Shown here piece by piece: positions 1-64,000 of a DNA stretch of 64,000 nucleotides. Below the pieces are notes generated by a model. It was not told the origin of the DNA. It did not search any database and saw nothing but the letters and a program-made list of their open reading frames with translations. Numbering within the stretch: position 1 is the first letter of the stretch; every line of letters starts with the position of its first letter. Source of the DNA: Methanobacteriota archaeon (GTDB taxonomy: Archaea > Thermoplasmatota > Thermoplasmata > UBA10834). Both the position numbers and the translations under genes were made by a program. The stretch is from positions 44,621 to 108,620 of the forward strand of contig DYTN01000002.1 of assembly GCA_020725925.1 (NCBI GenBank), in the 5' to 3' direction.

Positions 1-63
1 GCACACATAGACGCCTATGCGTTCCTCTTTCTCCTTCGCCTTCTTCTCAGGTTTCTCGGCCAT
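1..63 (-). CDS. N-terminus of a gene running off the window start (MAEKPEKKAKEKEERIGVYVC...). Identity undetermined.
   Basis: An ATG at 61-63 on the minus strand opens a frame that continues to position 1. The peptide is Lys/Glu-rich. Only 21 codons are visible. Confidence 0.3.
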   Translation of the reverse strand, partial: MAEKPEKKAKEKEERIGVYVC

Positions 64-340
64 GTCCCAGACGGTCAGGAATGATTAACAGGGTAATTGT
101 TCCTTTTGGCGAAGCGCACATGGTCCCGCGGCGCTCGCAGACGGGCGAGGGCGCAGGCGCGCATAATAAGCTATGTGCCCGCGTCCTGTCCAGCATCGAT
201 TCCCATTTGGGTAACTATAAATATTCCGACTCTTCTATTTAGACAGGACGGGACGATGCGCAGGGCCCGACTTGGCCCTGGAACGCAACGGACTTATTCG
301 GGTCCCGTGCTCCCCCAACGAGCCAGGCATAGGAGAGCGG

Positions 341-2755
341 ATGCCGAAGGACGAGTCAGGAAAGGTCACTTGCCCCATCTGCGGCTACGAATCACCGGAA
401 GGTTCCGCCAGGTGCGAGCACTGCTACAGCTCGCTTCTCCCTGTCGCCACCGAGAACGAGGGGCGGGGGAAGGACTCCAAGACGGTTCCAGACGAGAAGG
501 AGTTGGACGAGCTCAAGCTCGTTCCCGGCGTCGGAGAGGCGAAGGCGGAGGCCCTCCACGAGGCAGGCTATCGATCGATCAAGGACCTCAAGAGCGCGCG
601 CGTCGACGACCTCGCGTCCGTCAAGGGCATCGGCGAGAAGCTCGCGACCAAGATCCTCGAGAGCGTGCACAGGATGTCGACAGGGACGACGGATTCGTCC
701 CTCGCGAACTGGCTCTCGGGCGAGGACGACGGCCTGTCGGACTGGCTCTCGGGAGACGAGAGAGCGCGGCCGGAGGCCACGGTCGCCAACAGAGAGCGGC
801 CGCGGGACGATTCGCTCGCGCGCTGGCTAGCCGGCGATGAGGAGGACGTGAGCGTCTGGCTCGACGAGACGAGGACGGCCGAGGTCGAGCCGCACGAGAT
901 CGGTCCGAACGAGCTGCTCGCCCGCGAGGCCGAGCTCATCCAGCTCAGGGAAACCCTGAGGGAGAAGCTGAGGCAGCTCGACATCGGGGATTTCGACGCC
1001 CAGGGCACAATCGAGGAGCTCGCCAAGGTCCGGGGGGACTACGAGCTCGAGAGGAACAAGACGAGGGAGCTCGAGGAAGAGCTGGAGAACGTCAAGCGCG
1101 GGAGCATCGCAGTCATCAAGTTCATCAAGAGCCAGCAGGGCGGCGAGGCCGACCAGGACGCACTCGCCGACAAGCTGGCGTCCGAGATGGCCAACCGTGA
1201 GACGCTCGAGCTGCAAATCATGCAGCTCGAGGAGACCGTCTCGGCACTCAAGGACAAGCTGGACTCGGGCTTGCAGGAGCTGCCCTCGGACGCACAGGCG
1301 CTGAAGCAGCAGGAGATCGCGCTCGCGGAGAGGCAGGCACAGCTGGATGCGATGAAGAAGCAGCTCCTCGCCAAGGAGGAGGCTCTCAGTAGGGGCGCGC
1401 TCGTGGGAGCGCCCGGGGAAGCGGGCGTCGTCGTGGACCCAGGCCTCGTCCAGAAGGTCCAGGAGTATGCGCGCAGGGAGCAGGAGCTACTCGCAAAGGC
1501 CCAGGACCTCGAGTCCAGGCTCGCCCAGGCCAAGCTCGAGACGAAGCAGAAGGAGGAGATGATGAAGCTCTCGAGCGCGCCGGGAAAGACCATGGACAAG
1601 GAGGTCCTGAGGAAGGTCGAGGACGCTCAGCGCATCGAGCGGACGCTCGTCGTCAGGGAACAGGAGGTCCAGCGCCTCAGGGAGGACCTGAAGATCCGCG
1701 AGGAGGAGATCACCAAGCTCAAGGAGCCGATGAAGTACAAGGAGGACGAGATGCTCAGGCGCGAGGAGGACCTCATGTACCGCGAGCGCCTCCTCCAGGA
1801 AGAGCTCAAGAAGGTGAGCCAGGCAAGGGCGGAGCTGACCTCGCAGGACGAGCTCACGCTCAAGAGGCGCCTGGAGGAGCTCCAGGCGGAGGTCACGGTC
1901 AAGGAAGAGGAGATCAGGTCCAAGGAGAAGTACCTCTCGGCCAAGGAGGAGGAGCTGAGGCTCCGCGAGCAGGGCGTCATCACTGAGGAGATCGAGAGGC
2001 GCGAGCAGGAGCGCATGCTCGAGTTCAAGCAGGAGAAGGTGAAGACTGGAACTGCAAGGCTCGACGACCTGCTGCTCGGCGGCGTGCCGTTCGGCTCGAA
2101 CATACTGATCTATGGTCCGCCGTTCACGGGGAAGGAGGTGCTGTTGAGCGCGTTCATCGCCGAGGGGCTCAAGAAGGGCATCCCCGCACTCTGGATACTC
2201 ACCGAGAAGTCCCCCAAGGAGATGCGCGAGGAGATGTCGTACGTCGTGTCTGGGTACGAGGAGTACGAAAAGCTTGGGCTCGTGAGATACGTCGACGCGT
2301 ACTCGAGGAGCATGGGGGACGAGTCCCAGGACCCGTACGCAGAGTACATCGAGTCGCCCACGGACTACGAGTCGATCCAGAAGGCGATTGAGAACGCCAC
2401 GAAGGCGTTCAAGGAGAAGCACGAGTACTACCGCGTGGGCTTCAGGTCGATATCGACGCTCATCGCCTACCTCGACCCGGGCACGGCCTTCAGGTTCCTC
2501 AGCCCCGTCGTGGGCAGGAGGAAGAGGGACAGGGCCGTGGCGGTGTACACCATCGAGAAGGGCGTTCACGGCGAGCAGGAGATACAGATGATAGGCTCGC
2601 TCATGGACGGCATGATCGAGTTCAAGGTGGAGAACCTGAACACGTTCCTGTCCGTGAGGGGCATATGCGACGTCCAGTCCAGGGCATTCATCAGATACTC
2701 CGCAACGAAGACCGGGGTGTCGATCGGCTCGTTCTCGCTCGACCACATTCGGTGA
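341..2755 (+). CDS. Multidomain protein: N-terminal zinc ribbon, helix-hairpin-helix pair, ~450-aa coiled coil, C-terminal KaiC/RecA-like P-loop domain.
   Basis: - ORF 272..2755; preferred start ATG 341 after GGAGAG.
- N-terminal zinc ribbon CPICGY..CEHC.
- HhH motifs (LVPGVGEAKAEALHEAGY, VKGIGEKLATKILESV).
- Long Glu/Leu/Lys/Arg heptad-rich region.
- C-terminus GGVPFGSNILIYGPPFTGKEVLL..VDAY, typical of KaiC-family single domains.
- Walker A is variant (GKE instead of GKT/S). Confidence 0.7.
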   Translation: MPKDESGKVTCPICGYESPEGSARCEHCYSSLLPVATENEGRGKDSKTVPDEKELDELKLVPGVGEAKAEALHEAGYRSIKDLKSARVDDLASVKGIGEKLATKILESVHRMSTGTTDSSLANWLSGEDDGLSDWLSGDERARPEATVANRERPRDDSLARWLAGDEEDVSVWLDETRTAEVEPHEIGPNELLAREAELIQLRETLREKLRQLDIGDFDAQGTIEELAKVRGDYELERNKTRELEEELENVKRGSIAVIKFIKSQQGGEADQDALADKLASEMANRETLELQIMQLEETVSALKDKLDSGLQELPSDAQALKQQEIALAERQAQLDAMKKQLLAKEEALSRGALVGAPGEAGVVVDPGLVQKVQEYARREQELLAKAQDLESRLAQAKLETKQKEEMMKLSSAPGKTMDKEVLRKVEDAQRIERTLVVREQEVQRLREDLKIREEEITKLKEPMKYKEDEMLRREEDLMYRERLLQEELKKVSQARAELTSQDELTLKRRLEELQAEVTVKEEEIRSKEKYLSAKEEELRLREQGVITEEIERREQERMLEFKQEKVKTGTARLDDLLLGGVPFGSNILIYGPPFTGKEVLLSAFIAEGLKKGIPALWILTEKSPKEMREEMSYVVSGYEEYEKLGLVRYVDAYSRSMGDESQDPYAEYIESPTDYESIQKAIENATKAFKEKHEYYRVGFRSISTLIAYLDPGTAFRFLSPVVGRRKRDRAVAVYTIEKGVHGEQEIQMIGSLMDGMIEFKVENLNTFLSVRGICDVQSRAFIRYSATKTGVSIGSFSLDHIR

Positions 2756-2783
2756 GCGCCGGGCCGTTGCCGAGCATGCTTTC

Positions 2784-3230
2784 TCAGGCGACTTCCATCG
2801 AGGACTTGTGGTCCTTCGCGCCCGGGGCCTTCGCTCCCCCTTTCACCTGGATCTGCGGGGGAGGGAGAGGCGGCGGGAGCCCAAGGTCCCTGGATATCAC
2901 GACGGCCGCGGGCATGCAGTTCGTGAAGATGGCGCCGAGGATTGGGTTGAACACCTCGTTCGGAAGCGCCTTGTTCTGAGGCCACTGCGAGGCAATGCTC
3001 TTCGCGTCGCCGTCCCACACGACTCTGCCCTCGATCGTTATCATGCCCATCCCGACATAGCTGATCGTGAACCGGAAATCAATCTGCGCATCCTTGTCTG
3101 AGAGAGCAGAGACGTTGGTCACGTTCGTGGTGTGGTCCACCCTGATCTGCGGAGGACGCTCGCCGAGCTTGGAGTATCTCTTGGCGTCGACGGACGTGAG
3201 TTCGAAGGACTTGATCGGCATATGGTGCAA
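2784..3230 (-). CDS. Hypothetical protein (beta-rich, Pro-rich C-terminus).
   Basis: 148-aa ORF with coding-like composition. No recognisable family. The promoter-like AT-rich stretch and direct repeats lie upstream (3231-3300). Confidence 0.4.
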   Translation of the reverse strand: MHHMPIKSFELTSVDAKRYSKLGERPPQIRVDHTTNVTNVSALSDKDAQIDFRFTISYVGMGMITIEGRVVWDGDAKSIASQWPQNKALPNEVFNPILGAIFTNCMPAAVVISRDLGLPPPLPPPQIQVKGGAKAPGAKDHKSSMEVA

Positions 3231-3269
3231 CCTCTCGTCTACGGCACTAACCGCGTCATGTCAATTTAA

Positions 3270-3294
3270 GCTATCTGTGTTTAGGCTATCTGTG
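3270..3294. repeat. Tandem direct repeat GCTATCTGTG (x2, 15-nt period) between the tRNA-Phe 3' end and the 2784..3230 gene start.
   Basis: Read directly from the sequence. Confidence 0.5.
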
Positions 3295-3328
3295 GCCCGG
3301 CTGCCCAGGCTCACAGATGACAGACGAG

Positions 3329-3401
3329 TGCCGTGGGCCGGACTTGAACCAGCGACTTCAAGATCTTCAGTCTTGCACTCTCCCAACTGAGTTACCACGG
3401 C
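3329..3401 (-). tRNA. tRNA-Phe (anticodon GAA), CCA not encoded.
   Basis: - The reverse complement folds as a cloverleaf.
- Acceptor GCCGUGG / CCACGGC.
- D-arm ACUCAGUUGGGAGAGU.
- Anticodon stem CAAGA/UCUUG with loop CUGAAGA.
- T-arm GCUGG-UUCAAGU-CCGGC.
- Discriminator A. Confidence 0.8.
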
Positions 3402-3675
3402 TCGCCGGAGCAAAAAGGCAGTTACGCGTTTCCTATATTAAACCTCTGCACGCGATGCGAGGAGCGGATGCCTCTCGCAAGAACGTGCAGGGATGCGCTC
3501 GCAGCGTGCGGGGAGGAGGTCGTCAGAGGAGTCAACGAAAGGCATCCGGAAGGAGCGGCTCTCGGGCGTTTTTTTCGCAATCCACAGGCGTTTTCGCCAC
3601 GATAGCAAAAACAATAGTATTAAATATGTTCCAGACGCTGATTAGGTTGCTTCGAAACTCTTGTTTGGTGGTAGG

Positions 3676-4680
3676 ATGACGTCGTCCCCCCAGTACACTC
3701 ACTACTCTACTGACTCGACCGCCGACCGTATCAAGAAATCACCTAGATGGGGCAACGATGAGGGGGTCGCCGCGACGGTCGGCACCATCATGGCGCTCCT
3801 TGTCTTCCTGACCTTCTTCGGCATGTTCACGAACCAATTCGTCCCCGTTTGGATGGGCGACAACGAGAGCGCTCACATGTCGACTGCGATCCAACAGGTC
3901 ACGACGCTCAAGTCGTCAATCGACACCTCGATCTCGATCTACGCGAACAGCCTGGTCGCTGCGGCGCCGATGTCCGTGCCAATCACTCTAAGCGCGTCAG
4001 GCATACCCGTCTTCGCCGCTCCCACTGCGGGCATTCTGCAGTTCACACCCGAGGGAGTCCTTGTGCGCCCAATGTTCAATGTCACATACACCTACCAGTC
4101 CACGGGCGGGTATACGAACACGCTCAGCCCGGCCAACGACGGAAGGTCCGGGGGGATGCTCGACCTGTACTGTCCGAACAGGTACTATGTGGAGCAGCAC
4201 CTGACCTGGGAGAACGGCGCGGTGATACTGAACCAGAGCGACGGCGAGTTCGTCATCGCGGGACCGCAGTTCTCGGTCAGGGACCTGGGCACCGCGGGCT
4301 CGCCCAACAGGGCCGTGATGCTGACCCAGATCTCGCTCCAGGGCACCAACAAGACGATAGGGGGGACTGGCTCGAAGCTCGTCACGGCCGAGATGCAGTT
4401 CGCGGACACGAAGTCCTACGAGAACGCCAACGGTGCCTCGCTGACGATCACCATAGTCACGAAGCACGGCATGGCGTGGGCGAGGTACTTCAACTCGTCG
4501 CTCCAGAGCTCCCCCGCCGGCCTCGACTACGGGACGGACTTCTGGGTCAACTGGACCCTCCACGAGCAGACCAACAAGCTCGACAACTACTACACGGTCA
4601 CAATCACGATAGGCCAGGTCATGATACTCGACCACACGAAGGCGACAGTCAAGCTGTCAGTCGGCGAGCTGGGGGTCTAG
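3676..4680 (+). CDS. Membrane-anchored extracellular beta-rich protein, candidate (minor) pilin or pilus-associated protein of the downstream pilus operon.
   Basis: - ATG at 3676 (the ORF-track TTG at 3661 is less likely).
- A charged N-region is followed by a single hydrophobic helix VAATVGTIMALLVFLTFFGMF.
- A Thr/Ser/Gly/Asn-rich beta-rich ectodomain follows.
- Stop is 12 nt before the secretion ATPase start.
- An AT-rich TTAAATAT box lies ~45 nt upstream. Confidence 0.5.
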   Translation: MTSSPQYTHYSTDSTADRIKKSPRWGNDEGVAATVGTIMALLVFLTFFGMFTNQFVPVWMGDNESAHMSTAIQQVTTLKSSIDTSISIYANSLVAAAPMSVPITLSASGIPVFAAPTAGILQFTPEGVLVRPMFNVTYTYQSTGGYTNTLSPANDGRSGGMLDLYCPNRYYVEQHLTWENGAVILNQSDGEFVIAGPQFSVRDLGTAGSPNRAVMLTQISLQGTNKTIGGTGSKLVTAEMQFADTKSYENANGASLTITIVTKHGMAWARYFNSSLQSSPAGLDYGTDFWVNWTLHEQTNKLDNYYTVTITIGQVMILDHTKATVKLSVGELGV

Positions 4681-4691
4681 GGAGGAAGACG

Positions 4692-6446
4692 ATGGCCGAA
4701 ACACATCCGAAACCGAAGCATGAAGTGCCCGTCAGCGCCCCGAAGATGCCGCTGGGTTCGAGAATCTACCAGGGCTGGGTGGGCGCGCTGAGCAAGATGA
4801 AGTCCTCGCCCGTGGAGGTCAGACAGCCCAGGGGAGCCGCTGCCAGGAAGCGCGACTGGAGCCAGGGCAGGGGTTCGGTGTACACTCAGGTCCCGCCGAT
4901 AACCGACATCGACATCCAGGAGATGGGGTTCTACGGGGTCGAGGAGCCGTTCAGCTACGTCAGGGCCACATACAACGGCGCCACCAGCGAATACCTCCTT
5001 AACGTGATCGAGCCCGCGCTGACCGAGGAGGAGGAAGAGCTGCTGAGGCTGATTAAGGAGACCCTCGAGAAGACCCTCGAGTACGACTGGGAGAAGCTCA
5101 CGGTGATGGACAAGAAGACCTACATCGAGAGGAGCGTGGACAGCTACATCAAGTCCAGGGGGATGGCGATCGAGCCCATCTCCAAGGACAAGGTCTCATA
5201 CTTCATCGCAAGGGACTTCGTCGGCTATGGGCCAATTGACGCCCTGATGAACGACCACCACATCGAGGACGTTTCTTGCGACGGCGTTGGCATCCCGCTG
5301 TTCGTGTTCCACAGCAAGTTCGAGTCGATCAAGACGAACATCATGTTCGAGGACGAGAACGACCTGAACTCGTTCGTGGTCAACCTGGGCCAGAGGTGCG
5401 GGAAGCAGCTCTCGGTCTCAAACCCGATCCTGGACGGCACCGCACCGGAAGGGCACAGGGTCCAGGCGACGTACGCCAGGGAGGTCACGACCAGGGGCGC
5501 ATCGTTCACCATCAGGCGGTTCAAGGAGAAGCCCTTCACCCCCGTCGAGCTCATCAAGTACGGCACCGCATCTCCCGAGATCGTGGCGTACATGTGGCTC
5601 AGTGTGGAGCACGGCGAATCCGCGATCATATGCGGGGGAACAGCGAGCGGCAAGACCGCGACCTTGAACGCCATGGCACTTTTCATACCGCCCGGCGCGA
5701 AGGTCGTCACGATGGAGGACACCAGGGAGATCAACCTGCCCCACGAGAACTGGATCCCCGGCACCACCAGGTCAGGTGTGGGAGAGCGCGGGCCCGACGG
5801 CAAGGCCGCGGGCGAGATAGACATGTACGACCTGGTGAGGGCCTCGTTGAGGCAGAGGCCCAACTACATCATCGTCGGTGAGGTCAGGGGCAAGGAGACC
5901 TACACGATGTTCCAGGCGATGGCCACGGGCCACACAACATTCTCGACGATGCACGCGGACAGCGTCAAGGGCATGGTCAACAGGCTCGAGAACCCCCCCA
6001 TCAACTGCCCGAGGATACTGCTCACCGCCCTGAGGAACGTCATCATACAGACCCATGCCAGGGTGGGCATGGACATGGTCAGGCGCATAAAGCAGCTCAT
6101 AGAGATCGTGGGGTTCGAGCCCGAGACGAACGAACTGATCTCGAACACCGTCTACGAGTGGGACCAGGCAACTGACAAGTTCATCTTCAAGGGGCACAGC
6201 TTCCTGTTCGACAAGATCATGGAGATGAAGAACCTGACGCACGAGGAGCTCCTGCAGGAGTTCGAGCGGAGGGTGGACGTCGTGAAGTACATGGTCGCGA
6301 AGGACATCACTGACCACAGGGAGATCTGGGGGCTCATCAGGGAGTACTACAAGGACTCGAAGGTCACCTCGGAGCGAATCAGGAAGGAGCTCTATGGCTC
6401 CGCCCCCAGGCCCACGATGATACCCGGAGGTGAGGTCGCTGCCTGA
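4692..6446 (+). CDS. Type IV pilus/archaellum-type assembly ATPase (FlaI / TadA / GspE-VirB11 superfamily), paralog 1.
   Basis: - ATG 4692 preceded by GGAGG.
- Walker A GGTASGKTATLNA.
- Asp box TMEDTREINLPHENW.
- Walker B/His box region IIVGEVRGKETYTMFQAMATGH.
- Full-length FlaI-like N-terminal domain. Confidence 0.9.
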   Translation: MAETHPKPKHEVPVSAPKMPLGSRIYQGWVGALSKMKSSPVEVRQPRGAAARKRDWSQGRGSVYTQVPPITDIDIQEMGFYGVEEPFSYVRATYNGATSEYLLNVIEPALTEEEEELLRLIKETLEKTLEYDWEKLTVMDKKTYIERSVDSYIKSRGMAIEPISKDKVSYFIARDFVGYGPIDALMNDHHIEDVSCDGVGIPLFVFHSKFESIKTNIMFEDENDLNSFVVNLGQRCGKQLSVSNPILDGTAPEGHRVQATYAREVTTRGASFTIRRFKEKPFTPVELIKYGTASPEIVAYMWLSVEHGESAIICGGTASGKTATLNAMALFIPPGAKVVTMEDTREINLPHENWIPGTTRSGVGERGPDGKAAGEIDMYDLVRASLRQRPNYIIVGEVRGKETYTMFQAMATGHTTFSTMHADSVKGMVNRLENPPINCPRILLTALRNVIIQTHARVGMDMVRRIKQLIEIVGFEPETNELISNTVYEWDQATDKFIFKGHSFLFDKIMEMKNLTHEELLQEFERRVDVVKYMVAKDITDHREIWGLIREYYKDSKVTSERIRKELYGSAPRPTMIPGGEVAA

Positions 6447-7470
6447 GGTATCTGACGTATTTAGGAAGGTCGAGGTGAAGCCGGCTCAGTACCTCAAGAC
6501 CAAGATCACCATGGGCGAGGGGACCATCGGGCCGCACTCGGTCAGGCTCGTGAAGGGGACGGTGCCGGAGTACATCAAGCTCTCTCCGTTCCAGGACCTC
6601 GCCTGGAGGACCATGGGCAAGCGCGCCAAGACGAAGACCGCGCTCCTGCAGCAGCTCGAGGAGTCGCTCCTGAAGGCCCACATGAAGATCCGGCCGGAGG
6701 AGTACCTGGCGTATGTCCTCATGGCGACACTGGTGACCGCCGTCGTGGGGGTCGTGATAGCCATCGTGGTCGGCGTGCTGATCTTCGGCCTGATGGATGT
6801 CAACATCATGCTCAGGATAATGGTCTCGGTGGCAGCGATTCTGCTCCTTCCGATCATGACCTACTTCCTTCTGTTGGGCTCCCCCGGCTCGAAGGCGAAG
6901 TCCAGGAGCAGGGACATAGACAAGCGCATTGCGGCCGCGATGAGCTTCATATCCGCGATGGCGTCTGCGGACGTCAACATCGATGTCATCTTCAAGGAGC
7001 TGTCGAGGCAGAAGGTGTACGGGGAGATAGCCCACGAGTCCGCCTGGATCACGAGGGACACGGAGCTCCTCGGGTCCGATATCCTGTCCGCCATCAAGAA
7101 GGCCGCCAGGAGGTCCCCATCCGCGAAGTTCCAGGACTTCCTACAGGGCGTCATCACAACCTCCACCTCGGGCGGGCAGCTCAAGCCGTACTTCCTGCTC
7201 AAGGCGGAGGAGTTCCAGAAGGAGAACAAGCTCGCCCTCAAGTCCCAGATGGAGACCCTCGGGATGCTTGCTGAATCCTTCGTGACGGTCGTGGTGGCGT
7301 TCCCGCTGTTCCTCGTGCTCATCCTGGCGATCATGGCAATCGTCGGCGGCGGAGGCGACCCGGACTTCATGGTCATGATGCTCTATCTGATCGTCCTGGG
7401 GATGATCCCTGTGTCCCAGTTCGGCTTCGTGTTCGTCATCTGGAACATGTCAAAGGAGGCTTCGATGTAG
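6430..7470 (+). CDS. Pilus platform membrane protein with a single T2SSF domain (TadB/TadC/FlaJ-like), half 1.
   Basis: - Several TM helices.
- The cytoplasmic helical domain RDIDKRIAAAMSFISAMASA..QDFLQGV is typical of GspF/TadC family domains.
- Overlaps the upstream ATPase stop, indicating operon coupling. Confidence 0.75.
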   Translation: MRSLPEVSDVFRKVEVKPAQYLKTKITMGEGTIGPHSVRLVKGTVPEYIKLSPFQDLAWRTMGKRAKTKTALLQQLEESLLKAHMKIRPEEYLAYVLMATLVTAVVGVVIAIVVGVLIFGLMDVNIMLRIMVSVAAILLLPIMTYFLLLGSPGSKAKSRSRDIDKRIAAAMSFISAMASADVNIDVIFKELSRQKVYGEIAHESAWITRDTELLGSDILSAIKKAARRSPSAKFQDFLQGVITTSTSGGQLKPYFLLKAEEFQKENKLALKSQMETLGMLAESFVTVVVAFPLFLVLILAIMAIVGGGGDPDFMVMMLYLIVLGMIPVSQFGFVFVIWNMSKEASM

Positions 7471-8406
7471 ATGCCGCCGCAGAGGAAGATGTCGGAGCAG
7501 GAGCGGGAGAGGGCCCTCAAGAGGATCCTCGCGACTGAGCGGGCCGACAAGACCAGGACTATCGTGGGCGGCTCCATCGGAGTGGCTGCGGTCCTCATAT
7601 TCGCGGGCGTCGTGGACTACATAGGCAGTGCTGACCTGCCGCTGGACGCCATCGACTGGATCATATTCGCCATAGCCGCGATCATCGGCCCGTACGGCTT
7701 CTACGTGAGCGCCAGGGAGAAACGCGTGAGGGAGATTGAGATGAGGCTGCCCGACTTCCTCAGGGATGTCGCAGAGGCCGGGAGGTTCGGCATGACCCTC
7801 GCGGATGCCATCGTCGTCGCGAGCACCGGCAGGTACGGCAGGCTCACGCCGGAGATAAAGAAGATGGCCGCGCAGATAGAGTGGGGCGTGCCCGCCTCGG
7901 AGGCCATCAGGCTGTTCTCCGAGAGGGTCAAGACGCCCCTGGTGACGAGGATGGCATCCATCATCATGAAGGCGAACGATGCGGGCGGCAACGTCGCCGA
8001 CGTGCTGAGCATGGTCTCGCACGACGCGAAGGAGACCATCCTGACGCAGGAGGAGCGGGGCGTGACGATGCAGACCTATGTGCTCGTCGTGTACATCGCC
8101 TTCTTCGTGTTCATCGCGACAATCCTGATCCTGCAGGGCCAGTTCCTCCCGAAGATGGAGGAGGCGGGCACGCAGGTGAGCGAGGCGGCGGAGGCCCAGG
8201 GCGTCGGGGAGATACCGGGAGTGAGCATACAGGTCGACATCATACCAACAGTGGGGTTCATCTTCCTGCTGTCCGTGCTCGTACATGCGATTGGCGACGG
8301 GCTCCTGGCGGGCGTGATACAGAAGGGGAGCATCCCGATAGGCATGAGGCACAGCTTCATCATGCTGCTGGCCGGCTTCGTGTCCCTGAGGATCATAGGA
8401 GGCTGA
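7471..8406 (+). CDS. Pilus platform membrane protein with a single T2SSF domain (TadC-like), half 2.
   Basis: - Start codon abuts the previous stop (TAGATG).
- TM helices.
- T2SSF-like cytoplasmic domain LPDFLRDVAEAGRFGMTLADAI..RLFSERV. Confidence 0.75.
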   Translation: MPPQRKMSEQERERALKRILATERADKTRTIVGGSIGVAAVLIFAGVVDYIGSADLPLDAIDWIIFAIAAIIGPYGFYVSAREKRVREIEMRLPDFLRDVAEAGRFGMTLADAIVVASTGRYGRLTPEIKKMAAQIEWGVPASEAIRLFSERVKTPLVTRMASIIMKANDAGGNVADVLSMVSHDAKETILTQEERGVTMQTYVLVVYIAFFVFIATILILQGQFLPKMEEAGTQVSEAAEAQGVGEIPGVSIQVDIIPTVGFIFLLSVLVHAIGDGLLAGVIQKGSIPIGMRHSFIMLLAGFVSLRIIGG

Positions 8407-8410
8407 CAGG

Positions 8411-10126
8411 ATGACAGCAGAGACTGCGCAACCAAGGATCGTGCCTCTGGAGGCCCCGACGGAGGAGGCCAAGGAGAAGAAGAAGGGGCCTGGCCTGAAG
8501 TCCGCGTACTACAACTTCCTGCTCAAGCTCAAGCCCAAGCCCCTCATGGTCGCGCTCCCGAAGACGGAAGCGACCGTGGACATGTCCAGGATAACGGAGA
8601 TACCGAAGCTGACCGAGCCGAACATCGACGAGGTGGAGACGGCCCCGGTCAAGCAGAACTACTCCTATGTCAGGATCAAGTACGACAACAAGTCGAACGA
8701 GTACCTCTACGAGGTGATCGAGCCGCGGCTCTCAGAGGACGAGCGGGACGTGCTGAGCCTGCTCAAGGAGACGCTCGTCGCCTCCGTCGAGCACATGACG
8801 GAGGTCTCGACTGAGGAGAAGGAGAAGTACCTGAGGAGAATAGTCGAGCAGCTGATGCTCCAGCTGGCCGTCACCCTCAACCCCGTCTCGAAGGAGAGAG
8901 TGATGTACTACATAGCCAGGGACTTCATCGGGTACGGCGTCATCAACGTGATGATGATGGATCCGAACGTCGAGGACTGCTCCTGCGATGGCGTCGACAT
9001 CCCGTTCTACATATACCACAGGAAGTACGGTTCGATCAGGTCCAACCTCAGGTTCGCGGCCGAGGTGGAGCTTGACGGATTCGTCGTCTGGCTGGCCCAG
9101 AAGTGCGGCAAGCACATATCCGTGGCGAGCCCGCTCCTGGACGCCACCATCCCCGACGGCTCGAGGCTCCAGGCAACCCTGGGCAAGCACGTGACCAAGA
9201 GGGGCTCCTCGTTCACCATCAGGCGGTTCAAGGAGAACCCCTTCACGCCCCTGGACCTGCTCAAGTTCAAGACCATGGGCACCGAGATGATGGCCTACCT
9301 GTGGATCGCCATCGAGCACGGGCAGTCGATGCTCGTGTGCGGAGGCACCGCGAGCGGCAAGACGACCACGCTCAACGCCGTCCTGCTGTTCATCCCGCCC
9401 CAGATGAAGATAGTCTCGATAGAGGACACTAGGGAGCTCAACCTCCCGCATGAGAACTGGGTCCCGGGCCTGACTAGGGAGGGCTTCGGCGGCAAGAGCG
9501 CGATCACCGGCCGCGCCACGGGCGAGATAGACATGTTCGACCTGCTCACATCGGCCATGAGGCAGAGGCCCCAGTACCTGATGGTCGGAGAGGTCAGAGG
9601 CAAGGAGGCGTACGTCGTCTTCCAGGCCATGGCCACGGGCAAGACCTGCTACTCCACCTTCCACGCAGAGGATGTCCAGGCGATGGTGCACAGGATGGAG
9701 AACGACCCCATCAACCTCCCCAGGGCGCTCATCACGGCGCTCAATGTCGTGCTCCTCCAGGCGCAGGTCAAGGTCGGCACGAAGATGACCAGGCGGGTCA
9801 AGTCGCTCACTGAGATCGTCGGGTTCGACCCCGAGACCAACGAGCTCATCACCAACTCTGTCTACACCTGGAACCCGGCGGACGACACCTTCAACTACAG
9901 CGGCCACAGCTATGTCTACGAGAAGGTCAGGATGGCCAGGAACTGGTCCCCCAGGGAGATGGAGAGGGAGCTCAAGAGGCGCGTGGACATCCTGGAGTAC
10001 ATGAAGAAGATAGGCATGGACAGCCACAGGAAGGTCGCGACGATCATCTCGGCGTACTACAAGGACCCCGAGAAGGTCATGAAAGAGGTCCGGGCGAAGC
10101 TGGCCGAGGGCGCGGAGAGGATCTGA
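8411..10126 (+). CDS. Type IV pilus assembly ATPase (FlaI/TadA family), paralog 2.
   Basis: - AGGAGG 8 nt upstream of the ATG.
- Walker A GGTASGKTTTLNA.
- Asp box SIEDTRELNLPHENW.
- MVGEVRGKEAYVVFQAMATG.
- Roughly 50-55% identical to the 4692..6446 product over its full length. Confidence 0.9.
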   Translation: MTAETAQPRIVPLEAPTEEAKEKKKGPGLKSAYYNFLLKLKPKPLMVALPKTEATVDMSRITEIPKLTEPNIDEVETAPVKQNYSYVRIKYDNKSNEYLYEVIEPRLSEDERDVLSLLKETLVASVEHMTEVSTEEKEKYLRRIVEQLMLQLAVTLNPVSKERVMYYIARDFIGYGVINVMMMDPNVEDCSCDGVDIPFYIYHRKYGSIRSNLRFAAEVELDGFVVWLAQKCGKHISVASPLLDATIPDGSRLQATLGKHVTKRGSSFTIRRFKENPFTPLDLLKFKTMGTEMMAYLWIAIEHGQSMLVCGGTASGKTTTLNAVLLFIPPQMKIVSIEDTRELNLPHENWVPGLTREGFGGKSAITGRATGEIDMFDLLTSAMRQRPQYLMVGEVRGKEAYVVFQAMATGKTCYSTFHAEDVQAMVHRMENDPINLPRALITALNVVLLQAQVKVGTKMTRRVKSLTEIVGFDPETNELITNSVYTWNPADDTFNYSGHSYVYEKVRMARNWSPREMERELKRRVDILEYMKKIGMDSHRKVATIISAYYKDPEKVMKEVRAKLAEGAERI

Positions 10127-10236
10127 GCCTGCCGAACGCGGTTGAGCATAGTTTCCCGATAGCGTGAGCTCTCAGAACATTGGGAAATGAAAGACCGGAA
10201 AGGTGTTTCGTAGGGTTTGCCGATGCCCAGGAGCGC

Positions 10237-13200
10237 CTACTGGTTCTCCTCGTCGCCGCCTTCCTCGCCCTCTTTCTTCTCCTCGGCGCCCAACGGCGTC
10301 TTTATGATCTTCTTGGGCACGACCTTGCGGTCGATCGGTCTCCTGATGACCATCCTCGGAGCGGCTGCCGGGGGCACTGCCGGTGGCGCACCAGCCTCCC
10401 TCTCCGCTGGAGCTGCTGGCTCCACTGCAGCCGGTGCCGTGGGCGGTGGGCCCCTGCGCACAGGCGGTGGGGCGGCTCTCTCGGCGCCGAACACGGTGCC
10501 GCACTTGTGGCACACGGTGGCCTCCTTCGGGTTTAGCGTTCCGCAGACCGGGCACGGGATCGGCCCCTCCTTCTTCTTCTCCTCTTCCTTGGCGAGCCAG
10601 TCCTCGAAGCTGATGTACGCCGGCTGTCTCCTCCACCACTCCTCGAAGGCCCTGTCGGTGAACTTCTTGCCCAGCTCCGGCTTGGCGAGCTCACGGTACT
10701 TGGAGACCATGTCGTCGTACTGCTTCCTCATGCGCTCCAAGTAGTCCGCCTCCTCCTCGACCTCGCCGATGAACTTCACGCCACAGTTCGGGCACTCAGC
10801 GGACTCGGCGGGTATCCATGCGCCGCACTCGGAGCACTTCATCGTACCAGCTTCGAACTCCACGCCACACTTCGGGCACCTCTTGCTCGCAGCGGGTATG
10901 AACGCGCCGCACTCGCCGCACTCGACGAGCTTGCCGAGGCCATACACGTACGTGTATATGGTGAAGCCCGCGACGACGCCGACCACCGCCACTATGATCA
11001 CGATCCAGACCCACCACGGGAACAGGCCGCCCTCGACGGCCGCGCTGATGGTGACCGTCGTGGTGGCATCGTAGTTCTGGCCCAGCACGACCGTCCTCAC
11101 GGCATACGAGCCCGAGTCCAGCTCAGCGGGTATCCTCAGGAAGACTATGATGCTCCCGTCGGCGTCGGTCGTCTCGACCGTGCTGTTGGAGTAGGGCACG
11201 ACCAGCGGGTTGTCGGGGTCGCTCGGATCGATCAGCCAGAAGACCACTCCCGGCAGGCCCACCACGCCTTGGGACGTCCCCTGGTAAGTTATCGTGGCCG
11301 TGATGATCATGATGTCGCCGGCGTCGTACTCGTTCGCGTCGGTGGTCACGGTGACCGAGACCTGCAGCTGCTGTATCGTGAAGGTGTGGTTGGCGAAGTT
11401 GTTGGTCTCGTATGGCTCCGACACGGAGTAGGCCGGATCGAGCCAGACCCACAGCTCGTATTCTCCTGGCGTTGTGAGGTTGATCAGCCAGCTCACGGAG
11501 ATCAGAAGCACGTTGTCAGTCGCGTTGGCGGAGATGTTGTACTCCAGGCCGGTGTGTATCGTGTGGTTGTAGCCCGCAGCGTTCCTCACGCCGATCCGCA
11601 CCTCAAAGACGCTGACGACGCTGCCGCCCAGGTTGCGCACCCTGGCATTGACGGTCACGTTCCTCCCGAAGGTCTCGCCCGTGGTGTTGCTCCCGCCGCG
11701 CTGGACGAATATCTCGTCACCGTCGATCGACAGGTCCGCCCTGATGTCCAGCACGGTGATCGACCCTGTGAGGATGTTGTCCGCATAGGACTCCTCGATG
11801 CGGGACTGCTCGGGGTTGACTATCACGACGATGCTGGCAACGACACTCTGGGTGAGCACTGGGGCAGGGAACTCTATCTTGACCGGCCACTTCCCACTCT
11901 CAGATGTCAGGCTCACGATGACGGTCGTTGTCTTGAGCTCCGAGATGCCCGAGTAGTTGAAGTACACCCAGACCTCCGGGTTGGAGAACGGCATTGGGTT
12001 GGAGTTGCTGAGGTTCACTTCGACTGTGATTGTCTGGCCGCCAGCGACCGAGCCGGCAGGGGATATCTTGAGGTCCGTCAGCTTCAGGTCCGGATGCTCG
12101 TACACGTCGATGTAGACGTAGTCCCAGTTGTTCGTGGTGTACAGCTCCTCGACCCCGTCGGGCAGGCTGGCCACTACTGTGATCCAATGCAGCTCGGGCG
12201 TGGAAGGTGTCCACGGCATTGAGACGAACGTATAGGAGCCAGGAGCGATGCTCGGGATCGTCGTCGTCCCGACCAAGTCCCCTCCGTCGAAGATGTCCAC
12301 AGTCACATCGTAGCTGGTGTTGCTGCCGATGTTGCTTATCTTCGCGACCAGGGTCGTGGGAACATCGACTTCGACGTAGGTATCAGTCGCATAGATCCAT
12401 GGGTCCCACGGGTAGCCATCAGACACGTAGACGTCCGGGAGGCTCTTGACAGTGACGAACCCAGACCCAGTAGCTGGTGCTGTGTTGTTGAGCTCAGGGA
12501 TCGTGTCCAGCGGGTCGACGACAACGATGATTCTGTGCGCATTTGGGTCCAACGGGCTGTCAGCAGTCCAATACCACACAGCGGTGGCATTCGAGCCCGG
12601 CTCGATGACGGGTATCACCGTGGATCCGAAAAGCTCGTCCGACTCAGGGATTCCGTTGTCCCAAGCGTCGTCGTAGAAGTCCACCCTGACATCATATGCC
12701 CTCGCGATACCGTCATTGTGAATGTTGGCGTACACGGTGACGTTCTGCCCAATCCTGGGGTACACAGGGTCAGTCCAAACAGGCACCGGAGGATCATGCA
12801 CTGCCAAGTCCGGCAACGCATCCTCGATGGTCACTGTCAGGTAGGTCACGTTTCTCCCGAGGGGAGTCGTGTAGGGCAGGACGCTCGTCGAAACCTCGCC
12901 GTCGGGGTAGTAGTTCTGCGAGTTGAACGTGTAGGTCACGTTCACCCAGTAGTTGCCCACGTAGCCTTCTGTCGGTCCTGCGCTCGTCAATCTCTGCGCG
13001 AGCGCGTTCACCTTGGCGACACCAAGCGCATCAGGTGCGGAGCTGCTCACAGCAGAGCTTGCGTTTATGCCACTGATGTAGTACCTCGCGGTCACCAAGG
13101 CGCCTGGCAAAGGCTTGCCGACACCGTCCAGGACGGTGACATGTATCCATCTGTATATCAGAGCCGCTGCGTCGCGCTCGACTGTTATGGAGGGAGCGCT

Positions 13201-15408
13201 TGTGTTCGTGAACTCGCCGACTGTGGTTCCAGACAGGATGGGAGCGGCCTGAAGGTCAGAGTCCTTGACGATGATGCTTGCATTGGAGTCCCATTCGGAA
13301 GTGATGACCTTGTCAATCGCCGAGTTCACGATCAGGACTTGAGCGTTCTCGCGGGCCACGATGCTCACACCGACCAGCGATGAATTCAGCACCTGGAGCC
13401 TGCCCTCACCCTGGACGATTATGTCGATCGGCAACGCACTAGACATCGTGGATCCTTCGAACACGAGGAGTGCGGGGTTCGACAGAGTCCCGTCGACGTA
13501 GACCGTCCTCTGGTTCGCGGAGGTCTGCACTATCTGGAAGACCGCGTTCGTGAACCTGAGCGTGCCACCTGCGGCGACGATCGTGTCGCCAGCGTGGTAG
13601 TACGTCATATCGTATATGTGCAAGGAGGGCGGGACAACCAGCCACCTGGCTGGGTCAGGGCTCTCAGCGGATGCCCCCAGCAATGACACGGTTACATCAT
13701 CGCTCTGATCCGAAGCTGTCATAGCTGGATAAGCGTCAAGAGAGAAGGTTTCTGTCGACGAGTAGTTGATAACGCCAATCATTGCACTTCCCGTGATAGC
13801 ATAGGAGCCGACGTAGAGCGATTCGGGGATACCGGCATTCGTGATTATGTCAGAGAGATACGGTATCGCGGCTCTACCATCTGACTTTGTGACGTTGAAT
13901 GTTAGGGCAGTCTCTCCCATATAGCCAAGGACCTCAGGAGGCGGGCTCATGGACAGCCCCGTCGGAGTATAATAGAAGGCTTGCTCGCCCTGGAGCTCGG
14001 TGATTCCCGTGAAATGAGCAACAACGGAGGCACCTTCAATTGGAACGCCATACTCATCTCCCACGGTGACATTCAACCATCTGTAGATGAAGGCATCAGC
14101 ACCGACGGTGAACTCGACTCCGATCCAGTCAAACTCCACGAAACCAGTGCCGACACCGCCGTTGTTCTCGAACCGCACATTGAGTTCCATTATGTCTGCG
14201 ACAGTTGGCACAGCTCCCAACGGTAGGTCAAAGGACATCAGAGTCCCAGGTGGGTCAGTCACACGCGGGATAACGCTAGAATCAGAGTAGACCCCTGACT
14301 CCGGACTCCACTGAATGGCAGCAGTCCCAGCATATGTAGGGGCGACAGAGTACTCCCCAATGACGGAGGCGGAACTCACTGAAAGCGCCGGAGCTAGAGT
14401 GCCGATATCCCATGTGTCAACCTCAAGTATCATTGTCGGCTGCACTTGGATTGTAGAACCGTCGTCGAGCCTGATATTTCCGATTGGCTGACCGGTGTTG
14501 TCATCTCCTCCTTGAGCAAGAGGAACTGCCGTTTGTAGACTACCACCAAGAGAAACCACTGCTGGCGCCCGGTCCGCAAGAGCGCCTGCATACGTCTCGA
14601 AAGATGTGCCATACAAATACGCGTGAGACAGATCATCCAACGCGAGGGTGTTGTGCACATACCAGTGCCCAAGCGTTATCGCAGGTCCGAAGTCCACAGC
14701 GAGGAAACTGTTGACTGCCAACAGGGTCGAGTCCCCGTTCAGCGTGATGTTCTTGGCGAACTGGGCATTCGTCGGATACTCGGGAAGGTCCAATATGCTC
14801 GAGTCGTACAGCTCCAACGTCGAGTCCGTGAGCGTTATCGCCGGCCCGTCATCCGCCGAATCGTAGGTTATGGCACCGCTCGACCCGACGACATACTGGG
14901 AGACGAGCTCTCCCGGCAACGCATGAATCGTGCACTCGTCCAGGGACATCGTGCCGCCGTTCACCAGGGTGATGTTCCCGGGGAACATGAACTCCGATAG
15001 GGCAGAAGCCTCTACCACACCGCCGTCCACAGTGAGCTCGAGGAACGGCCACGGGTTGATCTGGTCCAAGTAAGTGGTTATGACGCCGTGGTCCAGAGTG
15101 AGCGTCCCACCTGCGAACACGGTGATGGAGTGCTTCAATGTCGGGTCGTTGTTGCTGATGACGCTCAGGGTGGCGTCCCTGACTATCAGCGTACCCCCGC
15201 TCCTGACCTCCACGTCGCCGTCGATGGGCTGTTCGATGTTCTCGATGACGTAGGTCTCGTTCTCGACGATCAGGTCGCCCTCGGCGGCTTCCGTTGTCGG
15301 GGCGCCCGAGAGGAACAACAGCCCCGCGAACGCAGAGAACACAAGACTCACGACAACCAAAGCACTCAGAGTTCTATTGGCAAGGAGCATGTCAGCTTTG
15401 CCCTTCAT
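10237..15408 (-). CDS. Giant cell-surface protein (~1720 aa): signal peptide, right-handed beta-helix-like region, several CARDB-like Ig-fold domains, C-terminal TM helix, and a cytoplasmic tail carrying three zinc-ribbon motifs, a Pro/Ala-rich stretch and an acidic tail.
   Basis: - ORF 10237..15480; likely start ATG 15408 (MKGKADMLLANRTLSALVVVSLVFSAFAGLLFL).
- Repeated NxT sequons and beta-strand-rich repeats.
- CARDB-like blocks (PDLAVHDPPVP..VTVYANIHNDG..; PDVYVSDGYPW..; ADLSIDGDEIFVQRGG..).
- C-terminal TM helix WWVWIVIIVAVVGVVAGFTIYTYV.
- Cytoplasmic tail: CGECGAFIPAASKRCPKCG, CSECGAWIPAESAECPNCG, CPVCGTLNPKEATVCHKCG. Confidence 0.8.
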   Translation of the reverse strand: MKGKADMLLANRTLSALVVVSLVFSAFAGLLFLSGAPTTEAAEGDLIVENETYVIENIEQPIDGDVEVRSGGTLIVRDATLSVISNNDPTLKHSITVFAGGTLTLDHGVITTYLDQINPWPFLELTVDGGVVEASALSEFMFPGNITLVNGGTMSLDECTIHALPGELVSQYVVGSSGAITYDSADDGPAITLTDSTLELYDSSILDLPEYPTNAQFAKNITLNGDSTLLAVNSFLAVDFGPAITLGHWYVHNTLALDDLSHAYLYGTSFETYAGALADRAPAVVSLGGSLQTAVPLAQGGDDNTGQPIGNIRLDDGSTIQVQPTMILEVDTWDIGTLAPALSVSSASVIGEYSVAPTYAGTAAIQWSPESGVYSDSSVIPRVTDPPGTLMSFDLPLGAVPTVADIMELNVRFENNGGVGTGFVEFDWIGVEFTVGADAFIYRWLNVTVGDEYGVPIEGASVVAHFTGITELQGEQAFYYTPTGLSMSPPPEVLGYMGETALTFNVTKSDGRAAIPYLSDIITNAGIPESLYVGSYAITGSAMIGVINYSSTETFSLDAYPAMTASDQSDDVTVSLLGASAESPDPARWLVVPPSLHIYDMTYYHAGDTIVAAGGTLRFTNAVFQIVQTSANQRTVYVDGTLSNPALLVFEGSTMSSALPIDIIVQGEGRLQVLNSSLVGVSIVARENAQVLIVNSAIDKVITSEWDSNASIIVKDSDLQAAPILSGTTVGEFTNTSAPSITVERDAAALIYRWIHVTVLDGVGKPLPGALVTARYYISGINASSAVSSSAPDALGVAKVNALAQRLTSAGPTEGYVGNYWVNVTYTFNSQNYYPDGEVSTSVLPYTTPLGRNVTYLTVTIEDALPDLAVHDPPVPVWTDPVYPRIGQNVTVYANIHNDGIARAYDVRVDFYDDAWDNGIPESDELFGSTVIPVIEPGSNATAVWYWTADSPLDPNAHRIIVVVDPLDTIPELNNTAPATGSGFVTVKSLPDVYVSDGYPWDPWIYATDTYVEVDVPTTLVAKISNIGSNTSYDVTVDIFDGGDLVGTTTIPSIAPGSYTFVSMPWTPSTPELHWITVVASLPDGVEELYTTNNWDYVYIDVYEHPDLKLTDLKISPAGSVAGGQTITVEVNLSNSNPMPFSNPEVWVYFNYSGISELKTTTVIVSLTSESGKWPVKIEFPAPVLTQSVVASIVVIVNPEQSRIEESYADNILTGSITVLDIRADLSIDGDEIFVQRGGSNTTGETFGRNVTVNARVRNLGGSVVSVFEVRIGVRNAAGYNHTIHTGLEYNISANATDNVLLISVSWLINLTTPGEYELWVWLDPAYSVSEPYETNNFANHTFTIQQLQVSVTVTTDANEYDAGDIMIITATITYQGTSQGVVGLPGVVFWLIDPSDPDNPLVVPYSNSTVETTDADGSIIVFLRIPAELDSGSYAVRTVVLGQNYDATTTVTISAAVEGGLFPWWVWIVIIVAVVGVVAGFTIYTYVYGLGKLVECGECGAFIPAASKRCPKCGVEFEAGTMKCSECGAWIPAESAECPNCGVKFIGEVEEEADYLERMRKQYDDMVSKYRELAKPELGKKFTDRAFEEWWRRQPAYISFEDWLAKEEEKKKEGPIPCPVCGTLNPKEATVCHKCGTVFGAERAAPPPVRRGPPPTAPAAVEPAAPAEREAGAPPAVPPAAAPRMVIRRPIDRKVVPKKIIKTPLGAEEKKEGEEGGDEENQ

Positions 15409-15521
15409 AAGTTCACCAACCCAGAGATGCTGGGTACTGCGGGAGAAGTAAGCAGTTCGGCCATATAAAAAGGTATTCACCAGGTTTTCATGTCGGAGCA
15501 GACTGTTTTTCGGCAGTCTGG

Positions 15522-16517
15522 CTAACCGCTTTTTCGCTTCACTATTTTCTTGACAAATATCTGCGGTTTCCTCGTCTCCGAGGGCTTGTCAGAGACATCT
15601 TCCGAGCCGACCTTCACCTCGAGCTTCGTCAGCGATTCCTTGATGTTCACGCCGCAGGCGTAGCACATCAGGGCGTCCCGGCTGACCATCGTCTTGCAGT
15701 TGAGGCAGGGGATCTCTTCATCCTCGGACCCCTCCTCTGCCTTCACGGGCTCGCCGAACTCCTCCTCGCGTATCTTCTGCCCGCAGGCGTAGCACATGAT
15801 CGCGTCCTTGCTGATCACGGTCCTGCAGCCGGGGCAGAGCATCTCGTCCTCGCTCAGCGTGGCTGCGAGCGCGGGCTCGGGCTCAATCCTGACCGGCGCG
15901 GCTGCCACCTTGGTCAGCATGTCCTTCTGGCGGTCCAGGAGCTTCCTCGCGTCCTCCGAGAGCTTCTCCCTGTCGCGCCTGAGGGACTCCTCCTCCTCCG
16001 CGAGCGCGCGCTCCCTCGCGACGAGCGTGTCCCTCCGGGCAGTGATCTGCTCGAGCACCCGCTGGATCTCCTCCTCGGACTTCTTCAGCAGGTCCTCCCT
16101 GCTCAGGAGCCTCTTCCGCCTTTCGGTCACATCCGCCTGGAGGGTGTTGATCTCCGCAAGCCTGTCCGAGGCGTCCTTCTCCCTCGCCTCCGCAGACGTG
16201 ACCGCCGCCTTCGATACCGCCTCGAGCTTGGCTAGCTCGGCGGCCCTCGAATCAAGCTGGCCCGCCCTCTCCTTAAGGGATGACTCCTGTCTCTTGAGTT
16301 CCTCAACGCGCGCCTCGACCGAGGATTCCTTCTGCCTGATCGAATCCTCCTTCTCCCTGAGGCGCTGCTCGAGCGCCTCGACCTCGGACTTCTGCTTCAG
16401 GACGTCCTCGCGCTCCGCCTTGAGCTCGAGGTCCTTCTTCCTGACCTCGGCCTCCTGGGTCTTGAGGCGCTTGACCGCGTCCTCGATTATCTGGGAGATC
16501 GTCTGGTCTTCTGCCAT
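15522..16517 (-). CDS. Coiled-coil protein with two C-terminal zinc ribbons (DZR-type).
   Basis: - ~230 aa of Glu/Lys/Arg/Leu-rich heptads.
- Then CPGCRTVISKDAIMCYACG and CLNCKTMVSRDALMCYACG.
- Followed 80 nt later, on the same strand, by a KaiC-like gene. Confidence 0.7.
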   Translation of the reverse strand: MAEDQTISQIIEDAVKRLKTQEAEVRKKDLELKAEREDVLKQKSEVEALEQRLREKEDSIRQKESSVEARVEELKRQESSLKERAGQLDSRAAELAKLEAVSKAAVTSAEAREKDASDRLAEINTLQADVTERRKRLLSREDLLKKSEEEIQRVLEQITARRDTLVARERALAEEEESLRRDREKLSEDARKLLDRQKDMLTKVAAAPVRIEPEPALAATLSEDEMLCPGCRTVISKDAIMCYACGQKIREEEFGEPVKAEEGSEDEEIPCLNCKTMVSRDALMCYACGVNIKESLTKLEVKVGSEDVSDKPSETRKPQIFVKKIVKRKSG

Positions 16518-16596
16518 CGCTCACCACTTGGGATGGTTCGGGCGAACGCTTCCTCACGCATATACGTTGTGGACTACTACAAAGTTTTGCCGCGCG

Positions 16597-17313
16597 CTAC
16601 GGCGCGCTCATGAGCGGGCCGAGCACCTGGATGCCGTTCCTCCCGACCTCGATCGCGTGCCTTTCCATCGAGTGCTCCGAAGCCCTCATCTTCTCCACCT
16701 GCAGGAACCTCACGAGCTTCCCACGCTGCCTGTCCAGGCCGAGCATCAGTATGCCGTCCGCGAGGAAGCCCTCGTTGCCCAGGAGCTGGCTCTCGCCCGA
16801 GAGCGAGCGCTCCATTATGATGAAGCATGTCAGGTTGTTGTCCCTGATCATCTTGAAGAAATAGAACATCTTCTTGCGCATGTCGCTCACGTTCTCCATG
16901 AGCGAGTAGAGCGCGCCGAGCGAGTCGAGGACGAATATCGAGAACTTGTCCCCGTGGGTCTTCTTGAAGCGCTGGATCATCTTCTCGATGAAGAGGACGT
17001 AGTCGGTCTGCGCCTCCTGGCCTATGACCTCGTCTATCTGGTCGACCTCCCTGAGGTCGGTCAGGTCCGAGATCTGCATCTTCATCGAGAGCTTCGCGCC
17101 TACGCTGTCCATGTTCTTCAGGTGGCTGTCGACCGTCTCCTCCAGGGTGGTGTACAGCCCGAACTCGTTCTTGTCTTTGAGGTAGCTGCTCATGAGAGAA
17201 TAGCAGAATGTGGTCTTCATCGAGCCCGGGGGTCCAGTGACCAAGACGACCTTCGGCCGGTCGATGTCGTTCTTGAAGACCTTCTCCAAGCCCGGAACAG
17301 AATCCTTGAACAA
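16597..17313 (-). CDS. KaiC/RecA-superfamily single-domain (pseudo)ATPase (COG0467-like).
   Basis: - TTG start 7 nt after AGGAGG.
- VVLVTGPPGSMKTTFCYSL..FVLDSLGALY..CFIIMER matches the KaiC-like fold.
- P-loop has Met in place of the second Gly. Confidence 0.75.
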   Translation of the reverse strand: MFKDSVPGLEKVFKNDIDRPKVVLVTGPPGSMKTTFCYSLMSSYLKDKNEFGLYTTLEETVDSHLKNMDSVGAKLSMKMQISDLTDLREVDQIDEVIGQEAQTDYVLFIEKMIQRFKKTHGDKFSIFVLDSLGALYSLMENVSDMRKKMFYFFKMIRDNNLTCFIIMERSLSGESQLLGNEGFLADGILMLGLDRQRGKLVRFLQVEKMRASEHSMERHAIEVGRNGIQVLGPLMSAP

Positions 17314-17437
17314 AGTCGAAACCTCCTGAGGGGGGAACGATGCTCAGACGCTTGCGCTTTTCAATGGAATCGTGTCTATTAAACCTTTCCGGGCCATTAT
17401 CATAACTGAAACGATTGCCAGGAGCTGTGCCAGGACC

Positions 17438-20036
17438 TCACTCAGCGTCGTCCTCGGAGCCCTCATCCCCGTCGTCTGACCCCTTCTCTCCGGGCTCGTC
17501 CTCGTCAACCATGTCGCCGTTCGGCGCAGGGCAGCTGGTCAGCGTGCGCCCCGACTCTATCGTCCGCTCCTCCTCGGATGCGCCGACGAGGCGGGCGACG
17601 GCACTGATGGTGTCCCCCTCCTTGAGCTTCATCAGGCGCACGCCCATGGTGTTCCTGCCGAGGACGCTGATTCCCGAGACAGGCATGCGGATGACCATCC
17701 CGTAGACGCTCGTGACGATGAGCTCGTTCTCGTCCTTCACGGCCTTGACGGTGACGACGTCCCCGTTCCTGCCGCCCGTCTTGATCGTGATGACGCCCTT
17801 GCCGCCCCTGCGTATCTTCCTGTACTCCTCCACTGTGGAGCGCTTCCCGTAGCCGTTCTCAGTCACCGTCAGGAGCTGGTCCTTCGAGTCGACCACGGCC
17901 ATGCTGACGACCTCGTCGCCCTTCTGGAGCCTGACGCCCCTGACGCCGTACGTGGCCCGCCCGGTCGGCCGGACATCGCTCTCCATGAACCGCGCGGCGA
18001 GGCCCTTCTTGGTGGCCAGTATGATCTCCTTCGACCCGTCCGTGATGGACGTGTCGACGACCGAGTCGCCCTCGTCCAGCTTGATGGCGATTATGCCGCT
18101 CTGCCGGACGTGCGAGTACGCCGAGAGCCTCGTCTTCTTGATGGTCCCGTTGGCCGTGGCGAACACGAGGTAGCTGTCGTCCGTGAAGAGCTTCACGGGT
18201 ATCGTGTTCACGACCTTCTCGCCGTCCTCTAGGTGCTCGAGCAGGTTCACGACGGGCTTGCCCTTGGCGTGCCTGCCGGCCGCGGGGATCTTGTACGCCT
18301 TGAGCCAGTAGACCCTGCCCTTGTTGGTTATGTACATCACGTAGTCGTGAGAGCATGTGATGAACAGGTCGACGACGTAGTCCTCTTCCTTGGTCTCCAT
18401 ACCCATGAGCCCCACGCCGCCCCTGTGCTGGCGCTCGTATGTGTCGAGCGGTAGGCGCTTGATGTAGCCTGTGTTGCTGATCATCACGACCACGTCCTCG
18501 ACCGGTATGAGGTCCTCGATGTCCATGTCGATCGCGTTGGCCTCGATGGTCGTGCGCCTGGCGTCCCCGAACTGCTTCTTGACAGCCAGCACCTCGTCCT
18601 TGATGACGCCCAGGATCTTCTTCTCGTCCTTGAGTATCGATTTGAGCTCGTCTATCAGCTTCTTCGTGGCGTCGGCCTCGTCCCTGACTGCCTGCATCTC
18701 CATCCCCGTCAGCCGCTGCAGCTGCATCTCGAGGATTGCCTTGGTCTGCTCCTCCGACAGGAGGTACTTGGCCATCAGGGAGTTCCTGGCCTCGTCCCGA
18801 GTCTTGGCCTTCCTGATGATCCTGATGACATCGTCCAGGTGGTCGAGCGCGGTCATGAGGCCCGCGAGGATGTGCGCGCGCTTCTCCGCCTCCCTGAGCC
18901 TGTGCTCCGTCCTCCGCTTGACGACATCGAACCTGTGCTCGACGTAGTACTCGAGCATCTCCTTGAGCGAGAGCACCCTGGGCTGGTTGTTCACGAGCGC
19001 GAGGTTGAATTATGCCGAAGGTCGTCTGGAGCTGCGAGTGCGCGAACAGCTGGTTCAGCACGACCTCCTCGATCGCGTCCTTCTTCAGCTCGATGACTAT
19101 CCGCATGCCCTCCTTGTCGGACTCGTCCCTGAGGTCGGAGATGCCTTCGATGCGCTTCGACTTCACCAGCTCGGCGATCTCCTCGAGCAGGGTGGACTTG
19201 TTGACCATGTAAGGTATCTCCGTGACCACCAGTTGCGCCTTGCCGGAGTCCTCGTCCCTCTCGATGGAGTACCTGGCGCGGATGCGCATCCTGCCCTTGC
19301 CGGTGGCGTACGCCTCCGCAATCCCCTGGGCACCGTAGATGACGCCCCCAGTGGGGAAGTCCGGGCCCTTCACGATCTCCATGAGGTCCCTGAGCTCCGG
19401 GTCCTTGCCCTGGATCTGCATGTCGACCATGAGCGCGACCGCGTCCACGACCTCGCCGAGGTTGTGCGGCGGGATGTTCGTGGCCATCCCGACGGCGATG
19501 CCCTGGGAGCCGTTCACGAGCAGGTTGGGGAGCTTCGCAGGCAGCACGAGCGGTTCCTTGAGGGTGCCGTCGAAGTTGTCTGTGAAGTCGACCGTCTCCT
19601 CGTCGACGTCCTTGAGCATCTCCGCGGCGATGGCCGAGAGCCTGCACTCGGTGTACCTCATCGCGGCGGCGGAGTCGCCGTCCACGCTCCCGAAGTTCCC
19701 TTGGCCGTCAATGAGCGGGTAGCGCATGGAGAACTCCTGGGCCATGCGGACGAGGGTGTCGTAGATGGCCATGTCGCCGTGCGGGTGGAACTTGCCCAGC
19801 ACCTCACCGACGACCCGCGCGGACTTCTTGTGGGCCTTGTTGTGGCCCAGGCCCATCTCGTTCATCGCGAACAGGATGCGCCTGTGGACCGGCTTGAGCC
19901 CGTCGCTGACATCGGGGAGCGCGCGACCGACTATGACGCTCATGGCATAGTCGATGTACGACTTCTTCATCTCGATCTCGATGGGCCTCTGGACAAGCCT
20001 GGTCGCGATGTGTGGCTCCTCGGTTGCGTCGACCAT
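17438..20036 (-). CDS. gyrA: DNA gyrase subunit A, interrupted by a single-nucleotide frameshift near 19005-19012.
   Basis: - N-terminal part (from 20036) carries the GyrA catalytic region: AAMRYTE, GNFGS, PHGD.
- This frame ends at ..TTFGII.
- The remainder ([20 protein letters not shown].. through the six-bladed beta-pinwheel C-terminal domain) is in another frame, ORF 17438..18994. Confidence 0.9.
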
Positions 20037-20046
20037 CCGATATCAC

Positions 20047-22191
<2,145 letters not shown>

Positions 22192-22332
22192 TCAGCCCAC
22201 CCTTGACAGGAATTGACATGATGCCTCTAGCGCGCACGGGGCCCCGGAACGCATCCTGCTGGCCAAGGGCATCTCCATCGCCCTCAATCAAAGGCTTTAT
22301 ACCGACGAGGCAATTAGTGGCCCAGGACACTG

Positions 22333-23598
22333 ATGAGAGGCGCCAAGGGCAGTTCTTTTCCACAGGAAATGAAGGGGATTTCGAAAGACGAGGGGGTTGA
22401 GCCAGACAAGCTAGCCCGACTACTAAAGGCCGGGAGGGCCGTAGTTCCTTCGAACCCGAGGCACAGGGGCCTCAGACCCTGCGCGATAGGCGAGGGGCTC
22501 AGGGTGAAGGTCAACGCGAACATAGGCACCTCGCGGGACTACATCGACCTGAAGGAGGAGCTGGAGAAGCTCAGGGTGGCCGTGAGGTATGGCGCTGACG
22601 CGGTCATGGACCTCAGCACGGGCGGTGACATCCGGGAGATCCGACGGAACATCGTCAAGAACAGCAGGGTGCCTGTCGGGACAGTGCCCATCTACGAGGC
22701 TGTGTGCAAGAGCTCCTCGAAGGGCGGGGCGATGAACATGACGGGGGACGACCTGTTCTCGGCCATTGAGCGACACGCGAAGGACGGTGTCGACTTCATG
22801 ACCGTCCACTGCGGGGTCACGAAACGGACCGCTGGCTCGTTGAAGAAGCACAAGAGGGTCACGGGCGTGGTCTCGAGGGGCGGGGCGATGCTCATCGCTT
22901 GGATGCGGGAGAACGGCAAGGAGAATCCCCTGTTCGAGGACTACGGCTACCTGCTCGAGCTGGCGAAAGAGCACGAGTTCGCCCTGAGCCTGGGCGACGG
23001 GCTCAGGCCGGGCAGTGTCCACGATGCCACCGACGTTCCCCAGCTGCACGAGCTGCTCGTCTTGGGGAAGCTGGTCGAGAGGGCCAGGAAGGCTGGGGTC
23101 CAGGTGATGGTCGAGGGGCCAGGGCACGTGCCGTTGAACCAGATCGAGGCCAACGTCCGGGTGGAGAAGGTGCTGTGCAAGGGTGCGCCGTTCTACGTCC
23201 TCGGGCCGCTGGTGTGCGATGTTGGCGCGGGCTACGACCACATCACCGGTGCGATAGGAGGGGCCCTTGCGGCGTACTTCGGGGCCGATTTCCTGTGCTA
23301 CGTGACGCCCTCGGAGCACCTCTCGCTTCCCACGGTAGAGGACGTGCGCCAGGGGGTCGTGGCGAGCAAGATCGCCGCCCACGCGGCCGACCTTGCGAGG
23401 GGCAGGGAGATGGCCTGGGACCTCGAGATGTCGAAGGCGAGGAAGGCCTTCGACTGGCAGAAAATGTACAGGCTATCGGTCGACCCGGAGAGGGCAAAAG
23501 AGGTCCGGACCAGACGAGGTTCGAAGAGCCCTCAGGTCTGCTCGATGTGCGGCGACCTCTGCGCGATGAAGATCGTGGACGACATGCTCGGACAATGA
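22333..23598 (+). CDS. thiC: Phosphomethylpyrimidine synthase ThiC (short archaeal form).
   Basis: Full-length match to ThiC signatures: GTVPIYEA, HCGVT, EGPGHVPLNQI, DVGAGYDHITGAIGGA, CSMCGDLCAMK. Confidence 0.9.
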   Translation: MRGAKGSSFPQEMKGISKDEGVEPDKLARLLKAGRAVVPSNPRHRGLRPCAIGEGLRVKVNANIGTSRDYIDLKEELEKLRVAVRYGADAVMDLSTGGDIREIRRNIVKNSRVPVGTVPIYEAVCKSSSKGGAMNMTGDDLFSAIERHAKDGVDFMTVHCGVTKRTAGSLKKHKRVTGVVSRGGAMLIAWMRENGKENPLFEDYGYLLELAKEHEFALSLGDGLRPGSVHDATDVPQLHELLVLGKLVERARKAGVQVMVEGPGHVPLNQIEANVRVEKVLCKGAPFYVLGPLVCDVGAGYDHITGAIGGALAAYFGADFLCYVTPSEHLSLPTVEDVRQGVVASKIAAHAADLARGREMAWDLEMSKARKAFDWQKMYRLSVDPERAKEVRTRRGSKSPQVCSMCGDLCAMKIVDDMLGQ

Positions 23599-23603
23599 GC
23601 CGT

Positions 23604-24554
23604 TCAGAGCGACAGGCCCATCGGGAGGCGCATGACGGCTCCGACCAGGAGGTACACGATCCCGGCCGCGATGACGGCCAGGATCTCTGAAAGCACGGCC
23701 TCCCCCGTGGAGATGTCGTTCGCAACGCTGATGGCTCTGCTTGCGATTGTGACGAGCCACACCAGGCCGACCAGGGCGATGAGCAACAGGACGCCGCCCG
23801 CGGCGATTGCCTGGTCGAGCTCATCAGGGGTCCAATCCTGGACATCTGTCATGTCGAGGCCCTGGAACCCCACGGTGAACAGCACCAAGAGCACGATCTC
23901 CAGGAACACGTATGCAGGGTAGACGTAGCCGAGGAGGGTGAGGGTGGCCGTACGCTCACCCCTCCCGCCGAAGATGTTCTTGGCGATTACCGCGGCAGCG
24001 ACGCCGAACAACAGGAAGGCGAGCAGCGAGATCACCCAGCTGACGAATCCCTGGAATGCAACCTCCAGCGCGTCGCCCGTGCTGTATCCCAGCACCTCGC
24101 CCATGTCGGCCGTCACGAGCGTGCTCACCACTGCGGACAGGATCGAGAACACGACGACGATGGCCAAAGCCCTCTGGAGGTTGGTGGACAGGTAGAGCGA
24201 CACGCAGGCCTTGGTGGGAGAGTACAGGATCCTGACGAGGTCCGCGAAGTCCGGCCTCGGCGCGTGCTTCGGCTGCATGTAGAGCCCGGGGTAGTGGCTG
24301 ATGTGGACGTGCGGATGCGCGGGCGAATGGAAATCCGAAGGCGGTATCTGTTCGACGAAGTGCGCGGGGAGCGCCTGCCTGATGGTGGTGCCGCACCTCG
24401 GGCAGTTCGTGACGCCGGTCCCATCCCCCAACGACTGGAGATAGCCAGACGCTCTGAACCCGCACGACGGACATGCGATGTCGTGCGCATACACGACGGA
24501 CTCTGGGATCATGCCTTGGGCCAATCGTGTCCAGAGGATATGATTGTTGCCCAC
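23604..24554 (-). CDS. Yip1-family multi-pass membrane protein with an N-terminal double zinc ribbon.
   Basis: - N-terminus CPSCGFRASG...CPRCGTTI.
- Then 5 TM helices with a Yip1-like pattern. Confidence 0.65.
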   Translation of the reverse strand: MGNNHILWTRLAQGMIPESVVYAHDIACPSCGFRASGYLQSLGDGTGVTNCPRCGTTIRQALPAHFVEQIPPSDFHSPAHPHVHISHYPGLYMQPKHAPRPDFADLVRILYSPTKACVSLYLSTNLQRALAIVVVFSILSAVVSTLVTADMGEVLGYSTGDALEVAFQGFVSWVISLLAFLLFGVAAAVIAKNIFGGRGERTATLTLLGYVYPAYVFLEIVLLVLFTVGFQGLDMTDVQDWTPDELDQAIAAGGVLLLIALVGLVWLVTIASRAISVANDISTGEAVLSEILAVIAAGIVYLLVGAVMRLPMGLSL

Positions 24555-24573
24555 GGCCGTCGGGGAAAATCAA

Positions 24574-24675
24574 TGGAGCCACTGGAGGGTATTGAACCCC
24601 CGGCCTGCGGTTTACGAAACCGCCGCTCTTTAGCGGCACGCGCGAGAGCGTGTGCAACCGCTGAGCTACAGTGGC
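24574..24675 (-). tRNA. tRNA-Thr (anticodon CGU) with encoded CCA and a ~29-nt insertion (putative intron) in the D-loop region.
   Basis: - Reverse complement: acceptor GCCACUG/CAGUGGC + U + CCA.
- Anticodon arm GCGGU-UUCGUAA-ACCGC.
- T-arm GGGGG-UUCAAUA-CCCUC.
- D-stem GCUC...GAGC is interrupted by a GC-rich hairpin (GCACACGC-UCUC-GCGCGUGC). Confidence 0.55.
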
Positions 24676-24814
24676 AGGCAGGTTGTTGTGAAGATTGTCT
24701 TGCTAGTTAAGGCTTTTGACATTTGACTTGTTCGATTGGGCGCATCCAGTCACGCCGCGGGAGAAACGAATGTCTTTTTATGAGTGGCACATTATCTACC
24801 ACGGGTCGCCCTGA

Positions 24815-26974
24815 ATGGTCACAGACCTCCGCATACCTGAGGGAATCGTCGTCCGGACCGCAAAAGGCGGTTCGGAGTCGCTCAAGACGATATTGGCAGA
24901 CCTCAAGCAATACAGCTTCACCGGCTACGTCAAGGTCACTCTGGAGAAGGAGATAATGAGCTCCATCGGATACCTTGTCGTGGAGCAAGGCGTCCCCGTG
25001 ATGGCCATATACGAGTTCGAGAAGTCGAAGCCGAGGGAGCTCAAGAGGATATACACTGGTGAGAAGTCGCTCAGGTTCATCCTGGAGGATTCCCAGGACA
25101 AGGCATCGAACATCGAGCTGCACAGCAGGGTCCCGAGCGAGGAATTCGAGAGGCGGTTCCCAGACTCCCGCCTTGCCGAGGCCCCAGTGGCCGCAAGGCC
25201 CTCTAGGGCCGAGACCGAGCGCGTCATCGAGGAGGCCGTGGAGGAGCCGGAGCAGGTGGACGCGCAGCGCGAGATCATCGAGCTCTGGCGCAGGAAGGGC
25301 TTCAAGGTCGACACTCTGGAGGAGGCGCTTGAGGAGGGGCCGCAGGCGCTGACGACGGAGCTATCAGCGTTCGAGCAGGACGCCCAGAGGCTGAAGCAGT
25401 TCGAGGTCGTGCTCAACAACTTCCCCGTGCTCGGGCACGAGGAGGAGATCCAGGAGATCAGGACGAAGCTCGACGACCGCACGAGGATAGCGGAGATCGA
25501 ATCGGACGTCGAATTCCTCCAGGAGAAGATCCGCCGGAAGATCCAGAAGCGCAAGGCCGATGAGGAGTCCATCCGGCAGGAGATGGAGAAGAAGAGGCAG
25601 GAGGAGAAAGCTGCCGATGTCTACGACCTGATCCTGCGCTACCAGACGCAGCCCGAGGAACAGGTCGAGAAGAGGTGCCCGAGGTGCGGGGGGCCCGTGG
25701 GCCCGGACGGCAAGTGCCCGAAGTGCAGCGTGGCAGAGGAGGCGCCCGCGCCCAGCTTCGTGAAGCCCTTGCCGGAGGGCATGAGGTTCGACAACTTCGT
25801 CGTCGGCCCGGGCACCAAGTTCCCCGTGGCCGCAGCCGTCGCCGTCGCCGAAGCTCCCAGCAAGACCTACAACCCGCTGCTGCTGTTCGGAGGCTCGGGC
25901 CTGGGGAAGACCCACCTCATCACCGCGATCGGCATCCAGGTGAAGCAGAGGTCTCGGAACGCCAAGGTGAACTACGTGCCCGCGGACAGGTTCGTCGAGG
26001 CGATCGGGCAGGCCCAGGACGACGCCCTGAGGAAGAGGATCCGGGAGGACCTGAAGCGCTCGGACCTCCTGCTGGTCGACGACATGCAGTTCCTCGCGGC
26101 CAACGAAAACGCCCAGCTGGAGATGGCGCAGGTCATCGAATACCTGATAGATGCAAAGAGGCAGGTCGTGTTCGCGAGTGACAGGCTCCCGGCGCAGCTG
26201 CCTGGCTTCAGCGACAGGCTCAACTCCCGCATAATGCTCGGGCTAACAACGGACCTCCCACCGCCCGACATGGACACGAGGGTGAAGATACTGAGGATGA
26301 AGGCCCAGGAGAAGGGCCTGAAGCTCAGCGACGAGATCATCGGCTACATCGCCGAGAGGGTCACGACGAACGTCAGGGAGCTGGAGAGCACGCTCACCAA
26401 GATTGTCGCCTTCTCATCGATAATGAAGCTCGACGTGGACCTGAACCTCGTCTCCGACATACTGAAGCCCTTGGCCCCCGTCCAGGAGACGAGGAAGGAG
26501 ATCATGAAGGAGGTCAAGGCGTCGCCAGGGCACTGCTACATGATAGAGGAGGAGAGGCCGCTGTACAGCAACGTCCTCCTCGGCAGGAAGATGGACGAGG
26601 GCTGTGCCGGCCTGGTCATCACCCGCCTCAACCCCAAGCGCCTGAGGGACGAGTTCAAGGTCGCCCCCGAGATACTCTGGCTCACGGACAAGGAGAGCTC
26701 CCAGGAGAAGACCGTCCCACCGTCGCTCGAGATGCTCATCCACACGATCCAGGAGTTCATGGAGACCGAGGAGAAGGGCATGATCGTCCTGGACGGCCTC
26801 CAGTACCTCGTCAGCAGCACCAACTTCGAGGCCGTGCTCAGGTTCCTCAGGAGCCTGATTGACGAGATCTCGGAGTCGAACTGCATACTCGCGCTGTCGA
26901 TCAGCCCCGAGACCCTGAAGCCGCAGGAGGTCTCCATCCTCGAGCGGGAGATGGAGGTCCTCAACCTCACTTGA
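24815..26974 (+). CDS. DnaA-family AAA+ ATPase (domain III/IIIb complete; no DnaA domain IV) embedded in a novel archaeal architecture: DUF4388-like N-terminal domain, acidic linker, internal zinc ribbon, DnaA-like AAA+, C-terminal DUF835/KaiC-like P-loop-less domain.
   Basis: - Walker A NPLLLFGGSGLGKTHLITAIG.
- Walker B LLLVDDMQFL.
- SDRLP..FSDRLNSRIMLGL, with the arginine-finger Arg retained.
- Box VIII/sensor II TTNVRELESTL.
- Collinear with E. coli DnaA residues ~130-370 at roughly 35-40% identity.
- Zinc ribbon RCPRCGGPVGPDGKCPKCS lies just N-terminal of the AAA+ core.
- C-terminal 170 aa (HCYMIEEERP..GLVITRLNP..IVLDGLQYLV..) resembles the DUF835-like gene at 46785..47381. Confidence 0.8.
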   Translation: MVTDLRIPEGIVVRTAKGGSESLKTILADLKQYSFTGYVKVTLEKEIMSSIGYLVVEQGVPVMAIYEFEKSKPRELKRIYTGEKSLRFILEDSQDKASNIELHSRVPSEEFERRFPDSRLAEAPVAARPSRAETERVIEEAVEEPEQVDAQREIIELWRRKGFKVDTLEEALEEGPQALTTELSAFEQDAQRLKQFEVVLNNFPVLGHEEEIQEIRTKLDDRTRIAEIESDVEFLQEKIRRKIQKRKADEESIRQEMEKKRQEEKAADVYDLILRYQTQPEEQVEKRCPRCGGPVGPDGKCPKCSVAEEAPAPSFVKPLPEGMRFDNFVVGPGTKFPVAAAVAVAEAPSKTYNPLLLFGGSGLGKTHLITAIGIQVKQRSRNAKVNYVPADRFVEAIGQAQDDALRKRIREDLKRSDLLLVDDMQFLAANENAQLEMAQVIEYLIDAKRQVVFASDRLPAQLPGFSDRLNSRIMLGLTTDLPPPDMDTRVKILRMKAQEKGLKLSDEIIGYIAERVTTNVRELESTLTKIVAFSSIMKLDVDLNLVSDILKPLAPVQETRKEIMKEVKASPGHCYMIEEERPLYSNVLLGRKMDEGCAGLVITRLNPKRLRDEFKVAPEILWLTDKESSQEKTVPPSLEMLIHTIQEFMETEEKGMIVLDGLQYLVSSTNFEAVLRFLRSLIDEISESNCILALSISPETLKPQEVSILEREMEVLNLT

Positions 26975-26998
26975 CCGGCAAAGAACACAGCTGAGGGT

Positions 26999-28630
26999 TC
27001 ACGCGGCCTTCTTCATCATCTCTTTGAACTCGCGCATCTCCCTGACGGCCTGGGCGTAGTCCCCTGACTTCATGAGGTTCGTGGCGGACTTGAGGACGGT
27101 GAGCATCGGGGTGATGTTCACGTTCCTGACCTTGGCCTCGAGGAGGTCGTCCCTTGCCTTCTTCATCTCCTCGTTCATGCGCGAGGGGATGGCCTTGCCC
27201 AGGCTCTCGTTGGCCGCCCTGACCGTGTTGTCCATCTTGTCAAAGTCCTTCTGGTCGAGGGCCTTCTGGGCGTCCAGGAGCAACCGCCTGGCCTCCTTCG
27301 TGTCGACGATGAACAGCTCGCAGTCCGAGACGAACTGCCTCAGGCCGGTGATCTTCTTCTTCGATTCGTTGTACCTGCCCGTGATCGGCAACAGCTCCTT
27401 CGAGACCTTGTCGGCGTAGACGAACGCGGCCTCGATGTCCCCCGAGGAGCGGGCCCTCGCGACCTCTTGGATGTATGTGGTCGCCCTGGAGATGTCCCCT
27501 CCGAAATCACGGGCTATCTTGATCTCCTCGTTCAGTTGGATTATGCTCTGCGCGAGATGCGCATCGATCCTCCCCATGAGGACCGTCTTGGATTTCTGAA
27601 CGAGCTCGATGGCCTTGTCTATCTGCCTGTCCCTTCCCGCCTCGGCCGCCTCGTCAATGAGCTGCTTGCTCTCCCCGATCTCGACCTCCTTCTCCCTGGC
27701 GACGGCGAGAAGCGGTTTCATCTCTGCGACCATCCTCGCGAGGTCCCTGCCCTTATCCCTGACAGGGGGCGCGGCTGGGACGGCAGGGGCGGGCGCCGGC
27801 GTCGGAGCCTCCTTGACAACTCTCACGGCAGGCGCAGGTGGTGCTGGTGCAAGTGCCGGAGCGGGCTTCTCCTTCACGACGGGCTTCTCTGGCTTCGCAG
27901 GCGCAGGCTTCGGTGCCGGCTCTGGCTCCTTCTTGCCCAGCTTCCACCGGCCGAACAGTCCCTTCTTCTCCTCGGCCTTGGGCTCCGGGGGAGCGGCTTT
28001 CTCCACCCTCTTCGGCGGCGCCTTCACCTCTTCGACGGGCGCCTCGATCTCCATCTTCGGAGTGGGTGCGGCAGGCGCGGCCTCCTCGGGCTCGACAAAC
28101 ACCGCCCCGCAGCCAGGACATGACTCCGCATCCATGCTGACGAGCGTGTTGCACGCGGGGCACTGGAACATGTCGGCCCCCTCCTCCGCGAAGAGCACTC
28201 CGCACTTGGGGCACGCGGTCGCCGTGGTCTCGACGGTAGCGCCACACTGCGGGCACTCGAAATACTCGACCGCAGCCGGCTCCTCGACGGGCTTCTCCTC
28301 GGCCACGGGTGCGACCTGCACGACCGGAGCAGGCTTCGGGGGCTCGGCTCTCACGAGCTCCGGCGGCTTGGGCGGGGGCTGTGCGACAGGAGGCGGTGCC
28401 GGCGCCTCTCGTTGAGGTGGTGGCCTCGAGAGTATCTCGTCCACCCTAGCCTCGACCGACAACTTCGGCGGGGGCGCAGGCGCGGGCGCGGGCTCAGGGG
28501 CCTTCTTAGGTGGCTCTAGGTCTATCTCAAATATGGACAGGTCGGTCCCGCAGAACCCGCATTTCTTCGATCCGGGCTGAAGCGGAGAGTCGCAGATCGG
28601 ACAGAGCCTATCTCCGCTGGATTCTGGCAA
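26999..28630 (-). CDS. Multi-zinc-ribbon protein with Pro/Ala-rich linkers and a C-terminal alpha-helical repeat domain.
   Basis: - TTG start 9 nt after AGGAGG.
- N-terminus CPICDSPLQPGSKKCGFCG, CPQCGATVETTATACPKCG, CPACNTLVSMDAESCPGCG.
- (PAPA)n low-complexity stretches.
- C-terminal ~270 aa of helical repeats. Confidence 0.65.
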   Translation of the reverse strand: MPESSGDRLCPICDSPLQPGSKKCGFCGTDLSIFEIDLEPPKKAPEPAPAPAPPPKLSVEARVDEILSRPPPQREAPAPPPVAQPPPKPPELVRAEPPKPAPVVQVAPVAEEKPVEEPAAVEYFECPQCGATVETTATACPKCGVLFAEEGADMFQCPACNTLVSMDAESCPGCGAVFVEPEEAAPAAPTPKMEIEAPVEEVKAPPKRVEKAAPPEPKAEEKKGLFGRWKLGKKEPEPAPKPAPAKPEKPVVKEKPAPALAPAPPAPAVRVVKEAPTPAPAPAVPAAPPVRDKGRDLARMVAEMKPLLAVAREKEVEIGESKQLIDEAAEAGRDRQIDKAIELVQKSKTVLMGRIDAHLAQSIIQLNEEIKIARDFGGDISRATTYIQEVARARSSGDIEAAFVYADKVSKELLPITGRYNESKKKITGLRQFVSDCELFIVDTKEARRLLLDAQKALDQKDFDKMDNTVRAANESLGKAIPSRMNEEMKKARDDLLEAKVRNVNITPMLTVLKSATNLMKSGDYAQAVREMREFKEMMKKAA

Positions 28631-28805
28631 CTAGAAATGCCTCCTCTGGGGTGGTAGCTCCACTCTACGATATGCCTGGATAAATAGTTAATCGTTTTGA
28701 TTTCTCGATTCGATAATGATTCGACCGCAGGCATTGACTCGCCTGGCTGGCTCGGGGAGAAACCTATTTCCATCAGAGCGTTGATGCGAGCCCGAGGGGG
28801 TCGAG

Positions 28806-29288
28806 ATGGAACTGAAATCGGTGAAGGTGGAGTTCCCCGAGACCGCGAACGTGATCATCGGTCAGACGCACTTCATCAAGACGGCGGAGGACCTGTACGA
28901 GGCGATCGTCACTGCCGTCCCTCAGGCGAAGTTCGGCCTCGCGTTCTGCGAGGCGTCAGGACCATGCCTCATCAGGACGGAGGGCAACGACGACAGGCTG
29001 ACGAGGATCGCTGCGGATAACGCCGAGAGGATAGGTGCAGGGCACACTTTCGTGGTGGTCATGGAGAACTCGTACCCGATCAATGTGCTCAACAGGATCA
29101 AGGGCGTCCAGGAGGTCTGCTCGATATTCTGCGCGACCTCGAACCCTGTTGATGCCATCGTGGCGGAGAACGAGCGCGGCAGGGGGGTCGTCGGCGTCAT
29201 CGATGGCGAGAAGCCGAAGGGGATAGAGACTGCGAAGGACGCCGAGGACAGGAAGGCCTTCCTGAGGAAGATTGGCTACAAGAGATAG
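28806..29288 (+). CDS. Conserved small archaeal protein, possibly COG1839/PF04008 (annotated in databases as adenosine-specific kinase-like).
   Basis: 160-aa ORF beginning MELKSVKVEFPETANVIIGQTHFIKTAEDL. The family assignment is from memory and should be checked. Confidence 0.45.
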   Translation: MELKSVKVEFPETANVIIGQTHFIKTAEDLYEAIVTAVPQAKFGLAFCEASGPCLIRTEGNDDRLTRIAADNAERIGAGHTFVVVMENSYPINVLNRIKGVQEVCSIFCATSNPVDAIVAENERGRGVVGVIDGEKPKGIETAKDAEDRKAFLRKIGYKR

Positions 29289-30165
29289 CCCCTCGCCAAG
29301 GATGCCGGCTGCGATGAAATTCGAGACGCGCATAGCCCCGCTCGACCTGGACATCACTCTCGGATGCGGCCAGACATTCAGGTGGCGGAGGAGGGAGGAT
29401 GGTGCCTGGCAGGGCGTTCTGGGCGACCAGCTGGTGAGCTTGGCCATGGGCGCCTACGGCCTGGTCGTGGATTCGTCACCTGGCAGGCATGATGTCGAGG
29501 CGATGGTCAGGGAGTACCTGCGCGCGGAGGACGACATCGCGAAGATCCAGCGCAGGCTTGGCAGGGACGCGGTCCTGGCGAGGGGGATGCGCGAGGTCAA
29601 GGGCCTCAGGATAGTCAAGATGGATGAGTGGGAGTGCCTCGTGAGCTACCTGCTCGCAACCTATGCCAACATCCCCAGGATAGCGAGGATGATCGAGTCC
29701 GTGTCCAGCACGTGGGGCGCACAGATAGCCGATAGGGTCCATGAGTTCCCGTCGCGCGACGATCTCTCAGGCGCTAGTGAGAGCGAGCTGAAGCGCTGCG
29801 GCCTCGGCTATCGGGCGAGATACGTCCGGGAGCTCTGCGACGCGGTCGACATGAGCTCGATGAGACGGTTCAGGCGCCTCGGATACGAGGACCTCCGAGA
29901 GGCCCTCAAGGAGCTGCCCGGCGTGGGAGACAAGGTGGCGGATTGCGTCTGCCTGTTCGGCTTCGGCAGGCTCGAGGCGTTCCCGATCGATGTCTGGATG
30001 GAGAGGGCCCTGGCAAGGCTGTACAAAGCGAAAGGGTCGTACCGGAAGCTGAGGATGTTCGCGCTGGAGAAATTCGGTCCGTTCGCCGGCTACGCCCAGG
30101 AATACCTCTACTACAACGAGCGCCTGCGCGCGCCCGATGGTACGTGCGTGTTCTCACACAAATGA
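29272..30165 (+). CDS. ogg: 8-oxoguanine DNA glycosylase / AP lyase (Ogg, HhH-GPD superfamily).
   Basis: - GCGQTFRWRR motif.
- HhH-GPD LPGVGDKVADCVCLFGF..D.W with catalytic Lys/Asp.
- Real start probably at the internal Met at 29302 or 29314. Confidence 0.8.
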   Translation: MATRDSPSPRMPAAMKFETRIAPLDLDITLGCGQTFRWRRREDGAWQGVLGDQLVSLAMGAYGLVVDSSPGRHDVEAMVREYLRAEDDIAKIQRRLGRDAVLARGMREVKGLRIVKMDEWECLVSYLLATYANIPRIARMIESVSSTWGAQIADRVHEFPSRDDLSGASESELKRCGLGYRARYVRELCDAVDMSSMRRFRRLGYEDLREALKELPGVGDKVADCVCLFGFGRLEAFPIDVWMERALARLYKAKGSYRKLRMFALEKFGPFAGYAQEYLYYNERLRAPDGTCVFSHK

Positions 30166-30705
30166 CAGGATGGACCTGTCGAGCAGCAGCAGGATGCCCT
30201 CTGCGACCGCAGCGAGCCCGACGACTACCATCGTGGGCTTCCACTGCAGGACCATGGTGGCAATCGTCAGCAGGTCCTCGAGGAAATGGAAGATGACGGC
30301 CACGATGCCTCCGACGACGAAGAAGACTATGAGCAGTATGATCCACTCGTCGATCCCGAAGACGTGCGACGGAAGCACGAGGGACGCGGCGAGGGACGCG
30401 GCGCTCCCCACGACCGCGCCTATCACGCCCGACCAAGGTATCTCCCGCATTGGCTTCAGGAACAGCGTCAGAGCGACGATCACGAGTATGGTGAGGGACA
30501 GCCAGTTGACCGTGCCCTCGGTGCCTGCGAGGAACGCGAGCACTATCATCGCCGCGCCCAGAATGAATGCGAGGAAAGTCCCGACTTCGTCCCAGTAGGA
30601 GTCATCCCGCACCCCGTAGACCGCGATGGCCATCGACAGAAGCCCGCCTACCACGAGCGCGAGCGCGGGCACGGGCTCTTCAGCCAGGGCTGATAAGTCG
30701 ACCAC
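30154..30705 (-). CDS. Hypothetical integral membrane protein (5-6 TM).
   Basis: Hydrophobic 183-aa ORF. No recognisable family. Confidence 0.45.
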   Translation of the reverse strand: MVDLSALAEEPVPALALVVGGLLSMAIAVYGVRDDSYWDEVGTFLAFILGAAMIVLAFLAGTEGTVNWLSLTILVIVALTLFLKPMREIPWSGVIGAVVGSAASLAASLVLPSHVFGIDEWIILLIVFFVVGGIVAVIFHFLEDLLTIATMVLQWKPTMVVVGLAAVAEGILLLLDRSILSFV

Positions 30706-30732
30706 GGGGCCCGGAAGGAGAGACCGTGCTCA

Positions 30733-33700
30733 TTATGCTTGCCCCTTCCTGACGCTCTTGACGCCCGGGTGGGTCCTCTGGTAGAAGTCCATGATCTCCC
30801 AGTCCGAAACCCTGCCCGCCTCCTTGCCTGCGAGGGCGAGGCCGAGGGTCCTGGCGTAGCCTGCTATGATCTCCTCGCAGCCGGGTTCGCCCTGGACATC
30901 GGAGACCTCGAGCTTTCCCTTCACCACCCTGCCCAGGAACGAGCCGATCGGCTCGATCCCGCGGAAGATTGCATAGCGGCCCGTCTCCGGCAGCAGCTCC
31001 CTGTAGGTCGCGCGCAGATAGGGCACGACGTAGTCGAGCGGCGTCAGGACGACCGTGGCTGAGAACCTCCGCCTCCCCAGAGCCTCGTACGTCTCCCTGG
31101 AGGCCCAGTAGAGAGTGCCCGACCCGCGCAAGAGGAACCCCTTCACCAGGAAGCCCTCGTCCTCGAGCGCGCGCAACGAGCGCCTGATCTCGCGCATGCG
31201 TATCTCGTGCCCGAGGATCGACGCCACCGTCTCCGCGTTGACCACGCCGTAGGTCTCGAACAGGCGCTTGACTATGCGGGTCCACGCAGCCCGCCTTGAT
31301 GTCCTCATCCGCTTTGTGACCACGTAGGCCAGCGCCTCGTCCCAGTAGACCCTCGAGGACTCGTAGAGCGATGCCAGGGCCACGAGAGTGTCCTCCCTTC
31401 CGAGCGGGGACAGCTCCAGCAGGCGGGAGCGTCTCACGGGCTCCTGATCGGCGACTATGCGCATCACGAGCTTCTCGTCCGGGGTGAGGTCCTTGGCCCT
31501 GGCCGACCTGTAGAGGCTCGCGTCCTCCATACTGCAGTACCCGTGCCTGTCCGGGACGAGCCGCCCCCTGACGACCTCGCCCTTTCGCTGGAGCTTCTGG
31601 AGGGAGACGAACTTCTTGACCCGGACGAGGGCCTCCGCATTCGACCGGAACCCTCCGTACCGCTCCAGGGCATCGGCCATGTCCCTGAGCTTCTCCGACT
31701 CCTCAAGGTTCTGCATGGAGAAGACGACGTGCAGGATGTCCTGGTCGTCGAAGCACTCCGTGACGAGCCTGCCCTTGACCAGCATGCCGTTCGCCTCCAC
31801 ATACCCTCTGCTGATGAACGGCGCTTTGAGGTCGTCTTGGAGCTGGTCTATGTCGGTCCCCAGCACGCGCCTCACGCGGTCGATCTCCACTCCCTGGGCG
31901 TTGTAGAACGGCATGATCGCGTCCACGGAGTCTATGGCCTGGCCGAGCATCTCGGGCTCGTCGAGCTGCATCTCGCGGATCTCGACGGAGCCTGCCATGA
32001 GCCACTTCTCCATCATCCCCACTATCCTGCCGTTCTTGACCAGCGGGAAGATCCAGCCCTCGCCGTACCTGGAGGTGACTTCGGTCCACTTGTCGCTCAG
32101 GAACGGATCGTACAGGGAGAGGATGTGTAGCCTGTCGTCCGCCTTGTGCGCATGCTCCAGCTCGCGCAGCTCTTCTGGCATGAGGAACATCTCGGTCTTC
32201 TCCAAGCCCACGAAGACGCTCTTCGTGCCTATCTTCCGGAGAAGCGCCCTCGCGTCCTCCGGCTCGATGTCCAGGTATTTCGCCGCCTGGCTGGCTGTGG
32301 CCGGCCCGAAGCCCCTGAGGTACCGTCTCAGGACCCTCTCGAAGGGCGAGTCGGTCTCCGGCTCGATCTCGCACGGGGCGTACACGCTCCTGGCGCTCCA
32401 CGATTCTGCCTCATCGTACTCCCTGAGGAGGAGGCCCTTCCTGTCCAGCGTGTCGAAGTTCTCCCTCATGATGTCCGGGGGGAAGCCGGTCGCCTCCGCG
32501 AGCTGTTGATATGTGCCCGACCCGAGCTTCCGGAGCGTGTGCAGTATCTCCGCCTCGTACTTGTCCAGCCTGCCTTCTCTGTACACGCCGAGGTAGTAGG
32601 GCGCATCCTCGGCGAGCACGTACCTGAGCCTCCCGCGCACGAACCTCCCGAGGAGGATCTCGCCCTTCCTGCGCATCTCCCCGAACTCCTCCATGTCGAA
32701 CCCATCGACCCTCTGGAAGATGTCGTAGATCATGCCGGCCTCGCCGAACTCCTCGAAGTACTCCCGTATCGACTGGACCTTGGCGAACTGCTTCCTCTCG
32801 CTGTACGCCCTGACGGTCTCTCGGTCGAAGACGGCCTGGTCCTTGGACCTCAGCCTCAGGTAGTCCCTGGCCAGCATGTACTGCTGCTGCTCGCCCACGA
32901 CGAACCGCCCTGAAACGACCGCCTCCTTCGAGACCAGCTCCCGGAGAGCCTCCTCCGCTTCAGGCTCCGTCACGCCGACCTCGTACGCGAGGTCCTCGAC
33001 CGTGATGGGCGCATGATACGCGATGTGTCGCAGGACCGCCTCCTGAAGGCAGTCTCTGTGCGAGCCCTGCTCTTGGCCTACCAACGCGAACAGGAATGTG
33101 TCGCCCCTGATGTCCGACCTGCATATCTCGTTCGCAGTCTCGAGCCTTCGGAGCGACTCCCGCAGGTCGGCGGCCTCGACATGGAGCGCCTCCGCAAAGG
33201 AGTGCGCGCTCCTGCCGGCCTTCGAGAGTCCCTTCAGGATCCCTCCCTCGATCTCGGAGTGCTTGACCCTCTTCCGGTGCAGGCAGACATACAGCGGATG
33301 GTCCTCTGCGGCGACGTAGACGTCCTCCCCTATCCAGACGGACCTGACCCCGCCCTCGTGCAGGAGCTCGGAGCTCCAGCCCTTAAGTATGTCGAAGGGC
33401 TCCGACGAGTGGGCGAAGACGCTCTCCCCCTTCTCCCTGAACAGGTTCATGGGGCCGACCAGCCTGACGGCTCGAAGGACGTCCTCCTTCGATTCTATCC
33501 TGGGGAACTTGGCCGCGAAATACTCCTCCACGGAGTCGGCGTCGAACTGGTACTCCACGATGGCCTCCTCGCCAAGAGCACGCGCGAGCACCTTCCTGTG
33601 GAGCTCCCTGAGCAGCATGCTCCTGTCCTCCATCAGGACTATGTCCGAGACGCCCACGAGGATCGCGTTGTGGGCGAACGGGGACGGCACGCTCGAGAAC

Positions 33701-36138
33701 GGGACGAACTCGACCTTCCTCTCGCCCTTCTCTATGCTGGCCAGCACCTCCTTGGCGTGCTCGAGATCCATGACATCCGTGAGTATCTCCTGATAGGTTT
33801 CGGCCATCACGGGGAAGTCGTCGAGCTCGTGCAGCGCGTCGAGCAGCCTTCCTGACCGCAGCTGCTGCCTCGCGACCGAGAGCTCCTTGCCCTTGTAGTT
33901 CCTCAGTATCATGAAGCTGCGCGTGGCCGTGTGCCTGAACCGCTGCGAGAAAAGCTCCGACCCGCGTATGGCGCTCCTGAGGACGCGCTCCAGGTCCGAG
34001 GACCTGAGCATGACCTCGAGCTCCTCCAGCCTGAAGCTCCTGGGGGCGGTCAGCATGAAGTTGTCGTCGGTGACGGAGACGGTGACATTGCACTTCAGCC
34101 TCTCGGTCAGGACGGCTGCGTAGGCCCTGGACAGAGCATCGTTCGCGCGTCTGCCGAACGGGAAGTGGAATATCGCGCTCTTGTTGCCGGACGCATCCAC
34201 ATAGCCCTCAATCAGGAGCCTCGAGTTGGTCGGGATCTTGGCGACCGTCGCCTGCTCCTTGAAGTAGTTGATGATGGTGGTGGCGGAGCCCTCGTCGACG
34301 GCGAACTCCGACCTGAGCCACGAGGTGATTTCCCCGTCAGGCATGCTTCCCAAGCGCCGTTCCATCTCCCCTCTGAACTTGCCGACGAGGACCGATAGGT
34401 CGAAGCTCCGCGGGAGCAGCTCTCCGGTCCATGATGGCACGGTCGGCTTCCTCCCGCTGGCGCTCTTCACGAAGGCCTTGGTGACCTTCGACTTGACGAA
34501 CTCGTAGCTCCTGCCACCGAGAACGAATATGTCTCCCTGGGAGAGCCTCTCGACGAACTTCTCAGACAAGGAGCCTATAAGCGACCCGCGCTCGGAGAAG
34601 ACCTCGTAGTCCGCCTCCTCTGGGATAGTCCCCTGGTTCAGGTAGTAGATCATCCGCGAGCCACGCTTCCTCCCGAACGTGCCCTCCTTCTCGTCGTACC
34701 AGAGCTTCGAGTAGATGCCCTCGAACTCCTCCTTGCCCCCGAGGAACCTGAGCACGCTCTTCATCTGCTCCAAGGTCAGGTCCCTGTAGCAGTAGGAGCG
34801 CCTGACGAGGCCGAAGGCCTCGTCGACCTTCCACTTGCGCTCAATCGACATGCCGACCAAGAGCTGCGCGAGCACGTCCAAGGAGCACATGGGGATTGTG
34901 ACCCGGTCGATCATCTTCCTGTGGGCCGCCCGGCACAGGACCGCGCACTCGACAAGGTCGTCGTTCTCGAAGACCACTATCCGCCCCTTCGAGGTGCCGC
35001 CGTACTTGTGCCCCGCCCTGCCAATCCTCTGGAGGCCCTTCGCGACGGACTTCGGGGAGCCTATCTGCACTACCAGGTCGATGTATCCGATGTCTATTCC
35101 AAGCTCGAGCGAGGTGGACGACACCACGGACCTGAGGGACCCGTTCCTGAGGCCGCCCTCGACGTCCATGCGGGTCTCCCGGCTGAGGCTCCCGTGGTGC
35201 GTGCCTATGTTCTCGACGCCGCGCTCCTTCAGCTTGTAGACGACGCTCTCCGCGCCGCTCCTGGTGTTCGTGAAGACCAGCGTGGTCCTGTGCTGTCCGA
35301 TCATCTCCCTCAGCAGGTCGTACATCTTCGAGTTGACGACCTCGAACGACAGCGCGGTCATGTCCTTCGCCGGGCACAGCACCTCCAGGTCGAGCCCCCG
35401 CTGGCCGAACACCTCGACGATGTCGATCTCCCGGGGGATGCCGCCCTTGAGGCCCGCGAGGTACTCCGCCACCTGCTCGAGGGGCGCGACGGTGGCGGAG
35501 AGCCCTATCCTCACGAACTCCTTCAGACAGAAGCTCTGCAGACGCTCGAGCGCGACCGAGAGCGCGACGCCCCTCTTCGAATCGCAGACCTCGTGGACCT
35601 CGTCAACTATCACATAGTCGACGCTCTCGAACTTCGTGCTGAACACGGGTGTGGAGAGTACGAGCGACAGCGACTCCGGGGTCGTGATGAATATGTGGGG
35701 CGGGGACCGGGCCTGCCGCTGCCTCTCGCTGGGCAGCGTGTCGCCCGTGCGCACCGCCACCTTGACCTTCGGCGCCTCCAGGCCTTTCGATTCGAAGAGT
35801 GCCGAGATCTCCCCAAGGGGCTTCAGGAGGTTCTCGTTGATGTCGTTCGCGAGGGCCTTCAGGGGCGAGACATAGACCGCGAATATCCTGTCCTCGAGCT
35901 CCCCCTGCTCCGCGAGCAGGATCAGCTCGTTCAGTATGGACAGGAACGCCGTCAGGGTCTTTCCCGAACCCGTGGGGGAGGAAACGAGAACGCTCCGCTT
36001 GGCGTGGATGAGCGGGACTGCCATTGACTGTGCCTGGGTGACCTCTCCGAACTTCGAGCGGAACCACTCGGAGACGACTGGATGCATCGCCGAGAGGGCC
36101 TCGCCCGTGGTCCGACCGTTGCTTACCTTGTTGACCAT
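30733..36138 (-). CDS. lhr: Lhr-family ATP-dependent DNA helicase, unusually long (1801 aa), with ~900 aa of C-terminal winged-helix-like repeat modules.
   Basis: - N-terminal ~900 aa: SF2 motifs (SSPTGSGKT, DEVHE).
- Lhr-core WH/domain-4 order.
- C-terminal half holds repeated GRLV/WH-like blocks (EILLGRFVRGRLRYVLAEDAPYY; EVVRGRLVPDRHGY; GFLLRGSGTLYWASRE). Confidence 0.85.
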   Translation of the reverse strand: MVNKVSNGRTTGEALSAMHPVVSEWFRSKFGEVTQAQSMAVPLIHAKRSVLVSSPTGSGKTLTAFLSILNELILLAEQGELEDRIFAVYVSPLKALANDINENLLKPLGEISALFESKGLEAPKVKVAVRTGDTLPSERQRQARSPPHIFITTPESLSLVLSTPVFSTKFESVDYVIVDEVHEVCDSKRGVALSVALERLQSFCLKEFVRIGLSATVAPLEQVAEYLAGLKGGIPREIDIVEVFGQRGLDLEVLCPAKDMTALSFEVVNSKMYDLLREMIGQHRTTLVFTNTRSGAESVVYKLKERGVENIGTHHGSLSRETRMDVEGGLRNGSLRSVVSSTSLELGIDIGYIDLVVQIGSPKSVAKGLQRIGRAGHKYGGTSKGRIVVFENDDLVECAVLCRAAHRKMIDRVTIPMCSLDVLAQLLVGMSIERKWKVDEAFGLVRRSYCYRDLTLEQMKSVLRFLGGKEEFEGIYSKLWYDEKEGTFGRKRGSRMIYYLNQGTIPEEADYEVFSERGSLIGSLSEKFVERLSQGDIFVLGGRSYEFVKSKVTKAFVKSASGRKPTVPSWTGELLPRSFDLSVLVGKFRGEMERRLGSMPDGEITSWLRSEFAVDEGSATTIINYFKEQATVAKIPTNSRLLIEGYVDASGNKSAIFHFPFGRRANDALSRAYAAVLTERLKCNVTVSVTDDNFMLTAPRSFRLEELEVMLRSSDLERVLRSAIRGSELFSQRFRHTATRSFMILRNYKGKELSVARQQLRSGRLLDALHELDDFPVMAETYQEILTDVMDLEHAKEVLASIEKGERKVEFVPFSSVPSPFAHNAILVGVSDIVLMEDRSMLLRELHRKVLARALGEEAIVEYQFDADSVEEYFAAKFPRIESKEDVLRAVRLVGPMNLFREKGESVFAHSSEPFDILKGWSSELLHEGGVRSVWIGEDVYVAAEDHPLYVCLHRKRVKHSEIEGGILKGLSKAGRSAHSFAEALHVEAADLRESLRRLETANEICRSDIRGDTFLFALVGQEQGSHRDCLQEAVLRHIAYHAPITVEDLAYEVGVTEPEAEEALRELVSKEAVVSGRFVVGEQQQYMLARDYLRLRSKDQAVFDRETVRAYSERKQFAKVQSIREYFEEFGEAGMIYDIFQRVDGFDMEEFGEMRRKGEILLGRFVRGRLRYVLAEDAPYYLGVYREGRLDKYEAEILHTLRKLGSGTYQQLAEATGFPPDIMRENFDTLDRKGLLLREYDEAESWSARSVYAPCEIEPETDSPFERVLRRYLRGFGPATASQAAKYLDIEPEDARALLRKIGTKSVFVGLEKTEMFLMPEELRELEHAHKADDRLHILSLYDPFLSDKWTEVTSRYGEGWIFPLVKNGRIVGMMEKWLMAGSVEIREMQLDEPEMLGQAIDSVDAIMPFYNAQGVEIDRVRRVLGTDIDQLQDDLKAPFISRGYVEANGMLVKGRLVTECFDDQDILHVVFSMQNLEESEKLRDMADALERYGGFRSNAEALVRVKKFVSLQKLQRKGEVVRGRLVPDRHGYCSMEDASLYRSARAKDLTPDEKLVMRIVADQEPVRRSRLLELSPLGREDTLVALASLYESSRVYWDEALAYVVTKRMRTSRRAAWTRIVKRLFETYGVVNAETVASILGHEIRMREIRRSLRALEDEGFLVKGFLLRGSGTLYWASRETYEALGRRRFSATVVLTPLDYVVPYLRATYRELLPETGRYAIFRGIEPIGSFLGRVVKGKLEVSDVQGEPGCEEIIAGYARTLGLALAGKEAGRVSDWEIMDFYQRTHPGVKSVRKGQA

Positions 36139-36176
36139 GCTGACTGACCGTCTATTCCGCTTCGTTATCCAGTGAG

Positions 36177-36188
36177 CGTATTAATACG
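36177..36188. promoter_or_regulatory. Perfect 12-bp AT-rich palindrome CGTATTAATACG between the divergent lhr and surface-protein genes; candidate shared TATA/BRE element or operator.
   Basis: Read directly. It is 40 nt upstream of the lhr start and 85 nt upstream of the 36273 start. Confidence 0.3.
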
Positions 36189-36272
36189 TTTTCAGCAGGG
36201 ACCGCGAAATTCGAGGGGAGCGGCAAACGTATTTACCTGCCCGAGCCAATGGTGGGCAACAGCGGATGACTG

Positions 36273-37958
36273 ATGGCCAGACCTCTAGTTCCAGCGCTCA
36301 GGTTGCTACCACTCGCACTCGTCCTTCTGTCGCTCTCCGCCTTCGTCTTCTGCCCGCTCACAGTCTGTCCCGGGGCCGAGACGCAGAGAGCGCAGACCAT
36401 GCAGGCACCTGGCACTGGGAACGTGAATGTGACGGTCACGGACAACTCGGGAAGGCCCGTCTCCGACGCACGCGTGATGTTCAATGGCTCCGCCGCTGGC
36501 ATCACTGACAGCGACGGGACGTTGACCATCCACGATGTGATTCCGAACGAGACCGGGAGACCGTACCTCGTATGGGCGAACAGAAGCGGGTATCTGAACA
36601 GCACGGTCGAGCTGTGCATTGTCTCGGCAGACGCCACGACCAATGTGACCCTTGAGCTCGAGGGAAGCACCATCCTCGGCACCGTCACGGGTCCCTCCGG
36701 AGGGCTCGTCGGGGCTACGGTCTCCATCTTCGAGCTCGGATTGTCGGTCGTCATCACGAACGCTGACGGCAGCTACGGTTTGGTGGGAGTCAGGGGCGGT
36801 CCCAGGTCCGTGATGGCAAACGCCACGGGCTACATCCAACAGACCAAAGACGTCGTGCTTCCCGTCGGGGAGAGCCTGCTCCTCAACTTCGTCCTGAGCT
36901 CGCTGCAGGGATCGGTCTCGGGGCACGTCTATCACTCCGCCCTTCTGACGCCCCTGAACAACACCAACATATCCATCCAGATCGGTGCTACAACGCTCAC
37001 CGTTGTCAGCGACTCGGCAGGGAGCTACAACATCACCAACGTCCCTGAGGGGACCTACTCGCTCACGGCCTCCAGGGAGGGATTCTTCTCCTCCACGCTG
37101 GCGAACGTCGCGGTCACGAGGGGCAACGAGACCGAGGACGTGGACTTCTACCTGCAGGAGAGGCCAACGCGCCTATACGGGGTCGTCAGGTCGGGCACGC
37201 TCCTGCTCGCCGGCGTCAACGTGACCATCGAGGCGACGACATACTACAACATATCTGGGGCGGACGGCAGCTATGAGATACGCAACCTGACCGCTGGAGC
37301 GTACACAGTGAAGGTTGCAGTCACCGGGTATGAGACCGCCTTGGTCACAGGTGTCGTGATACCATCAGGGGGCGAGGTGCAGGTGAATATCAACCTGGTC
37401 GCCCTTCCCGGTGCGATACTCAGGGGAGTCGTCACCGCCAGTGACTCTGGCGACCCGCTGGCGAACGTGTTCATCACAATCGTGGACTCGGAGCCGAGCG
37501 TGCGCTCCACGCTCACCAACATCATGGGCGAGTTCGAGTTCACTGGGCTCTCGGCGGGGAACTACACACTCAGGTTCGAGAGGACGGGGTACAGGCCGAT
37601 GGAGGTCTCCAAGATACTGGTCCAGGAGGATGCGGTCACCAACAGGACCTTCGAGATGACCCCCCTCAGGAGGGGCTTCGAGGGGTTCATCTTCGGGTTC
37701 GACATGGCCCATTCGATGATGATCCTGGCGCTGTTCCTCACCATTGTGATCCTGGCGATGGCCGTCTACCTGCGCATAAGGACCTTCCAGGCCCCGGAGA
37801 CCGCGCCTGCCGTGTACGACCAGGCGGAGGAGGAGGCGGTCGAGGGCGGTGAGAAGAAACCTTCGGAGGAGGTTCCACCAGCCGCCGAGAGCGAGGACAG
37901 CGACAGCTCTAGCCAACAGACAAATAAGGTGAGAAGGATCCGGCAGGGTGGCACGTAG
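36273..37958 (+). CDS. Secreted/anchored surface protein with ~5 carboxypeptidase-regulatory-like (CarboxypepD_reg/PEGA-type) beta-sandwich repeats, C-terminal TM helix and acidic tail.
   Basis: - Signal peptide LRLLPLALVLLSLSAFVFC.
- Repeats with the G.Y.L......GY signature (GTYSLTASREGF, GAYTVKVAVTGY, GNYTLRFERTGY).
- C-terminal TM helix MMILALFLTIVILAMAVYL.
- Glu/Ser-rich tail. Confidence 0.7.
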   Translation: MARPLVPALRLLPLALVLLSLSAFVFCPLTVCPGAETQRAQTMQAPGTGNVNVTVTDNSGRPVSDARVMFNGSAAGITDSDGTLTIHDVIPNETGRPYLVWANRSGYLNSTVELCIVSADATTNVTLELEGSTILGTVTGPSGGLVGATVSIFELGLSVVITNADGSYGLVGVRGGPRSVMANATGYIQQTKDVVLPVGESLLLNFVLSSLQGSVSGHVYHSALLTPLNNTNISIQIGATTLTVVSDSAGSYNITNVPEGTYSLTASREGFFSSTLANVAVTRGNETEDVDFYLQERPTRLYGVVRSGTLLLAGVNVTIEATTYYNISGADGSYEIRNLTAGAYTVKVAVTGYETALVTGVVIPSGGEVQVNINLVALPGAILRGVVTASDSGDPLANVFITIVDSEPSVRSTLTNIMGEFEFTGLSAGNYTLRFERTGYRPMEVSKILVQEDAVTNRTFEMTPLRRGFEGFIFGFDMAHSMMILALFLTIVILAMAVYLRIRTFQAPETAPAVYDQAEEEAVEGGEKKPSEEVPPAAESEDSDSSSQQTNKVRRIRQGGT

Positions 37959-37979
37959 CCCCGCACCACGACTCGCTTC

Positions 37980-38568
37980 TCAGCTCAGCCCGAGCTTCGC
38001 CCTGGCCTTCTTCTCGTTCTCCTTGACCTTGGCATCAACGTCGGCGAACAGGCTGTTCCCGTGAGAGTCGATCGCGACGGTCAGGGGCCCGAAGTTGTCC
38101 GCGTCCAGGATCCAGATTGCTTCTGGCATGCCAAGCTCGAACCACTCGACGCCCTCGACGCTCTTGATGCCCTTGGCCGCTAGCACCAGTGATGGCCAGG
38201 TAGACGCACCCGAACTTCTTCATCGCGTCCACCGTGGGCTGTGACATGCCCCCCTTGCCGATGATCGCCCCTGGCCTGAACTTCTCGATGAACTGAGGCT
38301 CGAGCGAGTTCATCCTGGAGGAGGTCGTGGGCCCCGCAGCCACGGCGACCCACCTCTCGCCCACCTTCTTCATGATGGGCCCGCAGTGGAACAGGGCCGA
38401 GCCCTTGAACTCGACGGGCACCTTCTTCCCCTTCTCGAGGCACTCGAGGGCATGTATGTGGACCTCGTCCCTGCCAGTGTAGATGATGCCGTCCAGATAG
38501 ATCGTCTCTCCCAGCTTCAACGCGCGCACATCGCTCTCCGGCAGCGGCGTCTTCAACCTCTTGGGCAT
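37980..38568 (-). CDS. Fumarate hydratase class I beta subunit (Fe-S hydro-lyase beta), interrupted by a frameshift near 38186-38196.
   Basis: - N-terminal part ([46 protein letters not shown]) is in one frame.
- C-terminal part ([46 protein letters not shown]) is in another.
- SD GAGGTGA precedes the ATG at 38568. Confidence 0.75.
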
Positions 38569-38573
38569 CTTGG

Positions 38574-39509
38574 TCACCTCTCGTGCGTCGGATAGGATGT
38601 CTTCCCGTCCGGCCCTATCCTGACGGTCCCCCGCCTCCCGGCCCAACACTGCACGTTTATCCCGACCGGCAGGCTGGCCGTGTGGCAGAATGCGTACTCG
38701 ATGTTCAGGCCCAGACACGTGGTCTTGCCCCCGAGGCCCATGGGACCGATGCCGAGCATGTTGATCGCCTCGAGCAGCTCCGACTCGAGCTTGGCTATCT
38801 CCGGGTCCTTGTGTCTCTGGTTGATTGGCCGGAGCAGCGCCTCCTTGGCCAGCTTCATGGCGATGTCGCTGGAGCCGCCGATCCCGACGCCGAGGATCGT
38901 TGGCGGGCACGGGTTGCTCCCGGCCCTCACGACTGTGTTGAGCACGAACTCCTTGATGCCCTTCAGGCCCTGGCTGGGAGTGAGCATCGCGAGGGCGCTC
39001 ATGTTCTCCGAGCCCGCGCCCTTGGTCATCACGGTGATCTCGATGTAGTCCTTGTCGTGGACCTTCCAGTTGATGTAGGGCATCCTCTCGCCGACGTTGT
39101 CGCCGGGGTTCTTGCGGGTGATCGGGTGCACGGCGTTGGGTCTGAGAGGGACCTCCTTGGTCGCCTTTCTGACGCCCTCCACGATGCCCCTGCCCACATC
39201 GACCTTGCAGTCCTTCGGCAGCGCCGCATAGAATATCGTCACGCCCGTGTCCTGGCACATGGGCGTATTGCCCTTGATTGCCATGTCTATGTTGTCCACA
39301 ATCGTCTTGAGCTGCATCCTGGGGACCTCGTCCGTCTCCGCGGCGTATGCCTTCCTCAAGGCCTCCTCGACGTCAGTCGGGAGCTTCACGACGGTCTTCC
39401 TGAGCAGCTCGACCGTGGCATTGGCTATGTCCGCTTCGGTGACCATTTCTAACAGACCTCTCCGGCCTGGGAAAGGCTCGACGGAATTAATGCCTTTCGG
39501 GGGAACCAT
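38574..39509 (-). CDS. Fumarate hydratase class I alpha subunit (Fe-S hydro-lyase, tartrate/fumarate subfamily).
   Basis: Full-length alpha-subunit match, including the Cys ligand region (NTPMCQDTG, NVQCWA). Confidence 0.85.
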   Translation of the reverse strand: MVPPKGINSVEPFPGRRGLLEMVTEADIANATVELLRKTVVKLPTDVEEALRKAYAAETDEVPRMQLKTIVDNIDMAIKGNTPMCQDTGVTIFYAALPKDCKVDVGRGIVEGVRKATKEVPLRPNAVHPITRKNPGDNVGERMPYINWKVHDKDYIEITVMTKGAGSENMSALAMLTPSQGLKGIKEFVLNTVVRAGSNPCPPTILGVGIGGSSDIAMKLAKEALLRPINQRHKDPEIAKLESELLEAINMLGIGPMGLGGKTTCLGLNIEYAFCHTASLPVGINVQCWAGRRGTVRIGPDGKTSYPTHER

Positions 39510-39524
39510 GCGGGAACGGGACGA

Positions 39525-40559
39525 CTACCAGCTGTCGCTCAGGACGAACGCTCCGAGCTTCGTCTTCACGAGCCTGACCTGCTCTCCCTTTCGAGAGAAT
39601 CCGGGTGGCTTTGGCACGTCCAGCGGGGCGCTCGTCTCGGGGTCGAGCACCTGCAGCTCCCGGTCCTTGTCCACGAGGACGACCGCCTTGCGGATCCCTG
39701 CCTTCGCCTCCACCAGCGCGCACTCGCCCGCGTCCCTGACCCTGATCGGGTGGTCCTCTCCGGTCCTGAGATCTATGCCGTGCACGACCCCCCGGGACAT
39801 GCCCCTCACGAAGTAAAGCTTCCCAGCGCTCTCGACTATGTCCCCCTTTGAGAACCCTGGGAGGCGCACCAGGAACGTCATCCTGTATATCTCCTGGCCC
39901 GCCCGCCTGCCCCACAGGCTAGAGGACTCCTTGTACTCGGCGCACCTGCTCTCCTGCAACTCGCGCGCGACGGACCTGGCGGATGAAATCGTGCTGAAGT
40001 AGAAGTCCAGGCCGCCCTTGACCCTCTCGGCCTTGCTCAGGAACACCTCCCTGCTGGACTTCCTCATGGACGCGACCCTCTCCCTGACGAGGCGCTCCAT
40101 GTCCGCCTCCGCCTGCCTGCCCAGAGAGCGCTCCGGCCCGCGCACCTGCAGGATGGCCTCGTAGTACTTCCCCTGCTGCTTCGAGCACTCGGTACACGAC
40201 CCGCGCTTGACCCGCACGATGGTCCCCAGCTCGCGCCTGAACTCGTGGCCTTCGACCGAGAGCAGGAGGTCGACCTTCGCCGCGAGATTCCTCTCGTCCC
40301 TCTCTGAGAGCTGCACGGAAATGTCCAGGAGCTTCGACTCCTTGGGCATGGCCAATGCGCTCTCGACCGCCAGCTCGGCCGCCTCGCGCACGGAGCCGAT
40401 GTCCTCCCAGCCCTTGGCCGTCTGCATGGCCGAGCAGTGCGCGCACAGCGTGAGGTCGACATGGTCCGGGAGAGTGGGATGCACGTGCTTCTTCGCATAG
40501 CAGACGCTGCACAGAGAGCCTATCAGCTCCTCCTCGCGCCCGCACTCGACACAGAACAC
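39525..40559 (-). CDS. Archaeal NMD3-family protein (60S export adaptor homolog).
   Basis: N-terminal Cys clusters MFCVECG..CSVC..CAHC..C.EC followed by an NMD3-like OB/SH3 region. Length 344 aa is typical. Confidence 0.7.
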   Translation of the reverse strand: MFCVECGREEELIGSLCSVCYAKKHVHPTLPDHVDLTLCAHCSAMQTAKGWEDIGSVREAAELAVESALAMPKESKLLDISVQLSERDERNLAAKVDLLLSVEGHEFRRELGTIVRVKRGSCTECSKQQGKYYEAILQVRGPERSLGRQAEADMERLVRERVASMRKSSREVFLSKAERVKGGLDFYFSTISSARSVARELQESRCAEYKESSSLWGRRAGQEIYRMTFLVRLPGFSKGDIVESAGKLYFVRGMSRGVVHGIDLRTGEDHPIRVRDAGECALVEAKAGIRKAVVLVDKDRELQVLDPETSAPLDVPKPPGFSRKGEQVRLVKTKLGAFVLSDSW

Positions 40560-40856
40560 CTAGACCATCCTCGCCATCTGCGCGTGAGGGACCTCGCCTA
40601 TCCTGATGACGCACCCGGGGTCGATGAAGCCGCGCCTGACGGCTATCTCGAGCGTCTTCTCCCCCACGAGGTTGGCGATCGTGGCCATCTCCAGCCTGTT
40701 GACGAGCATCTCCTCGTCCGCCCTCTCGCCCCTGTAGAAACCCTCGGAAACCTGCAGCTTCAGGTCCCTGGACCTGAAGGTCTTGCCGACTATGTCCTCG
40801 TCGCACGCGGCCACCAGGACCTCGACCCCTTTCCTGTACACCTTGACTGTGATCAT
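40560..40856 (-). CDS. DUF424-family small archaeal protein.
   Basis: 98 aa. Overlaps the MCM stop and abuts the NMD3 start. Family call from memory. Confidence 0.5.
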   Translation of the reverse strand: MITVKVYRKGVEVLVAACDEDIVGKTFRSRDLKLQVSEGFYRGERADEEMLVNRLEMATIANLVGEKTLEIAVRRGFIDPGCVIRIGEVPHAQMARMV

Positions 40857-42976
40857 CCGATGCGCTCCTCGCTCGCCAGCTTGAAGTATCCCGGCTGCGG
40901 GGAGTACACCTCACCGGCGTCGCTGAGGCGCTTGAGGAGCGCCCGCACGCGGTCCTCCGCGATGTTCTCCGAGCCCGCCTTCTGTATGAGCTCCTCGGCG
41001 CTCACGCCCCTCCTCGGGTCCGAGAGCGTCTGTATCAAGCTCCTGAGCACGTAGATCTGCTCCCTCTGGCTCCTGCTGGTGCCGGTGGCTATGAGGTCTA
41101 TGTCCCTTCTCCCGCCCTCACTGGCGACCTTGGCCAGGTAGTACTCGACGATCTTGATCGCGCGGCTGGCATCCTCCGAGTTGATTATGGGGCTGAGGCG
41201 CGCGCGTGCGCTCGCCTCCGACAGCCGGATGAGTGCCTCCAGCTGCCTGGCCGTGATGGGGACCGAGGCCTCCTCGCCCTCTCCCAGCTTCCTGATGGAG
41301 ATGTAGTACCCCTCGAGCGTGCGCGTGGCCTCGTCGCTGAGGATGGGCGTGATGCGCTTGCTGTACGCGACGTACTTCCTCAGGAACTCCCGGTCCATCG
41401 CCGGGACAAGGCCCGTGCTGTCCCGGAGTATCTCGGCCGTGTCCACGGCCGTGATCTGCTCGGGCGCCTCGTGGAGCTTCACCTCTCCCCGCCTGTGCGC
41501 CTTGAGTATGTGCGCCGCGACGTTCCTGTCCTGCTCTGCATCCGGCCTGTCCGTCATGGTGAATATGGCGTCGAACCTGGACAGGAGCGCGGGCGGGAGG
41601 TCGATCTGCTCCGCGATGTTCCTGCTCTCGTCGAACCTGCCGTACTTCGGGTTCGCGGCCCCGAGCACGGCGCACCTCGACTGGAGCGTGGCCGTGATGC
41701 CGGCCTTCGCGACTGATATCGTGCCCTGCTCGAGGCTCTCGTGTATGCTCGACCTGTCCTGGTCGTTCATCTTGTCCAGCTCGTCTATGCATGCCAGACC
41801 CTTGTCCGCGAGCACGAGCGCGCCCGCCTCGAGGGTCCATCTGCCCTCGCCGAACTCGTCCTTGACTGCCGCTGCGGTGAGCCCGGCGGCGGAGGACGAC
41901 TTCCCGGAGGTGTAGATGCCTCTGGGGGCGAGCTGCGACATGTAGCGGAGTATCTGGGACTTGGCCGTGCCAGGGTCGCCGATCAGAGCTATGTGTATGT
42001 CCCCCCGGATGCGCGTGCCGTCGTCCATGACCTTGCCCACGCCCCCGAAGAGCTGCAGCGCGAGGGCCTCCTTCTCCTGGTCGTACCCGTAGATGGTCGG
42101 GGAGATGGACGCGATTACCTTGTCGAAGGCGTCCGGGCTTCCTGCGAACTCGCGGATCCTGACCTCGTCCTCCGGGGTGATGAGCACCTCCTCGTACTCC
42201 TTCTCCTCGTACTCGATCGAGTTGAGGTCCAGCTGGATCTCGAAGAGCGTGGACTTGACCTGCCCGCCCTTCTGCGTGCTCCTCAGGATCCCGTTCAGTA
42301 TGACCCTGTCGCCCGGGGAGATGCGCCCGGAGAGATCGTCCTCGATGTAGCCTACTAGGCGCTCAGGCTGCGCCCCGCCCCTTAGGCCCTCCGGGGGCTC
42401 CTGGATCTCTATCTTCTGTGTGTCCACGAACCTGGACGGGTCCGTGAGAAGCCTGAACTTGGTCGAGCCCGTGCCCCTGCCGCACCCGCCCTCCTCCTTC
42501 GAGCACTCGAGAGGCTCATGGAACAGCATCCCCTCCTGCTCCACCGTGATCCTGTGCCCGCACCTGGCGCACTCGAACTCTGCCACGGTGACCCTCGGCC
42601 TGACCTCGGTCGCCTTCCGGACGAGCCCCTCGATGGACACGAAATTCCCGAGGTGCTTCGCCCTCAGCTTCCGTATCTCTATGCGGGAGTCCCGCGGAAG
42701 GTCCTTGATCCTGAAGTGGACGAACGGGTTCGTCAGGGCGTGAGAGACCATGCGCCTCAGGGCCTCTTCTGCAGAGCGGATCGACTGCGTCGGGTTGACG
42801 AGGATGTAGTTCGCGAGGTCGGGGTCGAACTTCTCGACGGCAGAGAAGTCGATGTAGATGCTCCTGACATCCGGGTACAGGTCAGCTATCGCTGATACAT
42901 GGTGCCTGTGCTCCTGCCCTCCCAGGAACTCTTCCCAGATGGCGACGAGGTCCTCGGGAGTATACTCCTTGGGCGT
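40853..42976 (-). CDS. mcm: MCM replicative helicase. The N-terminal domain A is encoded in frame upstream of the first ATG; the putative start position holds ACG.
   Basis: - AAA+ motifs IHIALIGDPGTAKSQ and SRFDAIF.
- Zinc finger CARCGH..C..GGCG.
- The 75 in-frame codons upstream of ATG 42751 (PKEYTPEDLVAIWEEFL..YPDVRSIYIDFSAVEKFDPDLANYILVNPTQSIRSAEEAL) match MCM domain A.
- The codon after the upstream TGA is ACG (42976-42974), preceded by AAGGAG. Confidence 0.85.
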   Translation of the reverse strand, partial: TPKEYTPEDLVAIWEEFLGGQEHRHHVSAIADLYPDVRSIYIDFSAVEKFDPDLANYILVNPTQSIRSAEEALRRMVSHALTNPFVHFRIKDLPRDSRIEIRKLRAKHLGNFVSIEGLVRKATEVRPRVTVAEFECARCGHRITVEQEGMLFHEPLECSKEEGGCGRGTGSTKFRLLTDPSRFVDTQKIEIQEPPEGLRGGAQPERLVGYIEDDLSGRISPGDRVILNGILRSTQKGGQVKSTLFEIQLDLNSIEYEEKEYEEVLITPEDEVRIREFAGSPDAFDKVIASISPTIYGYDQEKEALALQLFGGVGKVMDDGTRIRGDIHIALIGDPGTAKSQILRYMSQLAPRGIYTSGKSSSAAGLTAAAVKDEFGEGRWTLEAGALVLADKGLACIDELDKMNDQDRSSIHESLEQGTISVAKAGITATLQSRCAVLGAANPKYGRFDESRNIAEQIDLPPALLSRFDAIFTMTDRPDAEQDRNVAAHILKAHRRGEVKLHEAPEQITAVDTAEILRDSTGLVPAMDREFLRKYVAYSKRITPILSDEATRTLEGYYISIRKLGEGEEASVPITARQLEALIRLSEASARARLSPIINSEDASRAIKIVEYYLAKVASEGGRRDIDLIATGTSRSQREQIYVLRSLIQTLSDPRRGVSAEELIQKAGSENIAEDRVRALLKRLSDAGEVYSPQPGYFKLASEERIG

Positions 42977-43067
42977 TCAGCTCCCCCCACAGTTCAGTGT
43001 CGATGCCCCTGCCCTTCCCTGACGACTTGGCAAAAGGGGAAGAGGAATCGACAATGTGATACTAAAG

Positions 43068-43610
43068 CTACGTGGTCCGTTCATCTTTGCTCCTTTGGAC
43101 TGCACGTAGCATTCGCTGCTGCGCAGCGACGACCTCGGCGCTCGTCTCGACAGAAGCGTACTCTTCGAGCCTCTCCCTGTTCATCGATATGAAAGTCGGC
43201 CCCCACTTGAACCTGCTCATCAGATGCTCCGCCCGCTGCTTCTCGCCCAGGATGTAGAGCGATGCTGCGAGCGCCTCGGCGCTCGAGAGCTTCTGGGCCT
43301 TGCCGAAGTTCGTGGGGTTCGCGGCCACAAGGAACGGCAGCGCCCTGTGCCTGAGCCCTGCCCTCACCCTCGGGAACCTGTCGAGCTTGTTCCACGAGCA
43401 GTCGAGCACGAGCAGGCCCGCTCGGACGGACGCCCCGAGGTCCTCCCTGGACAACGCCTTCTCCGCCTCAGGGTCGAGCACCACGGCTCCCCTGGGTATC
43501 CTGGGGGCCTTCACCTCATGCAGGTCGCCGAGCCTCACGAGCTTCGCCGCTGTGCACTTCTTCGGGTCGTCCTCGCGCTCCATCAGGGCTAGGAGCCTAA
43601 CGTCAGCCAT
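43068..43610 (-). CDS. tsr3: Tsr3/DUF367 18S(16S) rRNA aminocarboxypropyltransferase.
   Basis: Conserved LDCSW and FGKAQKLSSAEA motifs. Size 180 aa. Confidence 0.75.
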   Translation of the reverse strand: MADVRLLALMEREDDPKKCTAAKLVRLGDLHEVKAPRIPRGAVVLDPEAEKALSREDLGASVRAGLLVLDCSWNKLDRFPRVRAGLRHRALPFLVAANPTNFGKAQKLSSAEALAASLYILGEKQRAEHLMSRFKWGPTFISMNRERLEEYASVETSAEVVAAQQRMLRAVQRSKDERTT

Positions 43611-43705
43611 CGCTATGACAAGTACAGGCGGCAGTATAAAGGCGTGGCTGGGGGCACAGCGAATCTGGCCCGATGGTTCTTAAGGGCGGGAGTGCGATAC
43701 GCTCC

Positions 43706-43765
43706 CGCCACGATGACGAGAAGAACCCAGCTGACCTGTGATGAGTGATGGGCGATCCGAGTGGC
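43706..43765 (+). ncRNA. Candidate C/D-box sRNA (weak): variant C box CGAUGA, D' CUGA, C' UGAUGA, variant D CCGA, with terminal stem CCAC/GUGG. A GC hairpin sits immediately upstream.
   Basis: Box spacing fits archaeal C/D sRNAs (about 12-14 nt guides, 4 nt D'-C' spacer). Two boxes deviate from consensus. Confidence 0.2.
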
Positions 43766-43832
43766 ATTCCGCACTTGAAGGAAAGAAATATACCAGCGTG
43801 AGGCATCGAGGGTGCGGGAGCTGTGAGCTGAC

Positions 43833-44249
43833 ATGGTGACAGGGTTCGACTACCTGGGCCAGGACAAGGCTCTGCAGGAGCATTGGTTGAGGAGGCTCAT
43901 CGCCATAGTCGTCGACGCCGTCCTGATCTACGCGCCTGTGCTGATCCTCCTACGGATACTCGGCACTCCGATCCTGTTCCCCGGGTTCCTTACGGGCGCG
44001 CTGTTTTTCTTCTACTGCGCCCTGTTCGACCTCGCCATAGGCGGCACTGTCGGCAAGATGCTCATGCGGCTGAAGACGGTCTCTGTCACCGGGCAGGTGA
44101 ACGTCTCGCAGGCACTGATGAGGAACGTGTCGAAGGTCTTCGGGCCGCTGCTGCTCCTGGACTGGATAATAGGGATGGCGGTGGACACGCACGACCCGAG
44201 GCAGAAGTGGACCGATCAGGTAGCCCGGACCTCGGTGATGCTCCACTAG
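43833..44249 (+). CDS. RDD-family membrane protein.
   Basis: R..IA..VD, 3 TM helices and GTVGKMLMRLK, as in RDD domains. Confidence 0.7.
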   Translation: MVTGFDYLGQDKALQEHWLRRLIAIVVDAVLIYAPVLILLRILGTPILFPGFLTGALFFFYCALFDLAIGGTVGKMLMRLKTVSVTGQVNVSQALMRNVSKVFGPLLLLDWIIGMAVDTHDPRQKWTDQVARTSVMLH

Positions 44250-44485
44250 GGCACCCACCAGACCCAGCCGCGCTTCTCGAGCGAGGCCTCGCCCCTGATC
44301 AGGCCCCTCCTCTTCATCTTGGTCAGGAAGATGACAGTCTGGTCAGGGCAGCGCTTGTGCTCCTTCCTCGCGCGCCTCTCGATCTCCATGGTGCTCATCG
44401 AGCCTTCGAGCTTGAGCAGGTCGATGACGAACCTCTCGGCCGAAGAGACGTCCATGACCACGATATCAGGGCCTGAGTCCTTCAT
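44246..44485 (-). CDS. Small winged-helix-like protein (hypothetical regulator).
   Basis: 79 aa with a basic, helix-rich composition. Overlaps the RDD stop by 4 nt. Confidence 0.4.
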   Translation of the reverse strand: MKDSGPDIVVMDVSSAERFVIDLLKLEGSMSTMEIERRARKEHKRCPDQTVIFLTKMKRRGLIRGEASLEKRGWVWWVP

Positions 44486-44553
44486 CGCCCGGCGTATTGC
44501 CCGGGCTCTGAATAATCCCTTCCCTCGCGGAGAGGACCGGGGCCAGACGGCGC

Positions 44554-45117
44554 CTAGTCTCCCTGGAAGATCAGCGAGTAGATCTCCGAGCTTGTGGGGT
44601 CGTGCATGAGGAAGAGCTGGTAGGTCACCGTGTTATCGAACTCTCCCCCGCTGGTGGTGAGCGTGAAGCTGTCCCCCTGGTTCACGAGGCCGTTCCCGGC
44701 AAGGTCCGTGATGTTGATGAACACCGTCAGCGAACCCAGGGTCTGGCTCCCGAAGCTCTTGACGACCGGCGCGGAGCCGGTCATGACAGTCGTCGTGATG
44801 TTGGTGAAGGCGATTGCGTTGGTCCCGTCCGTGAGCATGACGCTGATGTCGCTCCAGACGGTCTCCCGCGAGAAGGGCGTGAATGTGAACTTGAAGCCAT
44901 CCGTGACAGACGCCTTGGTGAGGCTCGCGACGGGCGGGGAGTTGCTGGAGCCCAGTCCGAGCCCGAAGACCATGACATACAGCGTCGCGGCGAGCACGAC
45001 GGTGATGCCGACGAGGAGGATCGTCGCTATGACGGGTGAAACGGCGGGTGTGTCGAGTCTCCTTCGGCACCAGACCTTCTTCATGGCACTCATCCCAGCG
45101 GGGGACGGGACGGGCAA
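44554..45117 (-). CDS. Archaeal type IV pilin (class III signal peptide, DUF1628-like), paralog A.
   Basis: - ...MKKVWCRRRLDTPAVSPVIATILLVGITVVLAATLYVMV.
- Then a beta-rich Thr/Ser-rich domain.
- Likely start is the internal Met at 45084. Confidence 0.75.
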   Translation of the reverse strand: MPVPSPAGMSAMKKVWCRRRLDTPAVSPVIATILLVGITVVLAATLYVMVFGLGLGSSNSPPVASLTKASVTDGFKFTFTPFSRETVWSDISVMLTDGTNAIAFTNITTTVMTGSAPVVKSFGSQTLGSLTVFINITDLAGNGLVNQGDSFTLTTSGGEFDNTVTYQLFLMHDPTSSEIYSLIFQGD

Positions 45118-45293
45118 TCCCTTGGGACGTTCATAAACGCTTGTGAATATAAAAATAGTTGCATTCCAGATTCATCGGAAGCAAGACGTTCGGAATGCAA
45201 GAACTCAGGCCATGGCTCGCCCACGACCTATGCAGAAAAGGAAGAAGTTGGAAAGGGTTTTTGGGTCTTCCATCAGGCAATGATGCCGCTCGA

Positions 45294-45857
45294 CTAGCCG
45301 TTGAAGCTTGCGTGGCAGATCTCAGCGGATGTCGGGTCGTGCATTATGGTGACGGTGTAGGTCACCGATGCCGAGAAGGTTGTCGCGCCCGTCTGGAAGG
45401 TCATGTAGTCTCCCTGGTTCACATAACCGTTGCCCGCGAGGTCCGTGAGGTTGCACCAGACCGTCAACGAGCCGAGAGCCCTACCGGCCGTGGTCGGGTC
45501 GTCGTACTCCGCTGGGGGCGTCGAGTCAGTCAGTGCGGCTGTCGTCGGTGCCCATGTCAGCGTGTTCGTCCCGTCCGTGAGCTGGATCGTGATGTCACCC
45601 CATGGGGTGTCCTTGCTCATCGGGGCGAAGGTGTACTTCACGCCGTAGTTCACCGTCGTCTTCGTAATGCTCGACGTTGGGGTTTGAGACGTTGTCCCGC
45701 CGAATCCCAGGACCATGACATACAGCACGGCCGCTAGAACGACGGTGATGGCAACCATTAGAATGGTCGCGATCACAGGGGACACTGCCTCGGCATCCTT
45801 GCGGATTGCCCAGATCTTCTTCATGTTTTGTCCTCCTGCAGGCCTTTCGGCCCGCAC
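45294..45857 (-). CDS. Archaeal type IV pilin (class III signal peptide), paralog B.
   Basis: - ...MKKIWAIRKDAEAVSPVIATILMVAITVVLAAVLYVMV.
- Same architecture as paralog A.
- Likely start is the Met at 45824.
- TATA-like CTATTTAAA on the minus strand ~45880. Confidence 0.75.
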   Translation of the reverse strand: MRAERPAGGQNMKKIWAIRKDAEAVSPVIATILMVAITVVLAAVLYVMVLGFGGTTSQTPTSSITKTTVNYGVKYTFAPMSKDTPWGDITIQLTDGTNTLTWAPTTAALTDSTPPAEYDDPTTAGRALGSLTVWCNLTDLAGNGYVNQGDYMTFQTGATTFSASVTYTVTIMHDPTSAEICHASFNG

Positions 45858-46057
45858 GGGATGTAATACGCCGGTGCTGAGTTTAAATAGCTTTGCGGCT
45901 GGTTCTCATAGACGAGCGTTATCGCTTTCGATAACTGCCGAATTGGACCATCTGGCTATGTCGCATTCCTTAGGGGACACAAGAAGACTATGTCTTCTTG
46001 GGCCTGTGAGGCCAGTACTAGAAACGACGACATTCCCGGAAGAGGCGACACACCGGC

Positions 46058-46783
46058 CTAGCCGGGCTTGATGCCCGTCCTGTCGTAGATCGCTGGTATT
46101 ATGCCCACCATCGCGGGCCTGTTCCTGACCTTCTGCACTACTATGTACTTCTTGAACTCGTGCCCGACCTTCTCCCTGTCGAGCTCTATTATCACGTCCG
46201 CGAGGTCCTCAAGGCTGCTCTGGATCTTCGAGTCATGCACGCCCTTCAGCATCGTGTTCAGCGTGACGCTCTCGGAGTGCTGCGTGTGGGCCTTGATCGT
46301 GCGCATGGCCATGAGCACCTCCTGGCTCTCGTAGTTCTCGAGGTAGAAGTCCAGCGAGTTGATCACGACCCTGAAGGGCGGGTTCAGCTTCGATATCTCA
46401 TACGCCAGGAAGGTGAGGAAGTTCTCCTCCTTGGCGGCGTCCTGGTCCCTGAACTTCCTGATGTCGCTGAGCGTGATGCCCTCCTGCCTGAACCTGCTCA
46501 CCTCGAGCTTCCTGGCGAGGACCTTCTCGTAGTACTTCCTTCCGATGTTGACTATCTTGATATCCGTCCTCCAGCCGTACTCGCGCATGACTGCCAGGAC
46601 ATCCTCGTCCCGCTCCGTGGACGTGAAGTAGGTCACGGGCTCGGTGCCCGCGGAGGCGAACTGCTTCGCGAAGAACTCCGTGCCGGAGCCCGGGCCGCCC
46701 ATCACGAGCAGGGTCGAGCCCTTCAGGATTCCTCCTCCGAGGTGCTCGTCCAGGGCAGGTATCCCTATGCTCGTGAACTGCAT
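46058..46783 (-). CDS. KaiC/RecA-like protein with degenerate P-loop (GGPGSGTE, Lys missing); likely pseudo-ATPase.
   Basis: Domain pattern GIPALDEHLGGGILKGSTLLVMGGPGSGTEF..VVINSLDF. Confidence 0.7.
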   Translation of the reverse strand: MQFTSIGIPALDEHLGGGILKGSTLLVMGGPGSGTEFFAKQFASAGTEPVTYFTSTERDEDVLAVMREYGWRTDIKIVNIGRKYYEKVLARKLEVSRFRQEGITLSDIRKFRDQDAAKEENFLTFLAYEISKLNPPFRVVINSLDFYLENYESQEVLMAMRTIKAHTQHSESVTLNTMLKGVHDSKIQSSLEDLADVIIELDREKVGHEFKKYIVVQKVRNRPAMVGIIPAIYDRTGIKPG

Positions 46784-46784
46784 G

Positions 46785-47381
46785 TCAGCCCTCCCGCAGC
46801 TTGCCCGCGTGGATGCCGTGGTCGCACACGAGGTTGACCATGTTGCTTATGTCCGGGGTCGAGTGCTCCTCGACTGTGAGTATCACGGTGTACGCGTCCC
46901 TGGACCTCAGCCCGGACACCAGTATGTGGAGGAGCTCAGACAAGATCCAGTTGTTGTTGTGTATGGCCAGGGAGTTGATGGAATCGATCACGACGACCTT
47001 GCCCTCGGACTGCGACCGCCTGATCAGGTACTCGACCTTGAGCATCAGGTTCTCCAGCATCGTCGGGCTCTCGACCAGGGTGGTCTTCTCGTCCTGCGCT
47101 GCGGTCGAGGCGCCCATCATGATGTGCGATATGCAGTCGACGAAGAAGACCCTCTCGGAGTCTATGTCCAGGGCCTCGAGCACGCGCTTGATGGCCTCGG
47201 AGGATATCGTCGCGGTGACGTATATCGTGTCCATCTTCTTCTTGTTCGCGAACAGGTCCACGACGCCTCGGATGACATCAAGGTAGTTGTCCACGCTCAT
47301 CTGCAGGGAGACCGCCGAGGCCTCGGGCATCTCGAGGAGTTCGTCCGCGATCTGTTGCGCGCTGGCCAGCTCCGGGCTCAT
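46785..47381 (-). CDS. P-loop-less KaiC-like/DUF835-like domain protein.
   Basis: - No Walker A.
- ..TIYVTATIS..VVVIDSINSLAI..TVILTVEEH pattern.
- Resembles the C-terminal domain of the DnaA-like protein. Confidence 0.6.
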   Translation of the reverse strand: MSPELASAQQIADELLEMPEASAVSLQMSVDNYLDVIRGVVDLFANKKKMDTIYVTATISSEAIKRVLEALDIDSERVFFVDCISHIMMGASTAAQDEKTTLVESPTMLENLMLKVEYLIRRSQSEGKVVVIDSINSLAIHNNNWILSELLHILVSGLRSRDAYTVILTVEEHSTPDISNMVNLVCDHGIHAGKLREG

Positions 47382-48208
47382 TGCGTGCTACCTCCTTTCA
47401 GGAGCGGCACCAGGAGGACACCCATGGGCGTGAGGTCCAGCACGTACTTGGCCCTCGAGTGCATCGTGCCCCTCATCTTGATCACCTGGAGCGTCCTGAG
47501 CAGGTCGCCCCTCCGCTCCATGTTCGCCATGAGCACGATCCCGTCTGCGATGGCCTCCTCGACCCCGAAGCTGGAGTACGATGTGGAATCGGCTGGCACC
47601 TCACCGACCAGGATGGATGTGCAGCCCAGGTCGGAGAGCGCCTTGCTGAGCTTGAGTATGAAGTCCCTGATCTTCTCGGATGTCTTCAGCTTGTAGCAGA
47701 CGGAGGTGATGGAGTCTATCACGAGCCTCTTGCTTCCGAGCTCCTTGGCCAGGCTGGCCAGGGCGGACACCAGCAGGTCTATCTCCTCCATGCTCAGGTC
47801 TGGCTTCGTGAGCCCGAGCCGCTCGTACATGATGGGCATGTCCACGAACACGAGCCTGCCGGACCTGACCAGGGTCCTGTCGAAGAACCTGTAGGGGATG
47901 ATGTTCGCCAGGAGCTTCTCTGAGTTCTCCGTGACGGATATGAAGAGGGAGTTTTCCCCCCTGATGGCGCCATGGATCAGGAACTCGAGCGCGAGCGAGG
48001 TCTTGCCCGTCCCGCAGCTGCCCGTGAGCAGGACCGTGTTCGTCCTCGGTATCCCGCCGTACAGGATGGTGTCGAGCCCCTCCACGCCAGTCGCGCAACG
48101 TTCCCTGTCGCCAGGCTTCAGAGGCATCGTTCCTTGAGAATGACCTGTTCCACTTATTATGGTTTCTTCTTGGACGTGCGAGCGCACATACGCGCCAGTC
48201 AGTACCAT
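47378..48208 (-). CDS. KaiC/RecA-like ATPase with intact Walker A (GSCGTGKTSLALEF).
   Basis: - GIPRTNTVLLTGSCGTGKTS.
- Walker B LVIDSITSV.
- Overlaps the downstream gene by 4 nt (operon). Confidence 0.75.
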   Translation of the reverse strand: MVLTGAYVRSHVQEETIISGTGHSQGTMPLKPGDRERCATGVEGLDTILYGGIPRTNTVLLTGSCGTGKTSLALEFLIHGAIRGENSLFISVTENSEKLLANIIPYRFFDRTLVRSGRLVFVDMPIMYERLGLTKPDLSMEEIDLLVSALASLAKELGSKRLVIDSITSVCYKLKTSEKIRDFILKLSKALSDLGCTSILVGEVPADSTSYSSFGVEEAIADGIVLMANMERRGDLLRTLQVIKMRGTMHSRAKYVLDLTPMGVLLVPLLKGGSTQ

Positions 48209-48246
48209 TCGTTCGACATGTTTTTAGCCGAGGAAGGAGGTCTTCG

Positions 48247-49545
48247 ATGCCGATGAAGCCCGTGCTCCAGGTCGCGCTCGACCTCGTCCATGCTGAGCGG
48301 GCGCTCAAGATAGCAGCCGATGCCGTCAAGGGCGGCGTCGACTGGATAGAGGCCGGCACTCCACTGATAAAGAGCGAGGGCATGGAGGTCGTGCGCCAGC
48401 TCAAGAAGACTTTCCCGAGGCACACCATCGTCGCGGACATGAAGACGATCGATGTCGGAGGCGCCGAGGTCGAGATCGCGGCGAAGTCGGGCGCGGATGT
48501 CGTGGTCGTCCTCGGTGTGTCATCGGACCCCACTATCACGGAGGCGATCCTGAGCGCAAGGCAGTACGGAGCCAAGGTCATGGTCGATCTCTTCAATGTC
48601 CATGGCATCAAGGCCCGGGCGAAGGAGGTCGAGTGCATGGGCGCGGACTACCTGTGCGTGCACATCGGCGTGGACGAGCAGATGGTGGGCGGCACGCCCC
48701 TTTCAGAACTCAGGACGCTCGCGAAAGCGACAAGACTGCCAATCGCTGTTGCAGGGGGCATCAACAGCGAGACCGCTCAGGACGTGGTCAAGGCCGGGGC
48801 GTCGATTGTCATAGTCGGCGGGGCCATCATCAAGGCGAAGGACGTCGCTGCGGCAGCAAGGTCGGTCAAGCGGGCGATGACCACGGGCAAGAAGGTCAAA
48901 ACCGAGCTGTTCAAGAAGTACGGCGAGAAGGACCTCTTTGAGGCCTTCTCGAAGGTGTCCTCGCCCAACGTCGCGGACGCCCAGCACAAGAAGGGCTCGA
49001 TGAAGGGCATCCACCCGAGGATCGCTCACGGCGTCAAGATGGTCGGGAAGGCGCTGACGGTGCACACAGTCAACGGCGACTGGGCCAAGTCCGTCGAGGC
49101 GATCGACCGGGCGAAGCCAGGCGATGTCATCGTCATCGACGCCTGCGCGGGCGACATCGCCGTCTGGGGAGAGCTTGCCTCTTGGAGCTGCAAGACCAAG
49201 GGTGTCGCGGGCGTGGTAATCGATGGCGCGGCTAGGGACATCGACTCGATCATCGAGATGGGCTTCCCGCTCTTCTCGAGGCATGTGACCTCCAACGCGG
49301 GGGAGCCCAAGGGCTACGGGGGCATAGGGCACGAGATCGTCTGCGGCGGAGTCACCGTCAGGACGGGCGACTGGATCATCGGAGATGAGAGCGGGGTGGT
49401 CGTCGTCCCGCAGGAGCACGCAGTCGAGGTAGCCAACAGGGCCCTGGACGTGATGGAGCGGGAGAACAGGCTCAGAGAGGAGATCAAGAAGGGCGGCACC
49501 CTCTCGAGCGTGATGAACCTCGAGAAATGGGAAAAGGTCGGTTGA
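48247..49545 (+). CDS. Bifunctional 3-hexulose-6-phosphate synthase (HPS, OMPDC-like barrel) fused to an RraA/MenG-like domain.
   Basis: - N-terminal ~210 aa: LQVALDL..DWIEAGTPLIK..VADMKTID..VAGGI (HPS).
- C-terminal ~210 aa: RraA-family pattern (GDVIVIDA..AVWGELAS..KGVAGVVIDGAARD). Confidence 0.8.
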   Translation: MPMKPVLQVALDLVHAERALKIAADAVKGGVDWIEAGTPLIKSEGMEVVRQLKKTFPRHTIVADMKTIDVGGAEVEIAAKSGADVVVVLGVSSDPTITEAILSARQYGAKVMVDLFNVHGIKARAKEVECMGADYLCVHIGVDEQMVGGTPLSELRTLAKATRLPIAVAGGINSETAQDVVKAGASIVIVGGAIIKAKDVAAAARSVKRAMTTGKKVKTELFKKYGEKDLFEAFSKVSSPNVADAQHKKGSMKGIHPRIAHGVKMVGKALTVHTVNGDWAKSVEAIDRAKPGDVIVIDACAGDIAVWGELASWSCKTKGVAGVVIDGAARDIDSIIEMGFPLFSRHVTSNAGEPKGYGGIGHEIVCGGVTVRTGDWIIGDESGVVVVPQEHAVEVANRALDVMERENRLREEIKKGGTLSSVMNLEKWEKVG

Positions 49546-49557
49546 AGGGCCTCCCGG

Positions 49558-50472
49558 TCAGCCGATGAAACCGGTCTGGTCGGCGAGCTGCTCCAGCCTC
49601 TTGACCCTCGACTCGATCGACGGGTGCGTCATGAATAGCGTTACGAGCCCGCTGCCCCTGAACGGGTTCACGATGAAGAGCGAGGCCGATGCGGGGCTGC
49701 CCCTCTGGAGAGGACGCCTCCGGTTGCCCTCCTCGAGCTTCTCGAGCGCGCGGGCCAGTGCCAGTGGTTTCTGGATCATGAGCGCGCCCTCCTTGTCCGC
49801 CTTGTACTCGCGGCTCCTCGAAATCGCGAGCCGCAGCAGCATGGCGGCCAGAGGGGCCGTGATGGCGACCACCAGGAGCAGCAGCGCGTTGTTATTGCTC
49901 CTCCTGCTGCCCATGGAGGCATACCACGCGTACCTAGCTGCGAAGGATATCGCGCCCGCAACTGTAGCAGCTATGGACATCACGAGCATGTCCCTGTCCT
50001 TGATGTGAGCCATCTCGTGGGCAAGGACGCCTTCGAGCTCGTCGTCAGTGAGCTGAGACATCAGTCCCTCGGTCGCCGCCACGACGGCGTTGTTCTTGTT
50101 CCTTCCAGTGGCGAACGCGTTCGGGGTCTGGGTCGACACGATGGCGATCCTCGGCATGGGCATGTCCCCCTTGAGGCAGACCTTGTTGACCACGTTGTAG
50201 AGCCTTGGGGCCTCCGCCTGAGAGGCGATCTTGGCCTTGTAGGACCAGAGCACTATCCTGTCGCTGAAGAAGTAACTGATGAAGTTGATTATCGCCGCGA
50301 GAACGAGGAACACGAGAGCTCCTGTGACCCAGTCGTTGAAGAACACGCCGCCCAGGACCCAGCCTATGACCATGAACAGGGCTATCAGGGCGCCGAAAAG
50401 CGCGGCTATCCTCAATGTGGCCTGCATTAGGTCTACTCCCCCTCTTCGTGCATGTCGGTGTGCAGGTCCCAT
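49558..50472 (-). CDS. htpX: HtpX-like M48 zinc metalloprotease.
   Basis: - HEMAHIKDRD (HExxH).
- TM helices.
- GTHPSIESR-like C-terminus.
- Real start probably the Met at 50427. Confidence 0.85.
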   Translation of the reverse strand: MGPAHRHARRGGVDLMQATLRIAALFGALIALFMVIGWVLGGVFFNDWVTGALVFLVLAAIINFISYFFSDRIVLWSYKAKIASQAEAPRLYNVVNKVCLKGDMPMPRIAIVSTQTPNAFATGRNKNNAVVAATEGLMSQLTDDELEGVLAHEMAHIKDRDMLVMSIAATVAGAISFAARYAWYASMGSRRSNNNALLLLVVAITAPLAAMLLRLAISRSREYKADKEGALMIQKPLALARALEKLEEGNRRRPLQRGSPASASLFIVNPFRGSGLVTLFMTHPSIESRVKRLEQLADQTGFIG

Positions 50473-50643
50473 TTACTCCAATGTCGGATAAGAAGCTTTC
50501 GACGTGAGTCCTACGCAAGTCGACGAATCTGATCGTCCTCCTTCGAGACCCGCATGAGAACGGAAGTAAGGGTTTATTGGGAATGAGAGCTTACCATCCG
50601 CGGGGGAGAATTCTCCGCCCTGACTCTCGAAGCACCCCAGCAG

Positions 50644-52122
50644 GTGTTCAAGATGGAGACGACAGACGACAAGATGGAAAGAAGGCTGTACAGCCATGAC
50701 CTCGCACCGCTTCCGAAGGAGATGGACCTCATCTTCAAGACCATGCCCGACCACGTCGACAGGCCGCAGTACGCCCAGGATGTCGCGCAACTGGTCAAGA
50801 AGGCCATAAACACGAACACGCCCCTCGTTCCGAGGGGGGCGGGCACCTGGGGCCTCGGGGGCTCGGTCCCGGTCAAGGGCGGGCGCGTCCTGGACATGAC
50901 CGCCATGAACAAGATCCTCAGCATCGATGAGGTGAATCTAATCGTCACCGTCCAGCCAGGGGTGACGTGGAAGGCGCTCGCTGATGCTCTGGACGCGAAG
51001 GGCCTCTTCCTGCCGTGCTATCCCAGCAGCTTCCCATCGGCCACGCTCGGCGGGTGGATCAACACTGGAGGCACGGGCATTGGTGCGTTCAAGTACGGCA
51101 GCGCGGGCGACCTCATCAGAGACCTCGAGGTCGTGCTTCCAACGGCCGAGATAATCCACACCGGGGACAAGTACGTCCCGCAGAACGGCGGAGGGCCCAA
51201 CCTGAACTGGCTGTTCGTTGGCTCGGAGGGCACGCTCGGCGTCGTAACAGAGATCACCTTCGCAGTCCTGCCGAAGCCCGAGGAACTCAGGCCGGTCACA
51301 TATTCCTTCGACGACCTCAGGAGTTTCCAGCCAGCCCTCAAGAGGCTCGTCAGGAGCGGCGTCGCACCGATGCACATCATGTTCGGTGACAGGCTGCACT
51401 ACGAGTACCTCAGGGCCATAGGCAAGCACGCGCCCGATGTCGGGGCACTGGTCACGATGTCCCTCACGGGCACGAAGGCCCAGGTGGACATGGACGAGAA
51501 GACGATAGATGAGATCATGACCGCCGCGGGCGCGAAGAAGGAGCCCAAGGAGCTCGCGCAGCACGAGTGGACTGAGCGAAGCTACGAGTTCCGGGTCCGG
51601 GAGCTCGGCGTGGGTGCCATTCCCGGCGAGATACTCGTGCCCATAGAGAACCTGAACAAGGTCCTGGACGGCACGGCGAAGCTGATCCAGCAGCTCAAGC
51701 TCAAGGCGCCCTTGATCGGCACCGTCGTGGACAACAACACGGCCATGCTCATGCCGTACTATCTGACGGACGAGCACAAGCTCGTTGCGTCGACTGCAGC
51801 TATGGGCTTCGCCAAGAGGCTCGGGGACCTGGCCTTCGAGAACGGCGGGAGGCCAGTGGGCCTGGGCATATTCTTCGCCGGGAACCTGGCGAAGTACAGG
51901 GGCAGGGACGGCGCGATGCTCATCCGGAAGCTCAAGGACACGATGGACCCGTACGGCATCATGAACCCAGGCAAGATGGTGGAGACTGGCACTCGGTTCG
52001 GCATATCCATGCCCGCGTTCCTGATGAACTTCGGCATGCACTTGATGGGCTCTGTGAAGAGGATCCTCCCCAGGGACAAGATGGGCGAGAGGGAACTCTC
52101 GAAGCTGAAGAAGGGCCACTGA
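50644..52122 (+). CDS. FAD-linked oxidase (PCMH-type FAD-binding; GlcD/D-lactate dehydrogenase family).
   Basis: PRGAGTWGLGGSVP and GSEGTLGVVTEIT FAD-binding signatures, plus a C-terminal FAD-oxidase_C domain. Confidence 0.8.
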   Translation: MFKMETTDDKMERRLYSHDLAPLPKEMDLIFKTMPDHVDRPQYAQDVAQLVKKAINTNTPLVPRGAGTWGLGGSVPVKGGRVLDMTAMNKILSIDEVNLIVTVQPGVTWKALADALDAKGLFLPCYPSSFPSATLGGWINTGGTGIGAFKYGSAGDLIRDLEVVLPTAEIIHTGDKYVPQNGGGPNLNWLFVGSEGTLGVVTEITFAVLPKPEELRPVTYSFDDLRSFQPALKRLVRSGVAPMHIMFGDRLHYEYLRAIGKHAPDVGALVTMSLTGTKAQVDMDEKTIDEIMTAAGAKKEPKELAQHEWTERSYEFRVRELGVGAIPGEILVPIENLNKVLDGTAKLIQQLKLKAPLIGTVVDNNTAMLMPYYLTDEHKLVASTAAMGFAKRLGDLAFENGGRPVGLGIFFAGNLAKYRGRDGAMLIRKLKDTMDPYGIMNPGKMVETGTRFGISMPAFLMNFGMHLMGSVKRILPRDKMGERELSKLKKGH

Positions 52123-52128
52123 AGGGCT

Positions 52129-52698
52129 TCACGCTGCCGCCAGGGAAGGGTACGACCTCTTGACATAGTACGACAGCAGGGCGCCTATGGTGCCGCCGAG
52201 CACCACCTGGGCCACATTGATTGGAACCTCGGCCAGGGCCTTCCCCAGGCCGACGTTGAGCACCAGCAATTCGCCCACGAAGTATGTCGTTATCATGCAC
52301 AGGCCGCCGACGGCAATCCCAGCGACCACAGCCCATAGCTGCCCGCCACGGAGCCTGCCAATCACTCCGGCCACATAGCCCTCTGCGCCCTTCGCCACCA
52401 GCGTTATCGGCGCGTATATCCCGGAGCCCAGGAGTATGTCCGCGGCTGCGGAGCCTATCCCTCCGCAGATCATGCCCGCCCTCCACCCGAAGGCGAGCGC
52501 GGAGAAGAACACCATCGACTCCCCGAGGTTGAAGTAGCCCTTGGTGGGCGAGAAGGGCGTGTACGAGGCGTACGTGACCGCCGCGGTGAGTGCCGTGAGG
52601 ACGCCATAGACAGCTACCACCTTGGGCGAGACGAACTTGGCCGGCTTCGACTGCGCCAGCGCTGGTCGTCCTTCGGGTTCAATGCTTGGCTCCGCCAT
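52129..52698 (-). CDS. ECF transporter S (substrate-capture) component, substrate unknown.
   Basis: Small 6-TM protein immediately downstream of ecfA-ecfA-ecfT on the same strand. Confidence 0.55.
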   Translation of the reverse strand: MAEPSIEPEGRPALAQSKPAKFVSPKVVAVYGVLTALTAAVTYASYTPFSPTKGYFNLGESMVFFSALAFGWRAGMICGGIGSAAADILLGSGIYAPITLVAKGAEGYVAGVIGRLRGGQLWAVVAGIAVGGLCMITTYFVGELLVLNVGLGKALAEVPINVAQVVLGGTIGALLSYYVKRSYPSLAAA

Positions 52699-52759
52699 GT
52701 TCCCCGAGGCTACACTACGACCCCGTACTTAAACTATGATGTCGCAAGGGGACGAGGGC

Positions 52760-53551
52760 TCATATCTGGACATGGAGAAGGAACTTGGCCACGGCCGGGA
52801 GCACCAGCAGCGCCACAAGGACAGTCAGCGCGACATAGTCCGCCGGGCGCATCGAAAGCTCGCGCAAGTACGTTCTGTCGGCCCTCGCGCCGTAGGCCCT
52901 CGATTGCAGCGCGAGGGAGAGAGTGTCGGCAGTGCGGAGAGCGGACACGATGGTGGGGACGAGGACTGCCACGTAGTTCTTCGACCGCCTGACCAGACCG
53001 CCCTTGCTCAGCTCGAGGCCCCGTGCGCGCTGGGCGTCCTTGATGGATTCTATGAGGACGCCGAACGTCGGCAGAAACCGCAGGGAGATCGCGAGTGTCA
53101 GACCATAGTCGAACCTGAGCCCCAGCTTCACGAGTGCTCGGACGAGATCGCGCTGCGACGTCGTGAACATGAGTATGTACCACACCGTGGCGAGGCAGCC
53201 GACGCGCACGGCTGAGGTGACGCCGCGCCAGATCGCTGGCTCAGTGATCTTCACTGGCCCGAGCTCCGCCAAGACCGGAGTGCCCGACGGGTCGAACAGC
53301 GGCCACAGGACCACTATCAGCACCATGAACCGGACGACGAACTTGAGGGCGAAGAGGGTCCTCGAGAGGGTCGCCCTCGCAAGGAACAGCAGCAGGAAGA
53401 TGAAGCCCAGCAGCAGAAGGAGCGAGTCCAGATTGGAGAGGATGAACGCCAGGACGCTAAGCAGCAGCACCGCTATGATCTTGACCCTGGGATCGAGCCT
53501 GTGGAGGAACGTGTCGGCCGGTGTGAAGAGATCCACGAAACCGCCCGTCAT
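52760..53551 (-). CDS. ecfT: ECF transporter T component (EcfT/CbiQ family).
   Basis: CbiQ-like TM pattern with conserved ARG..L...R motifs. Confidence 0.8.
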   Translation of the reverse strand: MTGGFVDLFTPADTFLHRLDPRVKIIAVLLLSVLAFILSNLDSLLLLLGFIFLLLFLARATLSRTLFALKFVVRFMVLIVVLWPLFDPSGTPVLAELGPVKITEPAIWRGVTSAVRVGCLATVWYILMFTTSQRDLVRALVKLGLRFDYGLTLAISLRFLPTFGVLIESIKDAQRARGLELSKGGLVRRSKNYVAVLVPTIVSALRTADTLSLALQSRAYGARADRTYLRELSMRPADYVALTVLVALLVLPAVAKFLLHVQI

Positions 53552-54405
53552 TTGATCCCCCCTGCCCTCAGAACTTGGAACACCAGCTCCTGTGGCGATA
53601 TGATGTCCTTCGGAATCCCTCTCTCGACGAGCCTGTGGGCCAGCTGCGTCACTGCGGGCGGCTGCAGGTTGCTCTGGCGCAACAGGTCCAGGTCGGAGAA
53701 GGCGCCCCTGGGGTCGGAGTCGAGGAGCACCCTTCCTTGGGAGAGCACAATCACGCGCTTCGCGTGGTCGGCGACCAGCCTCATGTCATGAGTGATGAGT
53801 ATGATGGTCTTGCCCTCGTCGTTGAGCACCTTGAGCTTGGCCATGAGCTCCTCGGTCTCCTCGTTGTCGAGGCCCGTGCTGGGCTCGTCGAGTATCAGCA
53901 CCTCGGGGTTCATGGCAATCACTGAGGCAATCGACACCCTCCGCCTCTCGCCGAGTCTGAGCGAAAGCGGCGCAACGGCCCTCAGCTTGCCGAGGGCCAT
54001 TGCCTCGACGGCGCGATCGACGTTCTTCCTGACCTCGTCCTCGGGATAGCCGAGGTTCTGAGGCCCGAACCTGATCTCCTCCTCCACCGATGAGCAGAAC
54101 AGCTGGTGGTCTGGGTTCTGGAAGGCGTACCCCACAGTCTTGGCCAGCTCAGCGACGGTCATCTGGGACGCGTCCCTCTCCTCGATGAGCACCTGCCCGC
54201 TCGTCGGCCTCAGCAGGCCGTTGAGAGTTTTGGCAAGCGTGGTCTTCCCCGAGCCGTTCCCTCCGACGATTGCGGCGTACTCGCCGCGCTTGAAGTCCAA
54301 AGATACTTCCACCAGCGCGGTCACGCCGCCCTCGTAGACGTACTTCAGGTTTCGGATGGTGATGACCTTCCCCTCGTGCAGGGGCGAGACGATGCTGGGG
54401 ATCAC
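53548..54405 (-). CDS. ecfA: ECF transporter ATPase component (EcfA/CbiO).
   Basis: Walker A GGNGSGKTT, LSLGERRRV signature, ILDEPSTGLD. Confidence 0.85.
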   Translation of the reverse strand: MIPSIVSPLHEGKVITIRNLKYVYEGGVTALVEVSLDFKRGEYAAIVGGNGSGKTTLAKTLNGLLRPTSGQVLIEERDASQMTVAELAKTVGYAFQNPDHQLFCSSVEEEIRFGPQNLGYPEDEVRKNVDRAVEAMALGKLRAVAPLSLRLGERRRVSIASVIAMNPEVLILDEPSTGLDNEETEELMAKLKVLNDEGKTIILITHDMRLVADHAKRVIVLSQGRVLLDSDPRGAFSDLDLLRQSNLQPPAVTQLAHRLVERGIPKDIISPQELVFQVLRAGGIK

Positions 54406-55271
54406 CTCCGACCCCTCCCGACTTTCGAGAACACATTTCCGGCAATGGCGGCTTCGGCTTCGTCAACCGTGAGGAAGGAGAACTCTGAGGTCATCAGTCT
54501 GGTGTTGAGCAGATCCGCGACCTCGGAGACCTGCGGCGGACTGATGCCCAGCGTGCGAAGCCGTTCGGACTTGCGAAGTATCAGCCTTGGAGGACCCGCC
54601 TCCAGGACCCTTCCGGCCTTCATCAGGACGAGCCTGTCGGAGAACGCCGCTGCCTCCTCTGCGTCCCTCTCGGCCAGTACTACCGTCATGCCATGGCGCT
54701 CCTTGAGGTCCTCGAGGACCGAGTAGAGCTCCATACGGCCGACTGGATCAAGGGCGTATGCGGGCTCGTCCAGGACGAGGATTTGAGGGCGCATGGAGAG
54801 CGCAGCGGCGATGGCGACGCGCTGTTTCTGCCCGCCCGACAGGCTGAAGGGAGAGCGGTCGTTGTATCCCTTCATGCCCACGAGCTCTAGCGCCCACTCG
54901 ACTCTGTCCCGCAACTCCTCCCTGGGCACCGCGAGGTTCTCCGGCCCGAACGCGACCTCCTCCTCGACGCTCATGCAGAACAGTTGGCTCTCTGGCTCCT
55001 GAAAGACCATCCCCACGATCGTCGACAGCTCAGCCACTGAGTGCTCGACGACGTCGTACCCGAACACGCTCACCTTTCCCTGGAGCTCCCCCGGGAGCGC
55101 GTGCGGTATGAGGCCGTTCGCGAGCATGCAGAGGGTCGACTTGCCCGAGCCATTCGCCCCCAGGAGGGTGACGAACTCGCCCTTCTCGACCTCCAGGGAC
55201 ACCTTCTCCAGAGCCCATTCCTTGGAGCCCAGGTGCTTGAAACTGACATCCCTCAGGTCGAGCGCGCGCAT
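54402..55271 (-). CDS. ecfA: ECF transporter ATPase component (second EcfA).
   Basis: GANGSGKST, LSGGQKQRVAIA, LVLDEPAYALD. Confidence 0.85.
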   Translation of the reverse strand: MRALDLRDVSFKHLGSKEWALEKVSLEVEKGEFVTLLGANGSGKSTLCMLANGLIPHALPGELQGKVSVFGYDVVEHSVAELSTIVGMVFQEPESQLFCMSVEEEVAFGPENLAVPREELRDRVEWALELVGMKGYNDRSPFSLSGGQKQRVAIAAALSMRPQILVLDEPAYALDPVGRMELYSVLEDLKERHGMTVVLAERDAEEAAAFSDRLVLMKAGRVLEAGPPRLILRKSERLRTLGISPPQVSEVADLLNTRLMTSEFSFLTVDEAEAAIAGNVFSKVGRGRR

Positions 55272-55355
55272 GGACGGCCTCTTGAATGGCGCTCAATCGG
55301 GAGGTTCTGTATTAAACCTTTGTAACCTTAGCCAGCAGCGCGCCCGATGCGAGAA

Positions 55356-56234
55356 TCAGGCGCAGCAGTAGAACTCCTTCTTGGCCTTCCGGACCAACTT
55401 GACCTTTCCCTGCTTCATCAACGCGTCCAATGCCTGCACGAACTGCTCCTTGGGCAGCCTGACGGCGCGCACGAGGTCCCTGGAAGACAGTTCGCCGCCT
55501 AGCAGCGACTCAAGGATCCTGGCCTGAGCTTCCTGCTCGTCCTTGGCCGGGACCATCTGCAGAGTCTTCCTGACGACCGGCGCTGGGGGCGGTATCAGGC
55601 AGTAGAGTTCCGTCCCGTCCCTCAGCAGCCGCCTGGCGCTCTCGGACGATATGAGCCTGCCGAGCGAGAGGGTTATCTGGTCCTCGGAGTAGCCGGTCCT
55701 CGCCTTGAGCTCGTCTATGGTCCTGCCCTGCTCGTCCAGGAGCGCGAGTATCTCGCCATCGACCTGGTTGTCCGATGGCCTCCTGTCCTTCACCACCGAG
55801 AGCTGGTCCAGATGGGTCCTCAGGAACTCCTTGCTGGCTTCCTTGAAGTGGTCCAGGTCCCTCTCCAGAAGGACCTCGAGCTCGGCCACGTCGAGCCCCA
55901 TGTCCCTCCACCGCTCCAGCTTCGCCTTGTACACGGACTTCTTCAGCTCCGCGGGCCTCAGGTCGACATAGTGAGTGACCTCGTGCCTGGTCCTGGCGGA
56001 TGTCTCCTCGTCGGCATCCGTCCTCGTCGTGAGAGTGTACCTGACCTTCGCCCCCTTGAGCGCGTGATGGATCTCCTCGAGCTTGTCGAACAGCCGCTCG
56101 TCCTCCACGAGGCTGAGCTCGAAATCGTAGTCGCCGACCACGGGCACTGCGCCGATCCTGCGCAGGCGCTCGATGACCTGCTTGGGCGACTCCCCCTCGC
56201 TGCTGAGCTCCACTCGGATGTAAGTCTTGATCAT
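55356..56234 (-). CDS. Hypothetical protein with two winged-helix-like modules.
   Basis: 292 aa. wH-like segments GEILALLDEQGRTIDELKARTGYS and ARILESLLGGELSSRDLVRAV. Divergent from priS. Confidence 0.45.
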   Translation of the reverse strand: MIKTYIRVELSSEGESPKQVIERLRRIGAVPVVGDYDFELSLVEDERLFDKLEEIHHALKGAKVRYTLTTRTDADEETSARTRHEVTHYVDLRPAELKKSVYKAKLERWRDMGLDVAELEVLLERDLDHFKEASKEFLRTHLDQLSVVKDRRPSDNQVDGEILALLDEQGRTIDELKARTGYSEDQITLSLGRLISSESARRLLRDGTELYCLIPPPAPVVRKTLQMVPAKDEQEAQARILESLLGGELSSRDLVRAVRLPKEQFVQALDALMKQGKVKLVRKAKKEFYCCA

Positions 56235-56358
56235 CCTTCCGACCTGTCTGGAGCAGTTGATGGGGGTGGGGGGTTTTTATGGTTTCTGAATTGATGCTAC
56301 TAGCAGCTGTCAGGCAGATAACAGCTTAATATACAGGTCAAGGCACTGACTCGCTGAC

Positions 56359-57588
56359 ATGCCCTTGGACGAGTCGACCAGGTTTGTCATGAGGATGTTC
56401 TCGAAGCACTACAGGGAGGCGCCGCTCCATATGCCGGACCGGTTCTCCAAGCGCGAGTTCGGGTTCATGTTCTTCGACAGGCAGGGCATGGTCAGGCACG
56501 TCGGGTTCCCCCAGAGAGCGCAGCTGAAGAACTACCTCGTCGAGCAGGTGCCCGCGCATGTGTACTACTCATGTGCGTACTACGAAAAGCCAGATGCGCA
56601 GACGATGGCCGAGAAGAGCTGGCAGGGCGCGGATCTGATCTTCGATCTTGATGCGGATCACGTGGAAGGAGCCCAGGACCTTCCATACGCAAAGATGCTG
56701 GTGAGGGTGAAGGAGGAGGTCATCAGGCTCATCGACGAGTTCCTCCTGGGAGACCTCGGGTTCGACCAGGATGACCTCAGGATCGTCTTCTCCGGAGGCA
56801 GGGGATACCATGTGCACATCAGCGACCCCAAGGTGCTCAAGTTGAGCAGCCACGAGCGACGAGAGATCGTCGACTACATCACTGGCACGGACCTCGACAT
56901 AGACTGGGTGTTCCCATCGACAACCTTCGAGATCGGCAGGTTCAAGGACAGGGTGGACGCGGATAGGAAGCGCGCGATGCCCCTGGCATCGGAAGGTGGC
57001 TGGAGGGCGAGGATGAGGAAGGGAATAGACTCGCTCCTCGAGGAGCTGGAGAGGCTCACAAACACGGAGGCAACGATGCGCCTGGCCGAGATGTTCAAGG
57101 ACTCCAAGCGCGAGATAGGCAAGAAGACAATCGAGGGGTTGTACAAGGACCTCTTCGGAGGCAGAAAAGGAAGACGCGGAGTGGACAGGATGAGGGACGA
57201 GAACACCTTCGAGGTGTTCTCCGAGAAGAGACACGCTGATGCCTTCATGGACCTGGTGGACATGCGCGTGAGGGTCAAGATGAAGGGGGAAACGGACGAG
57301 CCCGTCACCTCGGACATCAAGAGGCTCATCAGGCTTCCGAGCTCCCTTCACGGCAAGACGGGGTTCGAGGTCGTGCCACTCGACAGGGACAGGTTGGACG
57401 AGTTCGACCCGTTCAGAGACGCTGTGCCCGAAACACTCGGGGATGAGGCCGTCGAGATCGTGCTCGAGAATCCCGTGCAGCTGGATCTACGGGATGAGCG
57501 GTTCGACCTCGGGCCCGGCAAGGCCGAGGTTCCAACGTTCGCCGCGGTCCACCTCATCTGCAGGAAGCAGGCGAGGATCGGACCGTGA
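56359..57588 (+). CDS. priS: DNA primase small (catalytic) subunit PriS.
   Basis: Prim-Pol signatures FGFMFFD, DLDADH and RLPSSLHGKTG. TATA-like CTTAATATAC ~30 nt upstream. Confidence 0.8.
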   Translation: MPLDESTRFVMRMFSKHYREAPLHMPDRFSKREFGFMFFDRQGMVRHVGFPQRAQLKNYLVEQVPAHVYYSCAYYEKPDAQTMAEKSWQGADLIFDLDADHVEGAQDLPYAKMLVRVKEEVIRLIDEFLLGDLGFDQDDLRIVFSGGRGYHVHISDPKVLKLSSHERREIVDYITGTDLDIDWVFPSTTFEIGRFKDRVDADRKRAMPLASEGGWRARMRKGIDSLLEELERLTNTEATMRLAEMFKDSKREIGKKTIEGLYKDLFGGRKGRRGVDRMRDENTFEVFSEKRHADAFMDLVDMRVRVKMKGETDEPVTSDIKRLIRLPSSLHGKTGFEVVPLDRDRLDEFDPFRDAVPETLGDEAVEIVLENPVQLDLRDERFDLGPGKAEVPTFAAVHLICRKQARIGP

Positions 57589-57682
57589 GCTGGGTCCTGG
57601 CCCGCGATTGCCCAGCTTGTCGTCCACCTTGAGATTCCAGCGCGCAAAACTATTTATCAAGTACCACTCATTTAAACACGCG

Positions 57683-58522
57683 ATGCCGACATCAGGCAAG
57701 GTCCTCGAAGACTCCATCCGTCTGAGCAGGATCAGGAAGATCAAGCTCACGCTCTACCTCGTCCAGGCGGTGATGCTGGTGGTCCTCGCCATCGTGGTGG
57801 TGTTCGTCGTCGGTGGGGCGCAGCTCCAGCCCGTCCTGTTCATGCCTTTCGACTCGTTCCTAGCGGTCGTGGTGCTTCTCCTGCTGATCATATGCCTCGA
57901 GAGCTTCTTCTTCCGGATACTCGAGATCAGGTTCGCCAGGAGCTCGAGCGCGAGACATCTGATGGCCAAGAACTCGATGAAACGGGCTCTGCTGATCGCA
58001 ATCGTCACAGGCGTCCTGGCGGCCGTGCTAGCAGTCCCTGCAATCAGGGGTGCGCTCGAGGGAACGGGCAGCAGCTCGACAGACATCACCGCGAGCAATG
58101 TTCCACCATCCTTCTGGGCATCAGACCCACTCGCCCTCATGAGCGCAAAAGAGGTGGTGGTCTCCTCAACGAGGACGGTCCAGATCTACCTGCTCGACGA
58201 CGAAGTGTTCGACATGTACTGGGGCACGGAGAACGCGATGAACGCCCTGTACTCCTTCAGGCTCAACAAGGACAACTACATCGTGGAGGACCAGCTGGTA
58301 ATCGATGTGCCCGACCAGGGCTATGTGAAGTACCACGTCGTCCTCAACGACATGGACAACCCGACCACGTCCGCGACGGTGGAGGTGGTCAGGGAGATGT
58401 CCGGGACCTTCACGGGCATCGTCTCCCTCCTACTGATTTCGTTCGTGGCGGCGAACGTGGCGTGGTTCGCGTACCTGATCCCGATCGAGCGCAAGTACTC
58501 CGCGGGATCGATCTACAAGTGA
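57683..58522 (+). CDS. Hypothetical membrane protein (3-4 TM with extracytoplasmic domain).
   Basis: ATG 57683 after an AT-rich box (TTTAAACA). Confidence 0.5.
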   Translation: MPTSGKVLEDSIRLSRIRKIKLTLYLVQAVMLVVLAIVVVFVVGGAQLQPVLFMPFDSFLAVVVLLLLIICLESFFFRILEIRFARSSSARHLMAKNSMKRALLIAIVTGVLAAVLAVPAIRGALEGTGSSSTDITASNVPPSFWASDPLALMSAKEVVVSSTRTVQIYLLDDEVFDMYWGTENAMNALYSFRLNKDNYIVEDQLVIDVPDQGYVKYHVVLNDMDNPTTSATVEVVREMSGTFTGIVSLLLISFVAANVAWFAYLIPIERKYSAGSIYK

Positions 58523-59368
58523 TCAGACGAGCGAGCAGCACACGGACCTCTTCTTCACCGAGTACCCTGCATCCTTGAGCCTGTCCACGGTTGCGCTCGC
58601 CGGGAGCACGATGCCGTCCAGGCCGGCGGTGACGAGGTCGAATTCGGGGCTCCTGTCGAGCTTCGAGCGCATGCAGCCTAGCAGCAATCTCGCGGCCGGC
58701 AGTTCCTCCCTCGCCTTCTTCACGACTGAAATCATCGATCCAGCGTCAGGAGCGGCGACGGACTGGAACTCGGTCCCCTTCGTGGGGATGAGGGATATCA
58801 GGATGAGAGCCCGAGTCTCCAGCTTCCGCAGGCTCTCGACGGCCGCGAACTCGCCCTTCAGCTTCCCAGCGTGGACGCCGACGCATATGTGCGGCGCCAC
58901 GATGTCGGCTCCCGCCTCCATCAGCCGCTTCACCACGCCGAGGTAGTCTTCAGTCGTCGCGTTCAAGCCGAGCACTTCCCTGATCGTCTCGTCGGAGCCG
59001 TACACGTCGACGGAGAAGGAGTCGATGCCGCTCTTGACCAGACGCTCGATCTCGTCCTTCGTCGCGAGCCCGATGTGCGCGTTGATCCTCAGATCTGTAG
59101 TGCTCTTGATTTCGCTGATGGCGTCAGCGAAACCAGCCATCCGGACCCTGCCTGTGCTGTCCGCGCCACCGCTGAGAAGGAATCCGCTTGCGCCCCTCTC
59201 AGCCAGCGCTTCTGCTACCTCCAGAAGGTCGCCGGGCGTCGTGGCGGGGATCATGCCCTCGAGGTACTTCCTCGAGCAGTGCTTGCAGTTGAGGGCGCAT
59301 GACGCACCCGTGATGGAGATCGCGGGGAATCCCTTCCCCGGGTAGAAGCATTCGACCGTCCTAGCCAC
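58523..59368 (-). CDS. Radical SAM protein (CxxxCxxC), subfamily undetermined.
   Basis: CALNCKHC cluster near the N-terminus, a GGE-like SGGAD motif, and a TIM-barrel-sized 281 aa. Confidence 0.7.
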   Translation of the reverse strand: MARTVECFYPGKGFPAISITGASCALNCKHCSRKYLEGMIPATTPGDLLEVAEALAERGASGFLLSGGADSTGRVRMAGFADAISEIKSTTDLRINAHIGLATKDEIERLVKSGIDSFSVDVYGSDETIREVLGLNATTEDYLGVVKRLMEAGADIVAPHICVGVHAGKLKGEFAAVESLRKLETRALILISLIPTKGTEFQSVAAPDAGSMISVVKKAREELPAARLLLGCMRSKLDRSPEFDLVTAGLDGIVLPASATVDRLKDAGYSVKKRSVCCSLV

Positions 59369-59483
59369 AGACCGTTCTCATTGTGACCGTCGGTTAAGAA
59401 CCTTGTGCATCGCATTTATCGTCTGCCAGGGCACCAGGCAAAAGCTTTATCTCAAGTACCCACTTAGGGCGGTGCTGGTCAGG

Positions 59484-59717
59484 ATGAAAGCTTTCGAAGT
59501 CAGCGGACAGCTCATGACATCTCACAGGCGTTGGACGCCTTTCGCCATCGAGGTTGCCGCGGCGGACGAAAGCGCTGCCCGCGAGAAGACCTTGGCCCTC
59601 ATGGGGTCGAGGCACAAGGTCAAGCGGAAGTTCGTGCAGATAGAGGGCATCAAATCGCTGCGGCCCGAGGAGATCACGGACCACTTGGTCAAGCACCTGG
59701 TGGAGGCGAAGAAGTGA
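59484..59717 (+). CDS. rplX: Ribosomal protein LX (archaeal family, related to eukaryotic eL20).
   Basis: MKAFEVSG..AREKTLALMGSRHKVKRKFVQIEGI matches the LX family. Conserved LX-pfdA-ftsY order. Confidence 0.7.
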   Translation: MKAFEVSGQLMTSHRRWTPFAIEVAAADESAAREKTLALMGSRHKVKRKFVQIEGIKSLRPEEITDHLVKHLVEAKK

Positions 59718-60160
59718 GCCCGCAGGATTCGCCCGTCGAGCAGCAGCTGAGGGACAACTACGTGCTGCTCGAGACCGCGAAGGCGCAGCTGGACGGGCTG
59801 GTCAAGCAACAGCAGCTCATCCAGATGGCCGTCGAGGAGCACGTCCGCGCGAGAGAGACCATAAAGCGGATGGCTGCGAGCGCGCAGGGGGACGAGATCC
59901 TCGTCCCGGTCGGCGCGGACTCATACGTCCACGCCAAGGTCTCCGACAACAAGGATGCCGCAGTGGGCGTGGGTTCGGGCGTGGCGATCCGCAAGGCGCC
60001 TGATGAAGCTGAGAAGAGCCTGGACCTGAAGATAGACGAGCTGTCGCGGGCGTTCAAGGCGGTCACCGACAAGGCGGCTCAGACAGAGGCGCTCATCGGC
60101 GAGTTGACGGAGAAGGTCCAGACGCAGTACGACCAGCTACAGTCCGATGGCAAGGCTTGA
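59714..60160 (+). CDS. pfdA: Prefoldin alpha subunit.
   Basis: - GTG start overlapping the LX stop.
- Two coiled-coil arms flank a beta-hairpin region (ILVPVGADSYVHAKV).
- 148 aa. Confidence 0.7.
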   Translation: MSPQDSPVEQQLRDNYVLLETAKAQLDGLVKQQQLIQMAVEEHVRARETIKRMAASAQGDEILVPVGADSYVHAKVSDNKDAAVGVGSGVAIRKAPDEAEKSLDLKIDELSRAFKAVTDKAAQTEALIGELTEKVQTQYDQLQSDGKA

Positions 60161-60169
60161 GGGCTGGCC

Positions 60170-61135
60170 ATGTTCAAGGCGCTCAGGGAGAAGTTTTCGA
60201 GGGTCTCCAAGGAGGCGCAGGAGAAGTCCATCGAGGACATCTCCGAGGTTGTTGACGATTCTGGGAGACGGCTCAAGGAGGGCGTCCTCGACGACCTGCT
60301 CCACGAGCTCGAGCTCGGGCTACTGGAGGCCGACGTCGCGCTCCCCGTGGCTGAGGATCTCACCAAACACGTGAAGACGGAACTCTTCGGCAGACGGATT
60401 GACAAGGCGTTCGACATCGACGAGGCGGTGAGGCTGGCCCTCAAGGCTGCAGTCAAGGAGGTGCTGACGCAGCAGTCCCTTTCGCTCAACGACCGGATCA
60501 AGGCCAAGCCGAAGCCGTTCGTCATCATGTTCGTGGGGATCAACGGAGGCGGGAAGACCACGGCGATCGCCAAGCTCGCGCACAGGATGCAGAAGCACAA
60601 CCTGAGCTGCGTCCTCGCGGCTGGGGACACCTTCCGGGCGGGTGCGATCGAGCAGCTCACGCTCCACTCGGAGAGGCTCGGATGCAAGATCATCAAGCAC
60701 CAGGAGGGGAGCGACCCGGCAGCGGTGGCCTACGATGCCATAGAGCACGCGAAGGCCAGGAAGAAGGACATCGTACTCATTGACACGGCCGGGCGCATGC
60801 AGACCAACATCAACCTCATGGACGAGATGAAGAAGATCAAGCGCGTGGCGAAGCCCGACCTCGTGTTCTTTGTCGGGGACGCGCTCGCAGGCTCAGACGC
60901 GGTCGAGCAGGCGAGGAGGTTCGACGATGCGGTCGGGATTGACGGCGTCATCCTGACGAAGATTGACGCTGACGCGAAGGGCGGGGCCGCGCTGTCGATA
61001 GCCAGGACCATAGGCCGCCCGATCGCGTATGTCAGCATGGGCCAGGAGTACGACGAGTTCATGAGGTTCGATGCCGACTGGATGGTCGACCGGATCTTCG
61101 GCGACACGAAGGGCAGGGCGGCCCAGGACCTCTAG
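60170..61135 (+). CDS. ftsY: Signal recognition particle receptor FtsY.
   Basis: GINGGGKTTAIAKLA, DTAGR and TKIDADAKGG SRP-GTPase motifs. Confidence 0.9.
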   Translation: MFKALREKFSRVSKEAQEKSIEDISEVVDDSGRRLKEGVLDDLLHELELGLLEADVALPVAEDLTKHVKTELFGRRIDKAFDIDEAVRLALKAAVKEVLTQQSLSLNDRIKAKPKPFVIMFVGINGGGKTTAIAKLAHRMQKHNLSCVLAAGDTFRAGAIEQLTLHSERLGCKIIKHQEGSDPAAVAYDAIEHAKARKKDIVLIDTAGRMQTNINLMDEMKKIKRVAKPDLVFFVGDALAGSDAVEQARRFDDAVGIDGVILTKIDADAKGGAALSIARTIGRPIAYVSMGQEYDEFMRFDADWMVDRIFGDTKGRAAQDL

Positions 61136-62370
61136 ACTCGACCGAGGTTCTTCCCAGCGAACAGGACGGCGTACACCTGAGCGTCGGACACGGGGTCTCT
61201 GATCCTCGCGTACTCGTTCGCGTCATGGGCGTTACCTGGTGCCGTGGACCACACCGCCGCATCGATGCCCATCCGCCTGAACGGGGCGGCGCATGTGCCG
61301 CCGCCTATGCCGACCGGGCGCGGCTTCACACCCTTGACGGCCATGATGGCCGCGCTCAGACGCACCACGACCTCCGAATCCACGCTGGTTTTCGGAGCGG
61401 CAACCGCCTTCTGGATGTAAGACAGCTTGATCTTCGCCCCTGTCTTCTTCTCGAGACCATCGGCGATTGCCCTCATGTCGGCCATGATGACGCGGATCTT
61501 GTGTCGGGGCAGGACCCTGAAGTCGAACGAGAAGACCTGCCTCCCGGGGATCGTGTTCACGTTCAGGCCGTTGGCCTCGCAACTTGTCGGGGCGAATGTG
61601 CTCACGGGGGGATCGAACAGCTCGTCCGTGGCCTTGTACTTCGACCGCAACCTGTCGACGACCGCAATCATGTACCGCGCGGCAACTTCGAATGCATTGA
61701 TGCCGTGCGCTGGCGTGCTGGCGTGCGTCTGCTTGCCGATGACCTCGACCTTGACCCACGCCAGGCTCTTCTCCACCACTTCTATCGCCGAACCGTCAGG
61801 ATCTCCATGGTCGGGAACGACCACCAGGTCGCCCTTTCTGAAAAGGCCCTTGCTGATGAGGAAGTCGATTCCGTGCGTGTTCCCGTGCTCTTCGTCGGCC
61901 ACGAACACGAGCCCGACGTTGAACTCAGGAGCGATGCCGCACCTGAGCAGCGCGCGCAGACCGTACAGGGACGCGATCAGCTCCTGCCCGTTGTCCTCGG
62001 CACCCCTTCCATATATCTTGCCCGAGACGACCTTCGGCTCGAAGGGCGGGTTCTTCCATGCGTCCGCATCTCCCTCGGGGACGGTGTCCATGTGGGAGAT
62101 CACCCACAGCCGCTTCTTGCCAACACCATCGAGCCTGACGATCACGTTCGGCCTCCTGCCAGTGGGCACTGAAGGGTCGTGCGATTCGAAGACTTCGATG
62201 GACTTGAATCCGAGTCGTTTCGCGAGGGCCACCAGGTATTTCCCTCTCTCTGCTTCGCCTGGGCCCTTGCTCTCTGGTCCCACGGCGACTATCCTCAGCA
62301 TGTCGCAGAGGCTCTGGACCATCTCGTCCCTGTCATCCGCGACTGCCTTCTTTAGTTCGCTTGCGTTCAT
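61132..62370 (-). CDS. M20-family metallopeptidase (ArgE/DapE/succinyl-diaminopimelate desuccinylase-like).
   Basis: HMDTVP, GRGAEDNG, metal-ligand Glu/His pattern and a dimerisation domain. Start at the Met at 62370. Confidence 0.8.
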   Translation of the reverse strand: MNASELKKAVADDRDEMVQSLCDMLRIVAVGPESKGPGEAERGKYLVALAKRLGFKSIEVFESHDPSVPTGRRPNVIVRLDGVGKKRLWVISHMDTVPEGDADAWKNPPFEPKVVSGKIYGRGAEDNGQELIASLYGLRALLRCGIAPEFNVGLVFVADEEHGNTHGIDFLISKGLFRKGDLVVVPDHGDPDGSAIEVVEKSLAWVKVEVIGKQTHASTPAHGINAFEVAARYMIAVVDRLRSKYKATDELFDPPVSTFAPTSCEANGLNVNTIPGRQVFSFDFRVLPRHKIRVIMADMRAIADGLEKKTGAKIKLSYIQKAVAAPKTSVDSEVVVRLSAAIMAVKGVKPRPVGIGGGTCAAPFRRMGIDAAVWSTAPGNAHDANEYARIRDPVSDAQVYAVLFAGKNLGRV

Positions 62371-62440
62371 GTTCTCAGGCCCCGAATGAGGCGGACGAGA
62401 GTATCCACTCCTCAGATAAGTGATTTTTAAGCGGACGCCC

Positions 62441-63616
62441 TTACCGCTCGATGAGCATCGCGACCGCGTTCCCGCCGCCGAGACACAGAGTGGCAACCGC
62501 GCGTCTCGAGTCGCGCGCGCGCATTGCATACAACAATGTGGTCAGCACCCTCGCACCACTGCATCCGATCGGGTGCCCGAGGGCGATGGCCCCGCCGTTG
62601 ACGTTGAACTTCGATTCTGGGACGCCAAGGGCCTTCATCACCGCAATCGATGCCGTGGAGAAGGCCTCGTTGTGCTCGAAGAGGTCTATGTCCTTCATGG
62701 TCAGCTTGTTCCTGCTGAGGAGCTTCTGCGTGGCACCAATAGGAGCCTCCATGATGAGCTCCGGCTTCACCCCGGTGGTCACATAGTCGACGACCCGCGC
62801 CATGGGCTTGATGCCCTTCTCCTCCGCCAGCTCGGAGTCCATCACCACCAGAGCCGACGCCCCGTCGTTGATGCTCGACGAATTCCCCGCCGTGAGGACG
62901 CCGTCGTTCTTGAAGACGGGCTTGAGCTTGGCCAGCGCCTCGAGCGAGGTGTCCTCCCTCGGGCCCTCGTCCACGGAGAACAGCTGGGGCTCCTTCTTCG
63001 ACGGAAGCTCGACAACAACGGTCTCTTCCTTGAAGGCGCCGGATTTGATTGCGGCGACTGCCTTCTGGTGGCTCCATAGGGCGAACTTGTCAGCCTCCTG
63101 GCGCGTGATGCCGTTCCTCTCGGCGACGATCTCGCCGGTGTTGCCCATGTGGAAGTTGTTGAACGCCTCCCAGAGCCCGTCCCTGACCATGGAATCTACG
63201 AGCGTGGAGTCGAACAGCTTGTACCCGAACCTCGCCTTCTCGAGCAGGTAGGGGGCGTTGGTCATGCTCTCCATTCCGCCAGCCACAACGATCCTCTCCT
63301 TGCCCGCGAGTATGGCATCCGCCGCCAGCATCACTGCCTTGAGGCCCGACCCGCAGACCTTGTTAATCGTGAGGGCGGCGACCTCGTCCGCGAGCCCACC
63401 CAGCAGCGCGGCCTGCCGGGCCGGGTTCTGGCCCAAGCCGGCGGAGACCACGTTGCCCAGGATGCACTCATCGACTTCCTTGGGATCTATCCCGGCGCGC
63501 CTCACGGCTTCCCTCACGGCCACAGCGCCGACCTTGGGGGCGCTGAGGTCCTTGAGAGCGCCACCGAACCTCCCGACGGGCGTCCTTGTGGCGCTCACAA
63601 TGACAGCTTCTCTCAT
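62441..63616 (-). CDS. Acetyl-CoA C-acetyltransferase (thiolase).
   Basis: MREAVIVSATRTPVGRFGG, active-site Cys (NKVCGSGL) and C-terminal GGGNAVAMLIER signature. Confidence 0.85.
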   Translation of the reverse strand: MREAVIVSATRTPVGRFGGALKDLSAPKVGAVAVREAVRRAGIDPKEVDECILGNVVSAGLGQNPARQAALLGGLADEVAALTINKVCGSGLKAVMLAADAILAGKERIVVAGGMESMTNAPYLLEKARFGYKLFDSTLVDSMVRDGLWEAFNNFHMGNTGEIVAERNGITRQEADKFALWSHQKAVAAIKSGAFKEETVVVELPSKKEPQLFSVDEGPREDTSLEALAKLKPVFKNDGVLTAGNSSSINDGASALVVMDSELAEEKGIKPMARVVDYVTTGVKPELIMEAPIGATQKLLSRNKLTMKDIDLFEHNEAFSTASIAVMKALGVPESKFNVNGGAIALGHPIGCSGARVLTTLLYAMRARDSRRAVATLCLGGGNAVAMLIER

Positions 63617-63687
63617 CACATACCACACACCCAGCACTCAGATAACAGCCGTGCTGATGCCTGGTGCGAAGATTCCGTGAACCGTAT

Positions 63688-64000
63688 TTATAGATTGTCT
63701 ATGTCCACCCTCGACATCCGCCGTATGGGCTTGTGAAGGTGCCGGCGTGAGGCCACGGGAGGCTCGTACCAACCCGGTCGGACCGAGCGCGGGAAGGTCT
63801 TGAATGTCGCCGCATGAGCGGAGGACTTGGAGCCGCATATCTTGCACCTGTACCCCTGGCCCCTGCCCAGGGAGCCCATGCTCTTCCGGCACTTCTTGCA
63901 CACGGGATTGTGCACCTTTCGGACATCCTCCACAAGCCCCCTGACCGACATCTTCTCCACGTTGAGGCTGCGGGGGGTTTCTCTGACAGACCCCTGGAGG
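63688..64000 (-). CDS. C-terminal part of a zinc-ribbon protein (CKKC...CKIC) whose 5' end lies beyond the window.
   Basis: The open frame continues past position 64000. Cys pairs CKKCRKSM..CKICG. Identity not established. Confidence 0.35.
   Translation of the reverse strand, partial: LQGSVRETPRSLNVEKMSVRGLVEDVRKVHNPVCKKCRKSMGSLGRGQGYRCKICGSKSSAHAATFKTFPRSVRPGWYEPPVASRRHLHKPIRRMSRVDIDNL

Follow-up and report, generated by a model that had tools for sequence, protein, structure and literature searches.

A conserved Thermoplasmata protein joins a coiled coil to a degenerate KaiC-like domain and may act as a scaffold

Near the start of the stretch of archaeal DNA that we analysed (64,000 nucleotides, hereafter the window) lies a gene for a multidomain protein of 804 aa, preceded by a likely ribosome-binding site.

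331..335, + strand: AGGAG, likely ribosome-binding site, 5 nt 5' of the ATG at 341 (read from the sequence)
341..2755, + strand: coding sequence of the 804-aa protein, stop codon included (ORF list, translation, start common to orthologues)

The open reading frame is real and, according to the ORF list and its translation, runs from the ATG at 341 to the stop codon at 2753-2755. An alternative TTG start at 272 would give a product of 827 aa and has been adopted by one public record (P0001). We regard 341 as the better start, because the proteins of about 80 orthologues begin at this Met (MPK...) and because AGGAG is found at 331-335. The chain opens with a four-Cys ribbon and an (HhH)2 domain; an acidic linker carrying four Trp-Leu motifs leads on to a coil, and the C terminus is formed by a domain of the KaiC/RecA fold. 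An earlier note on this DNA had listed a ribbon, HhH motifs, a coiled coil and a KaiC-like domain, a list that Pfam, the orthologue alignment and AF2 modelling support, with the zinc ribbon as a putative member. The AF2 model of the full-length chain has a pTM of 0.37.

The N-terminal head comprises two small modules.

365..430, + strand: putative four-Cys zinc ribbon, aa 9-30, with C11, C14, C25 and C28 (invariant Cys, AF2 strands)
497..679, + strand: (HhH)2 domain, aa 53-113, with the two G-h-G hairpins PGVGEAKA and KGIGEKLA (Pfam, AF2)

The four cysteines of the ribbon motif CPIC-x10-CEHC are invariant in 79 orthologues and AF2 models the region as beta-strands (pLDDT ~85); Pfam DZR models score 12.3-12.5 bits on it, under the cut-off (27.3 for DZR at 12.3 bits). 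The Pfam HHH_5 model matches aa 56-108 with 52.3 bits against a cut-off of 27 (E 8.2e-14), Pfam HHH finds two stretches in the aa 53-113 region, the hairpin glycines are invariant or almost so in the orthologue alignment, and the domain is modelled with a pLDDT of 89-94. Ribbon and HhH are both missing from the Methanomassiliicoccales orthologues; judged by this distribution they are lineage-specific add-ons, which reduces the weight they had been given in the first interpretation. In the version of this clade, the head would offer an extra, probably DNA-binding, attachment point.

The combination of an N-terminal HhH with a core of the RecA superfamily is reminiscent of RadA, and the HhH region indeed matches RadA/Rad51 N-terminal models (NCBIfam PRK04301, E 5.1e-10, aa 55-112), as would be expected of a RadA-paralogue-like mediator of DNA repair or recombination with a coiled-coil insertion. 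We consider such a mediator extremely unlikely. The matches are confined to the HhH at aa 55-112 and reach 39 bits against 259 for PRK04301 and 33 bits against 361 for TIGR02236, the nearest folds in Foldseek are of the KaiC type and not RadA, the HhH is dispensed with in Methanomassiliicoccales, and the ATPase site required for filament dynamics is lost.

The head is followed by a linker and this, in turn, by a coil in two modules.

695..868, + strand: acidic linker with four Trp-Leu motifs, at W124, W135, W162 and W173 (invariant Trp, AF2)
896..1396, + strand: N-proximal coiled-coil module, aa 186-352 (AF2 helices, heptad occupancy)
1076..1129, + strand: conserved block ELENVKRGSIAVIKFIK, aa 246-263, within the N-proximal coil (orthologue alignment)
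1397..1438, + strand: variable Gly/Pro-rich break, aa 353-366 (AF2, orthologue identity)
1439..2047, + strand: C-proximal coiled-coil module, aa 367-569 (AF2 helices)
1715..1786, + strand: conserved block KLKEPxxYKExEMLRREEDLMYRE, aa 459-482 (orthologue alignment)

The linker, residues 116-185, is acidic and largely disordered. Its four Trp-Leu motifs follow the consensus L-x-x-W-L-S/A-G-D/E-D/E, which is upheld in distant family members; the four tryptophans are invariant in the orthologue alignment and the motifs are modelled by AF2 as short helices with a pLDDT of 50-75. They may be short linear motifs that recruit a partner.

The coil had been put at ~450 aa; it is genuine, with AF2 helices and heptads, but the helices span residues 189-569 and the length is ~380 aa instead. 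Low complexity had been named beforehand as the finding that would count against it. What we found were true heptads: hydrophobic residues occupy 53-73% of the a/d positions versus 18-37% of the others, a crude heptad score lies at z ~7 relative to shuffles, AF2 predicts helices throughout both modules (189-214, 220-264, 273-312 and 316-352; 367-411, 420-499 and 504-569), and the coil is 59-75% identical among orthologues and therefore not low complexity. Between the modules, the break at 353-366 has a pLDDT below 50 and an orthologue identity of 15%, against 59-75% in its flanks. Residues 430-566 of the C-proximal module are 75% identical among orthologues and include the block at 459-482, in which Y466, K467, E470, R473, D477, L478, R481 and E482 are invariant and which is kept in Methanomassiliicoccales and in distant representatives. 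In the N-proximal block ELENVKRGSIAVIKFIK, N250, K252-S255 and A257-K260 are invariant among orthologues; its K-K-G-S-I/V-A-x-x-K-Y motif occurs in 20 of 149 distant representatives, one of which has up to three copies, and was not found in the Methanomassiliicoccales versions. The coil would form an extended homo-oligomeric stalk. Within this clade the helix breaks are mirror-like, which is only suggestive of antiparallel arms.

The HhH motifs had been taken to imply an SMC/Rad50-like tether geometry. The likeness consists of a long coil leading from a domain with a nucleotide-binding fold to a module of DNA-binding type, with a flexible break in mid-coil. We did not find an ABC head assembled from N- and C-terminal halves, the termini being ribbon plus HhH at one end and a RecA/KaiC fold at the other, nor a hinge or CxxC zinc hook at the coil apex, where loop 353-366 is Gly/Pro-rich and devoid of Cys. 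The best NCBIfam SMC match (E 0.39) lies on the coil only. In the family as a whole, ~203-221 aa separate the break from the KaiC-like domain, a near-constant spacing, and the N-proximal coil can have anything between ~60 and ~200 aa. The arm lengths thus do not co-vary, which argues against an SMC/Rad50-like fold-back, is hard to reconcile with a fully paired hairpin and, together with the SMC search, leaves the proposed geometry unsupported.

The coil ends in the KaiC-like domain.

2048..2752, + strand: KaiC/RecA-fold domain of DUF7504 type, aa 570-804, with the invariant end GSFSLDHIR (Pfam, PDB sequence matches, AF2, Foldseek)
2114..2137, + strand: degenerate Walker A GPPFTGKE, aa 592-599 (residue alignment to KaiC, PH0284 and RecA)
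2201..2209, + strand: T-E-K, aa 621-623, at the position of the KaiC catalytic Glu-Glu (aligned with FEE of KaiC and LEE of PH0284)
2429..2455, + strand: Walker-B-equivalent strand YRVGFRSIS, aa 697-705 (aligned with vviDSi of KaiC and vvvDSv of PH0284)

Homology of this domain to KaiC/RecA, which the earlier note had named as a test, was upheld by profiles, PDB matches and structure comparison. Pfam KaiC (PF06745) matches aa 567-768 with 70.7 bits against a cut-off of 26.6 (E 1.5e-19) and DUF7504 (PF24336) matches aa 585-760 with 64.7 bits against a cut-off of 27, and PDB sequence matches include KaiC 8zn5 (E 1.9e-18) and PH0284 (E 3.1e-15). The AF2 model of the end domain (pLDDT 96.5, pTM 0.92) aligns in Foldseek with PH0284 at a TM of 0.81-0.85, an rmsd of 2.4 A and 22% identity, and with the CI/CII domains of KaiC at a TM of ~0.72-0.76.

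The active site is degenerate. The earlier note had already remarked on the unusual GKE of the Walker A, and E599, invariant in orthologues, aligns with the GKT Thr of KaiC, PH0284 and RecA and occupies the place of the Mg-binding Thr/Ser. Its position is acidic in 126 of 143 aligned distant representatives (Glu in 113, Asp in 13). At the catalytic Glu pair, T621, E622 and K623 are invariant in orthologues, such that the first Glu is retained and the second is a Lys. R702 takes the place of the Walker-B Asp and is invariant in orthologues; the corresponding residue in the 143 distant representatives is R in 39, L in 36, E in 12 and D in 7. The domain thus departs from all three features of active KaiC-like ATPases, namely a Walker A of the form G-x4-G-K-[T/S], the Walker-B Asp and the Glu-Glu pair, and is probably a pseudo-ATPase; because of this degeneracy, the label 'KaiC-like ATPase' is doubtful. 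A dead KaiC-like domain would serve as an oligomerisation or docking module without ATP turnover.

The Walker-A Lys is nevertheless kept in 134 of the 143 representatives, and the domain could therefore still bind nucleotide or phosphate without hydrolysis. It might then act as a nucleotide-sensing switch, in which the Lys and the P-loop glycines hold ATP, ADP or phosphate without Mg-dependent hydrolysis and occupancy controls oligomerisation of the stalk. The conserved G-x4-G-K backbone (G592, G597 and K598 are invariant in orthologues), the retained E622 and the very high confidence with which AF2 models the P-loop region are in line with a switch, but both Mg ligands are lost through the replacement of Thr/Ser by Glu and of the Walker-B Asp by Arg (or Leu). 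The substituted side chains would, plausibly, fill the phosphate/Mg site or be repulsive to it, and we consider a switch improbable.

We compared the 804-aa protein with known KaiC-type proteins. PH0284/UPF0273 (2dr3), PH0186 (2zts) and SSO2452 (2w0m) share the fold and size of the end domain. PH0284-type proteins, however, stand alone at ~240 aa and have GKT, EE and the Walker-B Asp, whereas the 804-aa protein has E, K and R at these sites and a 570-residue N-terminal extension in front of the domain. Cyanobacterial KaiC has a homologous domain (Foldseek TM ~0.75) but is a double-domain protein with active ATPase and autokinase functions, whereas here a single, catalytically degenerate domain is present. 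A KaiC domain linked to a coiled coil has a precedent in Rhodobacter KaiC. The coil of the Rhodobacter protein (PDB 8db3, 8dba) is short and C-terminal; that of the 804-aa protein is N-terminal and measures ~380 aa.

The architecture is widespread. We identified 169 full-length relatives, the best 120 of which are 58-100% identical, and the family occupies 80 genome loci in Thermoplasmata and Methanomassiliicoccales, spanning Thermoplasmatota. Among 157 cluster representatives (E <= 1e-30), most have the KaiC-like domain at the extreme C terminus of proteins of 500-1250 aa. The Methanomassiliicoccales versions, which are without ribbon and HhH, possess the Trp-Leu motifs, the coil and the GKE domain, and the family core therefore consists of Trp-Leu motifs, coil and dead KaiC-like domain. 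Where NCBI names the relatives, it does so as 'DUF7504 family protein [Thermoplasmata archaeon]'. DUF7504 (PF24336) is a model of the domain only, with a function-less annotation, and the full architecture and the motifs described here go beyond it; we found no mention of DUF7504 in the literature searched. The 804-aa protein represents an independent family of DUF7504 type, conserved but unstudied. In a search with anti-phage defence models (PADLOC), the best match was mad8 (E 0.0024, 15 bits), below the level of membership.

The earlier note had described the protein as the single-chain equivalent of a split pair of genes elsewhere in the window and had invoked Rosetta-stone logic for a partnership of the pair's components.

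15522..17313, - strand: stand-alone canonical KaiC-like gene (16597-17313) and coiled-coil double-zinc-ribbon adaptor (15522-16517), used as comparator (Pfam)

The pair has Pfam matches to KaiC (E 2.3e-33) and to DZR or Zn_ribbon_3, and is conserved as a two-gene unit in three other genomes, in one of them outside this neighbourhood. In a fused equivalent, an active ATPase would be linked through an SMC/Rad50-like antiparallel coil to a nucleic-acid-binding head, and coiled-coil zinc-ribbon proteins would be partners of KaiC-like ATPases. Conservation of the pair itself is in keeping with this, as are the three shared ingredients (KaiC fold, coiled coil and zinc ribbon), the location of both units in a 17-kb span around the same pilus-like locus and giant surface protein, and, in this clade, helix breaks and two conserved blocks arranged roughly mirror-symmetrically about loop 353-366.

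Homology, domain order, ribbon type and separate conservation all speak against it. The end domain is 23% identical to the stand-alone KaiC (238 aa; E 5e-5), which has the canonical motifs GPPGSMKT and ...FVLDSLG, and the catalytic residues are lost in the 804-aa protein. Its N-terminal 556 aa yield only short matches of coiled-coil, compositional type to the 331-aa adaptor. Two C-terminal CPxC...MCYACG ribbons and a basic tail characterise the adaptor, which is devoid of Trp and hence of Trp-Leu motifs, in contrast to the single N-terminal ribbon and Trp-Leu motifs of the 804-aa protein; the order is KaiC then coil-ribbon in the pair and ribbon-coil-KaiC in the single chain. No fused form was found among the 120 top-ranking relatives of the stand-alone KaiC, which are 67-93% identical to it and all 229-289 aa long, and both units persist as separate conserved orthologous groups in the same genomes. 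Since Rosetta-stone logic requires homologous components and the sole link is a distant superfamily relation of one half, the argument for the partnership is weakened. On these alignments the 804-aa protein is separate from the KaiC/adaptor pair and not a fused form of it. A fused equivalent is already largely refuted on homology, and with the missing SMC-type features and the mismatched arms it is very unlikely.

Synteny places the gene in a stable core block. Directly downstream lies a small convergent gene.

2784..3230, - strand: convergent neighbour of 145-148 aa (associated by context only)

This neighbour, for which no Pfam, NCBIfam or PDB match was found, is conserved in alignment and lies directly downstream in 78 of the 80 genome loci, the L037 clade included; the other two loci are cut short. 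The gene order continues as [804-aa gene][148-aa gene][DUF7289][T2SSE][T2SSF][T2SSF][PilB3-type T2SSE][giant surface protein] and is kept from this clade to Methanomassiliicoccales at 42-54% protein identity. Synteny is just as strong for the housekeeping genes on the upstream side (Lhr, FtsJ, AIRS and DUF531), and because the whole ~30-kb block including them is syntenic across these orders, the neighbourhood is weak evidence. More distant homologues are found in unrelated gene contexts.

ArlH (FlaH) is the KaiC-like subunit in the archaellum motor and docks on ArlI. It serves for docking and not for catalysis (PMC4858521), and proteins of the KaiC family recur beside type IV pilus loci in archaea (PMC4858521). 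Like ArlH, the 804-aa protein has a single KaiC-fold domain and is encoded beside a T2SSE-type ATPase locus. It could thus be an accessory of ArlH/FlaH type that serves the neighbouring type-IV-pilus-like machine, with the KaiC fold docked on the hexameric T2SSE ring, the coil as stator or spacer and the Trp-Leu motifs tying in the tail of the surface protein, which bears a similar motif. The conserved pilus-like gene order and a weak NCBIfam FlaH match of 38.4 bits fit this role. However, ArlH has ~230 aa and no coil and is encoded inside its operon, whereas the gene for the 804-aa protein is transcribed separately, with the convergent gene and a tRNA-Phe between it and the locus. Matches to both family models fall well short of the thresholds (16.9 bits against 215 for ArlH NF052589; 38.4 against 194 for FlaH PRK06067), there is no pilus locus within 10 kb in the L037 clade or in the distant homologues L088 and L089, and the equal synteny of the housekeeping genes means that conservation may be plain inheritance. 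We regard a role as pilus accessory as rather unlikely.

Taken together, the data lead us to lean towards a conserved, non-enzymatic Thermoplasmata scaffold, in which a dead KaiC-like docking module, a coiled stalk and Trp-Leu partner motifs are combined with a clade-specific HhH/ribbon head. Its function would most likely be passive, as a scaffold or tether.

A possible clue to the partner of such a scaffold comes from the surface protein.

10579..10608, - strand: FEDWLAKEEE in the cytoplasmic tail of the 1747-aa surface protein, of the same Trp-Leu-acidic motif type (associated by motif only)

We scanned six-frame ORFs from ~1.7 Mb of related loci (1.73 million residues) with the Trp-Leu pattern and obtained 143 matches, 100 of them in the family of the 804-aa protein, 39 in the surface-protein tail and 4 elsewhere, such that within these loci the motif appears nearly exclusive to the family and one other protein. 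The tail motif, F-E/D-x-W-L-A/S-K/Q-E-E, is kept in nearly all of 45 orthologous tails, those of Methanomassiliicoccales included. Its resemblance to the linker motifs could be due to convergence; as a rough estimate from the scan, the chance that one neighbouring protein bears such a motif is a few percent. The partner recruited by the linker would also recognise the giant surface protein by the corresponding motif in its tail. Much as BRC repeats attach to the RecA fold of Rad51, the linker's four acidic Trp-Leu motifs might be docking peptides for a hub protein into which the tail motif also plugs, making the protein a Thermoplasmata-specific cytoskeletal tether, a proposal to which we assign a low probability. 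The hub could be a KaiC/RecA-fold domain, either the protein's own or that of one of the genome's several KaiC paralogues. If true, the tether would link the cell interior to the envelope with its surface protein and type-IV-pilus-like machine and, in this clade, reach DNA through the HhH head, which would amount to a new organising principle for these archaea. Their cultured relatives are without a rigid cell wall.

The 804-aa family is best supported as a class-wide, uncharacterised scaffold, whose conserved core unites Trp-Leu motifs, a coiled coil of two modules and a KaiC-like domain that is catalytically dead; in this clade's version a zinc ribbon and (HhH)2 are added as a head. The 804-aa ORF runs on the + strand from the ATG at 341 to the stop codon at 2753-2755 (ORF list and translation). 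A TTG at 272, further 5' in the same open frame, would give 827 aa, and this longer start is used in one public record (P0001). We prefer the start at 341 because the orthologues begin there, the Met of 341 (MPK...) being their first residue in the alignment, and because AGGAG lies ahead of it at 331-335. The sequence TATAAATA occurs at window 216-223 (+), ~120 nt 5' of ATG 341; we take it to be a possible archaeal TATA box, which, if real, would give the ORF a leader of ~90 nt.

The feature exists, and its domains (a zinc ribbon, HhH motifs, a coil and a KaiC-like end) were correctly described in the earlier note. Pfam places KaiC (PF06745) at aa 567-768 (E 1.5e-19, 70.7 bits) and HHH_5, with two HhH stretches, at aa 56-108 (E 8.2e-14), and also matches DUF7504 (64.7 bits); the protein belongs to a known kind, the KaiC-fold proteins of DUF7504. 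The Pfam score for the zinc ribbon is sub-threshold, and its C11, C14, C25 and C28 are invariant in 79 orthologues. The acidic linker at aa 116-185 carries four invariant Trp-Leu motifs (LANWLSGEDD, LSDWLSGDE, LARWLAGDEED and VSVWLDE). In the AlphaFold2 model of the full protein, a near-unbroken helix extends over 189-569, with breaks at 215-219, 265-272, 313-315, 353-366, 412-419 and 500-503, so that the coil measures ~380 residues and not the ~450 first proposed. In the best heptad register 53-73% of a/d positions are hydrophobic, compared with 18-37% at other positions, the heptad score (a crude one) exceeds that of shuffles with z ~7, and the coil region is 59-75% identical among orthologues. 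Together with the helix model, these results show a true coiled coil and not a low-complexity stretch.

The homology of the C-terminal domain to KaiC/RecA was borne out beyond the Pfam match. A PDB sequence search returned KaiC (E 1.9e-18) and the single-domain archaeal PH0284 (E 3.1e-15), and a model built from 132 diverse relatives (pLDDT 96.5, pTM 0.92) superposed on PH0284 with a TM of 0.81-0.85 and an rmsd of 2.4 A, followed by KaiC CI/CII, PH0186 and SSO2452. The catalytic positions are nevertheless altered as follows.

Substituted catalytic positions in the C-terminal domain of the 804-aa protein
E599: aligned to the Thr of GKT in KaiC, PH0284 and RecA; the expected Walker-A Thr
T-E-K 621-623: aligned to FEE / LEE; the catalytic Glu-Glu pair, with the second Glu replaced by Lys
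R702: aligned to the Asp of vviDSi; the expected Walker-B Asp

All three substitutions are invariant in the orthologues. We then scored the Walker positions in the cluster representatives from an exhaustive search (149, of which 143 are aligned at Walker A). The Walker-A Lys is retained in 134/143, and the residue after it is mostly acidic (Glu in 113, Asp in 13), with Thr or Ser in only 4; at the Walker-B position the representatives carry Arg (39), Leu (36), Glu (12) or Asp (7). The unusual GKE is thus one part of a family-wide change at the Mg and nucleotide site. With the Walker-A Thr, the second catalytic Glu and the Walker-B Asp all replaced, the label of ATPase is unsupported, and the domain appears to be a pseudo-ATPase, for which residual nucleotide binding is possible.

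The earlier note had also read the protein as the single-chain equivalent of a gene pair in the same window.

KaiC/adaptor pair
16597-17313, - strand: stand-alone KaiC-like gene, 238 aa
15522-16517, - strand: coiled-coil adaptor with two zinc ribbons, 331 aa

The pair is a real, conserved two-gene unit. Its 238-aa member is KaiC-like with canonical motifs (Pfam E 2.3e-33, GPPGSMKT, ...FVLDSLG), and in three other genomes (L085, L086 and L087) it is followed by an adaptor of 319-378 aa that combines a coiled coil with an acidic linker, two CPxC...MCYACG ribbons and a basic tail. The basic end of the adaptor always reads K-P-x-(I/V)-F-V-K-K-(I/V)-x-K-(K/R). At L086 the pair lies in a different neighbourhood, away from surface-protein/pilus genes. 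Since each system combines a KaiC fold, a coil and a ribbon, the analogy is fair. However, the end domain of the 804-aa protein is only 23% identical to the 238-aa KaiC (E 5e-5), and its N-terminal 556 residues match the adaptor over short coiled-coil segments only. The two systems have ribbons that are unlike in number, placement and sequence, the adaptor is without Trp whereas the 804-aa protein has four Trp-Leu motifs, the module order is reversed, and the two systems coexist as separate orthologous groups. The best 120 relatives of the 238-aa KaiC (67-93% identical) are all 229-289 aa long and unfused. The 804-aa protein is not built from the parts of the pair, and the Rosetta-stone argument for a partnership between coiled-coil zinc-ribbon proteins and KaiC-like ATPases finds no support. 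A KaiC domain, a coiled coil and a zinc ribbon found both in one chain and in a nearby gene pair do not amount to such a fusion.

An antiparallel hairpin was first suggested by the symmetry of the coil in this clade, where the breaks at 215-219 and 500-503, and likewise the conserved blocks at 246-263 and 459-482, are roughly mirrored about residue ~360, within a variable Gly/Pro loop (353-366; 15% identity, pLDDT <50). In contrast, crude break detection by Gly/Pro density gave a constant C-proximal coil, the main Gly/Pro break and the KaiC-like domain lying ~203-221 residues apart in 17 of the 37 non-redundant members, and an N-proximal coil varying 3-fold, from ~60 residues (Methanomassiliicoccus) to ~200. 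As the arm lengths do not co-vary, a fully paired antiparallel coil is argued against, and the hairpin was not adopted. We read the stalk as two modules with a flexible loop between them, probably as a parallel homo-oligomer. A fold search with the full-length AlphaFold2 model (pTM 0.37) matched the KaiC-type domain alone and gave no information on coil topology. The proposed SMC/Rad50-like geometry found no support either, as profile and fold searches detected no ABC head, hinge or hook.

A full-length search retrieved 169 proteins, of which the best 120 are 58-100% identical over 761-827 aa, those with names coming from Thermoplasmata or Thermoplasmatota MAGs. A locus scan with one genome per species gave 95 loci, and the 80 kept belong to uncultured Thermoplasmata and Methanomassiliicoccales, Methanomassiliicoccus sp. 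among them. The Methanomassiliicoccales versions (570-660 aa) are without the zinc ribbon, the HhH domain or the ELENVKRGSIAVIKFIK block, and retain one or two Trp-Leu motifs, a coil with a YKE-E-RREEDL-YRE block and a GKE domain ending in GSFALDHI[KR]. Searched exhaustively, the C-terminal domain had 2502 matches at E <= 0.001 and 157 at E <= 1e-30. Most are proteins of 500-1250 aa with the domain at the extreme C-terminus, behind variable N-terminal modules (a zinc ribbon, an HhH-like domain, Trp-Leu pairs or transmembrane segments). Those relatives that are named appear as 'DUF7504 family protein [Thermoplasmata archaeon]' or as 'ATPase domain-containing protein [Candidatus Thermoplasmatota archaeon]', and a partial 2-kb contig bears the label Actinomycetota. 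In the literature searched we found no mention of DUF7504, DUF7090 or PF24336. A defence-system reading of the 804-aa protein was rejected. Paralogous forms include a tandem pair at L089, of 1062 aa (10001-13189; three K-K-G-S-V-A-M-M-K-Y copies) and 628 aa (13557-15443), and a subfamily of 850-960 aa whose members have transmembrane segments at the N-terminus and end in GSFxLERIR; P0138, P0166 and P0169 are among the paralogous forms.

The Trp-Leu motifs of the family follow the consensus hydrophobic-x-x-W-L-(S/T)-G-(D/E)-(D/E), often paired 11 residues apart. A similar motif occurs in a second protein of the window.

Trp-Leu motif of the giant surface protein
10237-15480, - strand: giant CARDB-repeat surface protein, 1747 aa, with three zinc ribbons in its cytoplasmic tail
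10579-10608, - strand: FEDWLAKEEE in that tail, flanked by zinc ribbons

The tail motif, F-(E/D)-x-W-L-(A/S)-(K/Q)-E-E, is present in nearly all of 45 orthologous tails, including those of Methanomassiliicoccales (FE[KSQ]WLSQEE). When a loose Trp-Leu pattern was searched against the six-frame ORFs of the 89 loci (1.73 million residues), it gave 143 matches, 100 in the family, 39 in surface-protein tails and 4 elsewhere. These counts hint at a short linear motif shared by the two proteins, and do not prove that they have a partner in common.

Of the P-loop proteins of archaea, those resembling KaiC rank with the most numerous and the least understood, and have reportedly been proposed to be regulatory hubs. 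The 804-aa family represents another use of the KaiC fold, in which the active site is systematically altered by charge-swapping substitutions and the domain is joined to a long coil and short linear motifs. The whole is conserved throughout a class to which Methanomassiliicoccales, methanogens of the human gut and of wetlands, belong. Should the scaffold reading hold, the family would offer a way into the cell organisation of Thermoplasmata, a clear natural case of a KaiC pseudo-enzyme and, via the shared Trp-Leu motif, a testable link between a cytoplasmic scaffold and the giant surface protein.

The gene order around the 804-aa gene is conserved from this clade through Methanomassiliicoccales, apart from the HdrA/FlpD-like gene, which is found in this clade only.

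Gene order around the 804-aa gene
Upstream: Lhr helicase (+), FtsJ (-), AIRS (+), DUF531 (-), 55-aa gene (-), HdrA/FlpD-like gene (-)
Downstream: 148-aa gene (-), tRNA-Phe, DUF7289, T2SSE, T2SSF, T2SSF and PilB3-type T2SSE (all six +), giant surface protein (-)

Since the housekeeping genes upstream show just as much synteny, the order is weak evidence for tying the family gene to the pilus-like locus. A functional tie was also down-weighted since distant homologues lie in unrelated contexts, in one case as tandem paralogues. In the clade of L037, L043, L044 and L045, just the 55-aa gene, the family gene and the 148-aa gene remain together. Further genes of these neighbourhoods, and a second KaiC cluster, are listed below.

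Other features of the window
2784-3230, - strand: 145-148-aa protein with a PPPxPxP C-terminal region
3661-10123, + strand: type-IV-pilus-like locus (DUF7289 protein, T2SSE ATPase, two T2SSF, PilB3-type second ATPase)
47378-48208, - strand: canonical KaiC-like gene (GSCGTGKT) of the second KaiC cluster (44554-48208)
46785-47381, - strand: degenerate KaiC-fold gene, no P-loop match
46058-46783, - strand: degenerate KaiC-fold gene (GGPGSGTE)
45294-45857 and 44554-45117, - strand: pilin-like genes following the KaiC-fold genes
17438-20036, - strand: gyrA, split into two overlapping ORFs

No neighbour of the family is more constant than the 145-148-aa gene, which is present also where the pilus-like locus is not. 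Its product had no match when Pfam, NCBIfam and PDB were searched by sequence and by profile, so that the idea of a SecB-like protein is unsupported. The conserved 55-64-aa protein (...DVFFDGD[QE][FY]AIC.R.RKAP) is encoded upstream of and divergent from the family gene in related genomes (L001:4987-5154 (-); L037:9612-9806 (-)), and still adjoins it in the clade where synteny is otherwise lost. The window does not contain it; the HdrA/FlpD-like gene intervenes in this lineage. Homologues of the pilus-like locus (ATPases 65-82% identical) occur on contigs whose titles give Methanomassiliicoccales or Methanomassiliicoccus sp. (L073, L076, L079 and L083); a 2016 census recorded none of five secretion-ATPase arCOGs in Methanomassiliicoccus (PMC4858521). 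Active and inactive subunits encoded by the second KaiC cluster may together form a mixed ring. The split in gyrA coincides with an apparent 1-nt deletion in an A-run at ~18990-19010, the translation reading ...QLQTTFGII in one frame and continuing in another. It is probably an assembly error, otherwise a pseudogene; the orthologues in L085 and L087 are intact GyrA proteins of 852-860 aa.

Follow-up and report, generated by a model that had tools for sequence, protein, structure and literature searches.

The segment at 3676-10126 of the window, which is the 64,000-nt stretch of contig DYTN01000002.1 analyzed here, most probably encodes machinery for assembling an adhesive type IV pilus of the CdiP type, within Makarova's euryarchaeal Clade 2. 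We put the probability of this reading at roughly 80%. The segment consists of five tightly packed plus-strand genes. The preliminary description had placed a pilin-like gene, an ATPase, two platform genes, and a second ATPase here in that order, and all five were verified by coordinates and domain matches:

3676-4680, + strand: pilin-like protein, 334 aa, with one N-terminal hydrophobic segment and a weak DUF7289 match
4692-6446, + strand: ATPase E1, 584 aa, with T2SSE (E 2.4e-32) and PilB3_C (29 bits) domains
6430-7470, + strand: platform N-half, 346 aa, with one T2SSF domain (E 3.8e-12) and approximately four predicted transmembrane (TM) segments
7471-8406, + strand: platform C-half, 311 aa, with one T2SSF domain (E 3.4e-17) and four to five predicted TM segments
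8411-10126, + strand: ATPase E2, 571 aa, with T2SSE (E 1.6e-32) and PilB3_C (39 bits) domains

The intergenic gaps are, in order, 11, -17, 0, and 4 nt, with the platform N-half gene overlapping the 3' end of E1 by 17 nt, and the five genes therefore fit a single operon. Among related genomic loci with enough flanking sequence to be informative (n = 73), the canonical order of ATPase, platform half, platform half, ATPase was present in 72. This core order was also found in the distant loci L086 and L087.

Platform genes and published relatives of the locus

The platform is indeed encoded as two single-T2SSF genes, as had been proposed. The N-half aligns to positions 4-246 of the 555-position ArlJ profile and the C-half to positions 260-536. 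In the UpsF profile (484 positions) the corresponding ranges are 29-218 and 285-437, and the BasF profile shows the same N/C split. Direct comparison of the N-half and C-half proteins detected no similarity between them. By alignment, the two genes are halves of one two-domain platform and not duplicates of each other, with the N-half equivalent to CdiPFa, TadB, or EpdJ/K and the C-half equivalent to CdiPFb or TadC. The C-terminal motif of the C-half, G-L-L-A-G-V-I-Q-K-G, also resembles the published CdiPFb C-terminus. Bacterial Tad/Flp systems likewise have a platform of two single-T2SSF proteins (TadB and TadC) and are without PilT, and the preliminary description had compared the split to theirs. 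The split itself stands, but it is usual for pili of euryarchaeal Clades 1 and 2 and common to many archaeal systems, and is therefore not diagnostic of Tad. Tad systems also differ in having a single bifunctional ATPase (TadA/CpaF) where the window has two, and no Flp pilin match was found among the window ORFs scanned.

The combination of two ATPases with a split platform is not new, having been published for Aciduliprofundum and Cuniculiplasma, including one experimental study. CdiP of C. divulgatum is an adhesive pilus with a solved structure (CdiPB, 8REY), and its machinery is encoded in the operon CdiPE1-CdiPFa-CdiPFb-CdiPE2, with the pilins encoded elsewhere (ISME J 2025, PMC12448462). 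CdiPFa matches the N-half of AapF and CdiPFb the C-half, and the second ATPase was termed "enigmatic" by its authors (PMC12448462). The layout was noted there first as Cuniculiplasma CSP5_0712-0715, with pili observed on the cells (Golyshina et al. 2016, PMC5155288).

The window shares with CdiP the core order of ATPase, platform N-half, platform C-half, ATPase. In both cases one platform gene covers the N-half and the other the C-half of a two-domain platform, and the major pilins are an adjacent pair located away from the machinery, with the small pilins of the window being detectable homologues of CdiPB. Matched by gene order, E1 is the positional equivalent of CdiPE1 and E2 that of CdiPE2. 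C. divulgatum and the window organism also belong to the same phylum. The window differs in adding a large pilin-like gene before E1, and in the distance between the pilins and the machinery, which is approximately 35 kb here versus approximately 500 kb in C. divulgatum. Five neighbors in the window (the 827-aa, SecB-like, giant CARDB/Zn-ribbon, coiled-coil Zn-ribbon, and KaiC-like proteins described below) also go unmentioned in the searched parts of the CdiP account. The source of the window is an uncultured Thermoplasmata archaeon known only as metagenome-assembled genomes, and its pilus is predicted from genes.

The two-ATPase locus of Aciduliprofundum boonei and Aciduliprofundum sp. MAR08-339 was assigned to euryarchaeal Clade 2 (Makarova, Koonin & Albers 2016, PMC4858521). 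Table S4 of that study lists an arCOG02911 pilin, an ATPase of 545 aa, TadC proteins of 332 and 290 aa, a second ATPase of 550 aa and, after it, a convergent 1720-aa Zn-ribbon domain protein (arCOG01917); the two-ATPase cassette is also remarked on in the main text. This six-gene layout is identical to that of the window, including the convergent giant Zn-ribbon protein. The two Aciduliprofundum ATPases fall in separate Clade 2 sub-branches (PMC4858521), which matches the placement of E1 and E2 as non-exclusive sisters (see below). The flanks differ, with SpeB, EF-P, and LepB upstream in Aciduliprofundum and no KaiC-HhH or SecB-like neighbor listed. The Aciduliprofundum locus has only been catalogued, never studied.

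Sequence, family, and history of the two ATPases

E1 and E2 share 47% identity across 568 aligned positions, with the Walker A, Asp box, Walker B, His box, and RR motifs retained in each. They had been described as two intact paralogues flanking the platform, and this holds on closer alignment: across 70 E1 and 76 E2 orthologues, no substitution occurs at Walker A G/K/T, Asp box E/D/E, Walker B G/E/R, His box G/T/H, or RR. With every catalytic residue checked retained, both look functional. The pair co-occurs in all 73 informative loci. Identity to the reference locus L002 averages 71% (E1) and 77% (E2), compared with 66% for GyrA, and by this measure both ATPases are under very strong constraint, each more conserved than GyrA. 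E2 is the slower-evolving paralogue, and its homologue clusters (7,878 at E <= 1e-20) are at least 81% identical throughout among the 120 listed.

The nearest solved structure for both ATPases is A. fulgidus GspE2 (2OAP), with scores of 438 and 412 bits, 43-47% identity, and E-values of 4e-122 for E1 and 4e-130 for E2. Structures of FlaI (308 and 277 bits) and CpaF (136 and 146 bits) score lower. Approximately 235-240 residues precede the T2SSE match in both proteins, and this region aligns to the N-terminal part of AfGspE. Among NCBIfam models, FlaI scores highest for both, yet its 413 and 427 bits are below the cut-off of 550. The TadA/CpaF model TIGR03819 (145 and 142 bits versus 373) and the PilT/PilU model TIGR01420 (48 and 44 bits versus 319) also missed their cut-offs, and E1 and E2 fall far under that for PilB. 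Assignment to an Epd, TadA, FlaI, or PilT type was rejected. Judged from these comparisons and from the Clade 2 placement of the identically arranged Aciduliprofundum ATPases, E1 and E2 are AfGspE/PilB3-like ATPases of the euryarchaeal Clade 2 type, and both resemble assembly-type ATPases while neither resembles PilT. In addition to having the closest solved ATPase, this group includes Haloferax volcanii PilB3, whose PilB3_C domain occurs in both E1 and E2 and which assembles PilA pilins encoded elsewhere in the genome. AfGspE2 and H. volcanii PilB3/PilC3 are, however, single-ATPase systems.

These scores, together with the pilins described below, mean that the earlier Epd/Tad-like label is wrong as applied to the ATPases. 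The Methanococcus maripaludis Epd system is an archaeal type IV pilus whose platform is likewise encoded as two genes, both of which are needed for piliation. The preliminary description had stated that it needs two ATPases, which is incorrect: EpdL is the sole ATPase of the system, and it is the platform that has two paralogues, EpdJ and EpdK (PMC4371748). The Epd peptidase EppA requires Q at +1 (PMC4371748), and Epd pilins accordingly carry Q where the predicted pilins of the window carry V. Epd also belongs to Makarova's Clade 1, whereas the window locus belongs to Clade 2.

In a neighbor-joining tree with bootstrap, whose deep nodes are poorly supported, the E1 orthologues are monophyletic at 100%, as are the E2 orthologues, while an exclusive pairing of E1 with E2 is recovered in only 10% of replicates. 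On either side of the tree there are relatives from complete single-ATPase loci with the order pilin-ATPase-T2SSF-T2SSF. As placed in this tree, E1 and E2 are ancient paralogues. The second ATPase of the distant L086 cassette shares 50% identity with E2, 44% with E1, and 42% with the other ATPase of its cassette, though bootstrap for its pairing with E2 is only 51-64%. Fixed sites specific to one paralogue number 29 and are concentrated at E2 positions 207-263 and 379-504, two regions that in PilB/GspE-type hexamers would lie at or near subunit interfaces.

Pilins and neighboring genes

We also determined the candidate pilins of the system. Besides the operon-encoded protein at 3676-4680, these are:

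45294-45857, - strand: PilA-type small pilin, candidate major pilin, with Pilin_N (E 4e-13), approximately 35 kb from the machinery
44554-45117, - strand: second PilA-type small pilin, with Pilin_N (E 5.2e-10), 176 nt from the first

The DUF7289 match of the 3676-4680 protein (E 2.9e-4, 20.9 bits) is under the Pfam cut-off of 27. Its predicted class III signal is ...W-D-x-D-E-G/V-A-A-T-V-G-T-I-M (slash at the cleavage site), of which G30, V31, and the following hydrophobic stretch are invariant in 44 homologues. The AF2 model (pLDDT 76) has disordered residues 1-31, a long helix from 32 to 89, and then an all-beta domain, which together give the "lollipop" shape of a pilin; a Foldseek search of this model against the PDB found no relative. 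The gene occupies the same position as the arCOG02911 pilin of Aciduliprofundum. Because of its architecture, synteny, and sub-threshold Pfam match, we describe the protein as a large pilin-like protein, the positional equivalent of the arCOG02911/DUF7289 "minor pilin" of Clade 2.

The small pilin at 45294-45857 has the predicted signal ...K-D-A-E-A/V-S-P-V-I-A-T-I-L-M-V and matches the solved archaeal pilins 8FJ5 (E 4e-8) and 8REY (E 1.6e-4); the pilin at 44554-45117 matches the same two structures at E 1.9e-6 and 8.2e-4. The similarity of both to CdiPB (8REY) is modest. Class III signals had been suspected in these three proteins, and by motif inspection (not FlaFind) a class III-like motif, consisting of a charged residue, G/A, cleavage, and a hydrophobic stretch, is present and conserved in all of them. 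The predicted cleavage sites are EG/VAAT and EA/VSPV or PA/VSPV, with V at +1 in every case. Neither four multi-TM ORFs nor a motif scan covering the window yielded an A24 prepilin peptidase, and EppA was not found in the window either, so the peptidase must be encoded elsewhere.

The neighbors of the operon and of the pilin pair are:

272-2755, + strand: 827-aa cytoplasmic protein, with KaiC (E 1.6e-19), HHH_5 (E 8.5e-14), and DUF7504 matches
2784-3221, - strand: predicted SecB-like-fold protein, 145 aa, divergent from the operon
10237-15480, - strand: giant surface protein, 1747 aa, with CARDB (E 5.9e-33), DZR, and Zn_ribbon domains
15522-16517, - strand: coiled-coil and double Zn-ribbon protein, 331 aa, with DZR, Zn_ribbon_3, and coiled-coil-type matches
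16597-17313, - strand: single-domain KaiC-like ATPase, 238 aa (KaiC family, 83 bits)
46058-48208, - strand: three consecutive KaiC-like genes of 241, 198, and 276 aa that adjoin the pilin pair

The preliminary description had noted a giant adhesin immediately downstream. The neighbor at 10237-15480 is there, with a homologue at the same position in every related locus with downstream flank, but it lies on the opposite strand and therefore converges on the operon rather than continuing it, and it is a presumed adhesin. An N-terminal anchor is followed by an ectodomain of approximately 1430 aa that carries CARDB repeats, by one C-terminal TM segment (1486-1504), and by a tail on the cytoplasmic side that contains three Zn ribbons. 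The 15522-16517 protein has no TM segment, is cytoplasmic, and is conserved in many related loci. Upstream, the 827-aa protein is built of a Zn ribbon, an HhH domain, four acidic "WL-x-G-D/E" repeats, a long coiled coil, and a C-terminal KaiC-like ATPase, with no TM segment. Homologues occur in the majority of related loci for which upstream flank is available, these being the closer loci with lower numbers, and are absent from approximately 12 more distant ones, such as L058, L059, L063, L067, L070, and L071. The SecB-like-fold protein co-occurs with it, being found in most loci with upstream flank and missing from approximately 12 distant ones. This protein has no match in Pfam or NCBIfam; its AF2 model (pLDDT 82.5) has SecB and the SecB-like chaperone Rv1957 as its best Foldseek PDB matches (probability 1.00, TM 0.5-0.6).

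KaiC-like ATPases are distant relatives of ArlH. The 16597-17313 protein is 59-93% identical across related loci, on average more conserved than GyrA, and scores 30 bits with the FlaH subfamily versus a cut-off of 194. By analogy to ArlH acting on ArlI, it is a candidate regulator of the motors. The three genes at 46058-48208 have KaiC domains with E-values of 1.1e-20, 1.3e-8, and 8.9e-53 and reach only 49.5 and 30 bits with the ArlH equivalog model versus 215. Overall, the KaiC-like neighbors score 17-50 bits versus ArlH/FlaH cut-offs of 194-215. An association of KaiC-family ATPases with Clade 2 pili is already on record (PMC4858521).

Proposed working cycle and alternative readings

In the cycle that we propose, the prepilins (the 334-aa pilin-like protein and the two PilA-type pilins at 44.5-45.9 kb) would enter the membrane and be cleaved after G/A by a prepilin peptidase encoded outside the window. 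The platform built of two half-proteins (6430-7470 and 7471-8406) would then polymerize the pilins, powered by cytoplasmic hexameric ATPases. The preliminary description had argued that paired motors raise the question of a division of labor, and we agree. The reading that we tentatively favor is that E1 and E2 could form two separate homo-hexamers that dock in turn on one platform and have different assembly jobs. One motor may polymerize the remote PilA-type major pilins, and the other may handle the large operon-encoded pilin, either in priming or in a second structure, or may act under different conditions. The neighboring KaiC-like ATPases would probably select the engaged motor, as ArlH does for ArlI, and the convergent giant CARDB/Zn-ribbon protein would be a constant partner of this machinery. 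Two substrates become less likely in view of C. divulgatum, in which only one filament type (CdiPB) was resolved (PMC12448462).

Strict co-occurrence and tight operon coupling fit an obligate composite motor equally well, with E1 and E2 in one hetero-oligomer (an alternating hexamer or stacked rings) acting as a single bidirectional motor. The presence of both genes in 73/73 loci, the gaps of -17, 0, and 4 nt, the catalytic residues kept in both proteins, and the paralogue-specific sites in presumed interface regions are all consistent with this. We nevertheless consider it unlikely, as relatives in both ATPase subclades work alone in single-ATPase loci, substitutions at interfaces could equally prevent two homo-hexamers from mixing, and we know of no hetero-hexamer in the GspE/PilB/FlaI/VirB11 superfamily. 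An extension/retraction pair, in which one paralogue polymerizes and the other depolymerizes, would be an independently evolved archaeal counterpart of PilB and PilT. In bacterial type IVa pili, these two paralogous hexameric ATPases share the platform PilC, and this analogy is what makes the two-ATPase locus interesting. PilT is, to our knowledge, absent from archaea. Yet the Aap pili of S. acidocaldarius retract (PMC11178785), and the authors of the CdiP study themselves raised the possibility of such a pair (PMC12448462). On the other hand, C. divulgatum, with the same cassette, adhered while twitching was not seen (PMC12448462), and both Aap (PMC11178785) and Tad pili (PMC6920026, PMC11300603) retract on a single ATPase, so a second motor is not needed to retract. 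The proteins themselves also make an extension/retraction pair doubtful. PilT is without the long N-terminal domain and very divergent from PilB, whereas E1 and E2 share 47% identity and one architecture, each with a full N-terminal domain and PilB3_C, and score far below the PilT and PilB cut-offs.

Degeneration of one ATPase into a non-catalytic regulator or scaffold is a generic outcome of gene duplication, and nothing specific favors it here. It is contradicted at the sequence level by the invariant catalytic residues in 70 E1 and 76 E2 orthologues and by conservation exceeding that of GyrA, which makes it scarcely credible. It also seems very improbable that the locus encodes, in place of an adhesive pilus, an archaellum or a machine for secretion or DNA uptake that forms no filament. 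In favor of such readings, FlaI is the best NCBIfam model, ArlH-related KaiC-like genes lie nearby, an HhH DNA-binding domain is present in the 827-aa protein upstream, and transformation in Methanococcus requires type IV-like pili. Against an archaellum, the FlaI scores are under the cut-off, no archaellin, ArlF, or ArlG match was found among the approximately 23 window ORFs scanned, and the small pilins are of the Pilin_N type. The preliminary description had rejected an archaellum on the grounds that no arlB, arlF, arlG, or arlH homologs are nearby. Its conclusion stands, but the KaiC-like proteins at 272-2755 and 16597-17313 are relatives of ArlH, albeit far below the ArlH and FlaH cut-offs. 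The homologous CdiP system makes an adhesive pilus of solved structure (8REY), and DNA uptake would be an additional use of such a pilus rather than an alternative identity.

Operon layout and identity of the pilus machine

The five plus-strand genes at 3676-10126, separated by intergenic gaps of 11, -17, 0, and 4 nt, form an operon as placed in the preliminary description, and domain matches were obtained for its genes:

3676-4680 (+), pilin-like protein, 334 aa, single N-terminal hydrophobic segment, weak DUF7289 match
4692-6446 (+), ATPase E1, 584 aa, T2SSE (E 2.4e-32) and PilB3_C
6430-7470 (+), platform N-half, 346 aa, single T2SSF domain
7471-8406 (+), platform C-half, 311 aa, single T2SSF domain
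8411-10126 (+), ATPase E2, 571 aa, T2SSE (E 1.6e-32) and PilB3_C

The G+C content of the window is approximately 62%, and the matches to its proteins come from metagenome-assembled genomes (MAGs) labelled Thermoplasmata or Thermoplasmatota. The promoter and terminator scan used bacterial models and is uninformative for archaeal DNA. A tRNA-Phe (GAA) gene sits within the conserved locus at 3328-3401 (-), between the SecB-like and pilin-like genes.

Judged by profile alignment, the platform is split rather than duplicated. The N-terminal half of the ArlJ, UpsF, and BasF profiles aligns with the 6430-7470 protein and the C-terminal half with the 7471-8406 protein, and pairwise comparison detected no similarity between the two T2SSF proteins. 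Split platforms are common among archaea; two tadC-like genes occur in the Methanococcus system and in many euryarchaeal systems of Clade 2 (Makarova et al., PMC4858521).

The locus encodes the assembly machine of a CdiP-type pilus, which combines two conserved ATPases with one split platform. The observation stands at the coordinates given, and is of an already described kind. Gene for gene, the layout is that of Aciduliprofundum sp. MAR08-339, in which an arCOG02911 pilin, an ATPase (545 aa), two TadC proteins (332 and 290 aa), and an ATPase (550 aa) are followed by a convergent 1720-aa ‘Zn-ribbon domain protein’ (Table S4 of PMC4858521). The same cluster is CSP5_0712-0715 in cultured Cuniculiplasma divulgatum, whose cells bear pili (Golyshina et al. 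2016, PMC5155288). A 2025 ISME J study named this system CdiP and solved the filament (PDB 8REY, pilin CdiPB); it describes the two ATPases as unique among archaeal operons, reports that twitching was tested and none found, and states that the second ATPase ‘remains enigmatic’ (PMC12448462). The question of the second motor's role, raised in the preliminary description, is testable and had already been raised by that study.

An Epd identity was rejected. The preliminary description has Epd pili needing two ATPases and proposes a phylogeny of both window ATPases against EpdJ/EpdK, TadA, and FlaI; the Epd system actually has one ATPase (EpdL), and EpdJ and EpdK are its two platform proteins (PMC4371748). 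Epd pilins also require Gln at +1 (PMC4371748), whereas the predicted window pilins have Val. Among structures, A. fulgidus GspE2 (2OAP) scored 438 bits for E2 and 412 for E1, FlaI 308 and 277, and CpaF 136 and 146. The curated TadA model gave 142 bits for E2 and 145 for E1 against a cut-off of 373, and the PilT model gave 44 and 48 against 319; Tad and a PilT-like retraction ATPase were rejected on these scores. The archaellum was likewise rejected, with the FlaI equivalog model at 427 (E2) and 413 (E1) bits against 550. The earlier statement that archaellum homologs are absent nearby holds for archaellin, ArlF, and ArlG, which had no match among the locus proteins scanned, but not strictly for ArlH, since KaiC-like relatives lie close to the machinery and to the pilins alike, scoring far under the ArlH cut-offs.

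Distribution, constraint, and age of the ATPase pair

Sampling a single genome for each species, the scan yielded 80 loci, each in a MAG labelled Thermoplasmata or ‘Methanomassiliicoccales’. In a census of these by ORF calling and BLASTP, both ATPases were present in 73 loci, with the order E1, N-half, C-half, E2 in 72 of the 73, and each of the 10 exceptions in the census was interrupted by a contig end. The two-ATPase cassette is not a peculiarity of one acidophile, being fixed among uncultured Thermoplasmata in about 70 or more species-level genomes. In two loci (L083 and L066), frameshifts or assembly errors have broken the ATPase and platform genes into several pieces; no other locus departs from the canonical order.

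Mean identity to one common reference locus was 77% for E2, 71% for E1 (a value lowered by truncated loci where only its paralogue matches), 68% and 67% for the platform halves, and 66% for GyrA. The pilin-like protein averaged 48%, over just the 16 loci giving a match. E1 and E2, themselves 47% identical, had been described as intact, and the alignment of 70 E1 and 76 E2 orthologues agrees: Walker A G/K/T, Asp box E/D/E, Walker B G/E/R, His box G/T/H, and the RR pair are invariant in every one. Both therefore look catalytically competent by residue conservation, the main refuting condition of the preliminary description, loss of catalytic residues from one of the pair, does not apply, and there is almost no room for a degenerate second ATPase. 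Because all checked catalytic residues are kept and conservation exceeds that of gyrase, both motors must be of importance.

The coding sequence of gyrA in the window (17438-20036, -) is divided between two frames. A related GyrA aligns over its residues 8-393 in frame -3 (20018..18888) and over residues 345-848 in frame -1 (19006..17495), which suggests a frameshift around 18.9-19.0 kb, either an assembly error or a pseudogene. The gyrB gene (20047-22179) appears intact.

The history of the pair was addressed with a neighbour-joining tree of corrected p-distances, comprising 150 representatives, orthologues from 16 loci, A. fulgidus GspE2, FlaI, and CpaF. E1 and E2 were each monophyletic in 100/100 bootstraps and exclusive sisters in 10/100; the tree is robust only for the two monophylies. 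Other Thermoplasmatota ATPases group with E1 and with E2, mostly from single-ATPase loci of the form pilin-ATPase-T2SSF-T2SSF. Two related loci, L086 and L087, carry a distant cassette that is also ATPase-T2SSF-T2SSF-ATPase, the second ATPase of which is 50% identical to E2, 44% to E1, and 42% to the ATPase with which it is paired. The two ATPases of Aciduliprofundum likewise fall in separate Clade 2 sub-branches of the published tree (PMC4858521). Together, the non-sister grouping, the single-ATPase relatives, the distant cassette, and the Aciduliprofundum tree argue that the pair is ancient and that both members derive from assembly-type ATPases, with weak deep nodes in our tree. A search of representatives clustered at 50% returned mostly long Thermoplasmatota proteins and no named reference of the kind of EpdL, PilB3, or PilB4.

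Assignment of L086 to Cuniculiplasma was rejected, as its platform C-terminus is unlike the printed CdiPFb. Some related single-ATPase pilus loci of other Thermoplasmatota have uncommon gene fusions or neighbours. L090 (8001-10421) encodes an 806-aa ATPase fused to an N-terminal DnaA-like AAA domain. In L084 (6552-8901), a Roadblock/LC7 protein, more KaiC-like genes, and a protein matching both small-GTPase and KaiC families lie ahead of the pilus genes.

Pilins and conserved neighbours

Besides the operon, the window contains the following genes:

272-2755 (+), Zn-ribbon/HhH/KaiC-like protein, 827 aa, cytoplasmic
2784-3221 (-), protein with a predicted SecB-like fold, 145 aa, divergent upstream of the operon, no family match
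10237-15480 (-), CARDB surface protein, 1747 aa, convergent on the operon
44554-45117 (-), PilA-type pilin, Pilin_N E 5e-10, predicted signal ...PA|VSPVIATILLV
45294-45857 (-), PilA-type pilin, Pilin_N E 4e-13, predicted signal ...EA|VSPVIATILMV
46058-48208 (-), three consecutive KaiC-like genes (241, 198, and 276 aa) adjoining the pilin genes

Solved archaeal pilins match both PilA-type pilins, with CdiPB at E 8e-4 for 44554-45117 and 1.6e-4 for 45294-45857. The 334-aa operon protein occupies the position of the arCOG02911 pilin of Aciduliprofundum and has a conserved motif, ...DEG|VAATVGTIM. In the AF2 model, a disordered head precedes a single long helix (residues 32-89) and then a beta domain; Foldseek found no PDB relatives of the model or the beta domain (all E > 0.01, TM ~0.1). 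No prepilin peptidase was found in the window by searching four multi-TM ORFs and scanning for the GxGD motif.

The giant adhesin described as immediately downstream corresponds to the CARDB protein, which is large and lies there, but on the opposite, convergent strand; that it is an adhesin is an assumption. Its topology is that of a type I membrane protein, in which an ectodomain of ~1430 aa is followed by a cytoplasmic tail containing three Zn ribbons. The 827-aa protein contains, from N to C, a Zn ribbon, an HhH DNA-binding domain, four acidic repeats (L/V-x-x-W-L-x-G-D/E), a ~350-aa coiled coil, and a KaiC-like ATPase domain. The 827-aa and 145-aa proteins occur together in most related loci with an upstream flank, and both are absent from ~12 more distant loci. 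Five KaiC-like proteins are linked to pilus genes in the 64-kb window, including two near the machinery. Zn ribbons occur in the cytoplasmic parts of three neighbours, namely the CARDB tail, a 331-aa coiled-coil protein (15522-16517, -), and the 827-aa protein; their recurrence suggests a common docking module beneath the membrane.

Four strands and two helices make up the AF2 model of the 145-aa protein (pLDDT 82.5), which among PDB structures is best matched by SecB and by the SecB-like chaperone Rv1957 (prob 1.00, TM 0.5-0.6). A proline-rich linker leads to an invariant ‘SSMEVA’ tail at the C-terminus. To our knowledge, SecB is not known from archaea. This protein may serve prepilins or the giant surface protein as an export chaperone, an idea to be set beside the binding of the SecA zinc finger by the SecB tail and the richness of this locus in Zn-ribbon proteins.

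Possible roles of two motors

All other studied archaeal pilus and archaellum operons known to us use a single ATPase for every task. The Thermoplasmatota cassette is an exception, called enigmatic in its sole experimental study. Type IV machines are, in the accepted models, limited to a single hexamer beneath a platform at any time. We tentatively favor, at a probability of roughly 0.35, a machine in which E1 and E2 would form two homo-hexamers alternating on one platform, each with a distinct assembly job or serving under differing conditions. This is preferred because of the one-hexamer limit, the probable assembly-ATPase ancestry, the lack of PilT likeness, and the lack of twitching in C. 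divulgatum. By analogy with ArlH and ArlI, the KaiC-like ATPases would probably be the motor switch.

Somewhat less likely are an extension/retraction pair, against which the PilT scores and the twitching result weigh, and a composite hetero-hexamer of E1 and E2, a kind of assembly not known to us in this ATPase superfamily. It is possible, though less likely than not, that E1 and E2 are an antagonistic or obligately cooperating pair born within archaeal assembly ATPases, independent of bacterial PilB/PilT, and controlled or fed by the KaiC-like, Zn-ribbon/coiled-coil, and SecB-like proteins found with the operon in this Thermoplasmata clade. In such a pair, one paralogue would be a dedicated depolymeriser, or the two would form the first known hetero-hexamer of the superfamily. 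Resolving the roles of E1 and E2 would distinguish an archaeal extension/retraction pair from a composite motor.

To the published system, the present analysis adds the breadth of distribution, conservation suggesting that both motors are needed, a conserved set of accessory genes, and paralogue-specific sites. The latter are 29 positions that are fixed yet different between the paralogues, with clusters at E2 207-263 and 379-504, and they can be used to guide mutagenesis.

Follow-up and report, generated by a model that had tools for sequence, protein, structure and literature searches.

Conserved linkage of a KaiC-like ATPase and a coiled-coil zinc-ribbon protein with a giant surface protein and a two-ATPase pilus operon in Thermoplasmata

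Among candidate signalling proteins of archaea, the KaiC-like ATPases are the most expanded, and they were reportedly proposed as archaeal signalling hubs by Makarova (2017); to our knowledge, almost none of their inputs or partners is known. That proposal is cited in the available text of PMC5847659. In the archaellum, the KaiC-like auto-kinase ArlH sits inside the ArlX ring and binds both the ArlI motor and the ArlX/ArlCDE scaffold ring, its state controlling motor binding (PMC8978795), and in Haloferax volcanii the KaiC-like regulator CirA takes part in the control of pilin-mediated motility (PMC10983859). The available text of PMC4858521 describes archaeal type IV pilus (T4P) loci that often have KaiC-family ATPases within or near them, in which S-layer-like proteins with a single C-terminal transmembrane (TM) helix are common and Zn-ribbon proteins and intracellular coiled-coil proteins likened to HP0958 occur; HP0958 (FlgZ) of Helicobacter pylori, cited there, combines a coiled coil with a Zn ribbon and is required for flagellum formation. 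The CdiP pilus of Cuniculiplasma divulgatum has two ATPases (CdiPE1/E2) and a platform encoded by two genes (CdiPFa/Fb), and cultured Thermoplasmatales are given as having a glycoprotein layer instead of a regular S-layer, both in the accessible part of PMC12448462.

We analysed a 64,000-nucleotide stretch of a Thermoplasmata genome (contig DYTN01000002.1, positions 44,621 to 108,620; the window), which holds a variation on this already known KaiC-T4P association. A preliminary description of the DNA held that no relay from surface contact to the cytoplasm of this kind is described for archaea, which is too strong, since the available text of PMC4858521 already places KaiC ATPases, anchored S-layer-like proteins and coiled-coil proteins at T4P loci. 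Those are separate observations from other lineages (Halobacteria, Thermoproteales and Thaumarchaeota), and the same text, so far as available, describes neither a conserved zinc-ribbon tail on a surface protein nor a tail module in common with a KaiC-linked coiled-coil protein.

Organization of the locus

The locus comprises three genes on the minus strand and a convergent operon:

16597..17313, minus strand: single-domain KaiC-like (RecA-superfamily) ATPase, 238 aa, starting at a TTG preceded by GGAGG (Pfam KaiC PF06745)
15522..16517, minus strand: coiled-coil/zinc-ribbon protein ("adaptor"), cytoplasmic and without a TM segment, 331 aa (AF2, Pfam DZR, Zn_ribbon_3)
10237..15408, minus strand: giant type-I membrane surface protein, 1723 aa, with signal peptide, variable CARDB ectodomain, one TM helix and cytoplasmic tail
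3661..10126, plus strand: type IV pilus-like operon, convergent to the giant gene (Pfam T2SSE, T2SSF, PilB3_C)

The minus-strand genes follow one another in the order KaiC-like ATPase, adaptor, giant surface protein, with intergenic gaps of 79 bp and 113 bp and a TATA-like box ahead of each. The giant open reading frame spans 10237-15480; translation probably begins at the ATG at 15408, and the TATA-like box TTTTATAT lies about 55 nt upstream. The preliminary description had put a two-ribbon coiled-coil protein and a single-domain KaiC in the operon following the giant gene; the identities of the two proteins stand, and their position is corrected, as the pair lies upstream of the giant gene on the same strand. 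The genes are chromosomal, in synteny with gyrase.

The KaiC-like protein matches the Pfam KaiC family over residues 5-231 (E 2.3e-33, 116 bits, cut-off 26.6), and its profile matches in the PDB are KaiC, PH0186, PH0284 and SSO2452. The catalytic motifs are intact, with Walker A (GPPGSMKT), the glutamate pair E58/E59 and Walker B D130 invariant in 12 orthologues. Homologues number 770, the named ones all from Thermoplasmata/Thermoplasmatota, and an orthologue is present in at least 239 GTDB species. Circadian KaiC proper, defined by two tandem KaiC domains (~500 aa) together with KaiB/KaiA partners, was rejected: this protein has one domain, scores 44.6 bits against an NCBIfam circ_KaiC cut-off of 546, and no KaiB-like gene was found among the KaiC neighbours inspected. 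Orthology to ArlH/FlaH was likewise rejected (30.4 bits with the FlaH model PRK06067, cut-off 194); with that model so far below its cut-off a canonical archaellum was rejected as well, and neither archaellins nor ArlF/G were detected among the window's open reading frames. Anti-phage defence was rejected, PADLOC giving weak P-loop and coiled-coil similarity alone (E >= 8e-6, <= 22 bits).

The convergent operon, which the preliminary description had not mentioned, and the other neighbours discussed below are as follows:

~3676-4680, plus strand: pilin-like protein, 339 aa, hydrophobic N-terminus by sequence, weak DUF7289 match
4692-6446, plus strand: ArlI/FlaI-like ATPase (T2SSE)
6430-7470 and 7471-8406, plus strand: split ArlJ-like platform, two genes (T2SSF)
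8411-10126, plus strand: second pilus ATPase (T2SSE)
341..2755, plus strand: protein with Zn ribbon, helix-hairpin-helix, long coiled coil and C-terminal KaiC-like domain, flanking the pilus operon
24815..26974, plus strand: DnaA-like AAA+ protein with internal zinc ribbon and C-terminal DUF835 (Bac_DnaA 2.7e-48, DUF835 9.6e-30)
26999..28630, minus strand: cytoplasmic protein of 543 aa; four zinc ribbons, Pro-rich linker, helical domain at the C-terminus; gene paired with the DnaA-DUF835 gene

The two pilus ATPases score 111 and 113 bits with T2SSE and 413 and 427 bits with NCBIfam FlaI, and of the two T2SSF proteins one corresponds to the N-half and the other to the C-half of ArlJ. By its genes alone the operon thus encodes type IV pilus machinery (T2SSE ATPases, an ArlJ-like platform and a pilin-like protein, the last being the weakest part). 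Its motor type is unusual and was recently described in Thermoplasmatales: the CdiP genes have the same layout as window positions 4692-10126, a likeness in layout between two Thermoplasmata, whereas the available text of PMC12448462 describes no KaiC-like ATPase, coiled-coil zinc-ribbon protein or tail-bearing giant beside the CdiP operon. As in the archaellum ArlH-ArlI-ArlJ system, a single-domain KaiC-like protein adjoins ArlI/FlaI-like ATPases and an ArlJ-like platform, and the adaptor is a candidate cytoplasmic coiled-coil scaffold comparable to ArlX/ArlCDE. The locus differs from the archaellum in its non-orthologous KaiC-like protein and lack of archaellin and ArlF/G genes in the window, in its two ATPases and split platform, and in that KaiC and adaptor lie outside the pilus operon, across the giant gene; the adaptor differs from ArlX in having zinc ribbons and no TM helix. 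The gene for CirA also adjoins filament-machinery genes and is tied genetically to pilin-mediated regulation (PMC10983859), but CirA influences cell shape and the transcription of arl genes, with no zinc-ribbon partner or surface-protein tail known. Of the remaining neighbours, the 341..2755 gene is conserved in the closer clade and its product's Walker A reads GPPFTGKE, while DUF835 is iKaiC, an inactivated KaiC-like domain (PMC5847659).

A module common to the adaptor and the tail of the giant protein

The adaptor carries these features:

15900..16514, minus strand: long helix, presumed coiled coil, ~205 residues, ~30 nm if extended (AF2 pLDDT >90)
15777..15836, minus strand: zinc ribbon 1, CPGC...MCYACG
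15648..15707, minus strand: zinc ribbon 2, CLNC...MCYACG, with a profile match to tail ribbon 3
15534..15557, minus strand: C-terminal basic motif, FVKKIVKR, in a disordered region (AF2)

The AF2 monomer model is a single continuous helix over residues 2-206, followed by the two ribbons and a disordered C-terminus. Pfam scores exceed the cut-offs for DZR (35.7 bits, cut-off 27.3) and Zn_ribbon_3 (37.4 bits), and the paired CxxC knuckle cysteines are invariant. The coiled coil is weakly similar to those of SMC, Rad50 and RNase Y, and a PDB sequence search gave nothing meaningful beyond coiled-coil noise. A full-length word-indexed search yielded 3 matches because the coiled coil saturated the candidates, and adaptors were taken from retrieved loci instead; all 77 recovered in this way keep the family consensus VKK[VI]xKK[KR]V at the extreme C-terminus. 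A library-wide phmmer search with the C-terminus returned 220 cluster representatives, chiefly generic multi-ribbon proteins. The likeness to HP0958, as presented in the available text of PMC4858521, is one of domain grammar only, a long coiled coil and then a C4 zinc ribbon tied to a surface-filament machine; the adaptor has no PDB sequence similarity, one continuous predicted helix rather than an antiparallel hairpin, two ribbons, and the basic C-terminal motif.

The giant protein has a signal-like hydrophobic N-terminus and, beyond that, a single TM-like segment (aa 1461-1490), and three stretches of its predicted exported ectodomain match CARDB (E 5.5e-33, 113.6 bits). Its C-terminal part comprises:

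10939..11028, minus strand: C-terminal TM helix
10771..10920, minus strand: zinc ribbons 1 and 2, a double zinc ribbon directly after the TM helix
10570..10752, minus strand: three-helix domain, YxxxMRxxYD...WW...FEDWL, with invariant residues (AF2 pLDDT >95)
10492..10560, minus strand: zinc ribbon 3, of the adaptor-ribbon type (hhalign)
10294..10359, minus strand: basic motif PRMVIRRPIDRKVVPKKIIKTP, in a disordered region (AF2), conserved in all tails
10240-10293, minus strand: acidic end of the tail after the basic motif

The preliminary description of a TM helix and a cytoplasmic tail of ~230 aa with three zinc ribbons is borne out: the tail has 233 aa, its ribbons read CGEC-x10-CPKC, CSEC-x10-CPNC and CPVC-x10-CHKC, and all 12 of their cysteines are invariant in 47 homologues. 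DZR (34.2 bits, cut-off 27.3) and Zn_Ribbon_1 (32.1 bits, cut-off 25) are both matched. Ribbons 1 and 2 and those of the 543-aa multi-ribbon protein match one another, and the three-helix domain is the best-conserved portion. No significant match was obtained for the tail in a PDB sequence search, and Foldseek with the whole-tail model against the PDB gave no match at E <= 0.001, returning generic RanBP2/eL40/ArnA-type ribbons alone. The tail homologue search gave mostly short partial reading frames, which were used for alignment only. Identity to the tail exceeds that to the ectodomain in 108 of 108 comparisons (54-90% versus 23-51%; medians 66% versus 37-40%), and ectodomain length among relatives ranges from 930 to more than 3000 aa. 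The cytoplasmic tail is thus under much stronger constraint than the ectodomain.

In tail and adaptor alike, a zinc ribbon is followed by a disordered linker and then by a basic KKV(I/V)KK motif. The adaptor ribbon profile aligns specifically with tail ribbon 3 (hhalign probability 97.4%, E 1e-11). Of 1484 neighbourhood reading frames scanned, 162 carry the basic motif, 157 of these encoding adaptors or tails; within the window it is confined to the adaptor and giant genes. The module is common to tail and adaptor, and its basic motif is nearly exclusive to these two families, a stronger match than the preliminary description had claimed. DZR ribbons occur on six proteins of the locus region, and these six of the window's eight ribbon proteins lie within its first 29 kb; the remaining 35 kb holds no DZR-type ribbons, its two ribbon proteins being of the NMD3 and TiaS types, and the idea that DZR ribbons are found everywhere in the genome was rejected for the window. 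Taken one by one, the ribbons are RanBP2/eL40-like knuckles of a generic kind and gave no significant fold match, an observation that counts against our preferred reading.

Conservation of the linkage in Thermoplasmata

Counts anchored on KaiC take one locus per GTDB species, and counts anchored on the tail are of metagenome loci. The adaptor lies directly downstream of KaiC in all 66 species loci, so that the two form an obligate gene pair. A tail-bearing giant follows the adaptor in 30 of 41 KaiC loci and is absent from the other 11, and 29 of the same 41 loci have a T2SSE gene. In the reverse direction, adaptor and KaiC are upstream of the tail-bearing giant in 19/19 loci that could be resolved, and convergent T2SSE and T2SSF genes are found in essentially every tail locus with enough downstream flank; the giant gene thus essentially always lies between the KaiC-adaptor pair and the pilus operon. 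The linkage, which is kept across Thermoplasmata species with KaiC identities of 68-93%, withstands the synteny check set out in the preliminary description, for which a lack of conserved linkage would have counted against the proposal.

In some lineages lacking a tail-bearing giant, the adaptor is followed by proteins of 1900-2560 aa with type IV pilin-like N-termini; in four loci (L055, L060, L069 and L070) the slot is filled by such a pilin-like giant, which lacks a cytoplasmic tail. This connects the KaiC-adaptor pair with surface structures of the pilus type in general. As the adaptor also occurs without a tail-bearing giant, in some cases beside tail-less neighbours, its ribbons and motif cannot serve solely to bind the tail. 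Two observations go against our preferred reading: in three loci (L005, L067 and L086) neither a tail-bearing giant nor any pilus gene lies within 10 kb of the pair, and the giant locus of one complete genome (L038) is degraded.

A DnaA-DUF835 gene lies upstream of KaiC in 40 of 45 loci, and in the clade with 68-72% KaiC identity the pair is directly beside the DnaA-DUF835 and multi-ribbon genes, the latter divergently adjoining KaiC, so the primary partners might be those proteins.

A putative scaffold and switch at the cell surface

Our preferred reading, to which we give a probability of roughly 0.6, is that this is a conserved Thermoplasmata cell-surface locus in which the KaiC-adaptor pair is a pilus- and surface-associated cytoplasmic scaffold and switch module. 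The linkage of giant, adaptor, KaiC and two-motor pilus likely reflects a physical connection from the cell surface to the cytoplasm. The KaiC-like ATPase and the long coiled-coil adaptor would form the module, which would act at the membrane with the giant type-I protein and the CdiP-type two-ATPase pilus machine. The zinc-ribbon/basic module may dock tail and adaptor to one common partner, candidates being the KaiC-like hexamer, the ArlI/ArlJ-like pilus motor and the anionic inner face of the membrane; with such common docking, the nucleotide or phosphorylation state of the KaiC-like protein would control the tail, by analogy with ArlH, the ArlI motor and the ArlX/ArlCDE ring. Coupling could run outside-in, with surface contact altering pilus activity, or inside-out, with the surface protein being positioned or anchored. 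Where a genome is compact, gene order may persist without direct interaction, which again speaks against this reading. In a more specific and speculative version, which we regard as improbable, tail and adaptor dock through one and the same "zinc ribbon + KKVIKK" module, competing or cooperating for a KaiC-like hexamer, and this hexamer gates the two-ATPase pilus motor.

The relay originally envisaged, in which surface contact changes the giant's tail and the adaptor reads this change and passes it to a KaiC-like signalling hub, is consistent with the conserved three-gene linkage, the strongly constrained tail, the ribbon type and basic motif common to tail and adaptor, the intact ATPase motifs and the hub proposal cited in the available text of PMC5847659. 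We nevertheless consider it unlikely, as the conserved neighbourhood lacks sensor-type domains as well as output domains (HTH or enzyme) and the locus has no obvious transcriptional output, adaptors retain ribbons and motif beside giants anchored by a pilin-type N-terminus and devoid of a cytoplasmic tail, and the giant's constant partner is a pilus assembly machine, which fits control of assembly or anchoring at least equally well. A lower probability still is given to a purely structural role, in which the giant would be an envelope or S-layer-like protein with its tail tethered to a coiled-coil cytoskeletal element, the motifs would bind anionic membrane and KaiC would be an assembly or remodelling ATPase. 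The C-terminally anchored S-layer-like proteins common in archaeal T4P loci (PMC4858521) and the glycoprotein layer of cultured Thermoplasmatales without a regular S-layer (PMC12448462), both as given in the available texts, would suit this role, as would the adaptor, whose ~30-nm helix with no TM segment would need some means of membrane attachment and whose polybasic-hydrophobic motif is at its extreme C-terminus. The basic motif is, however, not clearly amphipathic and has prolines in its tail version, and neither the dispensability of the giant in several lineages and one complete genome, unexpected for a main envelope protein, nor its highly variable ectodomain length favours anchoring. 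Coincidental synteny, with KaiC-adaptor belonging to a cytoplasmic KaiC network with the DnaA-DUF835 and multi-ribbon pair and the giant and pilus genes being mere neighbours with generic ribbons, would account for the adjacency of KaiC-adaptor to that pair in the 68-72% clade and their linkage in 40 of 45 loci, the three loci without nearby giant or pilus genes and the six DZR proteins, but is very improbable given the 19/19 reverse linkage, the refilling of the post-adaptor slot by giant pilin-like proteins, the ribbon-3 match and basic motif common to adaptor and tail only, and the window's other 35 kb with just NMD3- and TiaS-type ribbons.

The locus is a concrete case, open to testing and widely conserved, with a constrained membrane-spanning tail, a soluble partner bearing the same module and an adjacent two-ATPase pilus motor. 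If the KKVIKK docking version were true, it would represent a hitherto undescribed archaeal device for coupling across the membrane, in which a KaiC hub, and not histidine or Ser/Thr kinases, underlies a relay that responds to surface contact or mechanical stimuli. Should the module couple the surface protein to the motor, this would explain how adhesion structures are coordinated in wall-less or S-layer-less Thermoplasmata and would provide the first defined input for the KaiC-hub hypothesis.

Gene order and protein architecture of the locus

The window has a G+C content of ~62% and, judged by homology, is from an uncultured archaeon of the Thermoplasmata (Thermoplasmatota), because all named members among the 770 homologues of the KaiC-like protein belong to that lineage. 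The minus strand carries, in order, gyrB, gyrA, the KaiC-like gene, the gene for the coiled-coil zinc-ribbon adaptor and the gene for the giant surface protein. Gaps of 79 and 113 bp separate the last three, and each of these has an AT-rich TATA-like box 5' of it, the clearest being TTTTATAT, ~55 nt 5' of the giant's ATG.

Genes from gyrB to the pilus-like operon (positions in the window)
20047-22179, minus: gyrB
17438-20036, minus: gyrA
16597-17313, minus: KaiC-like gene, 238 aa
15522-16517, minus: adaptor gene, 331 aa
10237-15480, minus: giant gene, probable ATG at 15408
3661-10126, plus: type IV pilus-like operon, convergent with the giant gene

Near 19005-19012 an apparent 1-nt indel within an A/T run (...TTCGGCATAATTCAACCTC...) divides gyrA into two ORFs that overlap; in relatives it is a single gene of 852-866 aa, and the split probably reflects faulty assembly, not a pseudogene. 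Further along, an Lhr-type helicase of 1801 aa with a C-terminal AlkZ-like DNA glycosylase domain (30733-36138, minus) is unconnected with the KaiC-adaptor-giant finding.

Pfam matches, transmembrane (TM) prediction and AlphaFold2 models bear out the giant, the adaptor and the KaiC-like ATPase as the preliminary description had drawn them. The giant has a signal-like N-terminus, CARDB repeats (E 5.5e-33), one more hydrophobic segment (aa 1461-1490) and a 233-aa tail with three C-x2-C-x10-C-x2-C ribbons above Pfam gathering scores. The AlphaFold2 model of the tail (monomer, 47 homologues, mean pLDDT 76) runs from a TM helix through two ribbons, a three-helix domain (pLDDT >95) and a third ribbon to a disordered C-terminal third; the three-helix domain has no significant fold or sequence match among solved structures. 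The adaptor, in which a search for a TM segment found none, is predicted by an AlphaFold monomer model built on an alignment of only three sequences to form a single continuous helix over residues 2-206 (pLDDT >90), followed by two ribbons and a disordered end. The KaiC-like protein is one domain (Pfam KaiC, 116 bits) with invariant Walker A, EE pair and Walker B, and among solved structures it is nearest to KaiC domains and to three archaeal proteins of a single domain, PH0186, PH0284 and SSO2452. On sequence grounds, a bona fide circadian KaiC and an ArlH orthologue were both ruled out.

While these three genes stand as first described, the convergent type IV pilus-like operon had been overlooked. 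It opens with a pilin-like protein and encodes two ArlI/FlaI-like ATPases (413 bits against the FlaI model for the first, 427 bits for the second) and two T2SSF proteins, one corresponding to the N-terminal and the other to the C-terminal half of ArlJ. The operon was found with the giant in both clades examined. The same layout of two ATPases and a split platform belongs to CdiP, the adhesive pilus machinery of Cuniculiplasma divulgatum, and is reported as unique to that pilus (PMC12448462); in our data the arrangement is widespread among uncultured Thermoplasmata. Between the operon and an 827-aa gene lies a 148-aa ORF (2784-3230, minus), adjoined by a tRNA-Phe gene (3328-3401, minus), which is kept in relatives at 55-73% identity and gave no family match.

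Linkage in relatives

A KaiC alignment searched against one genome per GTDB species gave an orthologue in 239 species, and the best 80 loci (KaiC identity 68-93%) were used for linkage counts; the relatives compared are MAG or metagenome contigs, and absence of a gene at a locus means absence within 10 kb. In all 66 of these loci that are long enough to show it, KaiC is followed immediately downstream by the adaptor ribbon region. Of the 41 having at least 7.5 kb downstream, 30 have the tail-bearing giant next, and T2SSE was found in 29 of the same 41. Starting from the tail, whose alignment recovered 375 relatives in metagenomes, adaptor and KaiC stand upstream of the giant in 19/19 resolvable loci among the best 80, the giant being longer than the available flank in two further loci. 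In the same 80, practically all loci whose downstream flank is long enough have a convergent T2SSE gene 0.2-3.3 kb from the tail gene, followed by T2SSF genes wherever sequence allows. Linkage is thus conserved from KaiC and from the tail, and the outside-in relay that had been proposed, running from the giant's tail through the adaptor to KaiC, does not fall for want of it.

At one locus on a complete chromosome (CP070748.1), KaiC and adaptor are intact, with neither a tail nor pilus genes within 10 kb; the giant gene 3' of the adaptor (11800-13700) looks degraded, an ectodomain remnant being the only match. At least four lineages without the tail-bearing giant carry, next to the adaptor on its downstream side, a gene for a protein of 1900-2560 aa with a type IV pilin-like N-terminus, GVSE(I/V)(I/V)GT(I/L)L..., and no cytoplasmic tail.

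Pilin-like giants after the adaptor (L handles are loci from the KaiC search)
L060, 11934-19355
L069, 3487-11052
L070, 12179-19855
L055, 10296-15971

A second pilin-like protein follows the first in L060 and L070. Time and again, then, KaiC and adaptor are tied to giant surface proteins of the pilus type; as these giants have no tail, something other than the tail must be a target of the adaptor's ribbons and motif.

A module shared by tail and adaptor, and its ribbon-rich surroundings

The ribbon signature of the adaptor family, (E/D)EIPCPxCGTMISxDA(I/V)MCYACG, aligns specifically with ribbon 3 of the tail (profile-profile probability 97.4%, E 1e-11). A basic motif is also common to both: VKK(V/I)xKK(K/R)V forms the extreme C-terminus of 77/77 adaptors recovered, and every tail carries, in its disordered region, one or two copies of (R/K)(R/K)V(I/V)(R/K)(R/K)P / KKVIKKP, followed by an acidic end. 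As a regular expression the motif matches 162 of 1484 ORFs (from a simple ORF caller) across 160 fetched loci, and 157 of these are adaptors or tails, the rest mostly truncated copies; inside the window it occurs in the adaptor and giant genes only. The tail is also the more constrained part of the giant, with a median identity of 66% vs 37-40% for the ectodomain and the higher value in 108/108 comparisons, a pattern that would be expected of a variable exposed domain joined to a cytoplasmic part with a fixed partner.

Further ribbon-bearing genes of the neighbourhood
341-2755, plus: 827-aa cytoplasmic protein with a zinc ribbon at the N-terminus, two helix-hairpin-helix motifs, ~400 coiled-coil residues and a C-terminal KaiC-like/DUF7504 domain (Walker A, GPPFTGKE)
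23604-24554, minus: Yip1-family membrane protein, N-terminal zinc ribbon
24815-26974, plus: DnaA-like AAA+ protein (TIGR00362, 273 bits), internal zinc ribbon, C-terminal DUF835
26999-28630, minus: 543-aa protein with four zinc ribbons, paired with the DnaA-DUF835 gene

The 827-aa gene flanks the pilus operon, a position kept in the closer clade, where the Yip1-family gene is also syntenic, between ThiC and the DnaA-DUF835 gene. DUF835 is classed as an inactivated KaiC domain (PMC5847659), and the DnaA-DUF835 protein is without DNA-binding domain IV. Its gene and the four-ribbon gene are linked with KaiC in 40/45 loci, directly adjoining KaiC-adaptor in the more distant Thermoplasmata (the 68-72% clade) and lying 7.5-9.7 kb from KaiC in the closer one. 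The first 29 kb of the window contain six of its eight ribbon-bearing genes; the remaining two are NMD3 and a TiaS-type ribbon. DZR ribbons therefore characterise the neighbourhood rather than the genome at large. A 1317-aa protein (P0227) has 16 separate matches to the adaptor zinc-ribbon region, a very long tandem ribbon array.

A candidate switch for the surface apparatus

KaiC-like ATPases were reportedly proposed as archaeal signalling hubs by Makarova in 2017. A survey of archaeal T4P neighbourhoods notes each of KaiC-family ATPases, C-terminally anchored S-layer-like proteins and Zn-ribbon proteins, as well as intracellular coiled-coil proteins likened to HP0958 (PMC4858521). Within the accessible literature we came across no account of the conserved zinc-ribbon tail, of the three-helix domain within it or of the module common to the tail and the KaiC-linked coiled-coil protein, and we therefore regard the locus as a variation on the known KaiC-T4P association.

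The outside-in relay would be a special case of a broader scaffold and switch, one that also commits itself to a direction of information flow; it seems unlikely, as the neighbourhood shows no evident output domain and adaptors are kept beside tail-less giants. Structural anchoring is a little less probable still, and mere synteny, the genes simply keeping company, deserves hardly any credence. We favour, with a probability of roughly 0.6, the reading in which KaiC and the coiled-coil adaptor would together act as a scaffold and switch module in the cytoplasm, serving the pilus- and surface-protein apparatus. The archaellum may serve as a working analogy: its KaiC-like auto-kinase, ArlH, is located inside the ArlX/ArlCDE ring and binds the motor ArlI (PMC8978795). 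CirA in pilin-mediated regulation (PMC10983859) may serve as a second. On the favoured reading, the physical contact that we infer would be made through the shared ribbon-linker-basic module, by which the giant's tail and the adaptor would dock to a common partner, possibly the anionic face of the membrane, the KaiC-like hexamer or the ArlI/ArlJ-like motor, and the nucleotide or phosphorylation state of KaiC would govern the coupling.
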